Shown: in pieces, positions 1 to 42,270 of the stretch
Layout: the number at the start of each line of letters is the position of its first letter
Numbering within the stretch: position 1 is the stretch's first letter
Sequence record: SRR31156797_1918
Direction: 5' to 3' (one strand)
DNA: 42,270 nt
Program-made: the position numbers and the translations under genes
The notes under the pieces: generated by a model
Seen by the model: only the letters and a program-made list of their open reading frames with translations
The model's database searches: none
Told to the model about the DNA's origin: nothing

Positions 1-525
1 GGACCACAAGGCCCTCAAGGTGAAAAAGGTAATACCGGAGATACAGGGGCGCAGGGTCCACAGGGGCCTGCCGGGTCAGGTGTATTATCGCTAATCGACG
101 CCAACAACGCTACCATTGGTAAAGTTATTAGTGCAAGTGACCGTGGTGTGACAGTTTTAACATCGAACAACTATATCGTTTCATTCTCTTGGAATAATGA
201 TAACAGCACAAATGCGGCCCAATCATACTGGACAGGGGCTGATTGTGCTGGGACAGCATATCGGAATGATGGTGGTAGTAGTGGAAGAATTATTTATGGG
301 AAATCCGCATACTGGTCAAATGAAGCAAACTCGTATATGGTGCCCGAAGTTATTGCCGCCAATGGAACCAGTGTTTCTGTAACGTTTACTGCCGAATCGA
401 TAGAAAACTCATCATCTTGCTCCAATTTCTCCAGCGCAACTCAAAGTGGTTGGAAACTCAAATCAATCTCCAGGAACGATCTTGGAATTCCGGACTCCGT
501 CGTGCTTCCATTCGAATTCCAGTAA
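1..525 (+). CDS. Collagen triple-helix repeat protein, 5'-truncated by window edge
   Basis: Frame 1 is open from base 1: GPQGPQGEKGNTGDTGAQGPQGPAGSG (Gly-X-Y), continuing in frame into the 148..525 ORF (Ser/Asn-rich domain with two Cys). Confidence 0.85.
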   Translation, partial: GPQGPQGEKGNTGDTGAQGPQGPAGSGVLSLIDANNATIGKVISASDRGVTVLTSNNYIVSFSWNNDNSTNAAQSYWTGADCAGTAYRNDGGSSGRIIYGKSAYWSNEANSYMVPEVIAANGTSVSVTFTAESIENSSSCSNFSSATQSGWKLKSISRNDLGIPDSVVLPFEFQ

Positions 526-946
526 ACCTGATAAGGGCCAAGGTCTCTGCTGTACCATTTGACTGGTACCGAAGTTCAATCCTCTACGATGGTCCTGCTT
601 CCATTAGGCTGTTGAATGGCAGAATTTTGGTCGATATTACTTTCGAATCTGCCATAGAGATATAGGTTAAGATTGCCCAGGGTAAGCACCTTGACGAGTA
701 GCCTGGCTCCAACTTGGGGTGCTTCCTGTTCAGAGCAGACTGTGGAGGACAATTAGAAAACACGTATCTATGAGGGTCAACCCGTGAATGTGCAGGTGCA
801 AGTCTAAATAACAATTTTGTCCGAGCCATTAAGCTGTCCTAATACGTTACAAGCTACCGCAATCAATTATTTTAAACTCTATCCTTCGGTCAATTGCGTC
901 TCTGAAGTCGCTAGTTCCTGTTCCTATAATATTTTCTGTAAAACCT

Positions 947-1189
947 TTACCAGATGTATCTATTTTTAACATTTTTGATAAGAGACTCTTGGTCATTATT
1001 TACAAAGGCAATGCCAAAATTCTCTAAAAACTCCTTCCGAATAGATATAACAGCCACCTTTCTGGATAACAATAAATCCTCAGCAAGGTAAACACACCCA
1101 ATCCCGCCTTCACCGATTTTCTCAACTAGCTGGTATCGATCCTGGGTGATATCTTTTATTGACAACGCTTTGGGCTTACTTTTTGGCAC
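947..1189 (-). pseudogene. N-terminal fragment of a Hanks-type Ser/Thr protein kinase
   Basis: RYQLVEKIGEGGIGCVYLAEDLLLSRKVAVI = subdomains I-II; invariant VAVK Lys reads Ile (ATA); similarity ends after about 55 aa; no HRD/DFG motifs seen. Confidence 0.75.
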
Positions 1190-1399
1190 AAAAATAACGA
1201 ATAATTTAGATAAACTACAAAAAGCGAATTACCTTGGGAAAAAACCCACCCTTCAAAAAAACACAAAGCATCGATATAAAAAGAAAAAACCAAAAATAAT
1301 TCAGGCGAAAACTAGTAATTCACCCCTTCAACTTTGCTAGAGACTCGTTAGTTTCAAAGTTATAAAATAAGGAAGATAGTGTTTTTATATATTTGTTAT

Positions 1400-1429
1400 T
1401 TGATCAAGAGGGTGCGGTGCGTTTATAAT
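1400..1429 (+). promoter_or_regulatory. Candidate sigma70 promoter for the carbamoyltransferase gene
   Basis: TTGATC (1400-1405), 18 nt, TATAAT (1424-1429), 60 nt upstream of ATG 1490. Confidence 0.5.
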
Positions 1430-1489
1430 AACTCTTATGCTTTCCTCGATGTACGGGGATAACCTCAATAATTATTCAAAAAGGTTGTA

Positions 1490-4400
1490 ATGTCGAAATA
1501 CCATTTGGGACTGAACCTGGGGCACGACCGTGCTGCGGCTTTGGTCCGAGACGGAAAGATCGTCGTCGCCATCCACCAAGAGCGTCTGGATCGGCAGAAG
1601 CACAGCATTGGCTTTTTGCATCAAAACTTTCACGATCCTGCTCAAATTCAGCTGCCTCATGAAGCGATCCAGTACTGTCTGAAAAGTTGCGGCATTCAAC
1701 TCGCAGATGTCTCCACCATCAGCGCCAATATGCCCGGTGCTGACCAAAGCTCACAAATTCTTCACCGCAGTTTACCACCGGATTTCAAGGGAAGAATCTT
1801 AGCTCCCCCAAGCCATCACCGTATGCACGCCTATTCTGCCTACTGGCCGTCGGGCTTTGACGAAGCATTGGTCTTTGTCGTTGATGCCTCCGGCAGCAGC
1901 CATGATGGACTGACTGAATCGTACACCTTATACACTGCCTCCGGCGAAACAATTACTACCCTTTATGAGGAACGGGTACCTTCTCATCTGGCTCCCCTGT
2001 CCACTCTAGGTTTCCTCTACGAGTATGTCAGCAGCAAGGCTGGTTTTGTGACCCAAGTAGGTTCATCCATACGTGTTCCCGAGGCCGGTAAGCTGATGGG
2101 CCTTGCTGCCTACGGCAGTCTTCAAGACCAATGGCAAAGTTGGATCCGAACTTGTACCGATAGCTACCGCGTGGATATTTCGGCCTACGACATCTTTCTG
2201 GAGATTGCAGCCCTGGAGAAGCGTTATGACGACGGTCGGGGGAAACCCTACCTGCGACCATATCTCGTTGATTTAGCTTGCAAGGTACAGCACGAGCTTG
2301 AACAGGCCCTGCTGCACATCGTTGGCCGGGCTGTGAAGGAGACCGGATTACGTAAGGTCTGCCTCGCCGGTGGTGTCACCCTTAATTCGGTCGCCAATTA
2401 CAAGCTGTTGCACGAACTTAACCTGGAGGATATTTTCATTTTTCCAGCAGCAGGGGATGCCGGTATCGCTGCCGGTTGTGCTCTCTGGGCCTATGCAGAA
2501 CATGAGAGGGGCACGCTGCGTAAGCCCATGCGACATGCGGCTTTGGGGCACGCCTGGGACGACGAGTCCATCGTAGGTTCACTCGAACACTTCGCAGATC
2601 GCATTCAGGTTGAGCGTCTCACCGATGACCAGGTGGTAGAGCAGACCGCACAGGCACTAGCCAAGGGGCATATTGCCGCACGATTTGAGGGCGGCTCTGA
2701 ATTCGGGCCCCGCGCTCTTGGTTCCCGCTCAATCCTTGCCGACCCTACGTTCAAACACATCAAGGACATTCTCAACGCTCGGGTTAAATTTCGTGAGCCC
2801 TTCCGTCCGTTTGCCCCTGTTATTCCCGAAGAGGATATTACTGAAGTTTTCGAACAGGAGGTTCCATCACCTTTCATGCTGGTGGTGTCACAGATTAAGC
2901 CTGAATACCACGAACAGATACCAGCTGTAACCCATTACGACGGCTCGGGTCGAGTGCAGACTGTGACGGCGAGGGACAATCCTTTTTTTCATCGCCTCTG
3001 CCGAAAGATGGCCATTTTACGCGATGGGCCTCCGGTCATACTTAACACGAGTTTCAATATCGCTGGACAGCCAATTGTGGAAACCCCAGCGGAGGCCATC
3101 GAGACCTTCCTCAGCACCAACATCGACTATCTTTTCCTCGAGAATTATCGCATATCCAAGCGTGATGTTCCTGTGCTCGATTACGAACATCACTTGGCAG
3201 AGGTGGGCGATTGCACCCTGCCATATGGTTTGCCAAGCGGCCAAAAGCCGATTACAGAATTGATGTACCAACTGGATCGAGCTTTGTTCTTCAACGAAAC
3301 GGATAACTGCCCCTGGACGATGGAAGAGCTGCGGCTCCTGTCACAAGAAGGTGCTGTCTTCAAGGAGACAAGCAAAGAATTTCCGAACACCCCCTTTGAC
3401 AACCTCCTGCAAACTCAGCTATCACAATCTGTTGCGCTCTTACTAGATCCTATAAACGGATCACAGCTGGTCGATACAAGCGATAAGGCCAAAGCAGTAC
3501 GTCTTCCCTGGCCTGACGTGGGCTTGCTGAAAGCATTGCTCAATGGAGATCGTCTTCTGCTGGAACGTCTGCGTCTGGATCGCCAGTGCACGACCCTGTC
3601 ATGGGCCATGCAAATCGCTGCCATGACCGAGCGATTGCGTCTTTACCGATTAGAACTGGCAGACGTTGGTGCGAGCCAGGCCTATCTACCAGAAAAAGAC
3701 AGTGCCCTTCCGGAGCGTGTCAAGCTAACCCTCGAACCTTTCGAAGACGAAAACTTTCTACTTTGCTCCACCTTGGCCTTGCTGCGAAAGGTACTTGATG
3801 AGACAGAATACAACGAGACCACCATCTGCACGTTACTCGGAGTGGAATCCCTCCAGGCCATCGAGCCCACTCACTTACATTATTACGACCGTTTCCTGCT
3901 GCCAAATACACCACTCGCAAACCTCGTTCGCCTGTTCCTGCTGAGGGTTGCTCTGTCAGAGACAAAACTCCGCGACCTGTTCGGGGACAAAATGTTCGAG
4001 ACCCTTTCGAGTCTTGACGTGTTCTACCCTTCCAGTGAACTCTGGGCTTCTCGTATCGCTCTCTACAGTGTCGAAGGACTCTACCTGGCTACCGATCATC
4101 GCTATATGCTAGATGAAAAGATCCGATTACCGGAAGCTCCAGTAATGTACATCGGCCAGGATAGTCGAGGCCTAGTGCATGCGGCGCCGCGCAAGCCCTG
4201 CGCCAAACTACTTGATCTCTGTACCGGTTCAGGGATACAAGCTCTCTCTGGCAGCCGCTATGCCACTAACGCAGTTGGGGTGGACTTGAACCCGCGAGCC
4301 GTTCGTTTCGCTCGCTTCAACGCACAACTCAACGGTATTACCAATGTGCGCTTCCTGCAGGATGATCTTTATAATAGCTTCCAGGATGAAACGTTTGATA

Positions 4401-5323
4401 TCATCCTTGCCAATCCGCCCTTTGTACCCAGCCCCTACAGCAACTTGCGCTACCGCGATGGCGGTAACACTGGAGAAGCGATACTCGCGCGGGTCATTAG
4501 CGAAGCTAACCCGTATATGAGTCCCGGCGGTCAGCTGCACATCGTCACCGACCTTGTGAATATCGACGAGTATACGACCAAGCTGCAACACTGGTGGCAA
4601 GGTGAACCTACGCACCAACTGGTGCTTGGCACCGCTGACCGCGATGAAATTCTGTTTTCTGTGCCCCATAGTCACTCCCCTTTCGATCAGAGCGTTGAGG
4701 CTTACAAGACTGAGCTGGATAAATGGGTACACAATTACCGCGAAGCGGGAATCAAGGCCGTAAATTTTGGGTACATCTTCATCAATAAATTGACGAGTAA
4801 GGACGAGAGCACCTACTTCAACCGGGTGATCCATAACCCGTCAAGTCCCATCCATCACGAGGTGGCGAACTATTTTGTACAACGGCGGCTGCTTGCTGAG
4901 TTCAATACGGATAATCCCCCAAAGCTTTCCCTGCAGCTCAAGCCTGGTCTCAGGTTTCGGGTTGAGTTCGATGCAGCCGGCGGAGACCAGCAGGTAGAGC
5001 TATACGTTCCCAACAACCCCTATTTCACGACTTACGTGGTGAACAATGCGGTGTACCAGGAATTACAGTTCATCAATCGCCACCAGCCAAGCCTGGACGT
5101 GTTCCTGAACGAAACCCAGCAAACTCGGATCATAGACCTTGTCCTTAAAGGGGTATTGGAGCTGACGGAGCAAAGGGTGAATGCCTCGACAGAGGAAAGG
5201 GTTACGCTCACAGGCCACAGAGCCAACCCCGTTAACCAGCTCAATGGAGAAAGGGAGCCACTGGACATCAAAGAGCTGGAAACGAAAACTACGCCGACCT
5301 GCTTATCTTCATATTTATCTTAA
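1490..5323 (+). CDS. NodU/CmcH/TobZ-family O-carbamoyltransferase fused to a class I SAM-dependent (HemK/PrmC-like) methyltransferase
   Basis: Kae1-like motifs GHDRAAAL, SHHRMHAYSA, GKLMGLAAYG, AGGVTLN, GDAG; YrdC-like motifs EFGPRALGSRSILADP, KFREPFRPFAP, THYDGSGRVQTV, LNTSFN; then LLDLCTGSGIQAL, VDLNPRAV, ILANPPFVP. Confidence 0.92.
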   Translation: MSKYHLGLNLGHDRAAALVRDGKIVVAIHQERLDRQKHSIGFLHQNFHDPAQIQLPHEAIQYCLKSCGIQLADVSTISANMPGADQSSQILHRSLPPDFKGRILAPPSHHRMHAYSAYWPSGFDEALVFVVDASGSSHDGLTESYTLYTASGETITTLYEERVPSHLAPLSTLGFLYEYVSSKAGFVTQVGSSIRVPEAGKLMGLAAYGSLQDQWQSWIRTCTDSYRVDISAYDIFLEIAALEKRYDDGRGKPYLRPYLVDLACKVQHELEQALLHIVGRAVKETGLRKVCLAGGVTLNSVANYKLLHELNLEDIFIFPAAGDAGIAAGCALWAYAEHERGTLRKPMRHAALGHAWDDESIVGSLEHFADRIQVERLTDDQVVEQTAQALAKGHIAARFEGGSEFGPRALGSRSILADPTFKHIKDILNARVKFREPFRPFAPVIPEEDITEVFEQEVPSPFMLVVSQIKPEYHEQIPAVTHYDGSGRVQTVTARDNPFFHRLCRKMAILRDGPPVILNTSFNIAGQPIVETPAEAIETFLSTNIDYLFLENYRISKRDVPVLDYEHHLAEVGDCTLPYGLPSGQKPITELMYQLDRALFFNETDNCPWTMEELRLLSQEGAVFKETSKEFPNTPFDNLLQTQLSQSVALLLDPINGSQLVDTSDKAKAVRLPWPDVGLLKALLNGDRLLLERLRLDRQCTTLSWAMQIAAMTERLRLYRLELADVGASQAYLPEKDSALPERVKLTLEPFEDENFLLCSTLALLRKVLDETEYNETTICTLLGVESLQAIEPTHLHYYDRFLLPNTPLANLVRLFLLRVALSETKLRDLFGDKMFETLSSLDVFYPSSELWASRIALYSVEGLYLATDHRYMLDEKIRLPEAPVMYIGQDSRGLVHAAPRKPCAKLLDLCTGSGIQALSGSRYATNAVGVDLNPRAVRFARFNAQLNGITNVRFLQDDLYNSFQDETFDIILANPPFVPSPYSNLRYRDGGNTGEAILARVISEANPYMSPGGQLHIVTDLVNIDEYTTKLQHWWQGEPTHQLVLGTADRDEILFSVPHSHSPFDQSVEAYKTELDKWVHNYREAGIKAVNFGYIFINKLTSKDESTYFNRVIHNPSSPIHHEVANYFVQRRLLAEFNTDNPPKLSLQLKPGLRFRVEFDAAGGDQQVELYVPNNPYFTTYVVNNAVYQELQFINRHQPSLDVFLNETQQTRIIDLVLKGVLELTEQRVNASTEERVTLTGHRANPVNQLNGEREPLDIKELETKTTPTCLSSYLS

Positions 5324-5433
5324 TTCCGTCTTTTGGGGGCGACAAAAACAGGATAGATTGGGCTTTCGCTGGTTATGGAGCTATACTCTCGACAAATACA
5401 TCGTCGAGGTTTTAGACAACAACATCTATTGAG

Positions 5434-8022
5434 ATGTACACTATGAATTTACAGAAAACAGCAATAATTCTTATCGGCTATCAAAATGACTACTTTGCCG
5501 AGGATGGAATACTCCGAGCGGTGATTGAGGAACCAGGCCATGCCTCGGCCGTCCTGTCGAACACTATAGCACTGATCAAACGACTCCAGCTTACACCTGT
5601 GCACTTGATCTCAACGCCGATTATTTTCACACCAAAGTACACCGAGCTTGTCGACCCGGTAGGCATCCTTAAGACGATCCGTGATTGTGGAGCATTTAAA
5701 ACAGGGACCAAAGGGGCAAAAACCGTCCCTGAATTTTTAGAGTTCAAAGACCGGATTATGGAACTCCCTGGAAAATCGGGACTCAATGCCTTTTCAAACA
5801 CCCATCTAAACGATGTGCTGCAGGAAAGGGGGGTGACCGATGTCGTCTTGGCCGGAGTAGTTTCATCGATCTGCATCGATTCCACAGGACGATCGGCTTT
5901 TGAGCAAGGGTATAGGGTCCATATCCTCAGCGACTGCACAGCCGGTCGTACCGCAGTCGAGCAATCATTTTTTTGCGAAAAAATATTTCCACTTTACGCT
6001 AAGGTGATCGAGCCCCCGACTCTTTTTGCAGGTACCCAGGAGACATCAAGCTCAACCAATCATGAGCGTCACCTGGATCAATCTGAACTCGATCTCCAGG
6101 CGCGATACTGCCTCATTGAAGATCTCTCGCATTCAAAGCAACGTTATCAAGCCCTGATCGAACGTATGCACGACATTGTTTTCCAGGCTGATGACTCACT
6201 CCGCTTCACATTTCTTAACCCCGCCTGGACTTCTGTAACCGGCTTCTCAATAGCCGAAGCCATGGGCAGTTCTATGGCTGGGTTCGTTGCCGAGCCTAGC
6301 CAGGAAGCCTGGAAGAAATTTACAGGGGAACTGAAAAACGGTGCACAGCAGTATCTTCTTCCGGAACTGTGCCTGTGCCACGCTGACGACGGGTATCGTT
6401 GGGTGACGCTTTTCTTAGAAAAGGGCGATCCGGAAAGCTGGTGGACAGGCTCGATACACGACATCACTGATAGCAAGCGAGCGGAGGATGCACTCCGAGA
6501 AAGTGAGGAACGCTTTCGGACAATCTTCGAAACAGCCCAGGACTCCATCTTTATCAAAGATTGCGCCCTTAAGTACACCCACGTCAACCCGGCCATGGAG
6601 ACCAATTTTGGATTTTCGTCCTCTAAGCTGATCGGCCTGACAGATGATAATCTCTTCAATGAAAAAACAGGAGCACATCTCAGAGATATAGATTCTCGTG
6701 TTCTTAAGGGGGAAATCATTGAGGAGGAGCTCACTATATCATTGAATAAGGTCCTGCACAGGTTTGACATCATAAAGGTGCCGATGAAGGATAGCTCTGG
6801 TGAAATCAGTGGACTGTGTGGTATCGCTCGTAACATTTCCGAGCGGAAGAAGGCGGAAGAAGAGCTGCACAAAATGCAGAAACTAAAAAGTATTGGTACG
6901 CTGGCTGGCGGTATCGCGCATGATTTTAATAATATTCTGACCGGGCTGTTTTTCAATATCTCATTGGTAAAAAGCGAACTTTCCCAAGACCACCCTGGTT
7001 TCAGCGACCTTGAAAGCGCTGAAAAATCCATGAAAAGGGCATCTCGGCTTACCAGCCAGTTGTTGACTTTCGCAAAGGGTGGAGAACCCGTCATGGAAGA
7101 TGTCAGCCTTGGTAAACTTGTTGAAGAAGTAGTACGCTTTGACCTTTCAGGCAGCAACGTAATGCCCATTTTTAAGCAGGATGACGACCTTTGGATAGCC
7201 AAAGTGGATAACGGCCAGATACAGCAGGTCATCTCAAACCTTACCACAAATGCCAACCAGGCAATGCCCGCTGGCGGCCGCCTGTATATTGCATTGGAGA
7301 ATGCAAATATCCAAGAGAATGCGATATCAGGCCTAGATAAACGGAAATATATCAAGCTCACAGTGCGGGATGAAGGAACAGGTATCGAGCAGAAGAATCT
7401 TGACCGGATTTTCGACCCATATTTCAGCACCAAGCATACAGGCAGCGGCTTGGGCCTGGCTACAGTCTACTCAATCATAACTAAACACGGTGGCCATATA
7501 AGCGTTGATTCGGAATTAAATAAAGGAGCAACCTTTACGCTCTACCTACCCGTTTCAGCATCAAAGCATCCACCGGAAACTGAGCCTCTAGCCCTTGGGC
7601 TTTCGACAATAAAGCGAACTGCCAGAATTCTTGTAATGGATGATGACAAAATGATCAGAGTGGCAGCCTCGAAGATGCTCAAACTAATGGGACATTCGGT
7701 TGAAACAGCCATTGAAGGCAGACAGGCGATTGAAATGTATAAACAGTCATTTGATATCGGTGCGCCTTTTGATGCTGTCATTATGGACCTTACAATCCCA
7801 GGCGGTGTTGGTGGGAAGGAAGCGATCAGAAGCATCCTCGATATTGATCCGGAAGCCAGGGTCATTGTTTCCAGTGGATACGCCAATGATCCAGTCATGG
7901 CCAACTATACTGAATACGGCTTCAAAGATATCGTTGCAAAGCCATACAGCATGAGTCATTTTTGGGACGTGTTGAATCGAGTTTTGAAAACAAATGGGTA
8001 TTCAGACAATCGCCAGCAATAA
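5434..8022 (+). CDS. Hybrid sensor kinase: isochorismatase-like domain, PAS, PAS, HisKA, HATPase, REC (start may be ATG 5443)
   Basis: N-term IILIGYQNDYF, GKSGLNAF, LAGVVSSICIDSTGRSAFEQGY, LSDCTA; PAC ends HDITDSK and RNISERK; H-box AGGIAHDFNNIL; DEGTGI, FDPYFSTK, GSGLGL; receiver VMDDD, IMDLTIPG, KPY. No TM helix seen. Confidence 0.92.
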   Translation: MYTMNLQKTAIILIGYQNDYFAEDGILRAVIEEPGHASAVLSNTIALIKRLQLTPVHLISTPIIFTPKYTELVDPVGILKTIRDCGAFKTGTKGAKTVPEFLEFKDRIMELPGKSGLNAFSNTHLNDVLQERGVTDVVLAGVVSSICIDSTGRSAFEQGYRVHILSDCTAGRTAVEQSFFCEKIFPLYAKVIEPPTLFAGTQETSSSTNHERHLDQSELDLQARYCLIEDLSHSKQRYQALIERMHDIVFQADDSLRFTFLNPAWTSVTGFSIAEAMGSSMAGFVAEPSQEAWKKFTGELKNGAQQYLLPELCLCHADDGYRWVTLFLEKGDPESWWTGSIHDITDSKRAEDALRESEERFRTIFETAQDSIFIKDCALKYTHVNPAMETNFGFSSSKLIGLTDDNLFNEKTGAHLRDIDSRVLKGEIIEEELTISLNKVLHRFDIIKVPMKDSSGEISGLCGIARNISERKKAEEELHKMQKLKSIGTLAGGIAHDFNNILTGLFFNISLVKSELSQDHPGFSDLESAEKSMKRASRLTSQLLTFAKGGEPVMEDVSLGKLVEEVVRFDLSGSNVMPIFKQDDDLWIAKVDNGQIQQVISNLTTNANQAMPAGGRLYIALENANIQENAISGLDKRKYIKLTVRDEGTGIEQKNLDRIFDPYFSTKHTGSGLGLATVYSIITKHGGHISVDSELNKGATFTLYLPVSASKHPPETEPLALGLSTIKRTARILVMDDDKMIRVAASKMLKLMGHSVETAIEGRQAIEMYKQSFDIGAPFDAVIMDLTIPGGVGGKEAIRSILDIDPEARVIVSSGYANDPVMANYTEYGFKDIVAKPYSMSHFWDVLNRVLKTNGYSDNRQQ

Positions 8023-8370
8023 GATAACACGGCTTTTTAAAGCTGACGTTTCTGCAAGCCAACTGTTCAACTGATCTTGCCTCAATAGAGTAGGCAATCG
8101 GTTAAGTGACTTTTCTCAGTCCCCGCCATTCTTGTCAATGCCAATACACAGCAAGAGGCATTGCCCCCATTCGCTGCATGCTTCCTCCATAGGTTAGAGT
8201 ACACTTCTATAAAATTGGAAAGAGCATGCAGCTTCCTCTACCTTCACAGCTCACATAATGGGTACGCTGATGAAAATAACAAATAGCTTGAAATTGTTTT
8301 TTATTTTTATTTATGTATACGAATAAATACAGAGAGAGCAAGAACGCTTCAAAATCAGGAGTATACGTCG

Positions 8371-9033
8371 ATGGCACCAACCAGAGCGAGTACCCCCTTG
8401 TGGCTGATTCTGTTTATCACGCTGTTCGTCTGTCTGGCAGCATTCTTTTTATACCAGACGTTTGCTGCCCCTCCTGCCCCCAAGTCCGCACAAACACTCA
8501 AACCTGAGTGGTATACCCTTTCCACTGCCCGTGGTGAGATACGAAAAAATAACACCATTGTCGGCAACTGTTTTATCTGCCATGCCTTTTGGGTGCCGAT
8601 CCCCACCAGCAATCTAAACTCCGCACCCCGTTTTGCCCACTCTCATATCACACTTAACCACGGTACCAATGACCGCTGTTACAACTGCCATCACCTAACC
8701 GATCGCAACAAGTATACGGCAGATGATGGTTCCGGCATTATGCCGCAAATCTCAGAACAACTCTGTAAACGATGCCATGGGCTCATTTACAAAGATTGGG
8801 CCATGGGTACCCACGGGAAGTGGACAGGGAAGTGGGACTCTGCGCAATTCACAGACCAGGAGACATTCACCTGTGTTGAGTGCCATGATCCCCATGATCC
8901 TCAATTTAAGTACGCCATCATTGCTCCACCTCCTGTTTGGCAGGATAAATTCATTCGAAGTGAGAGCGAAGGAAGCCATTCAGGGCCACACTCAAGTTTT
9001 CTTATCGGTGAAGAACCAAAGGAGATCTTCTGA
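8371..9033 (+). CDS. Membrane-anchored tetraheme c-type cytochrome
   Basis: N-terminal hydrophobic helix; CFICH, CYNCH, CKRCH, CVECH; stop overlaps next start (TGATG). Confidence 0.88.
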   Translation: MAPTRASTPLWLILFITLFVCLAAFFLYQTFAAPPAPKSAQTLKPEWYTLSTARGEIRKNNTIVGNCFICHAFWVPIPTSNLNSAPRFAHSHITLNHGTNDRCYNCHHLTDRNKYTADDGSGIMPQISEQLCKRCHGLIYKDWAMGTHGKWTGKWDSAQFTDQETFTCVECHDPHDPQFKYAIIAPPPVWQDKFIRSESEGSHSGPHSSFLIGEEPKEIF

Positions 9034-9971
9034 TGGTTGAGAGTAAAGAGAAAAAAGGACAAGAAACCGGCACTGACAGGCGTAGTTTTATAAAAACAGG
9101 GACCGTTGCCGTTGCAGGACTTGCTGCCACAGGCGGGGCGCTCAGCCCGCTTTTTTATGCTGAAGAAGTACCAACTGTTGATGAACTGTTACAGAAACAT
9201 TACAAGAAACTTTCCACGGAAGACAAAAAGGATATATTTGAACGTCTGGAGTCCCAGCTTGAAAGGGAGCACGGAATCAAAGCCTCCATCTCCGATCCCC
9301 AACCCATGGACGGCGTAGAGTATGCCTATATCCTCAATGTCGGTCGTTGTATTGGCTGTAGAAAATGTGTCTATGCCTGTATGAAAGAGAACAACACCTC
9401 ACGAGCCCCTCAGCTCCAGTATATCAGGGTCATGAAGCTTAAACGCGGCTCCATTGACCTTGAAAACTCATCCCACGATTACCCAGAAGAAGAGGCCGCA
9501 TCGCCTGATTATTACTACATGCCCGCACAGTGCCATCAATGCCGTAACCCGCCCTGCATCAAAGTCTGCCCGGTCAAGGCCACCTGGATGGAAAAGGACG
9601 GTATAATCGTTGTTGATTACAACTGGTGCATCGGCTGTCGTTACTGTGAAGCAGCCTGTCCCTATCATGCTCGTCGTTTCAACTTTGCCAAGCCGGTTAT
9701 CCCCCGGGAAGAGATCAACCCCAATATGGGATATCTCTCTAACAGGATACGTCCGCTCGGGGTTATGGAGAAGTGTACTTTTTGTTTGCACCGGACACGT
9801 GTTGGGCTCTACCCTGCATGTCACGATGTTTGTCCCACCGGGGCAAGAAAATTTGGTGATCTTCGAGACCCAGAGTCCGAGGTACGCAAGATATTAGAAA
9901 AAGAAAGGGTTTATGTCCTGAAACAGGAAATAGGAACCATCCCCCGCTTCTATTATGTATTTGCAAAATAA
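9033..9971 (+). CDS. Tat-exported 4x[4Fe-4S] protein, NrfC/DsrO-like
   Basis: DRRSFIK twin-arginine motif; CIGCRKCVYAC, CHQCRNPPCIKVCP, CIGCRYCEAACP, CTFC...PACHDVCP. Confidence 0.9.
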   Translation: MVESKEKKGQETGTDRRSFIKTGTVAVAGLAATGGALSPLFYAEEVPTVDELLQKHYKKLSTEDKKDIFERLESQLEREHGIKASISDPQPMDGVEYAYILNVGRCIGCRKCVYACMKENNTSRAPQLQYIRVMKLKRGSIDLENSSHDYPEEEAASPDYYYMPAQCHQCRNPPCIKVCPVKATWMEKDGIIVVDYNWCIGCRYCEAACPYHARRFNFAKPVIPREEINPNMGYLSNRIRPLGVMEKCTFCLHRTRVGLYPACHDVCPTGARKFGDLRDPESEVRKILEKERVYVLKQEIGTIPRFYYVFAK

Positions 9972-10003
9972 AAGGGTACAAGGCCAACACTAACCACAGG
10001 GAA

Positions 10004-11194
10004 TTGCCCATGTTCAGATTCTTTGCAGACGGGTTCAAGGCCGCTTTTGTTGGAAGCGGTTGGTACTGGCTATGGATTTTACTACTCATTACCCTGTCCC
10101 TGATCGGGCTCAACGCCTATGCCAAGCAGCTCGCCTTTGGCCTGGTTACCTCAGGGATGGGAGATGAGGTCTCCTGGGGCCTCTACATAGCAAACTTTGC
10201 CTTTCTTGTAGGCATGGCAGCTGCTGCGGTGATGATGGTGATCCCCGCTTACATCTTTGATGATCGAGAGATGCACAAGGTGGTGATTTTCAGTGAACTT
10301 TTTGCCATTGCCGCCATGATCATGTGCATGCTCTTTATTGTCGTCGATCTGGGAAGACCGGATCGACTCTGGCACCTCATCCCTGGAATCGGTTTTTTCA
10401 ACTTTCCCGGGTCGCTGCTCACGTGGGATGTCATCGTCTTAAACGGCTACCTGCTCTTAAACCTCTGGGTCTGTTTTTATGTCCTCTATAAAGGCTATCA
10501 GGGAAAAACGCCCAAGCCCTATCTCTATATTCCAGTGGTCTTTCTGGCTATCGCCTGGGCACCATCAATCCATACCATCACTGCTTTTCTCTTCCAAGGG
10601 CTTGGAGGTCGACCTTTCTGGAACTCTGGGCTCATTGCCCCGCGTTTCCTGGTGTCTGCCTTTGCCGCTGGCCCCGCCTTTATGGTCCTGGTCTTTAAAT
10701 TTCTTAAAACCACCGGCGCCATCCACTTTAACGAAAAGGTTATCGATCGAATCAGGGTGATTATAACGGTCAGCCTGCTCATTAATCTTTTCCTGGCCGG
10801 CTCTGAACTCTTTGCTGAATTCTATTCCCAATCCGCCCATACCATTCATATCAGTCACCTTTTTGGGCTCCACGGCACATCTCTCCTAGCGCCCTGGATA
10901 TGGGGTGCTCTTGCTCTGAATGCTCTAGCAGCCCTAATCCTCCTCTCTCCCCTTCGCAGAAACTCTTTTTTTCTCATCTTATCCTGTATCATGATCGTCC
11001 TGGGCATCTGGACGGAAAAAGGCCTGGGGTTTGTTGTGCCCGGCTTTATTCCCACTCCGCTCGGGGATTTTGTCCAGTATGTCCCATCAACCAATGAACT
11101 GCTCATTTGCGCTGGTATCTGGGCCTTTGGCCTGCTTATCTATTCTGTGCTTCTCAAGGCTGCTATAACGATTGTTGATCGTACGCAGTACTGA
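10004..11194 (+). CDS. NrfD/PsrC-family integral membrane subunit (DsrP-like)
   Basis: SWGLYIANFAFLVGMAAAAV, VDLGRPDR; about 10 hydrophobic segments; follows an NrfC-like gene. Confidence 0.9.
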   Translation: MPMFRFFADGFKAAFVGSGWYWLWILLLITLSLIGLNAYAKQLAFGLVTSGMGDEVSWGLYIANFAFLVGMAAAAVMMVIPAYIFDDREMHKVVIFSELFAIAAMIMCMLFIVVDLGRPDRLWHLIPGIGFFNFPGSLLTWDVIVLNGYLLLNLWVCFYVLYKGYQGKTPKPYLYIPVVFLAIAWAPSIHTITAFLFQGLGGRPFWNSGLIAPRFLVSAFAAGPAFMVLVFKFLKTTGAIHFNEKVIDRIRVIITVSLLINLFLAGSELFAEFYSQSAHTIHISHLFGLHGTSLLAPWIWGALALNALAALILLSPLRRNSFFLILSCIMIVLGIWTEKGLGFVVPGFIPTPLGDFVQYVPSTNELLICAGIWAFGLLIYSVLLKAAITIVDRTQY

Positions 11195-11311
11195 GCCCAT
11201 AACGCAGGCTACTGAGGTAACTGTTATTCAAGCTCTTTTAAGGAGGTGCTCTTACCAAAAAGTTAAACAGGTAACATCACTCATCTCTCACCCTAAAAAA
11301 AGGAGTTAGTT

Positions 11312-13684
11312 ATGTTCAAGGTATGGAGAGGACTACTGCCAACTGCCATTGGCTTATGCCTGGTGGGTGCGGCATCAGCATATGGAGCCGGTGGCTGCTC
11401 GACTCAGGAATGTCACCAGGGCATCGCTGATATCAAACCAGCCGATCATGAAATGATGCGTACTATTAAAATGAACGGTTCCCAGCATGGAGACCCGGAT
11501 GGCTGCGTCATGTGTCACGGTGGAAATCCCAAAGCCACCAAAAAAGAAGAAGCGCATAAAGGCGTACCGCCAACACTGCGCATCGCGCCTGGTCCAAAAG
11601 ATTACTACCCAGATCCCGGATCCATATGGGTTGCCGAGAACTCCTGCGGCGCCTGTCATCCAGGCTATGTTTATCGCTCCAAACTTGGTCTGATGAATAC
11701 CGAAGCCGGTAAAATACAAGGTAACCTGGTCACCTGGGGCTTTGAAGAAGTCCAGGACTATAATGTTCCCTGGGGCAACTACAATGCCCAAGATATAGAC
11801 AGCCTTGACCCCTTGTCCGGCACTCCTGCCTACAAGGAGTATATGAAGAACCAGATAGCCCTCTATCCCAAGCAGTATCCAGAAAATCTCAAACAGATGC
11901 CCAACGTGACCATGGATGAGGTCAATGTTGATCCCAAGATGGCCGGGATCACCTACCAGCGACATGATTGTCAGCGTTGTCATATAGGCGTCAGAGGCCG
12001 TGAGAAGCGTGGTGATTTCAGAGGAATGGGCTGCTCGGCATGTCATGTTCTCTATGGGACTGACGGCTACTACATGGGCGAAGACAAAACTATCTCCAAG
12101 GACAAAGCTGGACACATGCTCAAGCACGAGATAGTGGCCACCAGAAAAACCGGTGGCATTCCGGTGGAAGCCTGTTCTTCTTGCCATAACCGCGGTAAGC
12201 GAATCGGCGTTTCCTTCCAAGGCTTGATGGAATTCCCCTATGGCTCGCCCTACAATGAAAAAGGAAATAAACAGCCTAAGCTGCACACCAAACGCTATCT
12301 CTTTGTCTCTGACGATCTCCACCACCAGCAGGCAAGCCGTAAAGGCAACCCTCAGGGTGGTATGCTCTGTCAAGACTGCCATACCTCCATTGATATGCAC
12401 GGTGATGGAAATATCCATGGGACGACTCTTGCCCAGGTGGAAATCGAATGTTCCGATTGTCATGGATTGACTGATAAATATCCTTGGGAACTCCCGGTGG
12501 GGTATGGGGATGAGTTTGGTAAGGATCTGAGCAAAGATCCTCGCGGTGTGGCTCAAGAGCGCTTAATCCCAGGGAGACAGTTCGGCTATCCTTACGAGGT
12601 CGAGGATGGCTTTATCCTTACTTCACGTGGAAACCCTTTTGGTAATGTTATCAAGCGTGGCAACAAGGTTATTGTCCATTCAGCCACTGGCAACGACTTT
12701 GAAGTACCTGTACTTAAAGTGCTGCGGGAAGAGAAAAGGTGGAAAGACCCATCTGCAGAAGTGGCCATGTATGCGGTTGCCAAGCATATGACCAACCTGG
12801 AATGCTATTCCTGTCATGCCTCTTGGGCACCGCAGTGTTACGGCTGTCATGTACAGGTCAACTACAAGCCCAAGGACGGTAAACCGGTCACCGGAACCGA
12901 CTGGGTGGCCTCTGGGAATGCCCAGAAACCCAATGGTCAAACCGCAGAATCAATCCTCGGCTCTGGTGGCATCAAGTCTCCCGGTAAAATATCTGAGACC
13001 AGGTCATACCTGCGTTGGGAAGATCCAGTCCTCGGTATCAGTGGCGAAGGGCGTGTGTCTCCACTCATGCCTGGTTGCCAGGTCACTTACACCATTATTA
13101 ATGACAAGGGTGAAACCCTGCTGAACAATGAAATTGCTCTCAGCCCCACAGAGGCTCAACAGCTTGGTCAGGAACATGTACCGCTTGCCATCGATATGGC
13201 TCCATTGCAACCCCACACGGCCCAGCGTCAAGCCAGGACCTGTGAGTCATGCCATACCAACCCCAAAGTAGCAGGACTTGGTTTGGGTAATGGTACGTTT
13301 GGACTCCGTCAGGCTGAAAACGTGGTAATGGATCTTATGGACGCCACCACCAGGGAGATTATCCCAGCCAAGTACAGCGTGCAGATCCCTGCCATCCCGA
13401 AACTGAATTTTGACTGGTCTCAGGTCGTCACCCGTGAGGGTGTCCAATTGGCCACGGTGGGTACACACTGGCCCATGTCCCGGGCATTCAACAAGCAGGA
13501 GATAGACAACTTCCTCAGGGCTGGCACCTGTATGGGCTGTCACCAGAACATGAGTGAAGCGGAACTGTGGAAAAAGGTTTCTACCGAAGGCACCATCGAT
13601 CCAAAAGGTCACTTGGAAGCGATGAACAAAATGATCAAGTTCATGGCAGAGCAGAATATGAAACCTGCTGAACTCCAAGAGTAA
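11312..13684 (+). CDS. Large exported multiheme c-type cytochrome (11 CxxCH plus one CX4CH)
   Basis: Signal peptide; CSTQECH, CVMCH, CGACH, CQRCH, CSACH, CSSCH, CQDCH, CSDCH, CYSCH, CYGCH, CESCH, CMGCH; RBS AAGGAG. Confidence 0.92.
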   Translation: MFKVWRGLLPTAIGLCLVGAASAYGAGGCSTQECHQGIADIKPADHEMMRTIKMNGSQHGDPDGCVMCHGGNPKATKKEEAHKGVPPTLRIAPGPKDYYPDPGSIWVAENSCGACHPGYVYRSKLGLMNTEAGKIQGNLVTWGFEEVQDYNVPWGNYNAQDIDSLDPLSGTPAYKEYMKNQIALYPKQYPENLKQMPNVTMDEVNVDPKMAGITYQRHDCQRCHIGVRGREKRGDFRGMGCSACHVLYGTDGYYMGEDKTISKDKAGHMLKHEIVATRKTGGIPVEACSSCHNRGKRIGVSFQGLMEFPYGSPYNEKGNKQPKLHTKRYLFVSDDLHHQQASRKGNPQGGMLCQDCHTSIDMHGDGNIHGTTLAQVEIECSDCHGLTDKYPWELPVGYGDEFGKDLSKDPRGVAQERLIPGRQFGYPYEVEDGFILTSRGNPFGNVIKRGNKVIVHSATGNDFEVPVLKVLREEKRWKDPSAEVAMYAVAKHMTNLECYSCHASWAPQCYGCHVQVNYKPKDGKPVTGTDWVASGNAQKPNGQTAESILGSGGIKSPGKISETRSYLRWEDPVLGISGEGRVSPLMPGCQVTYTIINDKGETLLNNEIALSPTEAQQLGQEHVPLAIDMAPLQPHTAQRQARTCESCHTNPKVAGLGLGNGTFGLRQAENVVMDLMDATTREIIPAKYSVQIPAIPKLNFDWSQVVTREGVQLATVGTHWPMSRAFNKQEIDNFLRAGTCMGCHQNMSEAELWKKVSTEGTIDPKGHLEAMNKMIKFMAEQNMKPAELQE

Positions 13685-13704
13685 CCCGGACCTTTCCGTA
13701 ACCT

Positions 13705-13742
13705 AAGCCTCCCCGCAGCCCTGCAGTTGGGAGGCTTTTTTG
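13705..13742 (+). terminator. Rho-independent terminator of the cytochrome operon
   Basis: AAGCCTCCC (13705-13713) pairs with GGGAGGCTT (13729-13737), followed by a T run, 20 nt after the stop. Confidence 0.8.
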
Positions 13743-13948
13743 TTGTGTTGTTAACAGAAAATAGACCGCTATCTGCCCTGCAGATAGTTTATAAAAGCAG
13801 GGGTAGAAAACAATCAAAGGACTGATTGATAGAAATTGGTGATATAGGATGGTCAGCTCATATTTCTAAAAAAGTTACGTTGCTTTACTTTGCCAGCTTT
13901 GGTAACTCGATTCAGCCGTATCTAATCTATTATTTTTTATAAATCCAA

Positions 13949-14422
13949 GTGTTAAAAATGAGCAATATTCCCTTAAAAGTACAAATGTTTTTGGAAAATC
14001 ACAGTCTTTCCGCACTTGAGTTTGAGCCAGGCTCAACTCCAACCGCTGAAGCAGCAGCCCAACGGATAGGCGTACCTGTTGGACAGATAGCAAAATCCAT
14101 CCTCTTCAAAGGAAAGGACAACAGGTACCGATTAGTGGTGGCTGCCGGAGATAAAAAAATTAACAGTGGAGCACTCAAACGTGCCACAGGGGCAAAGCAC
14201 CGGATGGCAAGTGCGGAGGAAACCAAGGAAGCTACAGGTTTTTTTCCTGGCGGAGTGTGTCCCTTCGGTTTGGAAGACTGCCCTGTAGCAATTTTACTCG
14301 ACGTCTCACTCGATGAATATGAAACTGTCTACCCTGCAGCTGGTACAGATGGCACTGGCGTCCCCTTAAGCCCTGATTACCTCCAGCAAATTACCGATGG
14401 CATGAAAGTTGAAGTGACCTGA
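13949..14422 (+). CDS. YbaK/EbsC-family aminoacyl-tRNA deacylase (start probably ATG 13958)
   Basis: TPTAEAAA, QIAKSILF, TGFFPGGVCPFG, VYPAAGT. Confidence 0.88.
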   Translation: MLKMSNIPLKVQMFLENHSLSALEFEPGSTPTAEAAAQRIGVPVGQIAKSILFKGKDNRYRLVVAAGDKKINSGALKRATGAKHRMASAEETKEATGFFPGGVCPFGLEDCPVAILLDVSLDEYETVYPAAGTDGTGVPLSPDYLQQITDGMKVEVT

Positions 14423-14477
14423 TTGTAACGCTACGACTTATCAGGCAATTTTATAGAGGATACCTGTGGTAAAAAGG

Positions 14478-14584
14478 GGGTGAAACATTCGTAATTTTAT
14501 GAGCAGGTGAAAAACGTCATAGATATGCCTACAAGACGATACAGTCTTTAATCTGTCACGGTCATCAAGTGATGTTGGTCAATC
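14478..14584 (+). repeat. Dead 107-nt copy of the 5' end of the CoA-binding-protein gene (direct repeat with 23548..23654)
   Basis: Hand-aligned, ungapped, 12 mismatches in 107 nt; start ATG replaced by GGG and codon 8 GGA changed to TGA. Confidence 0.9.
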
Positions 14585-14807
14585 TAGCTCTGGCCCCCTG
14601 TTTAAAAAAAAGAAAAAAGTATTTGAGGTTTTGATAATTCATTATCCGGGCCTCTTGCATAATGAAGAAACATAAGGGGTAACGAGACACCAATGATGTT
14701 GGCCCGAATCAGCCAGATGGCATTTTGCTGACTTCTCTGCATTCATTTTACTGAAATATCGTTATTTATTTACATTATGAGGTATTTCTTACCGAGCAAT
14801 TGTATAA

Positions 14808-16238
14808 ATGAGGGTGTCAACTATGAAGAATTGGAAAATTGGTGTATTTCTTCTTGCAGCTTATGTAGTCCTGGGTGGGTTGACCACTCAGGGACTTGCT
14901 GCGGAATTACCTACGGCTTCAGTCTCTGATGAAGAAAATATTCAGCACCAACTTGTGAATGAAGGCTTCGCTGATGTCATCGTTTCAGTAAATCCGCAAG
15001 CTATTGGTAAGTCGATGCAGCTTGATGCGATGAGTAAGAGTGAACGTAATTCTGTGGTTTCTCGGATGCAATCTGGGCTTTTAAGTAGATTATCCAGCAC
15101 CGATCATAAGATATTACAGAAGTTTTCCTATAATCCGCAAATGCATTTACATATCAACGCTAAGGCGTTTGAGATTTTGCAACAAAATTCTGAAATCGCC
15201 ATTAGCCCCAATCTACGACACACTTTCAATTTGTCGACAAGTGTTCCCCGAGTATTCAGGGGCCACAGGACTTCCCCTTATGATGGGGATAATCGTTGGG
15301 CGGTTGCAGTGCTCGATACCGGGGTCCAAAAATCTCACGCTTTTCTTCGGAATAAAGTGATTTCAGAGGCTTGTTATTCAGGTGGCTATTCGCACTCTGC
15401 TGTGAACTCTCTATGTCCTGGTGGGGTTCGCTCTTCTACAAAAAATGGATCTGGGGTGAATTGCTCGGGGATTGATGGTTGTAGTCATGGAACTCATGTT
15501 GCAGGTATTGTCGCTGGGTATAATTCGAGTATGGAGGGGGTGGCAGACAAGGGGAAGGTGATTTCGATCCAGGTCTATTCCAAAATTAGTGGAACTAATA
15601 ACTGCTATCCGTACCCATCACCTTGCCTTGCTGCTTTTAGTTCAGACATTATTAGTGCTTTGGAAAGAGTATATGCGCTACGAAATACATACAACATAGC
15701 AGCAGTTAATATGAGTCTCGGAGGGGGGTCATATTCGGGATATTGTAACTCTGAGTCTCGCCGCCCTATTATTCGTACGCTTAAGTCTGCAGGGATTGCA
15801 ACCATAGTATCTTCTGGTAACGATTATCGTAACTATCAGATTTCAGCTCCAGCGTGTATTCAGGAGGCCATTGCGGTGGGAGCTTCTTATGATAACAGTG
15901 ACACAAGAGCTAGGTTCAGCAATAACAGTCCCGCCTTAGATTTATATGCACCTGGGGCGTGGATTACCTCATCAGTAGTGGGAGGGGGTTATGCTGCATA
16001 TCAGGGCACTTCTATGGCTACGCCGCATGTGGCTGGCGCTTGGGCAGTATTGCGTCATGCTAAACCAAGTGCCTCAGTAGATGAGATAGAAAGTCTCTTG
16101 AAGAGCCTTGGCCCTGGCATTACCGTTTTGGGAGTGACAAGGAAGCGGATAGATATAACAGCTGCATTAACCAGACTTGCAATTAATCCAGCAGCTTCAT
16201 TACCTGCTATTATTTATTTATTATTGTTGAACGACTAG
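14808..16238 (+). CDS. Secreted S8 (subtilisin-like) serine peptidase with prodomain
   Basis: Signal peptide; triad motifs VLDTGV, SHGTHVAGI, GTSMATPHVAG; SSGN oxyanion motif. Confidence 0.93.
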   Translation: MRVSTMKNWKIGVFLLAAYVVLGGLTTQGLAAELPTASVSDEENIQHQLVNEGFADVIVSVNPQAIGKSMQLDAMSKSERNSVVSRMQSGLLSRLSSTDHKILQKFSYNPQMHLHINAKAFEILQQNSEIAISPNLRHTFNLSTSVPRVFRGHRTSPYDGDNRWAVAVLDTGVQKSHAFLRNKVISEACYSGGYSHSAVNSLCPGGVRSSTKNGSGVNCSGIDGCSHGTHVAGIVAGYNSSMEGVADKGKVISIQVYSKISGTNNCYPYPSPCLAAFSSDIISALERVYALRNTYNIAAVNMSLGGGSYSGYCNSESRRPIIRTLKSAGIATIVSSGNDYRNYQISAPACIQEAIAVGASYDNSDTRARFSNNSPALDLYAPGAWITSSVVGGGYAAYQGTSMATPHVAGAWAVLRHAKPSASVDEIESLLKSLGPGITVLGVTRKRIDITAALTRLAINPAASLPAIIYLLLLND

Positions 16239-16868
16239 TCTACTGTTCCGCCACCGACATATCAGCCATAACAAATCCATAATATTCATCTGCGCTAAAA
16301 AAACCATCTACATCATTGACGGCTCTGTTTATTCTCTCCAGCAGTTTTTTAAACACTCAGTGGTGAAATTTTTAAAAAATATCGCGATATTTTCTGTCCA
16401 TAACAGAACACGTCCCCACATCTGCCGACAGCATACCTGAATAGTGATTGCCGGTTACTGAGCCAATGTGCATCGCAGTGTCGCCAGGTGCACTTCAGGG
16501 TTTAAAGATGTTGAAGTAGTTACTTGCGTTGTCTTTTTTCCAATCAAAAGCCATCCAAAGTTAGTGAGTTAAATATTTCAACCTCCAGCAAATTACCATG
16601 GCATGAAAGTTCAGGTCACCTGAATGTAAAGCTGCGGCTCTCATCTTCCACAAAAGTTATATCTTGCAGAGTGACTGTTGGTCGCCTAAACGAAAAGCAC
16701 AATTCCACAGTAAACAGCTCTTTTTAAAGCATGTGACAAGATTAATTTCTTCGATTTTGCAATGTACAAACAAGTCTCAGTTGCTGAAGTTTCCTGATCA
16801 GGAATAAGGTTATGTTGCCCAATATTCTGTCAAGTACCCCTTGGCAAAGGTATGCTCTTATATAAATA

Positions 16869-17861
16869 TCACTCTGCTCGAATAATCGTGTGTGCCTGCC
16901 TCAAGATATGTTCTGATATTGTTATGCCTAGGGTGTTGGCAGTCCTGAGGTTAATTGAAAGATAATTCTCGGCAGTTTCCACCGGCAAATCGCCGGGCCT
17001 TCTCCCCTGTAGAATCTGGTCAGCGAGCCTTGCCATCTGTTTGCCAATCATGAAACCATTGAAACCAAAACCAAAGAGGGCGCCTCTTTCAGCCATTTCC
17101 ACGCGAGTGCCGGTGAGTATAATTTTCTTTGGGTTCGCCACTCTTGCAAAATCCTCGATCCTCGACATGACCATACCATCCCGCGGTAGAAAAATCGCAT
17201 CAACACTATCTGGGAAGTTAGCGAGGAGAGTATCGATTTCTTTATGGTTTCGTGTCTCCCTGGCATCAAGCGTCAGGTCGAACATCTTAACAGCGTCTCT
17301 TGCCTTTTGCAGCGAGATGACAGAACTTTTATCGTTTGGGTTGTAGGGCAAAAGAATTCTCTTAATTCGTGGAGCAATTTTAATTGCCCACTCCAATTCT
17401 TTGGCTGTGCTGTCTGTAAGCATTACACCAGTAACGTTTTCGCCCGGATGACGTTGCTCCTTAACGATCCCTACGCTCACCGGATCGTTAACCGGTCCAA
17501 AAACCACTGGAATTTTATTGAGCTTGGTAGCTTTTGTTACAGCTATAGCAACAGGAGTAGTTGAAGCGAAGATTAAATCGGGGTTGTAGCTCACTATTTT
17601 TGTTATATTAGCCTCCAGATTTTCCAGGCTATGATTGATATCATCAGATAGATAGGTTACGTTCTGACCCTCAATATACCCTTTTTCCTTCATACCTTCT
17701 TTAAAGCCTTTCAAAGTAGCAACATTGTTTTTGCCATAGATCACAGTAGCTATCACAAGTTTGTCTTGATTTCCAACAGCCATGACAGCTTCAACGGATA
17801 AAAGTAAAAGACCAGCAAAAAGTACAACTCGAATTATTGACAGTTGCCAAGTTACTCTCAT
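16869..17861 (-). CDS. Periplasmic ABC-type substrate-binding protein (Trp/Tyr-binding-like family), orphan
   Basis: Signal peptide; GYIEGQNV, IPVVFGPVNDPVSVGIV, PGENVTGV, ILQGRRPGDLPVE, INLRTANTLGI. Confidence 0.85.
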   Translation of the reverse strand: MRVTWQLSIIRVVLFAGLLLLSVEAVMAVGNQDKLVIATVIYGKNNVATLKGFKEGMKEKGYIEGQNVTYLSDDINHSLENLEANITKIVSYNPDLIFASTTPVAIAVTKATKLNKIPVVFGPVNDPVSVGIVKEQRHPGENVTGVMLTDSTAKELEWAIKIAPRIKRILLPYNPNDKSSVISLQKARDAVKMFDLTLDARETRNHKEIDTLLANFPDSVDAIFLPRDGMVMSRIEDFARVANPKKIILTGTRVEMAERGALFGFGFNGFMIGKQMARLADQILQGRRPGDLPVETAENYLSINLRTANTLGITISEHILRQAHTIIRAE

Positions 17862-17956
17862 AATTGCTTCCCCCCCCTTGTGAACTGTGATATTATTTCT
17901 GGTGTGCTAGGAATAATGATTATCATCATTGTATAGCAGCCAAAAAAAGATCACCA

Positions 17957-20266
17957 GTGGAAAATATTTTGACCAATATTTCTTTGTTTAGAAGCCTGCG
18001 GTCACGGCTCACGTTGGCTTTTTTCGGCCTTGCTATCGGGCCAATTCTCGTTGTAGGTCTTGTTCTCTCTTTTAAAAGCATACATTCCCTGAAAAATGAG
18101 GCAATTGCCCACCAGCAAATTGAAGCTGAACGGGTAAGCATTGCTGTTGAGGATTATGTTCGTGAACTTGAGCGGGTCCTTGAATTGACTTCAAAGGCCC
18201 ATGGTTTCATGTCATTAATGCGACCGGAGCAGCAGAGTATTCTTGATGAGCTCATTGCCTATGAAAATCGTTTTGAAGCACTTACTTTGGTCGACAGTGA
18301 TGGCAATGAGTTGATCCGCAGCAACCGTATCCAGGTGGTATCCCAAGCGACTCTTGCCGATCGCGCCAATGATCCCGTCTTTCAACAAGTTGTTAAGTTC
18401 AACAGCAATTATTTCAGCCCGGTACAGTTCGACAATGTCACCGGCGAACCTCATATGACCATTGCCATACCTCTTCAATCTTTCCAAACCGGAGATATTA
18501 AATATGTTCTGTTTGGAACTATTCGCTTAAAGAAAATATGGGATCTCCTTGCCAGTATAACACACCCCGATCAATCAATTTTTATCGTCGATGGCCAGGG
18601 AAATATTATTGGACACCCTGACCCCTCCGTAACGCTTAGCGGGCAGAAATTTCAGCTTCCAACCACTTCCTCTGGAATTGCTACCGGGTTGAACGGAGGC
18701 GAAGTTGTCATAGCGACCAAACGATTGGTATTTGGAGAACAATCGATTCACATCATTGCTCAGACTGAGATTGTCAAGGCACTACACCTTTCTCAAGAGA
18801 TTATCTTTATCAGTTTACTGGTCGTGGTTATCGCATTGATTCTGGCTACCTCCTTATCTTCTCTTGTTATTGGTGCAATTATTCATCCCCTGGAACATCT
18901 TGCTTCTGTTGCACGTATCATTCAACAGGGTGATCTTGATCAACAGGTTGAGTACAGTCGTAACGATGAGGTCGGTGAACTCGGACGTGCCTTCAATGAT
19001 ATGACCATGAGATTACGTTCAACTATTGAAAATCTTGAAAATGAAATTGCAGAACGAAATAATGAAATTGCAGAGCGGAAAAAGACTGAAAAGGAAAAGA
19101 AAGAGCTGACAAAACAGTTGCAGCAAGCCCAAAAAATGGAAGCCATCGGAACACTGGCTGGCGGGATTGCCCATGATTTTAACAACATCCTTGCTGCCAT
19201 TCTCGGCTATTCGGAAATGATCCGTATGGGCAGTCAAGCCGACTCAAAAACCACCGGGTATATCGATCAAGTCATCAAAGCCGGCAACAGAGCAAAAGAA
19301 CTTGTTAAACAGATACTGGCTTTTAGCCGACAGGCCGCGACTGAAAGAATTCTCATACAGCCGGCAGCAATCATAAAAGATGCCATTAAGCTGTTACGTC
19401 CTTCTCTGCCGACAACCATTAAGATTAAACAGGATATAGCTCCAGATGTGGGTTTCATTTTGGCAGACCCAAACCAGATTCATCAGGTGCTCATGAATCT
19501 TTGTACCAATGCCTTCCACACCATGGAAATTCCTGGTGGGACCCTCACCATTTCACTGCACACCAAGGTGATCACCTCTGAAGAACTTGGCGACAAGCAA
19601 AACCTACAACCAGGCACTTTTATGCAACTGTCGGTTTGGGATAGCGGTGCAGGGATTCCCCCAGATATCAGAAAGAGAATATTTGATCCTTACTTCACTA
19701 CCAAGGAAGTAGGCAAAGGTACGGGTATGGGCCTTGCTATGGTCCATGGAATAGTCCAAAGCCACGGAGGATTTATTACCTGTGAAAGCCAACTTAACGT
19801 TGGAACAGTTTTTCACGTTTTTCTTCCAATTGCAGAGGCCGTGGCTTTCTCAGAGAGCGAAACCCCGGAGCTTATTCCGACTGGTAAGGAGCACATTCTC
19901 TTAATAGATGACGAGGACATGCTTCTTGAGATGGGTAAGACGATGTTGGAACGTCTGGGCTACACGGTTACAGCTTATTCAAATGGCATCGCTGCACTCA
20001 CCACAATCCAAAATCAGCCGGATAAGTATGACCTTATAATTACAGATCAGACTATGCCGAGTATAACCGGAATTGACATTAGCCACCGCATTTTACAAAT
20101 ATGTCCAGATATGCCGATAATTCTCTGTACCGGATATAGCACCAATTTTTCTGAAGAAAAAATAAAATCCATGGGGATCGGAGGATTTGCAATGAAACCT
20201 ATCACCCTAAAGGAAATCGCCGTACTAATCAGGAATGTGTTGGAGAAAAATGACTTAGGGGAATGA
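17957..20266 (+). CDS. Membrane hybrid sensor kinase: TM, Cache-like, TM, HAMP, HisKA, HATPase, REC
   Basis: Two TM helices; HAMP DEVGELGRAFNDM; AGGIAHDFNNIL; NLCTNA, DSGAGI, GTGMGL; receiver LIDDED, ITDQTMP, KP. Confidence 0.93.
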   Translation: MENILTNISLFRSLRSRLTLAFFGLAIGPILVVGLVLSFKSIHSLKNEAIAHQQIEAERVSIAVEDYVRELERVLELTSKAHGFMSLMRPEQQSILDELIAYENRFEALTLVDSDGNELIRSNRIQVVSQATLADRANDPVFQQVVKFNSNYFSPVQFDNVTGEPHMTIAIPLQSFQTGDIKYVLFGTIRLKKIWDLLASITHPDQSIFIVDGQGNIIGHPDPSVTLSGQKFQLPTTSSGIATGLNGGEVVIATKRLVFGEQSIHIIAQTEIVKALHLSQEIIFISLLVVVIALILATSLSSLVIGAIIHPLEHLASVARIIQQGDLDQQVEYSRNDEVGELGRAFNDMTMRLRSTIENLENEIAERNNEIAERKKTEKEKKELTKQLQQAQKMEAIGTLAGGIAHDFNNILAAILGYSEMIRMGSQADSKTTGYIDQVIKAGNRAKELVKQILAFSRQAATERILIQPAAIIKDAIKLLRPSLPTTIKIKQDIAPDVGFILADPNQIHQVLMNLCTNAFHTMEIPGGTLTISLHTKVITSEELGDKQNLQPGTFMQLSVWDSGAGIPPDIRKRIFDPYFTTKEVGKGTGMGLAMVHGIVQSHGGFITCESQLNVGTVFHVFLPIAEAVAFSESETPELIPTGKEHILLIDDEDMLLEMGKTMLERLGYTVTAYSNGIAALTTIQNQPDKYDLIITDQTMPSITGIDISHRILQICPDMPIILCTGYSTNFSEEKIKSMGIGGFAMKPITLKEIAVLIRNVLEKNDLGE

Positions 20267-20554
20267 GAGCTGATCGTTTTAGGTCAATTTTGAGTAGCCA
20301 GCGGGAATGAAACCTGGAAGGTCTCTCAAAACGAGTAATTTGCTACATTATTCAGGGCGTCCTGTCACTGTTAAGAGTTTTGAGAATGCCATAATAACCA
20401 TTTAATGGGATTGGTTGACAAGAGATCCCTCTTTTTCCCTTGAGCATTATTGATTCCTTCAAGTACAGGTTTCAATGTTCCGCGGATTAATTTTCGCAAA
20501 CTGCACATGGATCAGAAAAAGTTCGAAATCAATCCTCTCTCTACAATAAATCAA

Positions 20555-20583
20555 TTGACATTTATTAGAAGTAGATCTAACGT
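20555..20583 (+). promoter_or_regulatory. Sigma70 promoter of the TetR gene
   Basis: TTGACA (20555-20560), 17 nt, TAACGT (20578-20583), immediately upstream of operator copy 1. Confidence 0.65.
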
Positions 20584-20590
20584 CACTCAT

Positions 20591-20610
20591 TAGAATGAAC
20601 ATTCGTTTTA
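20591..20610. promoter_or_regulatory. Palindromic operator copy 1 (probable TetR site)
   Basis: TAGAATGAACATTCGTTTTA at the predicted transcription start. Confidence 0.75.
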
Positions 20611-20624
20611 AGAGAGATACTTTT

Positions 20625-21212
20625 ATGACAACACCCGCGAAAAAGCGATCGCAGGATTTGGAAAGCCTAATTTTTAAAACAGCTCTTAAGCTGTTTACAA
20701 AAAAAGGTTACTTTAATACCTCGGTTCACGACATCCAAAAAGAAGCGAATGTCAGCATTGGCAGCATTTATCACTATTTTAAAAATAAAGAAGCCATAGC
20801 CAGGGCAATTTACAACGACTTAATCCTCCATATGGAAATGGCGATGATGGAAATAAAAAATACCCATCACACAACCCAAGCCAGGGGACATGCAGTTATA
20901 AACTATTTATTTGATTTAGCGGAAAAATCCCCAGATAAAATGCACTATTTACTCTATGCCACACACAAAGAGTTTATGCCTGAAGAAAAATCCATTTGTT
21001 CTTCTGCTCCTTTTACAATAATACGCGAGATGGTGAGTGAAGGGGTGGAAAATGGTGAGATTCGTAACATGGATCCTGTGGTTGCCAGTGCATGCCTGAT
21101 TGGAGGAACACTTCGTATTATACGGTTGGACTTAGATACTTTTCTCGAAAAACCGATATCGCACTATTTGGAGGAAATTTGGGAGTGCTCATGGGCATCA
21201 ATTGCAGCCTGA
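20625..21212 (+). CDS. TetR/AcrR-family transcriptional regulator
   Basis: ALKLFTKKGYFNTSVHDIQKEANVSIGSIYHYFKNKEAI helix-turn-helix; ATG 20625 preferred because ATG 20595 lies within the operator. Confidence 0.92.
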   Translation: MTTPAKKRSQDLESLIFKTALKLFTKKGYFNTSVHDIQKEANVSIGSIYHYFKNKEAIARAIYNDLILHMEMAMMEIKNTHHTTQARGHAVINYLFDLAEKSPDKMHYLLYATHKEFMPEEKSICSSAPFTIIREMVSEGVENGEIRNMDPVVASACLIGGTLRIIRLDLDTFLEKPISHYLEEIWECSWASIAA

Positions 21213-21343
21213 TCTTTTATAGGTAACTATTAAGCAGCACCCCTCGAGTCTGCGCTTAACTCTCCCCACAATCAGACAGAAAACACAATCTTTTTATTGG
21301 CTACTTGTTGAACAGTTCTTGTTGTGTTTTTCTTGCCTGCCCA

Positions 21344-21363
21344 CTGAACGAACATTCATTCTA
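21344..21363. promoter_or_regulatory. Palindromic operator copy 2
   Basis: CTGAACGAACATTCATTCTA. Confidence 0.75.
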
Positions 21364-21429
21364 ATTCGTAATGGAGACGAGTTCCTCCCGCATAGTTTTA
21401 CATTATGAGTGTATTTTTCTTATCACAGT

Positions 21430-21449
21430 TAGAACGAACATTCATTTTA
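21430..21449. promoter_or_regulatory. Palindromic operator copy 3
   Basis: TAGAACGAACATTCATTTTA. Confidence 0.75.
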
Positions 21450-21513
21450 AAAATATTCTTATCTACGTTGATATTGAATCTATTCATTACTTACTTGACG
21501 AAAGGAGAACGAA

Positions 21514-22923
21514 ATGAAATCCACAGATGTAGCAATTATTGGCGGTTCCGCAGCAGGTTTAATGGCAGCAGTTACTTTAAAAAAACGTAATCCAGAGAAA
21601 AAAGTTACCGTCATTCGTAACGTCGAGAAAACTCCGGTTCCATGCGGCATACCGTATATCTATGGAACCTTAAAAAAGGTTGAAAAAAACATTATTCCGG
21701 ATCAGAATTTCCTTAATATGGGGATCGAGATCATGTACCTGGAAGTGGAGAGCATAGATCGAGAAAACAATAGTATTACCTTTGTAGACGGAACTGCTCT
21801 TGCCTATGACAAGCTCATCCTTGGTAACGGGTCAAAACCATTTGTTCCCCCCATAAAAGGTATTGATCTAGATAACGTATTTGTCGTAGAGAAAGACCCT
21901 AGTCGTTTACAGGCATTATATACTGCATTGCAAACAGCAAAAAATGTGGTTGTGGTTGGAGGTGGTTTTATTGGTGTCGAGATGGCGGAACAAATCGCTC
22001 TCATGGCAGATGCTGATTCTACTGAAAAGAACACTATCAAGGTCAGTATCATTGAAATGCTCCCTCATTGCCTGATGATGGCCTGTGAAGAGGAATTTTG
22101 CATTCAGGCTGAAAGTGAGCTTGAAAAAATGGGCGTCAACGTCATGACCAATCGAGGAGTACAGGAATTTAAGGGTCAAGGTAGTGTCAATGCGGTCCAA
22201 CTCGCAGACGGCAGTCAACTGGATGCTGATTTAGTACTCGTCTGCATCGGTGCAACACCTAACATTGAACTTGCTGAAAAATGCGGCCTGGAAGCAGATC
22301 CACGTCAAGGTGTGCTTGTGAACGAATACATGCAAACCAAAGACGCGGATATCTATGCTGCCGGCGACTGCGCAACAAAAACATCTTTTATTACTGGTAA
22401 AGCCAGCGGTATCAGGCTGGCCTCTGTTGCCTGTAGTGAAGGAATGATTGCAGCCAGCAATTTGTATAATGCCTTTCAGCGAAAAAATCTGGGTGCACTC
22501 GGCGCTTTTGCAACCAAGGTCGGGGCCCATTCCATAGCTGCAGCAGGATTAACATCTAAGGCCGCTTATGATGAGGGTATTGAGGTGGTGGTCGGTGAAG
22601 CGACAACACCCAATCGACATCCTGCCAGTTTGCCGGACTGTATTACCGAAATGAAAGCAAAACTACTGTTTCGAAAGGATAACGGTATAATTATTGGCGG
22701 TCATGTTATTGGTGGAGAGGCTACGGCCGACATGGTTAACGCCATTTCCGTTGCTATTCAAACCGGAACAACCGCAGAGGAACTGGCAACCATGCAATAC
22801 GCCACCCACCCTCTCTTAACAGCTTCACCACTCTTCTACCATATCATGCTTGCAGCGGAGAATGGCGCTATTCAGCTAACGAGCACTTCCATAACAAAGA
22901 AACTTAATAAGGAAGCGGCTTAA
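21514..22923 (+). CDS. FAD-dependent pyridine nucleotide-disulfide oxidoreductase (NADH oxidase / CoA-disulfide reductase-like)
   Basis: IIGGSAAG, single redox Cys in PCGIPY, VVGGGFIGVEMA, IYAAGDC, C-terminal dimerisation domain; RBS AAAGGAG. Confidence 0.9.
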   Translation: MKSTDVAIIGGSAAGLMAAVTLKKRNPEKKVTVIRNVEKTPVPCGIPYIYGTLKKVEKNIIPDQNFLNMGIEIMYLEVESIDRENNSITFVDGTALAYDKLILGNGSKPFVPPIKGIDLDNVFVVEKDPSRLQALYTALQTAKNVVVVGGGFIGVEMAEQIALMADADSTEKNTIKVSIIEMLPHCLMMACEEEFCIQAESELEKMGVNVMTNRGVQEFKGQGSVNAVQLADGSQLDADLVLVCIGATPNIELAEKCGLEADPRQGVLVNEYMQTKDADIYAAGDCATKTSFITGKASGIRLASVACSEGMIAASNLYNAFQRKNLGALGAFATKVGAHSIAAAGLTSKAAYDEGIEVVVGEATTPNRHPASLPDCITEMKAKLLFRKDNGIIIGGHVIGGEATADMVNAISVAIQTGTTAEELATMQYATHPLLTASPLFYHIMLAAENGAIQLTSTSITKKLNKEAA

Positions 22924-23545
22924 CAAAAAAACGCTGCCTGTATAAAGCTCCTTGTACCTAATATGATATGGGCTTTATACAGTGCAGCAGCTGTGGGCCG
23001 CCTCTGTTGATACAATAAATAATAAATGCTCTGTCTTTGATCACTTCATCACCGGCCCCATTCCTGCCGATAAAATGAATTTCCAGCGGCTTTATCCTGT
23101 AGCCATAAATCTTTTCCAAATATTTTAATGCTATGATCTCTTCCATATCCTTATTATAGGGATAAGATATGTACAAAATCCGAAATTATTGCATATTGTC
23201 GATGTGCTTTGACATAAAATGCTTATTAATCAACTCTTTCCAACACCAAGCTTTGTAAGCTAAGGGACCGGCATGAGTGGGGATCTGTCTCAGATGGTTC
23301 CTTATACGAAAGCAAAGAGGTACTGCATGTCGTTTCTATGCTCGGATCGAAGGTGCAGAAAAAGGTGAAGGAGAGATTATGGATAGTAAGAGTTCTCATG
23401 CACCCCGCAAGTAACGATTTACATGCCATGAAGCCAGGCAGGAAAAAAATTGCTCAAAAACCAAGCAATTCTCTCAAAAATCAAACTGATCTGACATAGA
23501 GATTATTATGTCAAAACATCCTATACAGGACACAAAGAGTACAAA

Positions 23546-23911
23546 ATGGGTGAAACAGTCGTAATTTTAGGAGCAAGTGAAAAACCTAATAGATATGCCT
23601 ACAAGGCGATGCAGTCTTTAACCAGTCACGGCCATCAAGTGTTTTTGGTCAATCCTTTTAAGAAAAAAATAGAAGAGCAGCATTGTCACGATTCTGTTCG
23701 CAATATCAGCGAACAAATCGAAACTATAACCCTGTATGTTAATCCGCAAAGATTCCAGGATCATATAGATGACGTCATTGCAGCCGCGCCTAAACGCGTT
23801 ATTATGAACCCTGGCACAGAAGACGATGATGCTGAAAAAAGGTTAAAAAACGAAGGCATTGAGGTACTGCGAGCATGTACTCTGGTAATGCTGTCAACCA
23901 ATCAGTATTAA
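23546..23911 (+). CDS. CoA-binding protein (YccU-like)
   Basis: VVILGASEKPNRYAY, VNP, MNPGTE, ACTLVML. Confidence 0.9.
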   Translation: MGETVVILGASEKPNRYAYKAMQSLTSHGHQVFLVNPFKKKIEEQHCHDSVRNISEQIETITLYVNPQRFQDHIDDVIAAAPKRVIMNPGTEDDDAEKRLKNEGIEVLRACTLVMLSTNQY

Positions 23912-23913
23912 AG

Positions 23914-24158
23914 GCTGCAGAGGAGATGAGACTACTATGTCATCTGTTGCTGCTACGGTTGAGGGAACATCTACTAATATTACAATTGTAGCGGATTCTG
24001 TCAGTGACAATGTAGCCCAAAGCTCCATTGTTGCCACTGAGGTAGACAGCGAGTCTGATGCCATGGACTCCTCGAGCACTATACTTGCCGGTTCGGCTGA
24101 AAAGCTTAATAAACTCGCGGGGGAACTTTCCCCGTTAGTAAAACACTTTAGAGTGTAA
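23914..24158 (+). pseudogene. Internally deleted, frameshifted methyl-accepting chemotaxis protein remnant
   Basis: AAEEM[frameshift]TTMSSVAATVEGTSTNITIVA joined to NVAQSSIVA...LVKHFRV; both parts match separate segments of the MCP at 37782..39779; hairpin tip absent. Confidence 0.8.
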
Positions 24159-24226
24159 GGTGTTAGACCTATTCCCGGATTTTTAGTACATTTCTTTAAA
24201 CATCCATCTATACAAAAGGAGAGACC

Positions 24227-24547
24227 ATGTTTGCTGTGATTGTTAAGGTACAGATAAAACCGGAACATCGAGAAGAATTCATTGAAGCCATGCTCGCCGA
24301 TGGCCGCGGATCCGTAGATAAAGAGCCAGATTGCCTACTCTTCAATATTGTTGAAGACCACTCTGATCCCAACAAATTACACCTCTACGAAGTCTACACC
24401 AGTGAAAAGGCTTTCGAGATTCATAAAGAAACACCGCACTTTAAGACATGGTTGGAGAGTACAGAGAACTGGCTCGCGGCTCCTCTAGACATCTCAACCG
24501 GCAGTCACCTCTTTCCATCTGATTCGGTCTGGCAAAAACAACAATAG
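24227..24547 (+). CDS. Antibiotic biosynthesis monooxygenase (ABM)-family protein, LsrG/YgiN-like
   Basis: VKVQIKPEHREEF, EPDCLLFNI, LYEVY, HKETPHF; RBS AAGGAG. Confidence 0.85.
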   Translation: MFAVIVKVQIKPEHREEFIEAMLADGRGSVDKEPDCLLFNIVEDHSDPNKLHLYEVYTSEKAFEIHKETPHFKTWLESTENWLAAPLDISTGSHLFPSDSVWQKQQ

Positions 24548-24657
24548 CTAACCGTATACTGGATATAGCAGCGCTCCTGAAAGAGTACCAAAATTAAGGA
24601 GCGCTTAGACTTTAGTCCGCCTTGAAACACATTTCGTAAACGAAGAGGTATTCAATC

Positions 24658-25005
24658 ATGAACAATTCATTAAAAATACTGCTCATAATAGGGATCCTTC
24701 TGTCTGTGGGTGTGCCCCCTTTATCTGCTAAAATTGCCTATGATCAGACGGATAAAAAAGAGTGGATGGAGCACTGCATGGGAGTAGTCCAGGCGGTATT
24801 AGGAGATGAATCAGCCCAATTTGAAAAAGTGTTTTTTACTCTCAGTGCTGACAATGTCCCTTTTACCTGCGGCCAAATGAAGGTTCAAAAAAAATCCGGT
24901 ACAGAAAAAAACACACGATTTTTCTCGGGCGGTACAGCTGAATTAACACATATAGAAGGCAAGGAAGCAGGTTTTGAGGCATTATGGGATATCTACTGCA
25001 AATAA
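24658..25005 (+). CDS. Small exported hypothetical protein
   Basis: Signal peptide; RBS GAGG; three Cys. Confidence 0.65.
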   Translation: MNNSLKILLIIGILLSVGVPPLSAKIAYDQTDKKEWMEHCMGVVQAVLGDESAQFEKVFFTLSADNVPFTCGQMKVQKKSGTEKNTRFFSGGTAELTHIEGKEAGFEALWDIYCK

Positions 25006-25129
25006 TCCCTCAATACAGCCCAGTAACGCCTGACAATCTGATATCACCTGCTCCCTTTTACTAATCACGCCTCATGATTTCTTTTTGCGAAGGCATATTA
25101 TGCTACCCCCCACACTGAAGTAGCCCCTA

Positions 25130-26404
25130 TCAGGAGCGCCATTTGCTCTCATCCAGTTCCTTTTCGGTCTTACCGACGATGCAGGTAATGGCCAGGTCAC
25201 CGGTAATGTTGCAGGCAGTTCGTCCCATATCCAATAACGCATCAATCCCGAAAATCATCGCATACGCCATGGCAACCGGCGTTCCCGGTTCTACCCGTAG
25301 GCCAACTGAATTAAGCACCATCATCAGCATGAGTGCCCCTGCTCCTGGGACTCCGGCAGTTCCGATGGAGGCTAACACAGCCGTGGCAATAACGGTCATC
25401 TGTTGTTCAAAGTTCAAAGGTGCACCAATGGCAAAACCAATGAAAATGGCACATACGCCCTGGTAAATAGCGGTACCATCCATGTTAATGGTTGCTCCCA
25501 GGGGCAATGAGAAAGAATACACCCCTTTTGAAACACCCATCTCTTCATCCGCCACCTCCATACTCACCGGCAGAGTACCACCGCTGCTTCGAGTCACAAA
25601 ACCGGTCACAATTGCTTTCTTGGCTTTGACAAAAAATTTAAAGGGAGAAAGTCCAAAAACAGCAAGACCTGCCCCATACACTAAAAACATATGGCCCGCA
25701 AAGGCCAGGTAAACCGCTAGAGTGGTTAGCCCAAGAGGGCCAAAAGCGTCCGCTCCCTGGGTCCCAAAAACCACGGCAATCAGTGCAAAGACACCAATAG
25801 GCGCATACTGCAGTATCCAGTGGACCACAAGGTACATAACTTCTGCACCCCCTTCAAAAAAACGAAACACCGTTGCCGCAGCATTTTTAATACGTTCATC
25901 CTCACTTTCTCTCAAAAAAGCAATGCCAATACCAAACATGAGGCAGAAAAAAATGGTAGGAAGTATATCACCAGAGGTGATGGCATTGAATGGATTCACC
26001 GGTACAATATTAATAATGGTATCAATCAATGAAGGAGTTTCCAGAGTGGCTTTGGCAACGTCACCTCCAGCTCCTGTCAAATCAAGTCCTTTTCCAGGTT
26101 TAAAAATATTGCCAAACAACAAACCTAGGCCAACGGCAAATCCTGTGGTGACCATGTATATTCCCAGTGCCTTGACCCCCACACGGCCAAGACGAGCGGG
26201 ATGAACACTTGCTGCTCCTACTATCAAAGTGAACATAACAACAGGCATAACGATCATTTTCAACAGCCTGACAAAAATATCACCAAACGGGGAAACCCAA
26301 CTAATATCCTCTTTAAGCACTAACCCGGCAACAGCGCCCAATATCAAACCGAGCATGATCCTGAGCAGGAGATTAGATTTAAAATACCAGCTGAAAAGTC
26401 TCAT
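25130..26404 (-). CDS. Dicarboxylate/amino acid:cation symporter (DAACS, GltP/GltPh-like)
   Basis: FVRLLKMIVMP, TRSSGGTLP, LPLGATINMDGTA, ASIGTAGVPG, DMGRTACN. Confidence 0.95.
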   Translation of the reverse strand: MRLFSWYFKSNLLLRIMLGLILGAVAGLVLKEDISWVSPFGDIFVRLLKMIVMPVVMFTLIVGAASVHPARLGRVGVKALGIYMVTTGFAVGLGLLFGNIFKPGKGLDLTGAGGDVAKATLETPSLIDTIINIVPVNPFNAITSGDILPTIFFCLMFGIGIAFLRESEDERIKNAAATVFRFFEGGAEVMYLVVHWILQYAPIGVFALIAVVFGTQGADAFGPLGLTTLAVYLAFAGHMFLVYGAGLAVFGLSPFKFFVKAKKAIVTGFVTRSSGGTLPVSMEVADEEMGVSKGVYSFSLPLGATINMDGTAIYQGVCAIFIGFAIGAPLNFEQQMTVIATAVLASIGTAGVPGAGALMLMMVLNSVGLRVEPGTPVAMAYAMIFGIDALLDMGRTACNITGDLAITCIVGKTEKELDESKWRS

Positions 26405-26419
26405 AATTGTTCTCCCTGC

Positions 26420-27346
26420 TTATTCATAGGTACCACCTTTTTCGTTAATAGCCTGGATCCTTCGCTCTTCGAGCATTGCTTTCTTTTGCTGGATAAATTT
26501 ATTGTTGAGCATTTGCGCAGGGGTCGTCGCGGCAGCAGGTGCTGGCGTCCCTGTCCATTTTAGCTGGACAAAATATTCATGAATTAAAAGATCTAAGGTT
26601 CCATCAGCTCGAATATGATCAATGAACAGGTTAAGCCAATTGAGAAAATCCTGATCGCCTTTGCGTATGGCAAAGCCGTACGATTCTTGAGTAACTGGTG
26701 CCAAGAGGGCCTTTACCTGCGGATGGAGACGGGGGTGAGTGGCTCTCCATATACGAACAAAAGGTGAGTCAGCAGTTACAGCATCTATTTCATTATTAAC
26801 AAGGGCCTTTGCCGCAGCATCGACTGTCGGATAAGTAACAATTGCCTTATCCGGAAAGAGCTGGCGCGCAAATGCCTCATGGGTCGTCCCTGCTTTAACC
26901 CCAAGTTTGAGGTTTTGGACACTTGTTAAATCAAAATAAGATTCAGCATCACTGGCAACTTTTTTTCTCTTTACCAAAGCCGCCTGGCTCACAGCAAAAT
27001 ATGGCTTGGTAAAATTCACCACAAGTCCACGTTCAACGGTTCGTGTCATCGCCGCAATAATGATATCAGCTTTTCCAGAGAGTAAGGCAGGAATCTGTTC
27101 TTCATACAATGCAGGCTGTATAAACCTCACCTTAACCCCCATATACTCTGCAAGCAGTCGAGCCAGATCAACATCCAATCCCACGGGGCTTCCATCTTTC
27201 TCCATGGAAAAAGGAGGATAGTCTTTATTAAGGGAGACGATGATTTCCCCTTTCTCCTTAATCTGCTTCATCTCGCTGGCCTGTAAATTGCTGCACAGGA
27301 TACAGCAGGCCAGAACCCCCAAAAAAAGTAGATATTGTTTTTTCAT
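26420..27346 (-). CDS. Polar amino acid substrate-binding protein (SBP family 3)
   Basis: Signal peptide; DYPPFS, GLDVDLA, DIIIAAMTRTVER, FTKPYF, YGFAIRKGD. Confidence 0.9.
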   Translation of the reverse strand: MKKQYLLFLGVLACCILCSNLQASEMKQIKEKGEIIVSLNKDYPPFSMEKDGSPVGLDVDLARLLAEYMGVKVRFIQPALYEEQIPALLSGKADIIIAAMTRTVERGLVVNFTKPYFAVSQAALVKRKKVASDAESYFDLTSVQNLKLGVKAGTTHEAFARQLFPDKAIVTYPTVDAAAKALVNNEIDAVTADSPFVRIWRATHPRLHPQVKALLAPVTQESYGFAIRKGDQDFLNWLNLFIDHIRADGTLDLLIHEYFVQLKWTGTPAPAAATTPAQMLNNKFIQQKKAMLEERRIQAINEKGGTYE

Positions 27347-27464
27347 TATTACCTCTCATACAGGTTACATTGAAAAACTATTCAGCCGATAGCCTTAAGC
27401 ACATTTCTATATATATTAACCACTTCACCATAAAAAACAATTACACAGGGACACCCAAACCAGA

Positions 27465-28517
27465 TTAACCACCTGTAAACGCATCACGTTTCGCTCGTTT
27501 TGGTTTCGGTCGCAAGATATGCTCAACCACCCTGAGAGCAATAACTGTAAACAATCCTGCAAACAGCACCTGGGCAATTCGCAGATAAAAGTTGGTACTT
27601 GCCACTTTATCAACGCCGGTTGAACTGCCGAGTAAAACTAGAAACGTGGTTAATCCGGAAGTAAAAGCTGCGGCATGCGCTCCGCCGGAAAAAATTTTCA
27701 CCGCAAACAGAAAACTGAACAGCAGTACCACTGCCAGAAGAAAAAGATACGTGGGTACGGCCACCAGCAAGTTGAATGCAACGATAATGGCAGCACCGCC
27801 AAGGCAGGTTGCCAGGGAATTAGCCTTCATCACCTGAAAAGAGGCCACCGTACTTGGCGTCCCTGCCATAAAGCATATATAGAGCATGGCGAGGGAGTAC
27901 TGGGCAAGATTGAGAGAAAAAAAGAGCACAACCGCGGTGAGGGCGACAAGAGTACTTATCAGTGCCAGCCGCACACGCTCCTCTGGTGTAGGTTGCGGTG
28001 GCGGCGGAGGCTTTTCGGCGGCGGGACGAGGTCCTGCCTTTTGTACAGCCAGGTTATCAGGAATAAGTCGATGAAATATCCAGGCAAAAAAAAGGCCGCA
28101 TGTCATGTTAAACCATAAACCAATGGCAATCAGGTGTGAAAGCTCGGCCCCGGAGAGTCCCATAATAGGTACCATTATAACACCTATGGTCATAAACAGG
28201 GTCGCCATTGGGGGGGCAGCAGGTGTGTCATTATAATAGATATAAAACAGCAGCAAGCCTAGAATCAGTATGCAGAGAACAGGAAAATCGAGCAAATATT
28301 CGCTGATGACCAGTCCGATAAAAAGGCTGAAAACCAATCGGCCTATAAGCTGCAAAGCCATTTTCCAACCGATCCAGACAGGAAATACCAAAAACATCGC
28401 TGCAAAAATAGGGGTCACAAAAAAGAGCGGCCAGACAATACCGTAACTTACCGCCACGGTCGCTGTCAGGCCAACTGTCATCCGCACTGTTCTTACAGCC
28501 TGTACATTCATAGGCAA
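27465..28517 (-). CDS. DUF2955 / FUSC-like inner membrane protein
   Basis: Polytopic membrane protein with a central Pro-rich linker; downstream of a HlyD gene. Confidence 0.7.
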   Translation of the reverse strand: MPMNVQAVRTVRMTVGLTATVAVSYGIVWPLFFVTPIFAAMFLVFPVWIGWKMALQLIGRLVFSLFIGLVISEYLLDFPVLCILILGLLLFYIYYNDTPAAPPMATLFMTIGVIMVPIMGLSGAELSHLIAIGLWFNMTCGLFFAWIFHRLIPDNLAVQKAGPRPAAEKPPPPPQPTPEERVRLALISTLVALTAVVLFFSLNLAQYSLAMLYICFMAGTPSTVASFQVMKANSLATCLGGAAIIVAFNLLVAVPTYLFLLAVVLLFSFLFAVKIFSGGAHAAAFTSGLTTFLVLLGSSTGVDKVASTNFYLRIAQVLFAGLFTVIALRVVEHILRPKPKRAKRDAFTGG

Positions 28518-28571
28518 ACCAGATTAAGACCTATCGTCAATATTGTCCTGTCCACTTTAACAATCCCAGTA

Positions 28572-29720
28572 TCAGTATATATGGGAGAGAAAACTGATCA
28601 TCCGAATCCAGAATCGACCGAGTGTATTGAGCAGCGGCCTGTTACCTGTATAAACGATCACGTTAACCTGCCCGCCAACCCTCTTAAACCCTTTTGCTGC
28701 ATCATCGGTGAACGTTATCAGCACAGGCAAATGCTGCGCCTGCCGTAACCACCCCTGGGTGGGCTGAACGGTCGTTAAACTGCCAAGGGTGTTGCCGGCA
28801 TTATCGGAAACACCAAAACCAACACTTACGACCTCTCCTTTAAAGACATGGCCCGGTGCAGCATCGAGAACCACTTCCACGGGATCATTCTTTTTAATAT
28901 TCAAAAGGCTGTTTTCCCGCATGTCAGCCTGGATCCAGACAAACTTAGTGGCAATAAAGGTCATTACCGGTGCTCCGGTTGCGGCATAATGGCCTACACC
29001 AACCGTCAGGTTGGTAATTATACCATCAGAAGGAGCCCGTATTGTACTTCTCCTGAGGTCGAGTTGGGCTGTTTCAAGAGCCGTCAGCGCTGATTGAACC
29101 TTTGCGTTATCCTCACCTGTTTTTCCAAGATTACTTTTTGCCTTCTCCAACTCTGAACGAGCGCTTGCAAGTTTGGCTTTGCTGGCTTCAATCCGTGATC
29201 GGGCATCATCAGCCCTGGATAATGAAGCAGCACCTTGTTTTGATAGTTTTATAATACGCTGCCCTTTCACCTGGGCATTACGGAGGTTGGCTTCTGCCTC
29301 AGTAACTCTTGCCTGTGCAGTTGTGACTGTGGCAATATCTGCCTCAGATGTTTGAGTAGCCAGCTGCAGGTCTGCTTGAGCACGACGCACTGCCAGCTCA
29401 TACTTAGCGGTATCGACAACAGCCAGTACCTGCCCCCCTGTTACAAACTGATTGTTGGTGACATTAACCGATGTGAGGGGACCTGAAACTTGCGGCACAA
29501 TCGGCACCACAAAGGCCTCTATCCTTCCGTTACTGGTATAAGGGGTGTATTTATCAGCAAGGATGTGGAGACAAAAAACAAGTGCACAGAGACCTACAAT
29601 AATCGCCGTCCATAGTGAAACAGGATCGATTCTCTTTTTTTTATCGTTCCCCTCTTGCTCCACCGCTGCAGTGTCTGCTAAAGGGATTTCTTCCTTGGCG
29701 GCCTTTTTTCCACTCGACAT
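28572..29720 (-). CDS. HlyD-family membrane fusion protein
   Basis: TPYTSNGRI, PQVSGP, IRAPSDGIITNL, GWLRQAQHLPV. Confidence 0.92.
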   Translation of the reverse strand: MSSGKKAAKEEIPLADTAAVEQEGNDKKKRIDPVSLWTAIIVGLCALVFCLHILADKYTPYTSNGRIEAFVVPIVPQVSGPLTSVNVTNNQFVTGGQVLAVVDTAKYELAVRRAQADLQLATQTSEADIATVTTAQARVTEAEANLRNAQVKGQRIIKLSKQGAASLSRADDARSRIEASKAKLASARSELEKAKSNLGKTGEDNAKVQSALTALETAQLDLRRSTIRAPSDGIITNLTVGVGHYAATGAPVMTFIATKFVWIQADMRENSLLNIKKNDPVEVVLDAAPGHVFKGEVVSVGFGVSDNAGNTLGSLTTVQPTQGWLRQAQHLPVLITFTDDAAKGFKRVGGQVNVIVYTGNRPLLNTLGRFWIRMISFLSHIY

Positions 29721-29823
29721 AGCTCAACCCAGTTAAGAATTATCAAAATACGTTTTTTCAACCATCACTCACCCTGATACATCCCTGATAAGAAGGTATG
29801 CCCGAGTTCTTGCGAAACAGTTT

Positions 29824-31338
29824 TTATGGGAGTGGGTACTCCAACAGACGCCCCCAATCAGTGCGTTCTTCCATGGTATCTTTTACTGTATCGGGGACAT
29901 ACGGCTTCCCTTTCCGGATCTGCCACCCGCCGCCGACGGCTTTGTACAGCGTAACGATATCAGTGGCAATATTACCTTTTGTTTGTGCGTACTGATCCTG
30001 TTTTTGGGTAAGTGACCTGGTGGAATCCAGGACACGCTGGTAATCAGCCAGCCCTTCCTTATACTGCAGCATGGAAAGATTCGTCGATCGCCTTGAAGTC
30101 TCTACTCCCTGTTTGAGAAGCTCAGCTTCTTTAATCGCCTGGTCAAGAGTCTGCATGGCATCTTCCACATCTTTGGCCGCATTGAGAACCGTACTCTGGT
30201 ACGCGGTGATCAGCTGTTGCAAACGGGCATCCTGAATGCGAACCTGATTTTTAAGCCGTCCATAGTTGAAAAGGTTCCATTTAAACGCCGGACCAAAACT
30301 GTAGGAAAAACTGTTGGCATCAAAGATATCTCCTAAGTCACTGTTTCCCCTGTCGGTGGCACTCCAGCCAAGGGAGCCAAACAGGGTAAAACTTGGGAAA
30401 AGATCTGCTCTGGCAATACCAATCTGGGCGCTTTGTGCCGCTGCCCGCATTTCCGCCCGGCGAATATCAGGTCGACGACGAAGAAGCTCAGCAGGCATTC
30501 CAACTGCTATTTTGGTAGACAGCTGCGGCATTTCACCGGGGGGAAGAACTCCTGCATCAATTTCCTCAGGAAGCATACCCAAAAGTACAGCTAATCCATT
30601 TCTAAAGGTATTAAGTGAGGCGGTAAGATTTGGAATTGTTGCTAGGGTGCTTGACAGCAGAGTCTTTGCCTGGAGAACGTCCAGCTCGGTCACTGTTCCC
30701 GCTTCAAACTGCAGGATAACCAGCTGCAGCGATCTTTGCTGCAGCTCAGCATTTTTTTGGGCAAGATCGATACGTTCCTGCTGGGTACGGATCGCAAAGT
30801 AGGTGCGAGCCACTTCTGCTGTAAGCGATACCAGCAGATCATCATAATCTGCCACGGTGGCAAGCAGATTAGAATCAGCAGATTCAATCCCACGACGGAA
30901 TTTCCCCCAGAAATCCATTTCCCAAGCGGCATCAAACCCAATCGATCCCGCATTATAATACCTGTCTTCAACCGGACCAGTTGCCCCAATGGTGAAAAGG
31001 TCACCATTCATTTCCTGAACCTGAGGATACATGTTGCCTTTAACACGTCCTAATTGAGCCCTGGCCTCTAGGATACGAAGCCCTGCACTGCGAAGTTCCA
31101 GATTCTGCTCAAAGGCGGTTTCGACAAGCTGATCCAGCACCGGGTCATTGAAAAGAGTCCACCAAGCTATCGAATCATCCTTTGATGGCTTTTTAAATAA
31201 ATCATCCTTTTCGACACTCCAGACTGTCGGTTGCTTTGCTTCCGGAGTCTGATAGTCTGGTCCAACCATTGTACAACCGCCAAGCAGGAGTACAAAAAGC
31301 GCTGAGAAAACATATAATCGCAAACATACTGTATTCAT
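29824..31338 (-). CDS. NodT/OprM-family outer membrane efflux lipoprotein
   Basis: Lipobox LGGC followed by TMVGPDY; WWTLFNDPVLDQL; ELLRRRPDIRRAE; LYKAVGGGW. Confidence 0.95.
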   Translation of the reverse strand: MNTVCLRLYVFSALFVLLLGGCTMVGPDYQTPEAKQPTVWSVEKDDLFKKPSKDDSIAWWTLFNDPVLDQLVETAFEQNLELRSAGLRILEARAQLGRVKGNMYPQVQEMNGDLFTIGATGPVEDRYYNAGSIGFDAAWEMDFWGKFRRGIESADSNLLATVADYDDLLVSLTAEVARTYFAIRTQQERIDLAQKNAELQQRSLQLVILQFEAGTVTELDVLQAKTLLSSTLATIPNLTASLNTFRNGLAVLLGMLPEEIDAGVLPPGEMPQLSTKIAVGMPAELLRRRPDIRRAEMRAAAQSAQIGIARADLFPSFTLFGSLGWSATDRGNSDLGDIFDANSFSYSFGPAFKWNLFNYGRLKNQVRIQDARLQQLITAYQSTVLNAAKDVEDAMQTLDQAIKEAELLKQGVETSRRSTNLSMLQYKEGLADYQRVLDSTRSLTQKQDQYAQTKGNIATDIVTLYKAVGGGWQIRKGKPYVPDTVKDTMEERTDWGRLLEYPLP

Positions 31339-31356
31339 GGTTGCTGTATCCGTATG

Positions 31357-32493
31357 CTATTCAGCCTTACCGGTTTTATCCGGTTGAGAAACGTTGGTTT
31401 CTTCTTCAACCCACGCTGTAAACAAGGTGTAACTGATGGCCACCACCACTGCGCCTACAAACAAACCAATGATTCCGTACACCATCATACCGCCCAAAGC
31501 GCCGAGCAATATCACGAGCATGGGGATATCAACTCCCCGCCCCATGAGCAGGGGCTTTAAAATGCCGTCACTTGCACTTACCAAAATGGCCCAAATAAGA
31601 AAAAAAACTGCGGGCACAGTGGTTGTTGCGGTGAAGACCCAGGCAGCAACAGGCCCGAGAACAAGTATCGGTGGCAGTTGAATCACTGCCATTACCAGTA
31701 CAAGAGCAGCCCACAAACCTGCTGCAGGCACACCGACAATCACCATACCAATGGCTGACAGAATTGACTGGATAACCGCCACTCCCACAACGCCCTGCAT
31801 CACACCTCTAATGGTTGCTGTGGCCAGGCTGGTAATCTCTTCCCCACGGTCACCTGCAAACCGGGTAATAATTTTTTCAATTGCTGCAGAACTTTTTTCG
31901 GCTGTAGCAAGAAATGCGGCGGCAATAGCCACGGAAATGACAAACATAAAAACGCCCTTCATTCCACCGCCAACAGAACCGAGCAGTGTCAGGGCTCCGG
32001 ATTTCAGCTGCGGGCCGTATTGCTTCAGGACTGCTTCCAGGTTGATGGATGCCAGGGTCCAGGTTTTACTTAGTGATGGGCCAATCAACGGCCACTCACT
32101 GACACTTGCAGGCGGGGGGGGAACTTTTAAAGTATTTTCATCCATTGCGGTTGCAATGGATTGAACAGTATCGATGGAAGAGGTTACCAGTTTTACTGAA
32201 GGAATAATCAGGGCTGCAATAACAACCAAGGCAAAAAGAACAGCCGCTGCTTTCCTCCGTCCTCCCATCATTGCCGCAACTTTGGCAATAAAAGGCTCCA
32301 TGGCTACCGCAATAATAATCCCCCAGAGAACAGGTATCAGAAACGGTTTAATGATGAGCAAGGTCCAGAGAACCATTGTTCCAAGAATACAGATTCTAAT
32401 GACCATTTCGATAAATTCTTTCTGAAAAGGCTTAAATGTGTCAGGTGCTTTCATGAGTAGTTGTCCTCCATTGCATTCCTGCAGATATGTCAA
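31357..32493 (-). CDS. AI-2E family transporter (YdiK-like; start may be 32454)
   Basis: PFLIPVLWGIIIAVA, DGILKPLLMGRG, GIIGLFVGAVVVA. Confidence 0.88.
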   Translation of the reverse strand: MTYLQECNGGQLLMKAPDTFKPFQKEFIEMVIRICILGTMVLWTLLIIKPFLIPVLWGIIIAVAMEPFIAKVAAMMGGRRKAAAVLFALVVIAALIIPSVKLVTSSIDTVQSIATAMDENTLKVPPPPASVSEWPLIGPSLSKTWTLASINLEAVLKQYGPQLKSGALTLLGSVGGGMKGVFMFVISVAIAAAFLATAEKSSAAIEKIITRFAGDRGEEITSLATATIRGVMQGVVGVAVIQSILSAIGMVIVGVPAAGLWAALVLVMAVIQLPPILVLGPVAAWVFTATTTVPAVFFLIWAILVSASDGILKPLLMGRGVDIPMLVILLGALGGMMVYGIIGLFVGAVVVAISYTLFTAWVEEETNVSQPDKTGKAE

Positions 32494-32935
32494 TTTTACT
32501 TTTTTTCTACATCTTTCCCCTTTTTCCTTCCTTTACGGGTGCTGCGACAAAATAACAATTTGGTAATATGTTATACCGACATGCTAGTCTTATCAAATCA
32601 AACATTTTTTTATTTTTTTAAAATGTATCTCCCCCAAAAAAAACTACAGGTGAAGACATTGTATTGGTTGCAAAACCATTAGAATAAGATCGAGTCCTGT
32701 TTTGATTTTTTAATGCTTTCCAAATCATTTCCTATCGCCCTCCCTGCATCCAGTGTGTGTTCACTCGTAATGGGATCACCTATTAATTACATTACACTCT
32801 TTCAAGATAATCTGGAGGAAGTATCACCTGGCCTGCAACTATGACAACTAGCCTTATTACTTACATAAATCTCTTAATACAATAAATAATAGGCAGTCCT
32901 GTCTCAAGAGTACAAGCGAAACAGGTAACACCTGT

Positions 32936-34321
32936 TCAAGAGACTTTAAGTATCTTGCGACGATAGCGAAGGGTGGAGTACTTTAGGTGAAGAAGCTTGG
33001 CCGCCTGAGTTTCATTGGCTTTTGTGATCCTCAAGGCCTCTTTGATATACTGTTTTTCAATGGATTCCAATAAAGAGGGTAAATTAATTCCGGCTGAAGA
33101 AAGAGCAGGGGTGAGTCTTTCCAGAAGATCCTCTTCTCCATGAGTAGGGAGAAGAGCCTGTTTTCCGAGATCCTCCAGGGTAAGTTTCGGCCCTTTTGCA
33201 ATGAGGGTTGCTCTTTCAATTAAATTTTTCAATTCACGAACATTTCCGCGCCACTGAATCTGTTGTAGCGCATGTTCAGCTTGAGAAGTGATGCCGTTCA
33301 ATGACTTGCCAAAGTTCTTACTGAATTCCAGCAGAAAATGTTTGGCTATGGGCAAAATATCTTCAGGGCGTTTATTCAATGAAGGAACTTCGATCTTAAT
33401 GACCCCAATTCTGAAATAAAGATCTTCACGAAAAGATCCTTCATTTATCATTTGGGTAATATTCTTGTTGGTTGCCGAAACGACCCTTGTCTGGACATGT
33501 ACTGCCTTGGTTCCACCAACTTTATAGAATTTCCCTGATTCAAGAAATCGTAAAAGCTTGGCCTGCGCATCAAGATCCAAATCACCAATTTCATCGAGAA
33601 AAAGAGTACCACCTGCTGCTTGTTCGATGAGGCCTTTCTTTCCAAAGGGTTTAGCTCCACTGAAAGCCCCTTGTTCGTAGCCAAACAGCTCGCTCTCAAC
33701 AAGATCTTTAGGAATGGCAGCACAGTTAACCGGAATCAACTCTCCCCGGAAATTGGGGCTTCTGAAATGAATGGCGCCGGCAACAAGTTCTTTGCCAGTG
33801 CCTGATTCACCGAGAATAAGAATCGGGGTATCAGGGCTCTTGGCTACGTCTTCAACAAACTGCATAACCTCCTGGATAAGCTTACTTTCCCCAATAAAAA
33901 AAGGCAGATTTTCCCTAAGATATTTTTCCTGCAGGGCCTTGACCTCTTTTCTCAACCTGATCTGTTCTAAGGCATTCTTGATGGTAACCTTAAGTGAATC
34001 CATCTGAATGGGTTTTACGACGTAATCGTAAGCGCCAAGGCGCATTGCGGAAATAACGGTTTTGATATCCTCAAAGGCCGTTATCATAATTACAACCGTC
34101 TCAGGATACTCCTTTTTTATGGCTCCCAAGGCTTCAATCCCACTCATTCCTGGCAGCCCAATATCAAGTAGGACAAGATCCGGAGGATCCTTTTTGATAG
34201 ATTCGAGAGCTTCTTCAGCTGTGGTAAAAAAACTTGCACGGTAATCTTCCTGTAAAATGTGGGCAATGGCTTTAGCTAAAGACTGCTCATCATCAACTAT
34301 GTAAATGGAATAGGTTATCAT
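32936..34321 (-). CDS. NtrC-family sigma54-dependent response regulator (REC, AAA+, HTH)
   Basis: IVDDE, LLDIGLP; GESGTGKE, ESELFGYEQGAFSGA, LFLDEIG, FREDLYFR, WRGNVREL; ATG 34321 overlaps the kinase stop (ATGA), so preferred over 34378. Confidence 0.93.
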   Translation of the reverse strand: MITYSIYIVDDEQSLAKAIAHILQEDYRASFFTTAEEALESIKKDPPDLVLLDIGLPGMSGIEALGAIKKEYPETVVIMITAFEDIKTVISAMRLGAYDYVVKPIQMDSLKVTIKNALEQIRLRKEVKALQEKYLRENLPFFIGESKLIQEVMQFVEDVAKSPDTPILILGESGTGKELVAGAIHFRSPNFRGELIPVNCAAIPKDLVESELFGYEQGAFSGAKPFGKKGLIEQAAGGTLFLDEIGDLDLDAQAKLLRFLESGKFYKVGGTKAVHVQTRVVSATNKNITQMINEGSFREDLYFRIGVIKIEVPSLNKRPEDILPIAKHFLLEFSKNFGKSLNGITSQAEHALQQIQWRGNVRELKNLIERATLIAKGPKLTLEDLGKQALLPTHGEEDLLERLTPALSSAGINLPSLLESIEKQYIKEALRITKANETQAAKLLHLKYSTLRYRRKILKVS

Positions 34322-36438
34322 CCCTTTGCCTTCTCTTTTTTGACAGGAAGTTCGGCCACAAACAGTGCGCCACCCCACTTGCTTGACCGAACATGTAAAG
34401 AGCCATGGTGATCTAGGATAATTCGGTGGCAGAGACTCAAGCCGATACCAAAACCATAATGCTTGGTTGTGAAAAATGGATCAAAGATTTTGTCACGCAG
34501 GTCAGCAGGTATACCAGGCCCGGAATCGGCAATGGTTATTACAATGAATTGTTTTCCTTCATCATGGCCCTTTGCTGTGGTCCGTATCTCTATCTGTTTT
34601 TCTCCCTGCCATTGGATGAGTTCCTCTCTGGCATTAGTAATCAAATTTACCATCAGCTGTTCGATCAACTGACCATCAAAATAGCCTTCAGGGATTTCCT
34701 CATCCAGTTGCACATTCAGGATGACGCCACTCTTTCTCAAGGTGGCCGCCGAAAGCTCAACCGCATCTCTAACAAACTGGTTGACGTTGATTAATTGCAT
34801 TACATGCTGACTTGGTTTAGAAAAATCCATAACCAGCTTTACAACATCTTCAATTTTACGAGATGCGATCTCAATTTCGGAAACAGCGTCTTGAAGACTG
34901 AGCCGATAAGTCACGTCAAAGGATTCATCTTCAAATAAAACTTTCATTGTGCTTAAGTAGACATTGATCGTCGACAAAGGATTTCTAATCTCGTGGGCAA
35001 TGCCTGCAGCCACGCGACCGAGTGAACTCATTTTCTCATTGATGGCTACGAAACGTTCCAACTCCTTACGCTTTTTGATATCACGGGCAAAAATGCACTG
35101 GTATTCCTTGCCATTAAATTCAACTGGGGTGATATGCATCTCTACAGGGATCTTTTCTCCATCTTTGCAAGAATAGCTGGTTTCTACTCCCCAGATCTCC
35201 CTACGCTTAATCTTATTCCAATTTTTATGTATGGTATCAAGCGTTAAGCCATCCCAGACATCAATTGCCGTAATCGACAAAAGTTCATTTCTTGAATATT
35301 TCAATTTGCTGCAGATTGTTTCGTTTACGTCAACGATGTTTCCTTCATAATCTATCCAGCCTATCATATCATTGGCATGGTTAATGGAAAATCTGGTGAA
35401 TTGTAATGCTTCACAGGCTCGATTACGTACAGCTATTTCTTTTTGCAGCCTGACGCACGTTAAAGACAATGCCCTGGTTCGTTCTTCTACTCGTGTTTCA
35501 AGTTTTTCGCGCTCCTCTCGAAGCTTCGTCTCCCGCTGCTTGCGCTTGGTGATGTCACGGTTACTTCCTCTCCGCCCGAAATAATTGCCTTCAGAATCAA
35601 ATACAGGCTGACTATAATGGGATATCCAGCGCTCCTCACCCCCGTGGGTAATGATTCGAAAATCCATATGAAACAACCCCTCGCTCCTCTTTTCTGCTTC
35701 AAGGTATGCATCCATTTTCATTTGATCATCAGGATGCGCGATGGACGCCAATAGGTGTGCATTATCTATGAATTCTTTTCTTTTATAACCGGTAATTGCT
35801 TCAAAGACAGAGGAGAGACAAATAAAGCGTCCCGCCGAGTCTGTCAAATATACCCACTCACAGGTGAAGGCTGCCATGTTTCTGCATTCTTTTTCACGGA
35901 ACCTCAAATCCTCTTCAACCCTCTTTCGCTTGGCAATCTCATTTTTCAGGTCAGCATTTATTGCGACAAGCTTGGCAGTGCGTTGTTCAACCTGTCGAAC
36001 CAGCTCTTCTCGGACTTCGATCAAAGCCTCTTCGTTTTGTTTATGGGTGGTGGCATCCTGTACAGTTTCGATTGCTCCAATGATTTCCCCCTGCTCATCC
36101 CTTAAGGGCGTAGCGGTAAAAAACAACCACCTGTTTTTCCCACTCTGATCAGGAAAGTATCCTTCCGTCTCATATCCTCCAGCCGTATTGCTGGAAATTT
36201 GAACTGGATTTTTAGAAGAACTAACCACTTCTTCTAACGTGGCCTTCTCCACTATAAAATCAGCTAGGACCGGTTGTTGCTGTGGATAAAAGGCCACCCA
36301 CTGTTTTCCAGTTCCAACCATATTGTCAGCGGAAAAACCAGTCAGCCGCTCACAGGCCAGGTTCCAGTGGGTGATAATGTGGTTGTCGTTGATTACAAAA
36401 GTTGGGATCGCACTGTTTTGAAAAATTTGCTCAAACAT
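34318..36438 (-). CDS. Cytoplasmic multi-PAS sensor histidine kinase
   Basis: Three PAS/PAC units; AGIAHEIRNPL; NLITNA, DSGPGI, FDPFFTTK, GIGL. Confidence 0.93.
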   Translation of the reverse strand: MFEQIFQNSAIPTFVINDNHIITHWNLACERLTGFSADNMVGTGKQWVAFYPQQQPVLADFIVEKATLEEVVSSSKNPVQISSNTAGGYETEGYFPDQSGKNRWLFFTATPLRDEQGEIIGAIETVQDATTHKQNEEALIEVREELVRQVEQRTAKLVAINADLKNEIAKRKRVEEDLRFREKECRNMAAFTCEWVYLTDSAGRFICLSSVFEAITGYKRKEFIDNAHLLASIAHPDDQMKMDAYLEAEKRSEGLFHMDFRIITHGGEERWISHYSQPVFDSEGNYFGRRGSNRDITKRKQRETKLREEREKLETRVEERTRALSLTCVRLQKEIAVRNRACEALQFTRFSINHANDMIGWIDYEGNIVDVNETICSKLKYSRNELLSITAIDVWDGLTLDTIHKNWNKIKRREIWGVETSYSCKDGEKIPVEMHITPVEFNGKEYQCIFARDIKKRKELERFVAINEKMSSLGRVAAGIAHEIRNPLSTINVYLSTMKVLFEDESFDVTYRLSLQDAVSEIEIASRKIEDVVKLVMDFSKPSQHVMQLINVNQFVRDAVELSAATLRKSGVILNVQLDEEIPEGYFDGQLIEQLMVNLITNAREELIQWQGEKQIEIRTTAKGHDEGKQFIVITIADSGPGIPADLRDKIFDPFFTTKHYGFGIGLSLCHRIILDHHGSLHVRSSKWGGALFVAELPVKKEKAKG

Positions 36439-36455
36439 TTTAGTTCCTCCCTAAA

Positions 36456-36945
36456 GGAAAGCATCCCGCGCTTATGGAATTATTTGACAATCCGAATTCT
36501 CTTTTTCCGTGAAACTCGTTCCCCTTGGGCCTTTTTATCGTATTCATCAAAAAATATATCAAATTTTGAATTAAATTTGGCGCACCGAATTTCAGAATAT
36601 TGTTGGCGTAGTCGACCTTCCACCAACCGCCAGATCTCTTGGCCAGAATATTACTGATGAACTTATTGGAACTTTCAATTACACCGTTACCAAGGGGGTA
36701 ACCACCTCGCCGCGACCAACCATTTTCAATCTTATCCTTATTCTTCTTGAGTTATTTGACCAGTTTTGCCCTCTCTGCTTTTACTTCCGCTGTTTTACAT
36801 TTCATTCTATTGGGCCCGCAATGACATGGGTGACAATTGTATGAAACAGCCGAACCGTGATCTGCTCTACCCACTTATCGACCTTCTCTGGTTCAGTAAT
36901 CTGAACTTTAGCAAAATCATATAAATGTTGTGAGCAGTTGTAGTC
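36456..36945 (-). mobile_element. Decayed IS remnant, ISKra4/ISLre2-like (mutator-type) transposase 3' part with probable right end
   Basis: Across two frameshifts and a stop: DYNCSQHLYDFAK...KWVEQ...RLFH / LVK*LKKNKDKI...RRGGYPLGNGVIESSNKFI...KRSGGWWKVDYANNILK / RCAKFNSKFD, stop at 36480; then GGGATGCTTTCC as candidate end. Family recognised from memory of motifs. Confidence 0.75.
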
Positions 36946-37139
36946 ATGACAGCTCTTCCCATATCTTGAAATCTGCAAATATTTACATTTTAAATATGGA
37001 AAATTATGCAACCAGGGAATGGGAAAAATTTCAACTACTGTCTATTTGACTATAACCCCCTGTTAATAGGTGATTACCCAAAACATGTCAATAGTGGTAC
37101 AGTTTATGCTTTATAACTTTTTAATACATAAATATAAAG

Positions 37140-37580
37140 ATGTCAGAAAAAACTACCTTAGAGGGAAGTATTATTTCCATGCTGACTAATGAAAAAATGA
37201 TACTCATAGATAATGATGAAGGAGTCAGGAAGTCCTTATCATTATTTTTCAAATCCCGTACATACAATCTACTTACCATTGAAAATAGTACACAGGCGTT
37301 AAAGGCAATAAAAATGAATATATATTCTATAATAATATGTGAAGAGTTTCTACCTGATATAAACGGTATAACTTTATTCAAAATACTAAAACATAAAGGA
37401 TACAGAAGCATAAATATTCTTACAAGTTCTTATGGAATAATCCCTAACCAGGAAGATATTAAAGGAACAGGTATTGACTATATACTCACAAAACCATTTT
37501 CAGGAAATAAAGTGGAAGCAGTTATATCAAAATTGATAAAATTAAGGGATATAAGGCAGAACTGGCTAGGTATATGCTGA
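37140..37580 (+). CDS. Single-domain response regulator receiver, atypical (phosphoacceptor Asp appears as Glu)
   Basis: MILIDNDE, IIICEEFLPDING, LTKPF; very AT-rich; true start uncertain. Confidence 0.75.
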   Translation: MSEKTTLEGSIISMLTNEKMILIDNDEGVRKSLSLFFKSRTYNLLTIENSTQALKAIKMNIYSIIICEEFLPDINGITLFKILKHKGYRSINILTSSYGIIPNQEDIKGTGIDYILTKPFSGNKVEAVISKLIKLRDIRQNWLGIC

Positions 37581-37781
37581 AGTCATCATTCATTAGAATG
37601 ACTGCAATTATCTTTGAGAGGTTACAAACCACACGATTGATTCAGATAATTATTTTTTATTTAAACCATAACGAGTTTGATATCTATACATACAATACCA
37701 ACATATCATTTGTTCAATATATGTAAACACGACATTTCCTAAGAAACCTAACTAATAAATAACAAACGAAATTACCTTACA

Positions 37782-39779
37782 GTGAAAACAATGAACATAA
37801 ATAAAATGAAGTTGTCGATGAAAATAGGTGGTGGTTTTGGCTTTGTCCTGATGTTACTCCTGATAGTTGCCTTTTTTTCCTGGCAAGGCCTGACCACGAT
37901 AACTGACGGCCTGCAGGAGTATGATCGGCGCTCCAACAATTCCAATATGATCAGCTCGCTCCAAGGCACTATGCTGCAGGTACGGCTAAATGTCATGAGC
38001 TTTATGGTCAACCACAACGACAAGGCCTTACAGGAATACCAGAAATATTCAGGCCAATTGCAGAGTGCGATTGACGAAGCCAAAGAGACGATAAGAAACC
38101 CTGAGCGGAAAGCCAATATCTCCAAGATCGATATCGAAGTTGACACCTACACCCAAGCATTCGGACAGGCGGTGACCGATACCAGAGAGAGTACCCGGAT
38201 TCTCAACGAGGAGCTACAACCCCTTGGCTCATCAATACTAAAGGGGCTCGCTGAGATAACGACTTCGGCCAGAGATAATCAGGACCTCGAAGCAGTCTTC
38301 AACTCCGGCTTGGCGGTTGAGCATATGTTGCAGGCCCGCCTGTATGTGCAAAAATTTCTGACCACTGGTGAACTGAAGGACAGTGAACGGGTCAACGCAG
38401 AGAACGCCAAACTTCAGGATCGTATAGCTCAGCTTTTTGTCACAGACCACCCCCAACTCAAGACCCAGGCCCAAAAGGTACTCGATGATGTCAAGAACTA
38501 TATGGTCAGCTTCAACCTGATTGCCAAGGCTACCAACAGTCGAAGCAATGCTTACAACAACACGCTTGCCTCAATTGGTCCCAAGGTCGCGACCCTGGTC
38601 GACACCATGCTTAAATCCTATGTGGCGGACCAGCAGGAACTTGGAACCACCCTCAAGGCAACAAGTCAAACCTCCATCCGCACCATGCTGATTATTGCTC
38701 TGGCAGCCATTCTGCTGGGAATAATCTTTGCCATCTTCCTTACCCGTGCCATTACAGGAACGGTCCGCAAAACAGCAGCCTTTGCCCAAACAATGGCCAA
38801 TGGTGACTTTACCAATACACTCGATGTCAAACAGGGCGATGAGATCGGCCTCATGGCCAACTCCCTCAACGATATGGTCGCTCAGTTAGGATCCATGATT
38901 AAGGAAATCGCCAGCGGGGTCAGCAGCCTTTCCCTGTCATCTACGGATCTGGCAGCGGTCTCTAACCAATTGTCATCAGCAGCCAAGGATACTTCCGACA
39001 AATCCGGTTCAGTCGCCACTGCCACCGAGGAGATGAGTACCAATTTTCAATCGGTCTCAGCGGCCATGGAGCAATCCACCGCCAATGTCAACATAATCGC
39101 TTCCTCCACCGAGGAGATGACCTCAACGGTCAACGAGATTGCCGAAAGCGCTGAAAAGGCGAGAATCATCACCGATGGGGCAGTCAAACAATCACAGGAT
39201 ACTTCAATAAAAATGGCCGATCTGGGGGAGTCAGCCAAGAGAATCGGCAAGGTCACTGAAGCCATCACCGAGATATCCGAACAGACCAACCTTCTTGCTC
39301 TCAACGCCACCATCGAGGCGGCAAGGGCTGGCGAGGCGGGTAAGGGCTTTGCAGTGGTCGCTAATGAAATTAAAGAACTGGCCCAGCAAACAGCTGAAGC
39401 CACGGTCGACATCAAGGATCAGATCAATGAGATCCAAGTCACCACAGGCGTAACCATTGAAGATATAAGTCGAATCTCAGATGTAATCGTGGAGATTAAT
39501 GGGGTTATCAATGCTATCGCTACAGCAGTGGAGGAACAATCAACGGCCACCAGTGAAATAGCCGGAAATATCGCCCAGGCCTCTATGGGGATTGGCGAGG
39601 TCAACGAGAACGTGGCCCAGAGTACCGCGGTGGTCTCGGATATAACCCGTGATATCAGTGAGATCAATAGCCAGTCGAATCAGGTTGAAGAAGGTTCAAT
39701 CCAAGTCCAGACAAGCGCCCAGAACCTCTCTGCCCTTGCCGTCCAGTTGGAAATTATGGTGAATAAATTCAAGGTCTGA
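37782..39779 (+). CDS. Methyl-accepting chemotaxis protein (TM, helical sensor, TM, HAMP, MA)
   Basis: [52 protein letters not shown]; start may be ATG 37791 or 37806. Confidence 0.96.
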
Positions 39780-40032
39780 AATCTTCCACCAACAGCAACA
39801 GGCGGTTTATTTATTCCCGGTGTTGTCCTGAGGGGCACGCCCGGAAATACTAACAGCCCACCGAAGAATACCTGTGAAAATGAGGGTACTCCCAAGGCCA
39901 TGGAGATCTGTCGTCAGGTTATCCGTTGATATGGAAAAAACTGTATCTTTATTGCAATTGCACTATACGTGTGCCACCTCTTCCATGTGTGACCGACAAC
40001 TAAAAGCCCTGGACAAAGGATGTTGCCTGCGG

Positions 40033-40503
40033 ATGGTTGGCGCGATTGTGACCGTGATGATTGCAGGGGGGGTACCCTTACCTGGTGGACGGCGACGCTG
40101 GCATATAGAAGGATGCGTGCACGACCTGCTCCAGCAAAAAAACTGGTTGTCCAAACGGTGAACATCGAGAGAATTTGACACTTTCAGCTGCGGAAGCCGG
40201 CTTGACCAGCATTAACTATCGTCGACTCAAGAGGCAGTTCACTACCGTGTGTTGTGTCAATTCGAAATGCCGCTTAATTTATCTTCTCGGCAGAGAGCGG
40301 GAACTTTGTTGATGCCAAACGTCAGGCCCATACCATCAAAGGGGCCTCGACCAGAACCTCTGGAGATCCTCTCCGTTCCGTGACCATTAAGATGGAGAAG
40401 ACAATTAAAGCCGGCGTCATGAAGAGCCATGCTCCTGATGACTACGATGGAAGCAGAGTTTGACCGCTTGCAAAAAGCGTTGGCAAAAAAATTTTGCCAA
40501 TAG
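40033..40503 (+). pseudogene. Collapsed hybrid kinase: N-terminal TM/sensor fragment joined to C-terminal Hpt fragment
   Basis: Hpt-like ESGNFVDAKRQAHTIKGAS...LRSVTIKMEK / MEAEFDRLQKAL* at 40293-40503; upstream multi-frameshift MVGAIVTVMIAGG / TLTWWT / DLLQQ / VNIERI / YRRLKRQF...CRLIYLLGR. Confidence 0.7.
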
Positions 40504-40620
40504 TGGGATAAACAAAAGCCATAAAAACACTCTTTATTAAAGAAACTTTAGCCACCCTTCAGTTACCTAGTAAACGTGGTAGGTTAAAGCTTATTTTTTT
40601 ATGAAACAAGGATAAATAGC

Positions 40621-42270
40621 ATGCGTATTCTGATTGCTGAAGATGACTATACCTCTCGCATCTCCCTGGCAAATATGCTGAAAAAGGATGGTCATGAGGT
40701 CGAGGAAACCGTTAATGGTGCTGCTGCATGGGAGGCACTGCAAAAGCCTGACGCGCCGCGATTGGTAATTCTCGACTGGATCATGCCGAAGATGGACGGA
40801 CTGGAGGTTCTTCGCCGAACCCGCGCCCTGGAGACTGACCAACCGTTTTACATTATCCTGCTCACCGTTAAAGGGGATAAGGCCAACATCATCATCGGAA
40901 TGGAGGCCGGAGCTAATGATTACCTTTCCAAGCCCATTGACGCCAGAAAACTCCGTGCCCGCGTCGAGGTTGGTAGGCGCATGATCGAGATACAGGAGCC
41001 CCTGACCTGCAAGGTTGAAAAACTACGAGAGAAGGAGTCTTTCAGGGACATCACTGATCGCAAGCTAGCCGAGGATGCCTTGCAGGCCGAACGAAAACGG
41101 TTGAGGGATATTATCGATTTCCTGCCGGACGCAACCCTGGCTATCGATACAGAAGGACGTGTCATCATTTGGAATAAAGCTATGGAGCAAATGACGGGGT
41201 TGCCGGCCGCTGAGATGATCGGTCGAGGCGACTATGCCTACTCCATTCCTTTTTATGGAGAAGTTCGACAGGAACTGATAGATCTTCTTTTTGACAACCA
41301 TGAGGATATTAAAGCCCGCTACCCCCACTTCACTCGGGAAGGTGACACACTCATGGCGGAAATATTTTGCAAAGCCCTCTATGGGAACAAGGGCGCATGG
41401 GTTTTTGCAAAGGCATCGCCTCTCTACGATCAGAAGGGCAATATTATCGGAAGAATTGAAACTATTCGCGATATTTCAAACCACAAACAGACTGAGGAAA
41501 AACTCAAAAAGAGTGTTTCATGGTTCAAAGCACTTTTCAATGCCACCTCGGACTCGGTTATTTTAATAAAACCCGATGGCATAATTCTCGACTTGAATGA
41601 TAACGCAGCAAGCCGTCGTAAGGTCAGCACCAAAATGATGCAGGGACAAAATCTCTCTGATTTTTTGCCGCGGGAGGCTGCCTCTCTACGCTACAAGGCT
41701 ATTGACCGGATTATGAAAGAGAGATCTCTTGTTCAGTACGAAGAGTTTCGCGACGAGAAGTATTACCGTATCCGACTCTTCCCTATACTAAATCGTCAGA
41801 ATAAGGTCATTCAGGTGGCCAGCTTTTCTAGAGACATCACAGCGTTCAAACAGGCGGAGGAGGAAAAAAAAATACTGCAGGCGCAATTGATTCAGTCCCA
41901 TAAAATGGAGGCCATCGGTACCCTGGCAAGTGGGATCGCTCACGACTTCAACAATATTCTCGGGGCGATTCTCGGCTATGCCGGAATGGCACGAGAAGCC
42001 AGTCCTGAGGGTTCCGTGATTGCCCAGTATCTTGACAAGGTGCTGGAAGCAGAGAACCGAGCTGCTACTCTGGTTAAACAAATTCTCACTTTCAGCCGTC
42101 AGAGCAACTCCGAGCGGGTTCCGCTGGATCCTGCTCTCATTGCCAAGGAAGCTATCAAATTCCTCCGCCCGACACTGCCCTCAACCATTGCGATCAGGCA
42201 GCAACTCGATACCAAAACCAAACCCATCCTTGCCAATTCGACCCAGATTCATCAAATCCTGATGAATCTT
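40621..42270 (+). CDS. REC, PAS, PAS, HisKA sensor kinase, 3'-truncated by window edge (absent from ORF track)
   Basis: Frame 1 open from ATG 40621: MRILIAEDD, ILDWIMPKMDG, DYLSKP; FLPDATLAID...IETIRDIS; FNATSDSV...SRDITAFK; KMEAIGTLASGIAHDFNNIL; QIHQILMNL at the edge. Confidence 0.93.
   Translation, partial: MRILIAEDDYTSRISLANMLKKDGHEVEETVNGAAAWEALQKPDAPRLVILDWIMPKMDGLEVLRRTRALETDQPFYIILLTVKGDKANIIIGMEAGANDYLSKPIDARKLRARVEVGRRMIEIQEPLTCKVEKLREKESFRDITDRKLAEDALQAERKRLRDIIDFLPDATLAIDTEGRVIIWNKAMEQMTGLPAAEMIGRGDYAYSIPFYGEVRQELIDLLFDNHEDIKARYPHFTREGDTLMAEIFCKALYGNKGAWVFAKASPLYDQKGNIIGRIETIRDISNHKQTEEKLKKSVSWFKALFNATSDSVILIKPDGIILDLNDNAASRRKVSTKMMQGQNLSDFLPREAASLRYKAIDRIMKERSLVQYEEFRDEKYYRIRLFPILNRQNKVIQVASFSRDITAFKQAEEEKKILQAQLIQSHKMEAIGTLASGIAHDFNNILGAILGYAGMAREASPEGSVIAQYLDKVLEAENRAATLVKQILTFSRQSNSERVPLDPALIAKEAIKFLRPTLPSTIAIRQQLDTKTKPILANSTQIHQILMNL

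Follow-up and report, generated by a model that had tools for sequence, protein, structure and literature searches.

The window analysed here, a stretch of 42,270 nucleotides from sequence record SRR31156797_1918, encodes a fusion protein in which a carbamoyltransferase and a methyltransferase are followed by a short peptide-like tail, raising the question of what such an enzyme does with a tail of its own. A preliminary description had divided positions 4925-5323 into a unit resembling a RiPP recognition element (RRE), a linker, a leader and a core, and had proposed a one-gene, self-modifying RiPP. These positions are correct, as they correspond to aa 1146-1277 plus the stop codon of the ORF at 1490-5323 and contain the quoted peptides. 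The overall RiPP-like reading is partly supported: the tail is conserved behind a variable linker and the preceding unit is predicted to have an RRE-type fold, but two weak tests gave no homologue with a separately encoded peptide, proteases and exporters are not conserved around the gene, and the statement about the adjacent genes is wrong. Together, the features collected in Table 1 suggest that the fusion enzyme probably modifies its own tail.

Table 1. Features of the fusion gene and of the adjoining ORF in the window.
Feature	Residues	Positions	Strand	Basis
Whole ORF: carbamoyltransferase, middle region, DUF7059/N-methyltransferase, RRE-like winged helix, linker, invariant tail	1277 aa	1490..5323	+	
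Carbamoyltransferase N-terminal (Kae1-like) domain	aa 108-332	1811..2485	+	Pfam PF02543, E 2.5e-35
Carbamoyltransferase C-terminal (YrdC-like) domain	aa 387-557	2648..3160	+	Pfam PF16861, E 4.1e-62
Second strands-then-helices unit, middle region	aa 648-717	3431..3640	+	DSSP on predicted model (model residues 89-158)
DUF7059-like helical domain before methyltransferase	aa 773-844	3806..4021	+	PF23186, E 0.0018, 18.8 bits (weak; Pfam cut-off 27)
Class I SAM N-methyltransferase core, NPPF at N975-F978	aa 892-1021	4163..4552	+	Pfam MTS, 6.1e-17
RRE-like winged-helix domain	aa 1145-1229	4922..5176	+	Predicted fold
Hypervariable, disordered linker	aa 1230-1259	5177..5266	+	Conservation and two predicted models
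Leader-like half of tail (I-K-E-L-E-T-K-T-T-P)	aa 1260-1269	5267..5296	+	Modelled as ordered strand
Core-like half of tail (T-C-L-S-S-Y-L-S)	aa 1270-1277	5297..5320	+	Invariant; modelled as free
Isochorismatase-family cysteine hydrolase fused to PAS-PAS-HisKA-HATPase-REC	aa 9-192 (hydrolase)	5434..8022	+	Pfam

Both halves of the carbamoyltransferase lie in one chain and score above their Pfam cut-offs, placing the protein in the NodU/CmcH/TobZ family. Given that the NCBIfam NodU equivalog falls far below its own cut-off (133 versus 1000 bits), the fusion protein is a member of this family and not NodU itself. Pfam also returned a weak HypF_C_2 match within the carbamoyltransferase. Among 58 diverse sequences, H109, H110, H113, D132 and D323 of the N-terminal domain and K433, R435, S521 and N523 of the C-terminal domain are invariant, and these residues may correspond to the TobZ/YrdC metal-binding set and the K-x-R and S-x-N nucleotide motifs. 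As read from its sequence, the NodU/TobZ-type carbamoyltransferase of the fusion protein appears intact.

The DUF7059-like domain ahead of the methyltransferase matched at E 4.4e-4 when searched as an excised piece. Sequence searches related the methyltransferase to AerE (7rc2, E 2.5e-11, the best solved match), GenN and HemK, and Foldseek with the methyltransferase model recovered GenN (4.5e-19), AerE (2.2e-17) and PrmC (2.4e-9), with AerE as the second-best fold match (TM 0.74 on the target, about 18-19% identity in the structural alignment). SAM motif I and the NPPF motif (975-978) are invariant among the 58 sequences. In AerE, Tyr137, Asp141, Asn231 and Phe234 are each required for amide N-methylation, as described in PMC9060474; they align with Y887 and D891, just upstream of the methyltransferase core, and with N975 and F978, and all four are invariant in the same 58 sequences. 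The fusion protein therefore contains, by these conserved residues, an intact N-methyltransferase of the AerE/HemK type. GenN is an amine methyltransferase and matches as well as AerE, which counts against an amide-methylation reading. A literature search for carbamoyl N-methyltransferases gave no biochemical paper, and only the title of PDB entry 9l4q names one.

The fusion protein is widely distributed. A protein search (E<=1e-3) recovered 234 homologues of the same build, and a pattern-based genome scan gave 98 matches, five of which encoded no relative. The gene was recorded in 93 species genomes from Cyanobacteria, several proteobacterial classes, Verrucomicrobiota, Planctomycetota, Acidobacteriota, Bdellovibrionota and Nitrospirales. 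Literature searches returned no paper on this family, on the themes of carbamoyltransferase-methyltransferases or peptide carbamoyltransferases, or on the names DUF7059 and DUF7782, and an Atlas search with the middle region gave no usable match. At 10 loci the tail-bearing ORF is shorter than usual (for example L053, with 775+70+551 aa, L031 and L074). We considered true gene splits at these loci and rejected them, as several consist of adjacent or overlapping same-strand pieces that we read as frameshifts. P0162 was likewise rejected as a tailless paralogue: it lies on a 2.6-kb contig, its nearest relatives are family members and it is probably cut or divergent.

We assessed conservation of the C-terminal region in 116 full-length sequences (the query and 115 homologues). 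The linker varies freely, with a mean commonest-residue share of 0.27 over aa 1221-1240 and 0.29 over aa 1241-1260, gaps of 20-39%, lengths of 26-70 residues (median 44.5) and pLDDT values of 41-62 in both models. The tail behind it (aa 1261-1277) has a mean share of 0.84, as high as in the catalytic cores. E1262, T1265, T1268, P1269, C1271, S1273 and Y1275 are identical in all 116 sequences, T1267 and T1270 in 115, K1266 in 110 and I1260 in 109; 5-9 residues follow Cys1271, and 0-4 variable residues follow the final Leu. The conserved tail is without Asn or Gln, Gln occurring only at the variable position 1264 (51 of 116). An exact TTPTC stands near the protein end in 118 of 120 listed homologues, the remaining two differing by one residue, and in 43 of 57 further representatives. 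Ten of the other 14 break off ahead of the tail, being fragments or frameshifted at the end, and the last four comprise one extension after the motif, one Cys-to-Ser variant (P0153, a 163-aa fragment) and two methyltransferases of ~500 aa. Across 67 sequences (66 loci and the window) the invariant tail positions use all four Thr, all four Pro and six Leu codons, and this free synonymous change indicates selection on the peptide rather than on DNA or RNA. A conserved terminal peptide behind a variable linker is the outcome that the preliminary description had named as support for its reading. An invariant core is unusual for RiPPs, a feature that counts against the explanation we favour below.

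The leader-like half had been likened to the daptide motif ELExMEAP, which is in print (10.1101/2023.03.08.531785). The spacing of E1262, L1263 (kept in 102 of 116) and P1269 agrees with this motif, but the third position is Glu in only 38 of 116. The fusion tail also differs from daptides in not ending in Thr, and no daptide enzyme types occur among the conserved neighbours. Homologues carrying the peptide as a separate small ORF, which would have strengthened the RiPP comparison, did not appear in two weak tests. A DNA pattern for TKTTPTC occurred once per genome, within the fusion gene, in four of five genomes, the fifth carrying TETTPTC, and a protein search for shorter forms with aa 1236-1277 gathered only five candidates and gave two fragments, both with the winged helix still in place.

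Closer inspection of an AF2 model of aa 1040-1277 (pLDDT 87) suggests how the tail may be held. DSSP places strands at aa 1146-1150, 1155-1159, 1168-1172 and 1182-1184, helices at aa 1186-1198 and 1208-1219 and a further strand at aa 1223-1227, so that the strands-then-helices pattern first noticed in the letters of this ~80-aa unit is present in the model. The predicted arrangement, a three-stranded sheet followed by helices, resembles solved RREs, in line with the winged-helix fold that had been anticipated. In comparisons of the C-terminal model with structures, RRE rows came from VIA-align only, and we presume that the matches MibB, TbtB, MadB, ThcOx, MccB and the DUF2063 protein 3dee all carry RRE-type domains. 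The last of these is termed an RRE in PMC12710340. Foldseek of the C-terminal model against the PDB gave no match at E<=0.001, and Pfam gave no family at E<=10 for aa 1036-1277 or 1146-1277, hence no PqqD (PF05402) match. As modelled, aa 1145-1229 nonetheless has the fold of a RiPP recognition element. Within the tail, aa 1260-1269 are ordered in two separate models (pLDDT 77 and 78, DSSP strand at aa 1260-1262), and aa 1270-1277 are undocked in both (pLDDT 44-46), a point against the explanation favoured below.

Related methyltransferases share part of this build. The DUF7059-MTS-DUF7782 proteins (~500 aa, for example from Actinomycetota) contain a homologous module with the same domain order and a winged-helix end, but they are without carbamoyltransferase, linker and tail and are 25-30% identical to the fusion protein. 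An hhalign comparison of aa 1136-1232 with the DUF7782 ends of 17 such paralogues was not significant (probability 0.7). Atlas leads point to DUF7782 (0.89) and include MftB, and the paralogue P0208 has a PqqD match (E 2.8e-4) that narrowly misses the cut-off. PMC12710340 notes in bulk that RREs occur in fusion with PF02543 carbamoyltransferases, and the present family may be among them, although that passage is a data-set-level remark that mentions no tail, methyltransferase or partner.

The preliminary description saw nothing relevant adjacent to the gene, and here it was wrong. The next ORF joins a cysteine hydrolase to PAS and histidine kinase domains, and in 25 of 80 loci this hydrolase and the orthologous PAS sensor, a single ORF in the window, are direct neighbours of the fusion gene, with several orientations and three fusions among them; counted singly, PAS orthologues occur in 29 of the 80. 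The hydrolase domain (5434-6009) matches PF00857 at E 3.8e-31 and stays below every NCBIfam cut-off; of the characterised proteins, biuret/triuret hydrolases and RutB are its closest relatives. At least 26 of 27 orthologues keep each of K114 and C147, with Gly15 at a third site that is presumably where the catalytic Asp of the PF00857 Asp-Lys-Cys triad would be expected. Four of five cyanobacteria without a local copy hold a hydrolase orthologue elsewhere in the genome, and among 151 cyanobacterial genomes sampled both genes occur in the same two, one of which was the chosen centre, and neither occurs in the other 149. Other observations weigh against the explanation favoured below. Fifty-five of the 80 loci are without the hydrolase. 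Clade A (16 sequences) is never found with it, and none of five clade A genomes holds an orthologue; one gammaproteobacterial genome has the hydrolase-PAS cassette and no detectable fusion gene. Apart from signalling and hydrolase genes, no neighbour cluster occurs in more than 6 of the 80 loci: a recurrent protease is missing within 10 kb, exporter and immunity genes do not recur either, genes of small-molecule pathways are not conserved in the vicinity, and the window's S8 peptidase (14808-16238), upstream ORF, YbaK-like gene and cytochrome gene have no counterparts in the 80 loci. An encapsulin or microcompartment targeting peptide was also considered and rejected, as no such neighbour cluster exists in these loci. 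The conserved adjacency of the hydrolase-PAS sensor thus points to signalling rather than to an antibiotic.

In the explanation that we favour, with evenly balanced confidence, the enzyme would act on its own tethered tail: the RRE-like domain would grip this substrate, a carbamoyl group would be added, and the amide so created would be N-methylated. The leader-like half (I1260-x-E-L-x-T-K-T-T-P1269) would lie as an added strand on the RRE-like domain, so that the core-like half (T-C-L-S-S-Y-L) and the residues around it could move unhindered to the active sites of the same chain or of a partner subunit. The carbamoyltransferase would convert carbamoyl phosphate and ATP to carbamoyl-AMP and transfer the carbamoyl group to a tail nucleophile, whether Lys1266, a Thr, Ser or Tyr hydroxyl or Cys1271, after which the methyltransferase would methylate the nitrogen of the new -C(O)NH2. 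The proteusin Asn side-chain N-methyltransferase type AerE/PoyE (PDB 7RC2-7RC6), the best solved sequence match, differs in that AerE is a stand-alone enzyme of 384 aa acting on a separate precursor with D-Asn. Because the residues for AerE-type amide methylation are invariant here while the tail offers no conserved Asn or Gln, we infer that the amide would be supplied by the carbamoyl group. In the Proteobacteria/Cyanobacteria clade, the modified tail, or a product from it, would probably be read or removed by the linked cysteine hydrolase, which would in turn be tied to a PAS sensor that acts through a kinase or c-di-GMP. That the enzyme writes an N-methyl-carbamoyl mark on its own tail and that a hydrolase wired to PAS sensors reads or erases it, making a reversible signalling mark, is in this full form unlikely.

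A different role for the tail, as a pseudo-substrate, gate or structural latch in the peptide-binding cleft or active site of an enzyme that in reality acts on a different protein or on a small molecule, is fairly unlikely but has several points in its favour. Invariance across phyla would be expected of contact with the enzyme's own conserved surfaces, and the tailless ~500-aa paralogues end right after the winged helix, so that their target must be encoded elsewhere. Small molecules are the substrates of most characterised NodU/TobZ relatives, of which NovN and GdmN are among the structural matches, and the closest characterised relatives of the linked hydrolase split small ureido compounds. 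A latch, however, fails to explain the fixation of seven nucleophilic residues (four Thr, Cys, Ser and Tyr; 115-116 of 116 sequences) and of Lys1266 (110), it finds no conserved small-molecule pathway nearby, and the last eight residues occupy no modelled pocket. Were the modified tail instead cut after P1269, the gene would release a small carbamoylated and methylated peptide (TCLSSYL-x) or a derived cofactor. The predicted RRE-like fold and leader-like strand would suit such a one-gene RiPP, as would the E-L-x5-P spacing, shared with the daptide leader motif after which daptides are cleaved, and the single motif copy in four of five genomes. Conserved cores are also a feature of cofactor-type RiPP precursors, PqqA and MftA for example, and MftB is among the Atlas leads. 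This reading is quite unlikely all the same: one 1277-aa enzyme would be sacrificed per product of 7-8 residues, variable residues trail the final Leu, no protease, exporter or immunity gene recurs and the S8 peptidase of the window is without counterparts. With neither a protease nor an exporter conserved in the neighbourhood, and with a core that does not vary among phyla, a released, diversifying RiPP product is not the most likely end point.

The identity of Cys1271 in all 116 sequences and the long flexible tether would also fit a carrier arm, in which this Cys is S-carbamoylated, the thiocarbamate is N-methylated and the unit is passed to an acceptor or released as a small signal. In the HypF-HypE system, carbamoyl is transferred to the C-terminal cysteine of HypE, and by analogy a Kae1/YrdC-type carbamoyltransferase is there paired, as may be the case here, with a conserved Cys on a flexible C-terminal tail; the weak HypF_C_2 match and the handling of carbamoyl-type amides by the superfamily of the linked hydrolase agree with this. 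Yet the Cys of the fusion tail is not the last residue, the tail sits on the transferase itself and no HypE-type dehydratase or other HypE-like partner was seen. Ser replaces Cys in P0153 (the 163-aa fragment), and six other hydroxyl residues, needless for a pure thiol carrier, are equally fixed, leaving the carrier arm very unlikely. Conserved C-terminal peptides behind disordered linkers are also the usual form of cargo-loading and docking peptides, and the tail could accordingly bind another machine, such as a compartment shell, a protease or, in one clade, the linked PAS/hydrolase sensor, untouched by its own domains. We consider this highly improbable, as genes for a shell, a protease or another partner are not found repeatedly next to the fusion gene, the tail is equally invariant in clade A, where the hydrolase-PAS partner is missing, and the models place aa 1260-1269 on the fusion protein itself.

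Known systems resemble the tethered-substrate explanation in part. Borosin enzymes methylate backbone amides using another methyltransferase fold. The borosin analogy drawn earlier stands for the architecture, since OphMA-type self-methylating precursors also unite enzyme and candidate peptide in one polypeptide with the peptide C-terminal behind a linker, but it does not extend to the methyltransferase, which is of the class I HemK/AerE type rather than a borosin alpha-N-methyltransferase; the fusion protein further differs in its added carbamoyltransferase and RRE-like domain and in a tail that is invariant rather than variable. The NodU-like enzyme StdF is described in PMC13174530 as carbamoylating the Lys epsilon-amine of a Streptomyces RiPP precursor, this Lys belonging to a conserved motif close to the C-terminal end of the ribosomal peptide. 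By that description, StdF differs in being fused to an S8/S53 peptidase and in having a precursor that is encoded separately, in the company of YcaO, TfuA and MNIO genes; neither these genes nor the peptidase are linked to the fusion gene in the 80 loci, and the likeness to StdF is one by description. Crocagin, as reported in PMC10070186, is a ribosomal peptide with both of the marks proposed for the fusion tail, being carbamoylated by CgnI and N-methylated by CgnL. According to that account, the two enzymes and the precursor are distinct proteins, the pathway has its own hydrolase (CgnD) and it is the free N-terminus that is methylated; none of this was seen at the fusion gene.

If the tail is the substrate, the fusion protein would be the first enzyme known in which a single chain unites a carbamoyltransferase, an amide N-methyltransferase and a peptide-recognition domain with the peptide that they serve. 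This would extend the fused-precursor idea beyond borosins, and protein marks would come to include enzymatic carbamoylation with subsequent N-methylation of the carbamoyl group. With 93 species genomes that have it, the gene is no rarity. The hydrolase-PAS sensor link would, in that case, connect RiPP-type machinery with intracellular signalling. Should the signalling-mark reading also be true, the tail would report the supply of carbamoyl phosphate, ATP and SAM, through a writer, substrate and eraser logic like that of chemotaxis methylation, with new chemistry.

The feature at 4925-5323 corresponds to aa 1146-1277 plus the stop codon of one gene, laid out in the table below. The preliminary description had suggested that this gene may carry its own RiPP substrate, combining an RRE-like domain, a linker and a C-terminal tail with leader-like (aa 1260-1269) and core-like (aa 1270-1277) halves. 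Its observation was confirmed, the coordinates being correct and the quoted peptides present. In NCBIfam, the first part of the protein was closest to NodU and the second to PrmC/HemK, both far under the equivalog cut-offs, and aa 1036-1277 matched no Pfam family even at E<=10.

Features of the fusion gene (aa numbering) and of its surroundings (nucleotide positions in the window)
Feature	Position	Strand	Remarks
Fusion gene	1490-5323	+	single long ORF, 1277 aa; studied feature is its 3' end
Carbamoyltransferase N-terminal domain	aa 108-332		Pfam E 2.5e-35
Carbamoyltransferase C-terminal domain	aa 387-557		Pfam E 4.1e-62
DUF7059	aa 773-844		weak Pfam match, under cut-off
Small-domain SAM methyltransferase	aa 892-1021		Pfam E 6.1e-17
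AT-rich stretch	526-1489		nearly 1 kb upstream of fusion gene; no ORF with a family match
ORF	947-1189	-	no Pfam match
Sigma-70-like site	1400-1429		
Isochorismatase-PAS ORF	5434-8022		next ORF
Electron-transfer operon	8371-13684		multihaem cytochrome, DsrO-like Fe-S protein, DsrP-like membrane protein (385 bits, over its cut-off), large ExtM-like cytochrome

A homologue search scored on aa 1030-1277 considered 1077 candidates, 234 of which passed E<=1e-3; the best 120 of the 234 mostly shared the same build at 1250-1390 aa, with some shorter pieces. We aligned 116 sequences longer than 1200 aa, query included, and found that the mean share of the commonest residue was 0.84 over aa 1261-1277, equal to the catalytic cores, whereas it was 0.27 over aa 1221-1240 and 0.29 over aa 1241-1260, where gaps were many; the proposed pattern of a conserved terminal peptide behind a variable linker thus held. 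Seven tail residues (E1262, T1265, T1268, P1269, C1271, S1273 and Y1275) were identical in 116/116 sequences, followed by T1267 and T1270 (115 each), K1266 (110), I1260 (109), L1276 (104) and L1263 (102), with a spacer of 26-70 residues between the last helix and the tail motif and 5-9 further residues after the tail Cys. All four Thr codons, all four Pro codons and six Leu codons were in use at the invariant positions (67 sequences: 66 loci plus the window), indicating that the constraint acts on the peptide.

Exact TTPTC lay near the C-terminus in 118 of the 120 best-listed homologues, the remaining two having one substitution each. Scanning 1.84 billion cluster representatives with aa 1050-1277 yielded only 58 proteins at E<=1e-3, 57 of them new, and 43 of the 57 carried TTPTC near the end. 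The other 14 comprised 10 fragments or frameshifted ends stopping short of the tail, one frameshift-like extension past the motif, one Cys-to-Ser change (P0153) and two ~500-aa methyltransferases (P0162, P0176). Full-length P0145, P0147 and P0150 retained the tail at only 32-40% identity over the scanned region. The rare variants, TTPTS in P0153 (a 163-aa fragment), TTPPC in P0110 and TKSTPTC in P0031, would, if real, reveal tail positions that tolerate change.

When one genome per species was scanned for the pattern TTPTCLS[SA]Y (185,579 species), we obtained 98 matches. A protein related to the C-terminal region was encoded at 93 of these, and 80 loci were kept. By record title the hosts are Cyanobacteria, Desulfogranum, Alpha-, Beta- and Gammaproteobacteria, Verrucomicrobiota, Planctomycetota, Acidobacteriota, Bdellovibrionota-type bacteria and one Nitrospirales MAG. 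Tail-bearing ORFs were mostly 1250-1364 aa; shorter ones lay at contig ends or, in several cases, among adjacent or overlapping same-strand pieces, which we read as frameshifts. At four loci the gene lies in two or three such pieces (L053 at 6515-10681, from Thiocystis violacea DSM 208, with 775 + 70 + 551 aa; L031; L074; L024), which we take as frameshifts or decaying genes and not as true divisions; as L053 comes from an isolate genome, its broken gene may be a genuine pseudogene.

The AlphaFold2 model of aa 1040-1277, built from a 65-sequence alignment, had a mean pLDDT of 87 and a pTM of 0.81, with pLDDT >90 over aa 1040-1229. Strands were predicted at 1146-1150, 1155-1159, 1168-1172, 1182-1184 and 1223-1227, the last following helices at 1186-1198 and 1208-1219; the winged-helix fold expected of this ~80-aa unit is borne out in predicted structure. 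Further structural look-alikes from VIA-align were, in order, the NovN carbamoyltransferase C-terminal domain (7.2), the PbtF RRE with peptide (7.1), TbiB1 with leader (7.0) and lasso B1 with leader (6.9). By language-model similarity, DUF7782 (0.89), the PKMT winged helix (0.84) and the mycofactocin chaperone MftB (0.84) agree with an RRE-like fold, but count only as leads because all scored below 0.9. Within the tail, aa 1260-1269 had a mean pLDDT of 77 and a DSSP strand at 1260-1262, against 55-62 for the linker and 44 for the last eight residues. The larger model, covering aa 560-1277 (58 sequences, pLDDT 87.6, pTM 0.88), gave the same strand, with pLDDT 78 over aa 1260-1269 and <50 over aa 1230-1257 and 1272-1277. 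This pattern suggests that the leader-like half rests against the protein and that the core-like half stays free, as expected for a leader on an RRE. The homologous DUF7059-MTS-DUF7782 methyltransferases (~500 aa, 25-30% identical) differ in being tailless, ending straight after the winged-helix domain. P0208, a member of this tailless group, reaches E 2.8e-4 against PqqD, narrowly missing the cut-off; profile comparison of the winged-helix regions alone between the two families was not significant.

Among solved sequences, those closest to the methyltransferase are without exception N-methyltransferases: AerE (7rc2, 2.5e-11), GenN (3.6e-11) and HemK (1.2e-10). Foldseek with the aa 560-1277 model placed GenN (4.5e-19) and AerE (2.2e-17) first, far above PKMT1 and PrmC. 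PMC9060474 describes AerE as a proteusin Asn side-chain amide N-methyltransferase (7RC2) whose amide N-methylation requires Tyr137, Asp141, Asn231 and Phe234. These align to Y887, D891, N975 and F978, all invariant in 58 diverse sequences, as are the likely carbamoyltransferase metal ligands and nucleotide motifs, SAM motif I and NPPF. Asn and Gln are missing from the conserved tail. Carbamoylation of Lys1266, a hydroxyl or Cys1271 would supply a -C(O)NH2 of the kind an AerE-type enzyme methylates, and we infer that the two activities may be coupled through this new carbamoyl amide. Three papers offer precedents: a NodU-like enzyme places a carbamoyl group on a Lys within a conserved motif at the C-terminal end of a RiPP precursor (PMC13174530), crocagin is carbamoylated and N-methylated (PMC10070186), and the RRE-Finder authors remark on RREs fused to PF02543 carbamoyltransferases (PMC12710340). 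PDB entry 9l4q, titled 'carbamoyl N-methyltransferase', ranked 43 in the Foldseek list, and no paper was found for it; nor was one found on the fusion family under the names and phrases searched.

The preliminary description, which saw no separate precursor, protease or small-molecule pathway adjacent, missed the next ORF, an isochorismatase-family domain fused to PAS-PAS-HisKA-HATPase-REC (Pfam). Clustering ORFs across the 80 loci showed just one neighbour cluster shared by more than 6 of them, the one containing this protein, whose examples pair a ~200-aa isochorismatase-family protein with a PAS sensor of kinase, hybrid kinase or GGDEF-EAL output. HMMs built from the examples placed the hydrolase in 25/80 loci (E 1e-83 to 1e-109) and the PAS orthologue in 29/80. 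The hydrolase always has the sensor adjoining or fused (fused in L001, L072 and the window), and the two are found no more than about 4 kb from the fusion gene, to either side of it and on one strand or the other. When 61 full-length proteins were placed on a midpoint-rooted tree, linked loci were scattered across a Proteobacteria/Cyanobacteria clade, and the other clade (16 sequences; Planctomycetota, Verrucomicrobiota, Acidobacteriota and others) had none. Where cyanobacterial genomes lack the hydrolase at the locus, 4/5 encode an orthologue elsewhere (63-71% identical); five other genomes, three of the other clade plus L002 and L030 of the Proteobacteria/Cyanobacteria clade, yielded none. 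In an even sample of 151 cyanobacterial genomes, hydrolase and fusion gene occurred in the same 2, one being the chosen centre, and neither in the other 149; among 201 Gammaproteobacteria, 2 genomes had the hydrolase but only 1 had the fusion gene, which counts against co-occurrence. The odd gammaproteobacterial locus L081 (G318:C16, 4666-10905) lines up a sigma-54 response regulator, a hydrolase orthologue of 57% identity and a pair of PAS hybrid kinases, with no detectable fusion gene in the genome; the cassette can stand alone.

The hydrolase falls under every curated cut-off, its nearest relatives being the uncharacterised 3kl2 protein, then biuret and triuret hydrolases, RutB and nicotinamidases. 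Hydrolysis of terminal carbamoyl-type amides by these relatives would fit a role in removing or recognising a carbamoyl mark. K114 and C147 hardly vary, being kept in at least 26/27 orthologues. Gly at aa 15 (window 5476-5478) occupies what we take to be the catalytic Asp position of the isochorismatase motif, where 3kl2 has Glu; the domain could be a slow or trapping hydrolase, a sensor instead of an enzyme.

Elsewhere in the family the signalling neighbours differ. Six Synechococcales loci (L030, L032, L038, L041, L042, L043) carry instead of the isochorismatase-PAS pair a ~250-275-aa metallo-beta-lactamase-fold protein (Pfam Lactamase_B_3 checked for L030) and a hybrid histidine kinase, directly downstream of the fusion gene at about 0-90 bases; the former may be an alternative hydrolase that fills this role. 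In a proteobacterial group, a receiver-domain protein and a PAS hybrid kinase lie 60 bases upstream on the same strand (L002 at 4274-6820, and L004), with no isochorismatase gene at either locus and none found elsewhere in the L002 genome; L003 has only a partial upstream gene at a contig edge. The window's electron-transfer operon has no connection with the tail finding, nor is it conserved across the 80 loci.

We consider it most likely, at about an even chance, that the tail is a tethered substrate shown by the RRE-like domain to the carbamoyltransferase and amide N-methyltransferase of the same protein. A pseudo-substrate latch is possible and clearly less probable. The tail might, with lower probability again, give rise to a released peptide or cofactor; no protease or transporter recurred beside the fusion gene in the 80 loci, where the window's S8 peptidase showed no conservation. 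We regard a HypE-like carrier arm as unlikely, and a docking peptide as more doubtful still. Because the tail is invariant, no protease or exporter recurs nearby in the 80 loci and there is a hydrolase-PAS partner, we think a diversifying natural product a less likely outcome than a signalling mark or some fixed product.

Follow-up and report, generated by a model that had tools for sequence, protein, structure and literature searches.

A glycine-type isochorismatase-like domain fused to a PAS-histidine kinase as a candidate sensory input

The window, a stretch of 42,270 nucleotides from sequence record SRR31156797_1918, carries two neighboring genes on the plus strand. The first (1490..5323) encodes a protein of 1277 aa in which a carbamoyltransferase of the NodU/CmcH type, an NPPF methyltransferase and two further, unassigned regions were recognized with Pfam, NCBIfam and alignment A3. 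Its Pfam matches (Carbam_trans_N, 123 bits; Carbam_trans_C, 209 bits) place it among the NodU/CmcH carbamoyltransferases, and it falls short of the NCBIfam NodU equivalog (133 bits, cut-off 1000). Its C-terminal tail, TKTTPTCLSSYLS (5282..5320), is invariant in 9/9 proteins of alignment A3, and a TxTTPTC tail was found in all 53 metagenome carbamoyltransferase-methyltransferase proteins with a complete C-terminus. A 110-nt spacer (5324..5433) separates the stop codon of this gene from the ATG of the second; a weak promoter-like match lies at 5413-5442, and no terminator-like site was found in the spacer. The second gene (5434..8022) encodes a putatively soluble hybrid histidine kinase of 862 aa. 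The open reading frames and Pfam domains bear out the original prediction that it lies 110 nt downstream of the carbamoyltransferase gene in the same orientation, and that an isochorismatase-like domain is fused in it to a PAS-PAS-kinase-receiver chain.

In this protein, translated from an open frame, the domain order is isochorismatase fold, PAS, PAS, HisKA, HATPase_c and REC. The isochorismatase-fold (cysteine-hydrolase-like) domain spans aa 9-192 (5458..6009) and is followed by a polar linker (aa 193-217; 6010..6084), the sole stretch left uncovered in the domain map, which is read as a gene-fusion scar from the junction comparison described below and from its pLDDT of <50. A conserved helix (aa 218-245, ELDLQARYCLIEDLSHSKQRYQALIERM; 6085..6168), modeled as helical over residues 216-245, leads into a partner-specific first PAS domain (~aa 237-350; 6142..6483; Pfam PAS/PAS_4 match at aa 237-295). 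The second PAS domain (aa 359-478; 6508..6867) is matched by Pfam PAS_4/PAS_9 (aa 365-472) and by the NCBIfam sensory_box model. All landmarks of a hybrid histidine kinase were located by Pfam and motif position: HisKA (aa 488-550; 6895..7083) with the phospho-acceptor His496 (6919-6921), HATPase_c (aa 592-707; 7207..7554) with its N box (Asn606), G1 (Asp646) and G2 (Gly670), and a Response_reg receiver (aa 732-843; 7627..7962) with Asp736, Lys836 and the acceptor Asp785 (7786-7788).

Membership of the N-terminal domain in the isochorismatase superfamily is indicated by a Pfam score of 109 bits (PF00857, cut-off 27) over aa 9-192. An AlphaFold model of aa 1-206 (pLDDT 94, pTM 0.90) has the three-layer alpha/beta fold of the family, with Foldseek probabilities of 1.00 for 3kl2, BiuH, RutB and PncA; 3kl2 ranks first (TM 0.9), followed by BiuH, TrtA, RutB and N-carbamoylsarcosine amidase. 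More specific classifications are lacking: the best NCBIfam match is the BiuH model NF050097 (54.4 bits, equivalog cut-off 370), no NCBIfam model has a cut-off that the domain passes, PADLOC gives no match for it, and a search of the protein atlas returns generic isochorismatase clusters only. The original prediction placed a glycine at the first triad position, with lysine and cysteine retained, and translation, motif positions and alignments agree. Gly15 (codon GGC, 5476..5478), in IILIGYQND, takes the place of the catalytic Asp, the general base/acid of cysteine amidohydrolases at the end of strand 1. In the clade profile it stands opposite the Asp of the biuret hydrolase 6xjm (TALILIDWQIDF) and of 3lqy (TALLLIDFQNDYF), and by alignment it stands opposite a Glu in 3kl2, the nearest solved relative. 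The other two triad residues are in place, Lys114 in GKSG (5773..5775) and the nucleophile Cys147 in SICIDSTGR (5872..5874), each invariant in 44/44 aligned kinase-linked proteins. A second cysteine, Cys168 in SDCT (5935..5937), is invariant in alignments A1 and A4.

The glycine is not peculiar to the window. It is present in all close relatives examined and in 13/13 long relatives, and among 105 domain sequences spanning all three triad columns, the query included, the Asp column holds Gly in 63, Glu in 32, Asp in nine and Lys in one. The commonest triad combinations in these sequences are G-K-C (40) and G-R-C (12). Across phyla, the kinase-linked Gly-type proteins have a mean column identity of 58%. 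Judged from these alignments, Gly in the Asp column is a fixed hallmark of the whole clade and occurs well beyond chance. The description of the domain as catalytically degenerate is therefore right as to the replacement of Asp by Gly, and does not stand if local decay is meant, since the exchange is clade-wide and the kinase-linked proteins show no variation in Lys and Cys.

Genome context points to the role of the clade. A scan of 185,579 species genomes gave 493 Gly-type locus matches (~0.3%), obtained with alignment A2, which is smaller than the broad and more diverse A1, and with two patterns, of which one demanded the Gly and one demanded K or R in the Lys114 column. The pair of a putative sensor gene and a kinase gene was found in Cyanobacteriota, Pseudomonadota, Planctomycetota, Myxococcota, Bacteroidota, Actinomycetota and other phyla. 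Context was counted in the best 80 of the 493 matches. These are the query's closest relatives, and the counts do not extend to more distant Gly-type proteins (38-50% identity). In 79 of the best 80 loci the hydrolase-like domain is a free protein of ~200 aa, and it is fused only in L001. A co-oriented signaling gene lies directly downstream in 76 of the 77 loci of this set with room for one (L031 and L052, without downstream room, are left out of the denominator), usually a PAS-histidine kinase gene and sometimes one for a PAS-GGDEF-EAL protein or a Ser/Thr kinase. Among the 79 free loci of the same best 80, a co-oriented PAS/kinase match starts between -60 and +400 nt from the stop codon in 71, to which five with a kinase, Ser/Thr kinase or PAS-GGDEF-EAL gene downstream were added (L014, L036, L057, L075, L078), and the downstream match spans the PAS1 region in 67. 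In L041, a convergent REC-cyclase gene takes the place of the co-oriented partner. Stop codon of the sensor gene and start codon of the partner gene often overlap. In unbiased, HMM-based samples of 201 and 401 genomes, a kinase gene lies within 1.5 kb of 11/11 Gly-type genes and of 0/37 other isochorismatase paralogs, and pairing with a signaling gene was thus seen only in the Gly-type clade.

The partner proteins share their N-terminus. Of those sampled, 24/25 start with a PAS domain while their outputs vary, and a common N-terminal helix motif recurs at aa 218-245 of the window protein (alignment A5). When the fusion junction is compared with the free genes of L002-L004, L006 and L011, the linker corresponds to the end of a free sensor gene plus the leader of a PAS-kinase, the partner's leader being read through in the window protein. 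Fusion has happened repeatedly among relatives, with outputs that include PAS-HK-REC (in two architectures), GGDEF-EAL-REC (P0039) and TIR, and in the tree the six rows of the window protein's fused clade branch from within the free forms. A model of aa 1-360 as a single chain, built with 15 fused homologues, has a pTM of 0.54, a linker pLDDT of <50 and no confident packing of the domains. We define the pair here by a Gly in the Asp column together with an N-terminal helix-PAS signaling protein directly adjacent or fused, and the window gene has both features in fused form. Because its two parts are free neighbors elsewhere, and because of the contrast in kinase adjacency between Gly-type genes and other paralogs, the window gene is identified as a conserved pair of sensor and kinase genes that has fused into one, the members remaining separate neighbors in nearly all other carriers. 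A conserved pair that is specific to one clade supports the original prediction that the hydrolase-like domain serves as the input of the kinase.

Altogether, the Gly-type hydrolase-like protein appears to mark a widespread sensor partner of signaling proteins. The reading that we prefer, with a probability of about 0.6, is that the Gly-type domain is a sensory input feeding the partner or fused kinase through the helix and PAS domain. Its conserved pocket would accommodate a small compound of the amide or ureido type, which, because the general-base Asp is missing, would be held with no turnover or with turnover slower than normal. The compound may stay bound to Cys147 as a long-lived adduct. 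The occupied state would then be relayed, presumably by physical contact between sensor and partner, along the helix (aa 218-245) and PAS1 as far as the kinase core, where autophosphorylation at His496 would be followed by transfer to the receiver Asp785 and on to an Hpt protein or response regulator. As to the missing base, a study of BiuH describes Asp36 of that enzyme as both general base and acid, with none of four substitutions tolerated, Glu included (PMC5806882).

This irreplaceable Asp also weighs on a rival reading, which we regard as unlikely, that the Gly-type protein is still hydrolytic, with another residue or the substrate itself acting as base, and that the PAS-kinase reads its state or product. 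Invariant Lys and Cys in the kinase-linked proteins, the conservation of many pocket columns and the identity level across the whole protein all fit an enzyme with another base. Lys-to-Arg exchanges occur in 12/63 Gly rows, and the equivalent form of BiuH kept ~1/25 of its activity according to the same study (PMC5806882). However, Lys and/or Cys is lost in 11/63 Gly rows, among them P0039, which has lost both and is still fused to GGDEF-EAL-REC; catalysis is therefore arguably not needed for signaling.

A different reading starts from the upstream gene: the Gly-type domain would have evolved as a dedicated receptor for the carbamoylated product of the carbamoyltransferase-methyltransferase and would report it to the kinase. 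The linkage on which the proposed synthase/receptor circuit rests does recur. In 16/80 loci (the best 80 of 493), enzyme and sensor genes are no more than 10 kb apart, in the order enzyme-sensor-kinase in nine, sensor-kinase-enzyme in six and divergently in one, and in the sensor tree these loci fall into at least four branches, each with its own support. In the reverse direction, a sensor gene was found near 18/80 enzyme loci, and in 10/24 of those with a complete gene and ≥3 kb of flank on both sides. The only recurrent neighbors of the enzyme gene are the sensor and kinase families, and the nearest characterized folds of the domain are the carbamoyl/ureido amidohydrolases BiuH, TrtA and RutB. 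However, the linkage is optional in both directions. In 64 of the best 80 of the 493 sensor loci, the surrounding 10 kb contain no enzyme gene, a full-length enzyme homologue was found in 0/5 large genomes bearing the pair, the marine branch of the enzyme family has no sensor gene even with 6-kb flanks, and some enzyme loci (L081, L088, L089) have a PAS-kinase gene and no sensor gene. Comparison of linked and unlinked loci found no sensor residue that separates them, the best candidate being an Ile/Val change. The enzyme is a real but optional third member of the cluster. Because the linkage is optional and no residue tracks it, a receptor for the synthase product is not the best-supported reading; the circuit of the original prediction is possible and is not favored, and we consider a dedicated receptor unlikely. 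It is more likely that the enzyme is co-regulated with the sensor or acts in the same pathway than that it is the sole source of its ligand.

Less probable still is a thiol switch, in which Cys147 and/or Cys168 would make the domain responsive to oxidants or electrophiles, with no specific metabolite recognized. Two invariant cysteines, and a cysteine activated by a neighboring Lys with no Asp beside it, are consistent with such chemistry; against it, conservation extends beyond the cysteines to the whole pocket, and some Gly-type members have no Cys. It is also conceivable, as a long shot, that a carbamoyl group is relayed on protein. The upstream enzyme would build the group on its own invariant tail (TKTTPTCLSSY), where the NPPF methyltransferase would perhaps N-methylate it, and it would then be passed to Cys147. 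With the hydrolysing Asp missing, the group would persist as a stable thiocarbamate, a covalent mark read by the kinase, and in genomes without the enzyme the Gly-type domain would instead catch free carbamoylating or amide compounds. A lack of functional coupling, with the domain reduced to a scaffold or remnant in a neighborhood inherited by synteny, is hardly credible: nothing favors it specifically, the correlation of partner distances (r 0.77) being expected of any co-inherited pair, and it is contradicted by the retention of the pair across many phyla from Cyanobacteriota to Actinomycetota, the constancy of the N-terminal PAS domain while outputs change, the frequent overlap of start and stop codons, and the independent fusions. 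A role in a defense system was also considered, from the TIR fusions and from a CHAT-TPR neighbor in Nostoc, and was set aside since nothing else supported it.

To our knowledge, the signal perceived by cytoplasmic histidine kinases is mostly not known. In the full-text literature searched, which does not cover subscription journals, we found no description of an isochorismatase-type domain as an input to histidine kinases, PAS proteins or two-component systems, nor of pseudoenzyme forms of isochorismatase. The putative sensor module described here can be recognized from sequence alone, as an isochorismatase fold with Gly for Asp that adjoins or is fused to a helix-PAS signaling protein, and its outputs across many phyla are kinases, cyclic-di-GMP enzymes, a Ser/Thr kinase and TIR domains. 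It would provide a clean natural case in which fixing the loss of a single catalytic residue has made a signaling part out of an enzyme fold. Since the reactive Cys is kept and the catalytic Asp lost, sensing by covalent capture is directly testable. The pair may also give a first functional clue to the carbamoyltransferase-methyltransferase, an unusual enzyme whose tail is invariant and bears a Cys.

Several known systems resemble parts of this one. The nearest solved relative, 3kl2, is a putative isochorismatase of Streptomyces avermitilis from structural genomics (1e-32 by sequence; TM 0.9 and 33% identity by fold) and shares with the window protein an insert region (…YxEL…P.GILK…AF..GT.GA), the Lys and the Cys. 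It differs in having Glu where the window protein has Gly, and the Glu-type genes among the control loci (L163 and L200-L205, 7/37) have no kinase gene beside them. BiuH, TrtA, RutB and N-carbamoylsarcosine amidase are metabolic enzymes acting on carbamoyl or ureido amides; they share the fold (TM 0.7-0.84) and the Lys and Cys columns, whereas the general-base Asp of their Asp-Lys-Cys triad is Gly in the window protein. We know of no pairing of BiuH-type cysteine amidohydrolases with kinases. The upstream enzyme recalls HypF-HypE, in which a carbamoyl group is transferred to a C-terminal cysteine; common features are a carbamoyltransferase that includes YrdC-like and Kae1-like parts and, near a protein C-terminus, a conserved Cys. 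Unlike HypF-HypE, it carries the tail on the enzyme itself, combines the NodU/CmcH family with an NPPF methyltransferase and has no hydrogenase context. Trigger enzymes and pseudoenzyme sensors are likewise enzyme folds put to use in the control of signaling; the Gly-type case differs in that the loss of one catalytic residue is fixed throughout a clade, which is tied to signaling genes. H-NOX proteins, stand-alone cytoplasmic sensors encoded beside their partner histidine kinases, offer a parallel in gene organization, with a small soluble sensor gene adjoining a kinase or cyclic-di-GMP enzyme gene and fused to it in some lineages. H-NOX is a haem protein, whereas the Gly-type domain has a hydrolase fold with a reactive Cys and a partner that always begins with the N-terminal helix and PAS domain.

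The hybrid kinase gene (5434-8022, + strand) encodes 862 aa, in which Pfam's Isochorismatase profile covers aa 9-192 with 109 bits (cut-off 27) and PAS, PAS, HisKA, HATPase_c and receiver domains come next, bearing out the originally predicted fusion of an isochorismatase-like domain to PAS-PAS-HK-REC. The kinase and receiver motifs are whole (His496, Asn606, Asp646, Gly670, Asp785). AlphaFold models aa 1-206 with high confidence (pLDDT 94), and the fold closest to this model is the uncharacterised structure 3kl2 (TM 0.9), followed by the biuret hydrolase BiuH, TrtA, RutB, N-carbamoylsarcosine amidase and nicotinamidases. The predicted Asp-to-Gly change was likewise confirmed: Gly15 (codon GGC, 5476-5478, + strand) aligns to the catalytic Asp, lying opposite Glu in 3kl2 and opposite Asp in both 3lqy and the biuret hydrolase structure 6xjm, and Lys114 (GKSG) and Cys147 (SICI) are kept. 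BiuH has Asp in this column, whereas the window domain has Gly15. Throughout the BiuH cycle this Asp acts as general base and acid; none of four substitutions of it was tolerated, and activity fell to ~1/25 in a Lys-to-Arg variant (PMC5806882).

HMMER, run exhaustively over 1.84 billion representatives, returned 2879 matches at E ≤ 0.001. The best 150 of these were realigned with the proteins found earlier, and 105 domain rows (query included) span all triad columns. At the Asp column, 63 rows have Gly, 32 Glu, 9 Asp and 1 Lys; the Gly rows divide into G-K-C (40), G-R-C (12) and rows in which Lys and/or Cys is gone (11). Ordered by closeness to the query, the relatives are Gly-type only, then Glu-type, with canonical Asp-type most distant, and all 13 long relatives from a set of 5.8 billion proteins carry Gly. 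The Gly is the mark of a clade, not a sign of local decay.

Genomic context was explored by scanning a single genome for each of 185,579 species, which returned 493 relatives; the best 80 were taken with 10-kb flanks, and all 80 have Gly, partly by construction because one of the two search patterns demanded it. Among these 80 loci, the window-type fusion occurs only in Desulfogranum mediterraneum (L001, 81% identical). The other 79 have free ORFs of 194-337 aa, the greater lengths being due to upstream start calls. Downstream of 71 free ORFs, a gene in the same orientation matches the PAS-kinase portion of the window protein and starts -60 to +400 nt from the stop, frequently overlapping it by 4 nt; the match includes the first PAS at 67 of the 71. 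The remaining downstream neighbours are histidine kinases (L014, L036, L057), a Ser/Thr protein kinase (L075), a PAS-GGDEF-EAL protein (L078) and a convergent REC-cyclase (L041). Leaving out L031 and L052, where a contig end ≤170 nt away leaves no room, a co-oriented signalling gene directly follows at 76 of 77 loci. Pfam analysis of 25 partners placed a PAS domain first, at about aa 25-140, in 24, with outputs varying between HisKA-HATPase with 0-3 receivers and Hpt, HisKA_2, or GGDEF-EAL. Common to the partners is a conserved N-terminal helix (consensus ELxxQIQYRLIExLSxSExRYRxLVE), also present in the window protein at aa 218-245. In three Nostocales genomes (L042, 5602-9168; L061; L074), a TPR-CHAT protein of 1188 aa is encoded on the same strand ~0.8 kb upstream of the pair.

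Two HMM-based genome samples, spread evenly over their phyla, are free of the Gly-pattern bias. Gly-type genes were found in 2 of 201 cyanobacterial genomes, both followed by a PAS-kinase gene, and no kinase or PAS match lay within 1.5 kb of other isochorismatase paralogs in these genomes (0/28 loci). In Pseudomonadota, 9 of 401 genomes have a Gly-type gene, each with an adjoining kinase gene, downstream in seven; at the other two (L196, L198), the end of a (PAS-)kinase gene meets the start of the Gly-type gene. None of nine loci with Glu-type or other relatives in the same 401 genomes has an adjoining kinase gene. Pooled, a kinase adjoins 11/11 Gly-type genes versus 0/37 other loci, and in these samples the pairing is specific to the Gly clade.

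Fusion has also recurred. A maximum-likelihood tree (quick search) of 106 domain sequences groups the window protein with five other fused proteins (SH-aLRT 86), nested within free forms of tubeworm symbionts and Alphaproteobacteria. The free relatives have …LLARGGVIDG* as their end, and the partner gene opens 29 nt before it, in a different frame, with …AESSMADVHDRRPDPSELELQVRY…; comparison of the junctions indicates that the window linker TQETSSSTNHERHLDQSELDLQARY is read-through of the partner-gene leader, and the window gene is a recent fusion. A second fused architecture of ~730 aa (domain-PAS-HK-REC) branches near the clade base, a Gly-type domain without Lys and Cys is joined to GGDEF-EAL-REC (P0039), and others are joined to TIR domains (P0012, P0003). 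Long JGI- and Logan-derived proteins (P0012, P0003, P0002) show Gly-type tandem pairs and TIR fusions, and form one well-supported group nested within bacterial free forms. Glu-type relatives are fused too, to a FIST sensor domain (P0142) and to alpha-acetolactate decarboxylase (P0091).

The operon pair is conserved, fusion is repeated, outputs change and the helix-PAS stays constant, a combination that is the textbook mark of a sensory input module. The best-supported reading makes the Gly-type protein the sensor of a cytoplasmic signalling unit with two parts, of which the window gene is the fused form. The earlier interpretation is partly supported, namely for a hydrolase-like domain as kinase input. 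The sensor may bind an amide or ureido compound, which, for want of the general base, it would not turn over and could trap on Cys147.

The kinase gene does begin 110 nt behind a NodU/CmcH-type carbamoyltransferase gene (1490-5323, + strand), as predicted, with no terminator-like site seen in the gap. Besides a methyltransferase domain, this enzyme has two regions (about aa 600-880 and 1040-1264) that are unassigned and without a family match. The methyltransferase part (aa 873-1030) is most like HemK/PrmC-type methyltransferases in NCBIfam, matches the PADLOC model mad2 (80.7 bits) and has an NPPF motif (ILANPPFVPSP; 4412-4423, aa 975-978). After a variable linker, the protein ends in an invariant tail, TxTTPTC[LIV][ST][SA]Y plus 1-3 residues (5282-5320, + strand, aa 1265-1277), present in 9/9 aligned genome proteins and 53/53 metagenome proteins with a complete C-terminus; it resembles a substrate or carrier arm that is part of the enzyme itself and bears a reactive Cys. 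Behind the kinase gene, after a 350-nt gap, a cluster (8371-13684) encodes a multihaem cytochrome c (220 aa), a 4Fe-4S protein (312 aa), an NrfD-type membrane protein (396 aa) and a multihaem cytochrome (790 aa); no such cluster was seen tied to the kinase at other loci. Further signalling genes (17957-20266, 32936-36438, 37140-39779) encode a dCache-HAMP hybrid kinase, a PAS kinase with sigma-54 activator, a single receiver and a chemoreceptor, none an obvious partner of the kinase.

The enzyme had been proposed to make the compound sensed by the kinase, with co-occurrence across genomes as a check. Searching the best 80 of 493 sensor loci (tblastn, 1277-aa query, 10-kb flanks) found full-length homologues at 16, with 51-83% identity in the catalytic half, ordered enzyme-sensor-signalling gene (9), sensor-kinase-enzyme (6) or divergently (1). 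On the sensor tree, linkage requires 9 changes, at least 4 of them forced by well-supported branches. At two loci (L011, 15111-18947; L030, 5871-9968), the enzyme match is broken across several frames or pieces, which could reflect frameshifts, decay or assembly errors. Conversely, a metagenome scan with the enzyme alignment gave 126 relatives; a Gly-type gene lies ≤6 kb away in 18 of the best 80, and in 10/24 loci where the gene is complete and each flank is ≥3 kb, counts that are not fully independent because some contigs duplicate one another (L096 and L097 are near-identical) or genome loci (L116 has the size and layout of L073). Neighbour clustering found kinase/PAS proteins (21 loci) and the Gly-type protein (17 loci) as the sole recurrent enzyme neighbours. 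Two tandem Gly-type genes stand directly upstream of the enzyme in L157 (609-2008; 54/49% identical to the window domain) and L159 (4414-5831; 53/47%). At L081 (3385-9849), L088 (5983-11527) and L089 (4769-10716), the enzyme lies beside a PAS-histidine kinase, without an isochorismatase-like gene; L081 additionally has a stand-alone receiver protein. The link is real but optional, and a product-receptor circuit is possible for the enzyme-bearing subset. Such a circuit cannot be what the module does in general: five large or complete genomes bearing the pair have no full-length enzyme homologue anywhere, the marine enzyme branch, which keeps the tail, has no sensor among the metagenome loci, and no sensor residue was found to track linkage.

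That the Gly-type protein is instead a working enzyme coupled to the kinase is a less likely rival, kept because Lys and Cys are invariant within the kinase-linked set. The literature searched, most subscription journals being outside its scope, describes neither a tie of this fold to signalling proteins nor its pseudoenzyme forms. On the sensor reading, the module belongs with the accessory or fused sensors of two-component and related signalling proteins, here built on a hydrolase fold whose catalytic site carries a fixed change.
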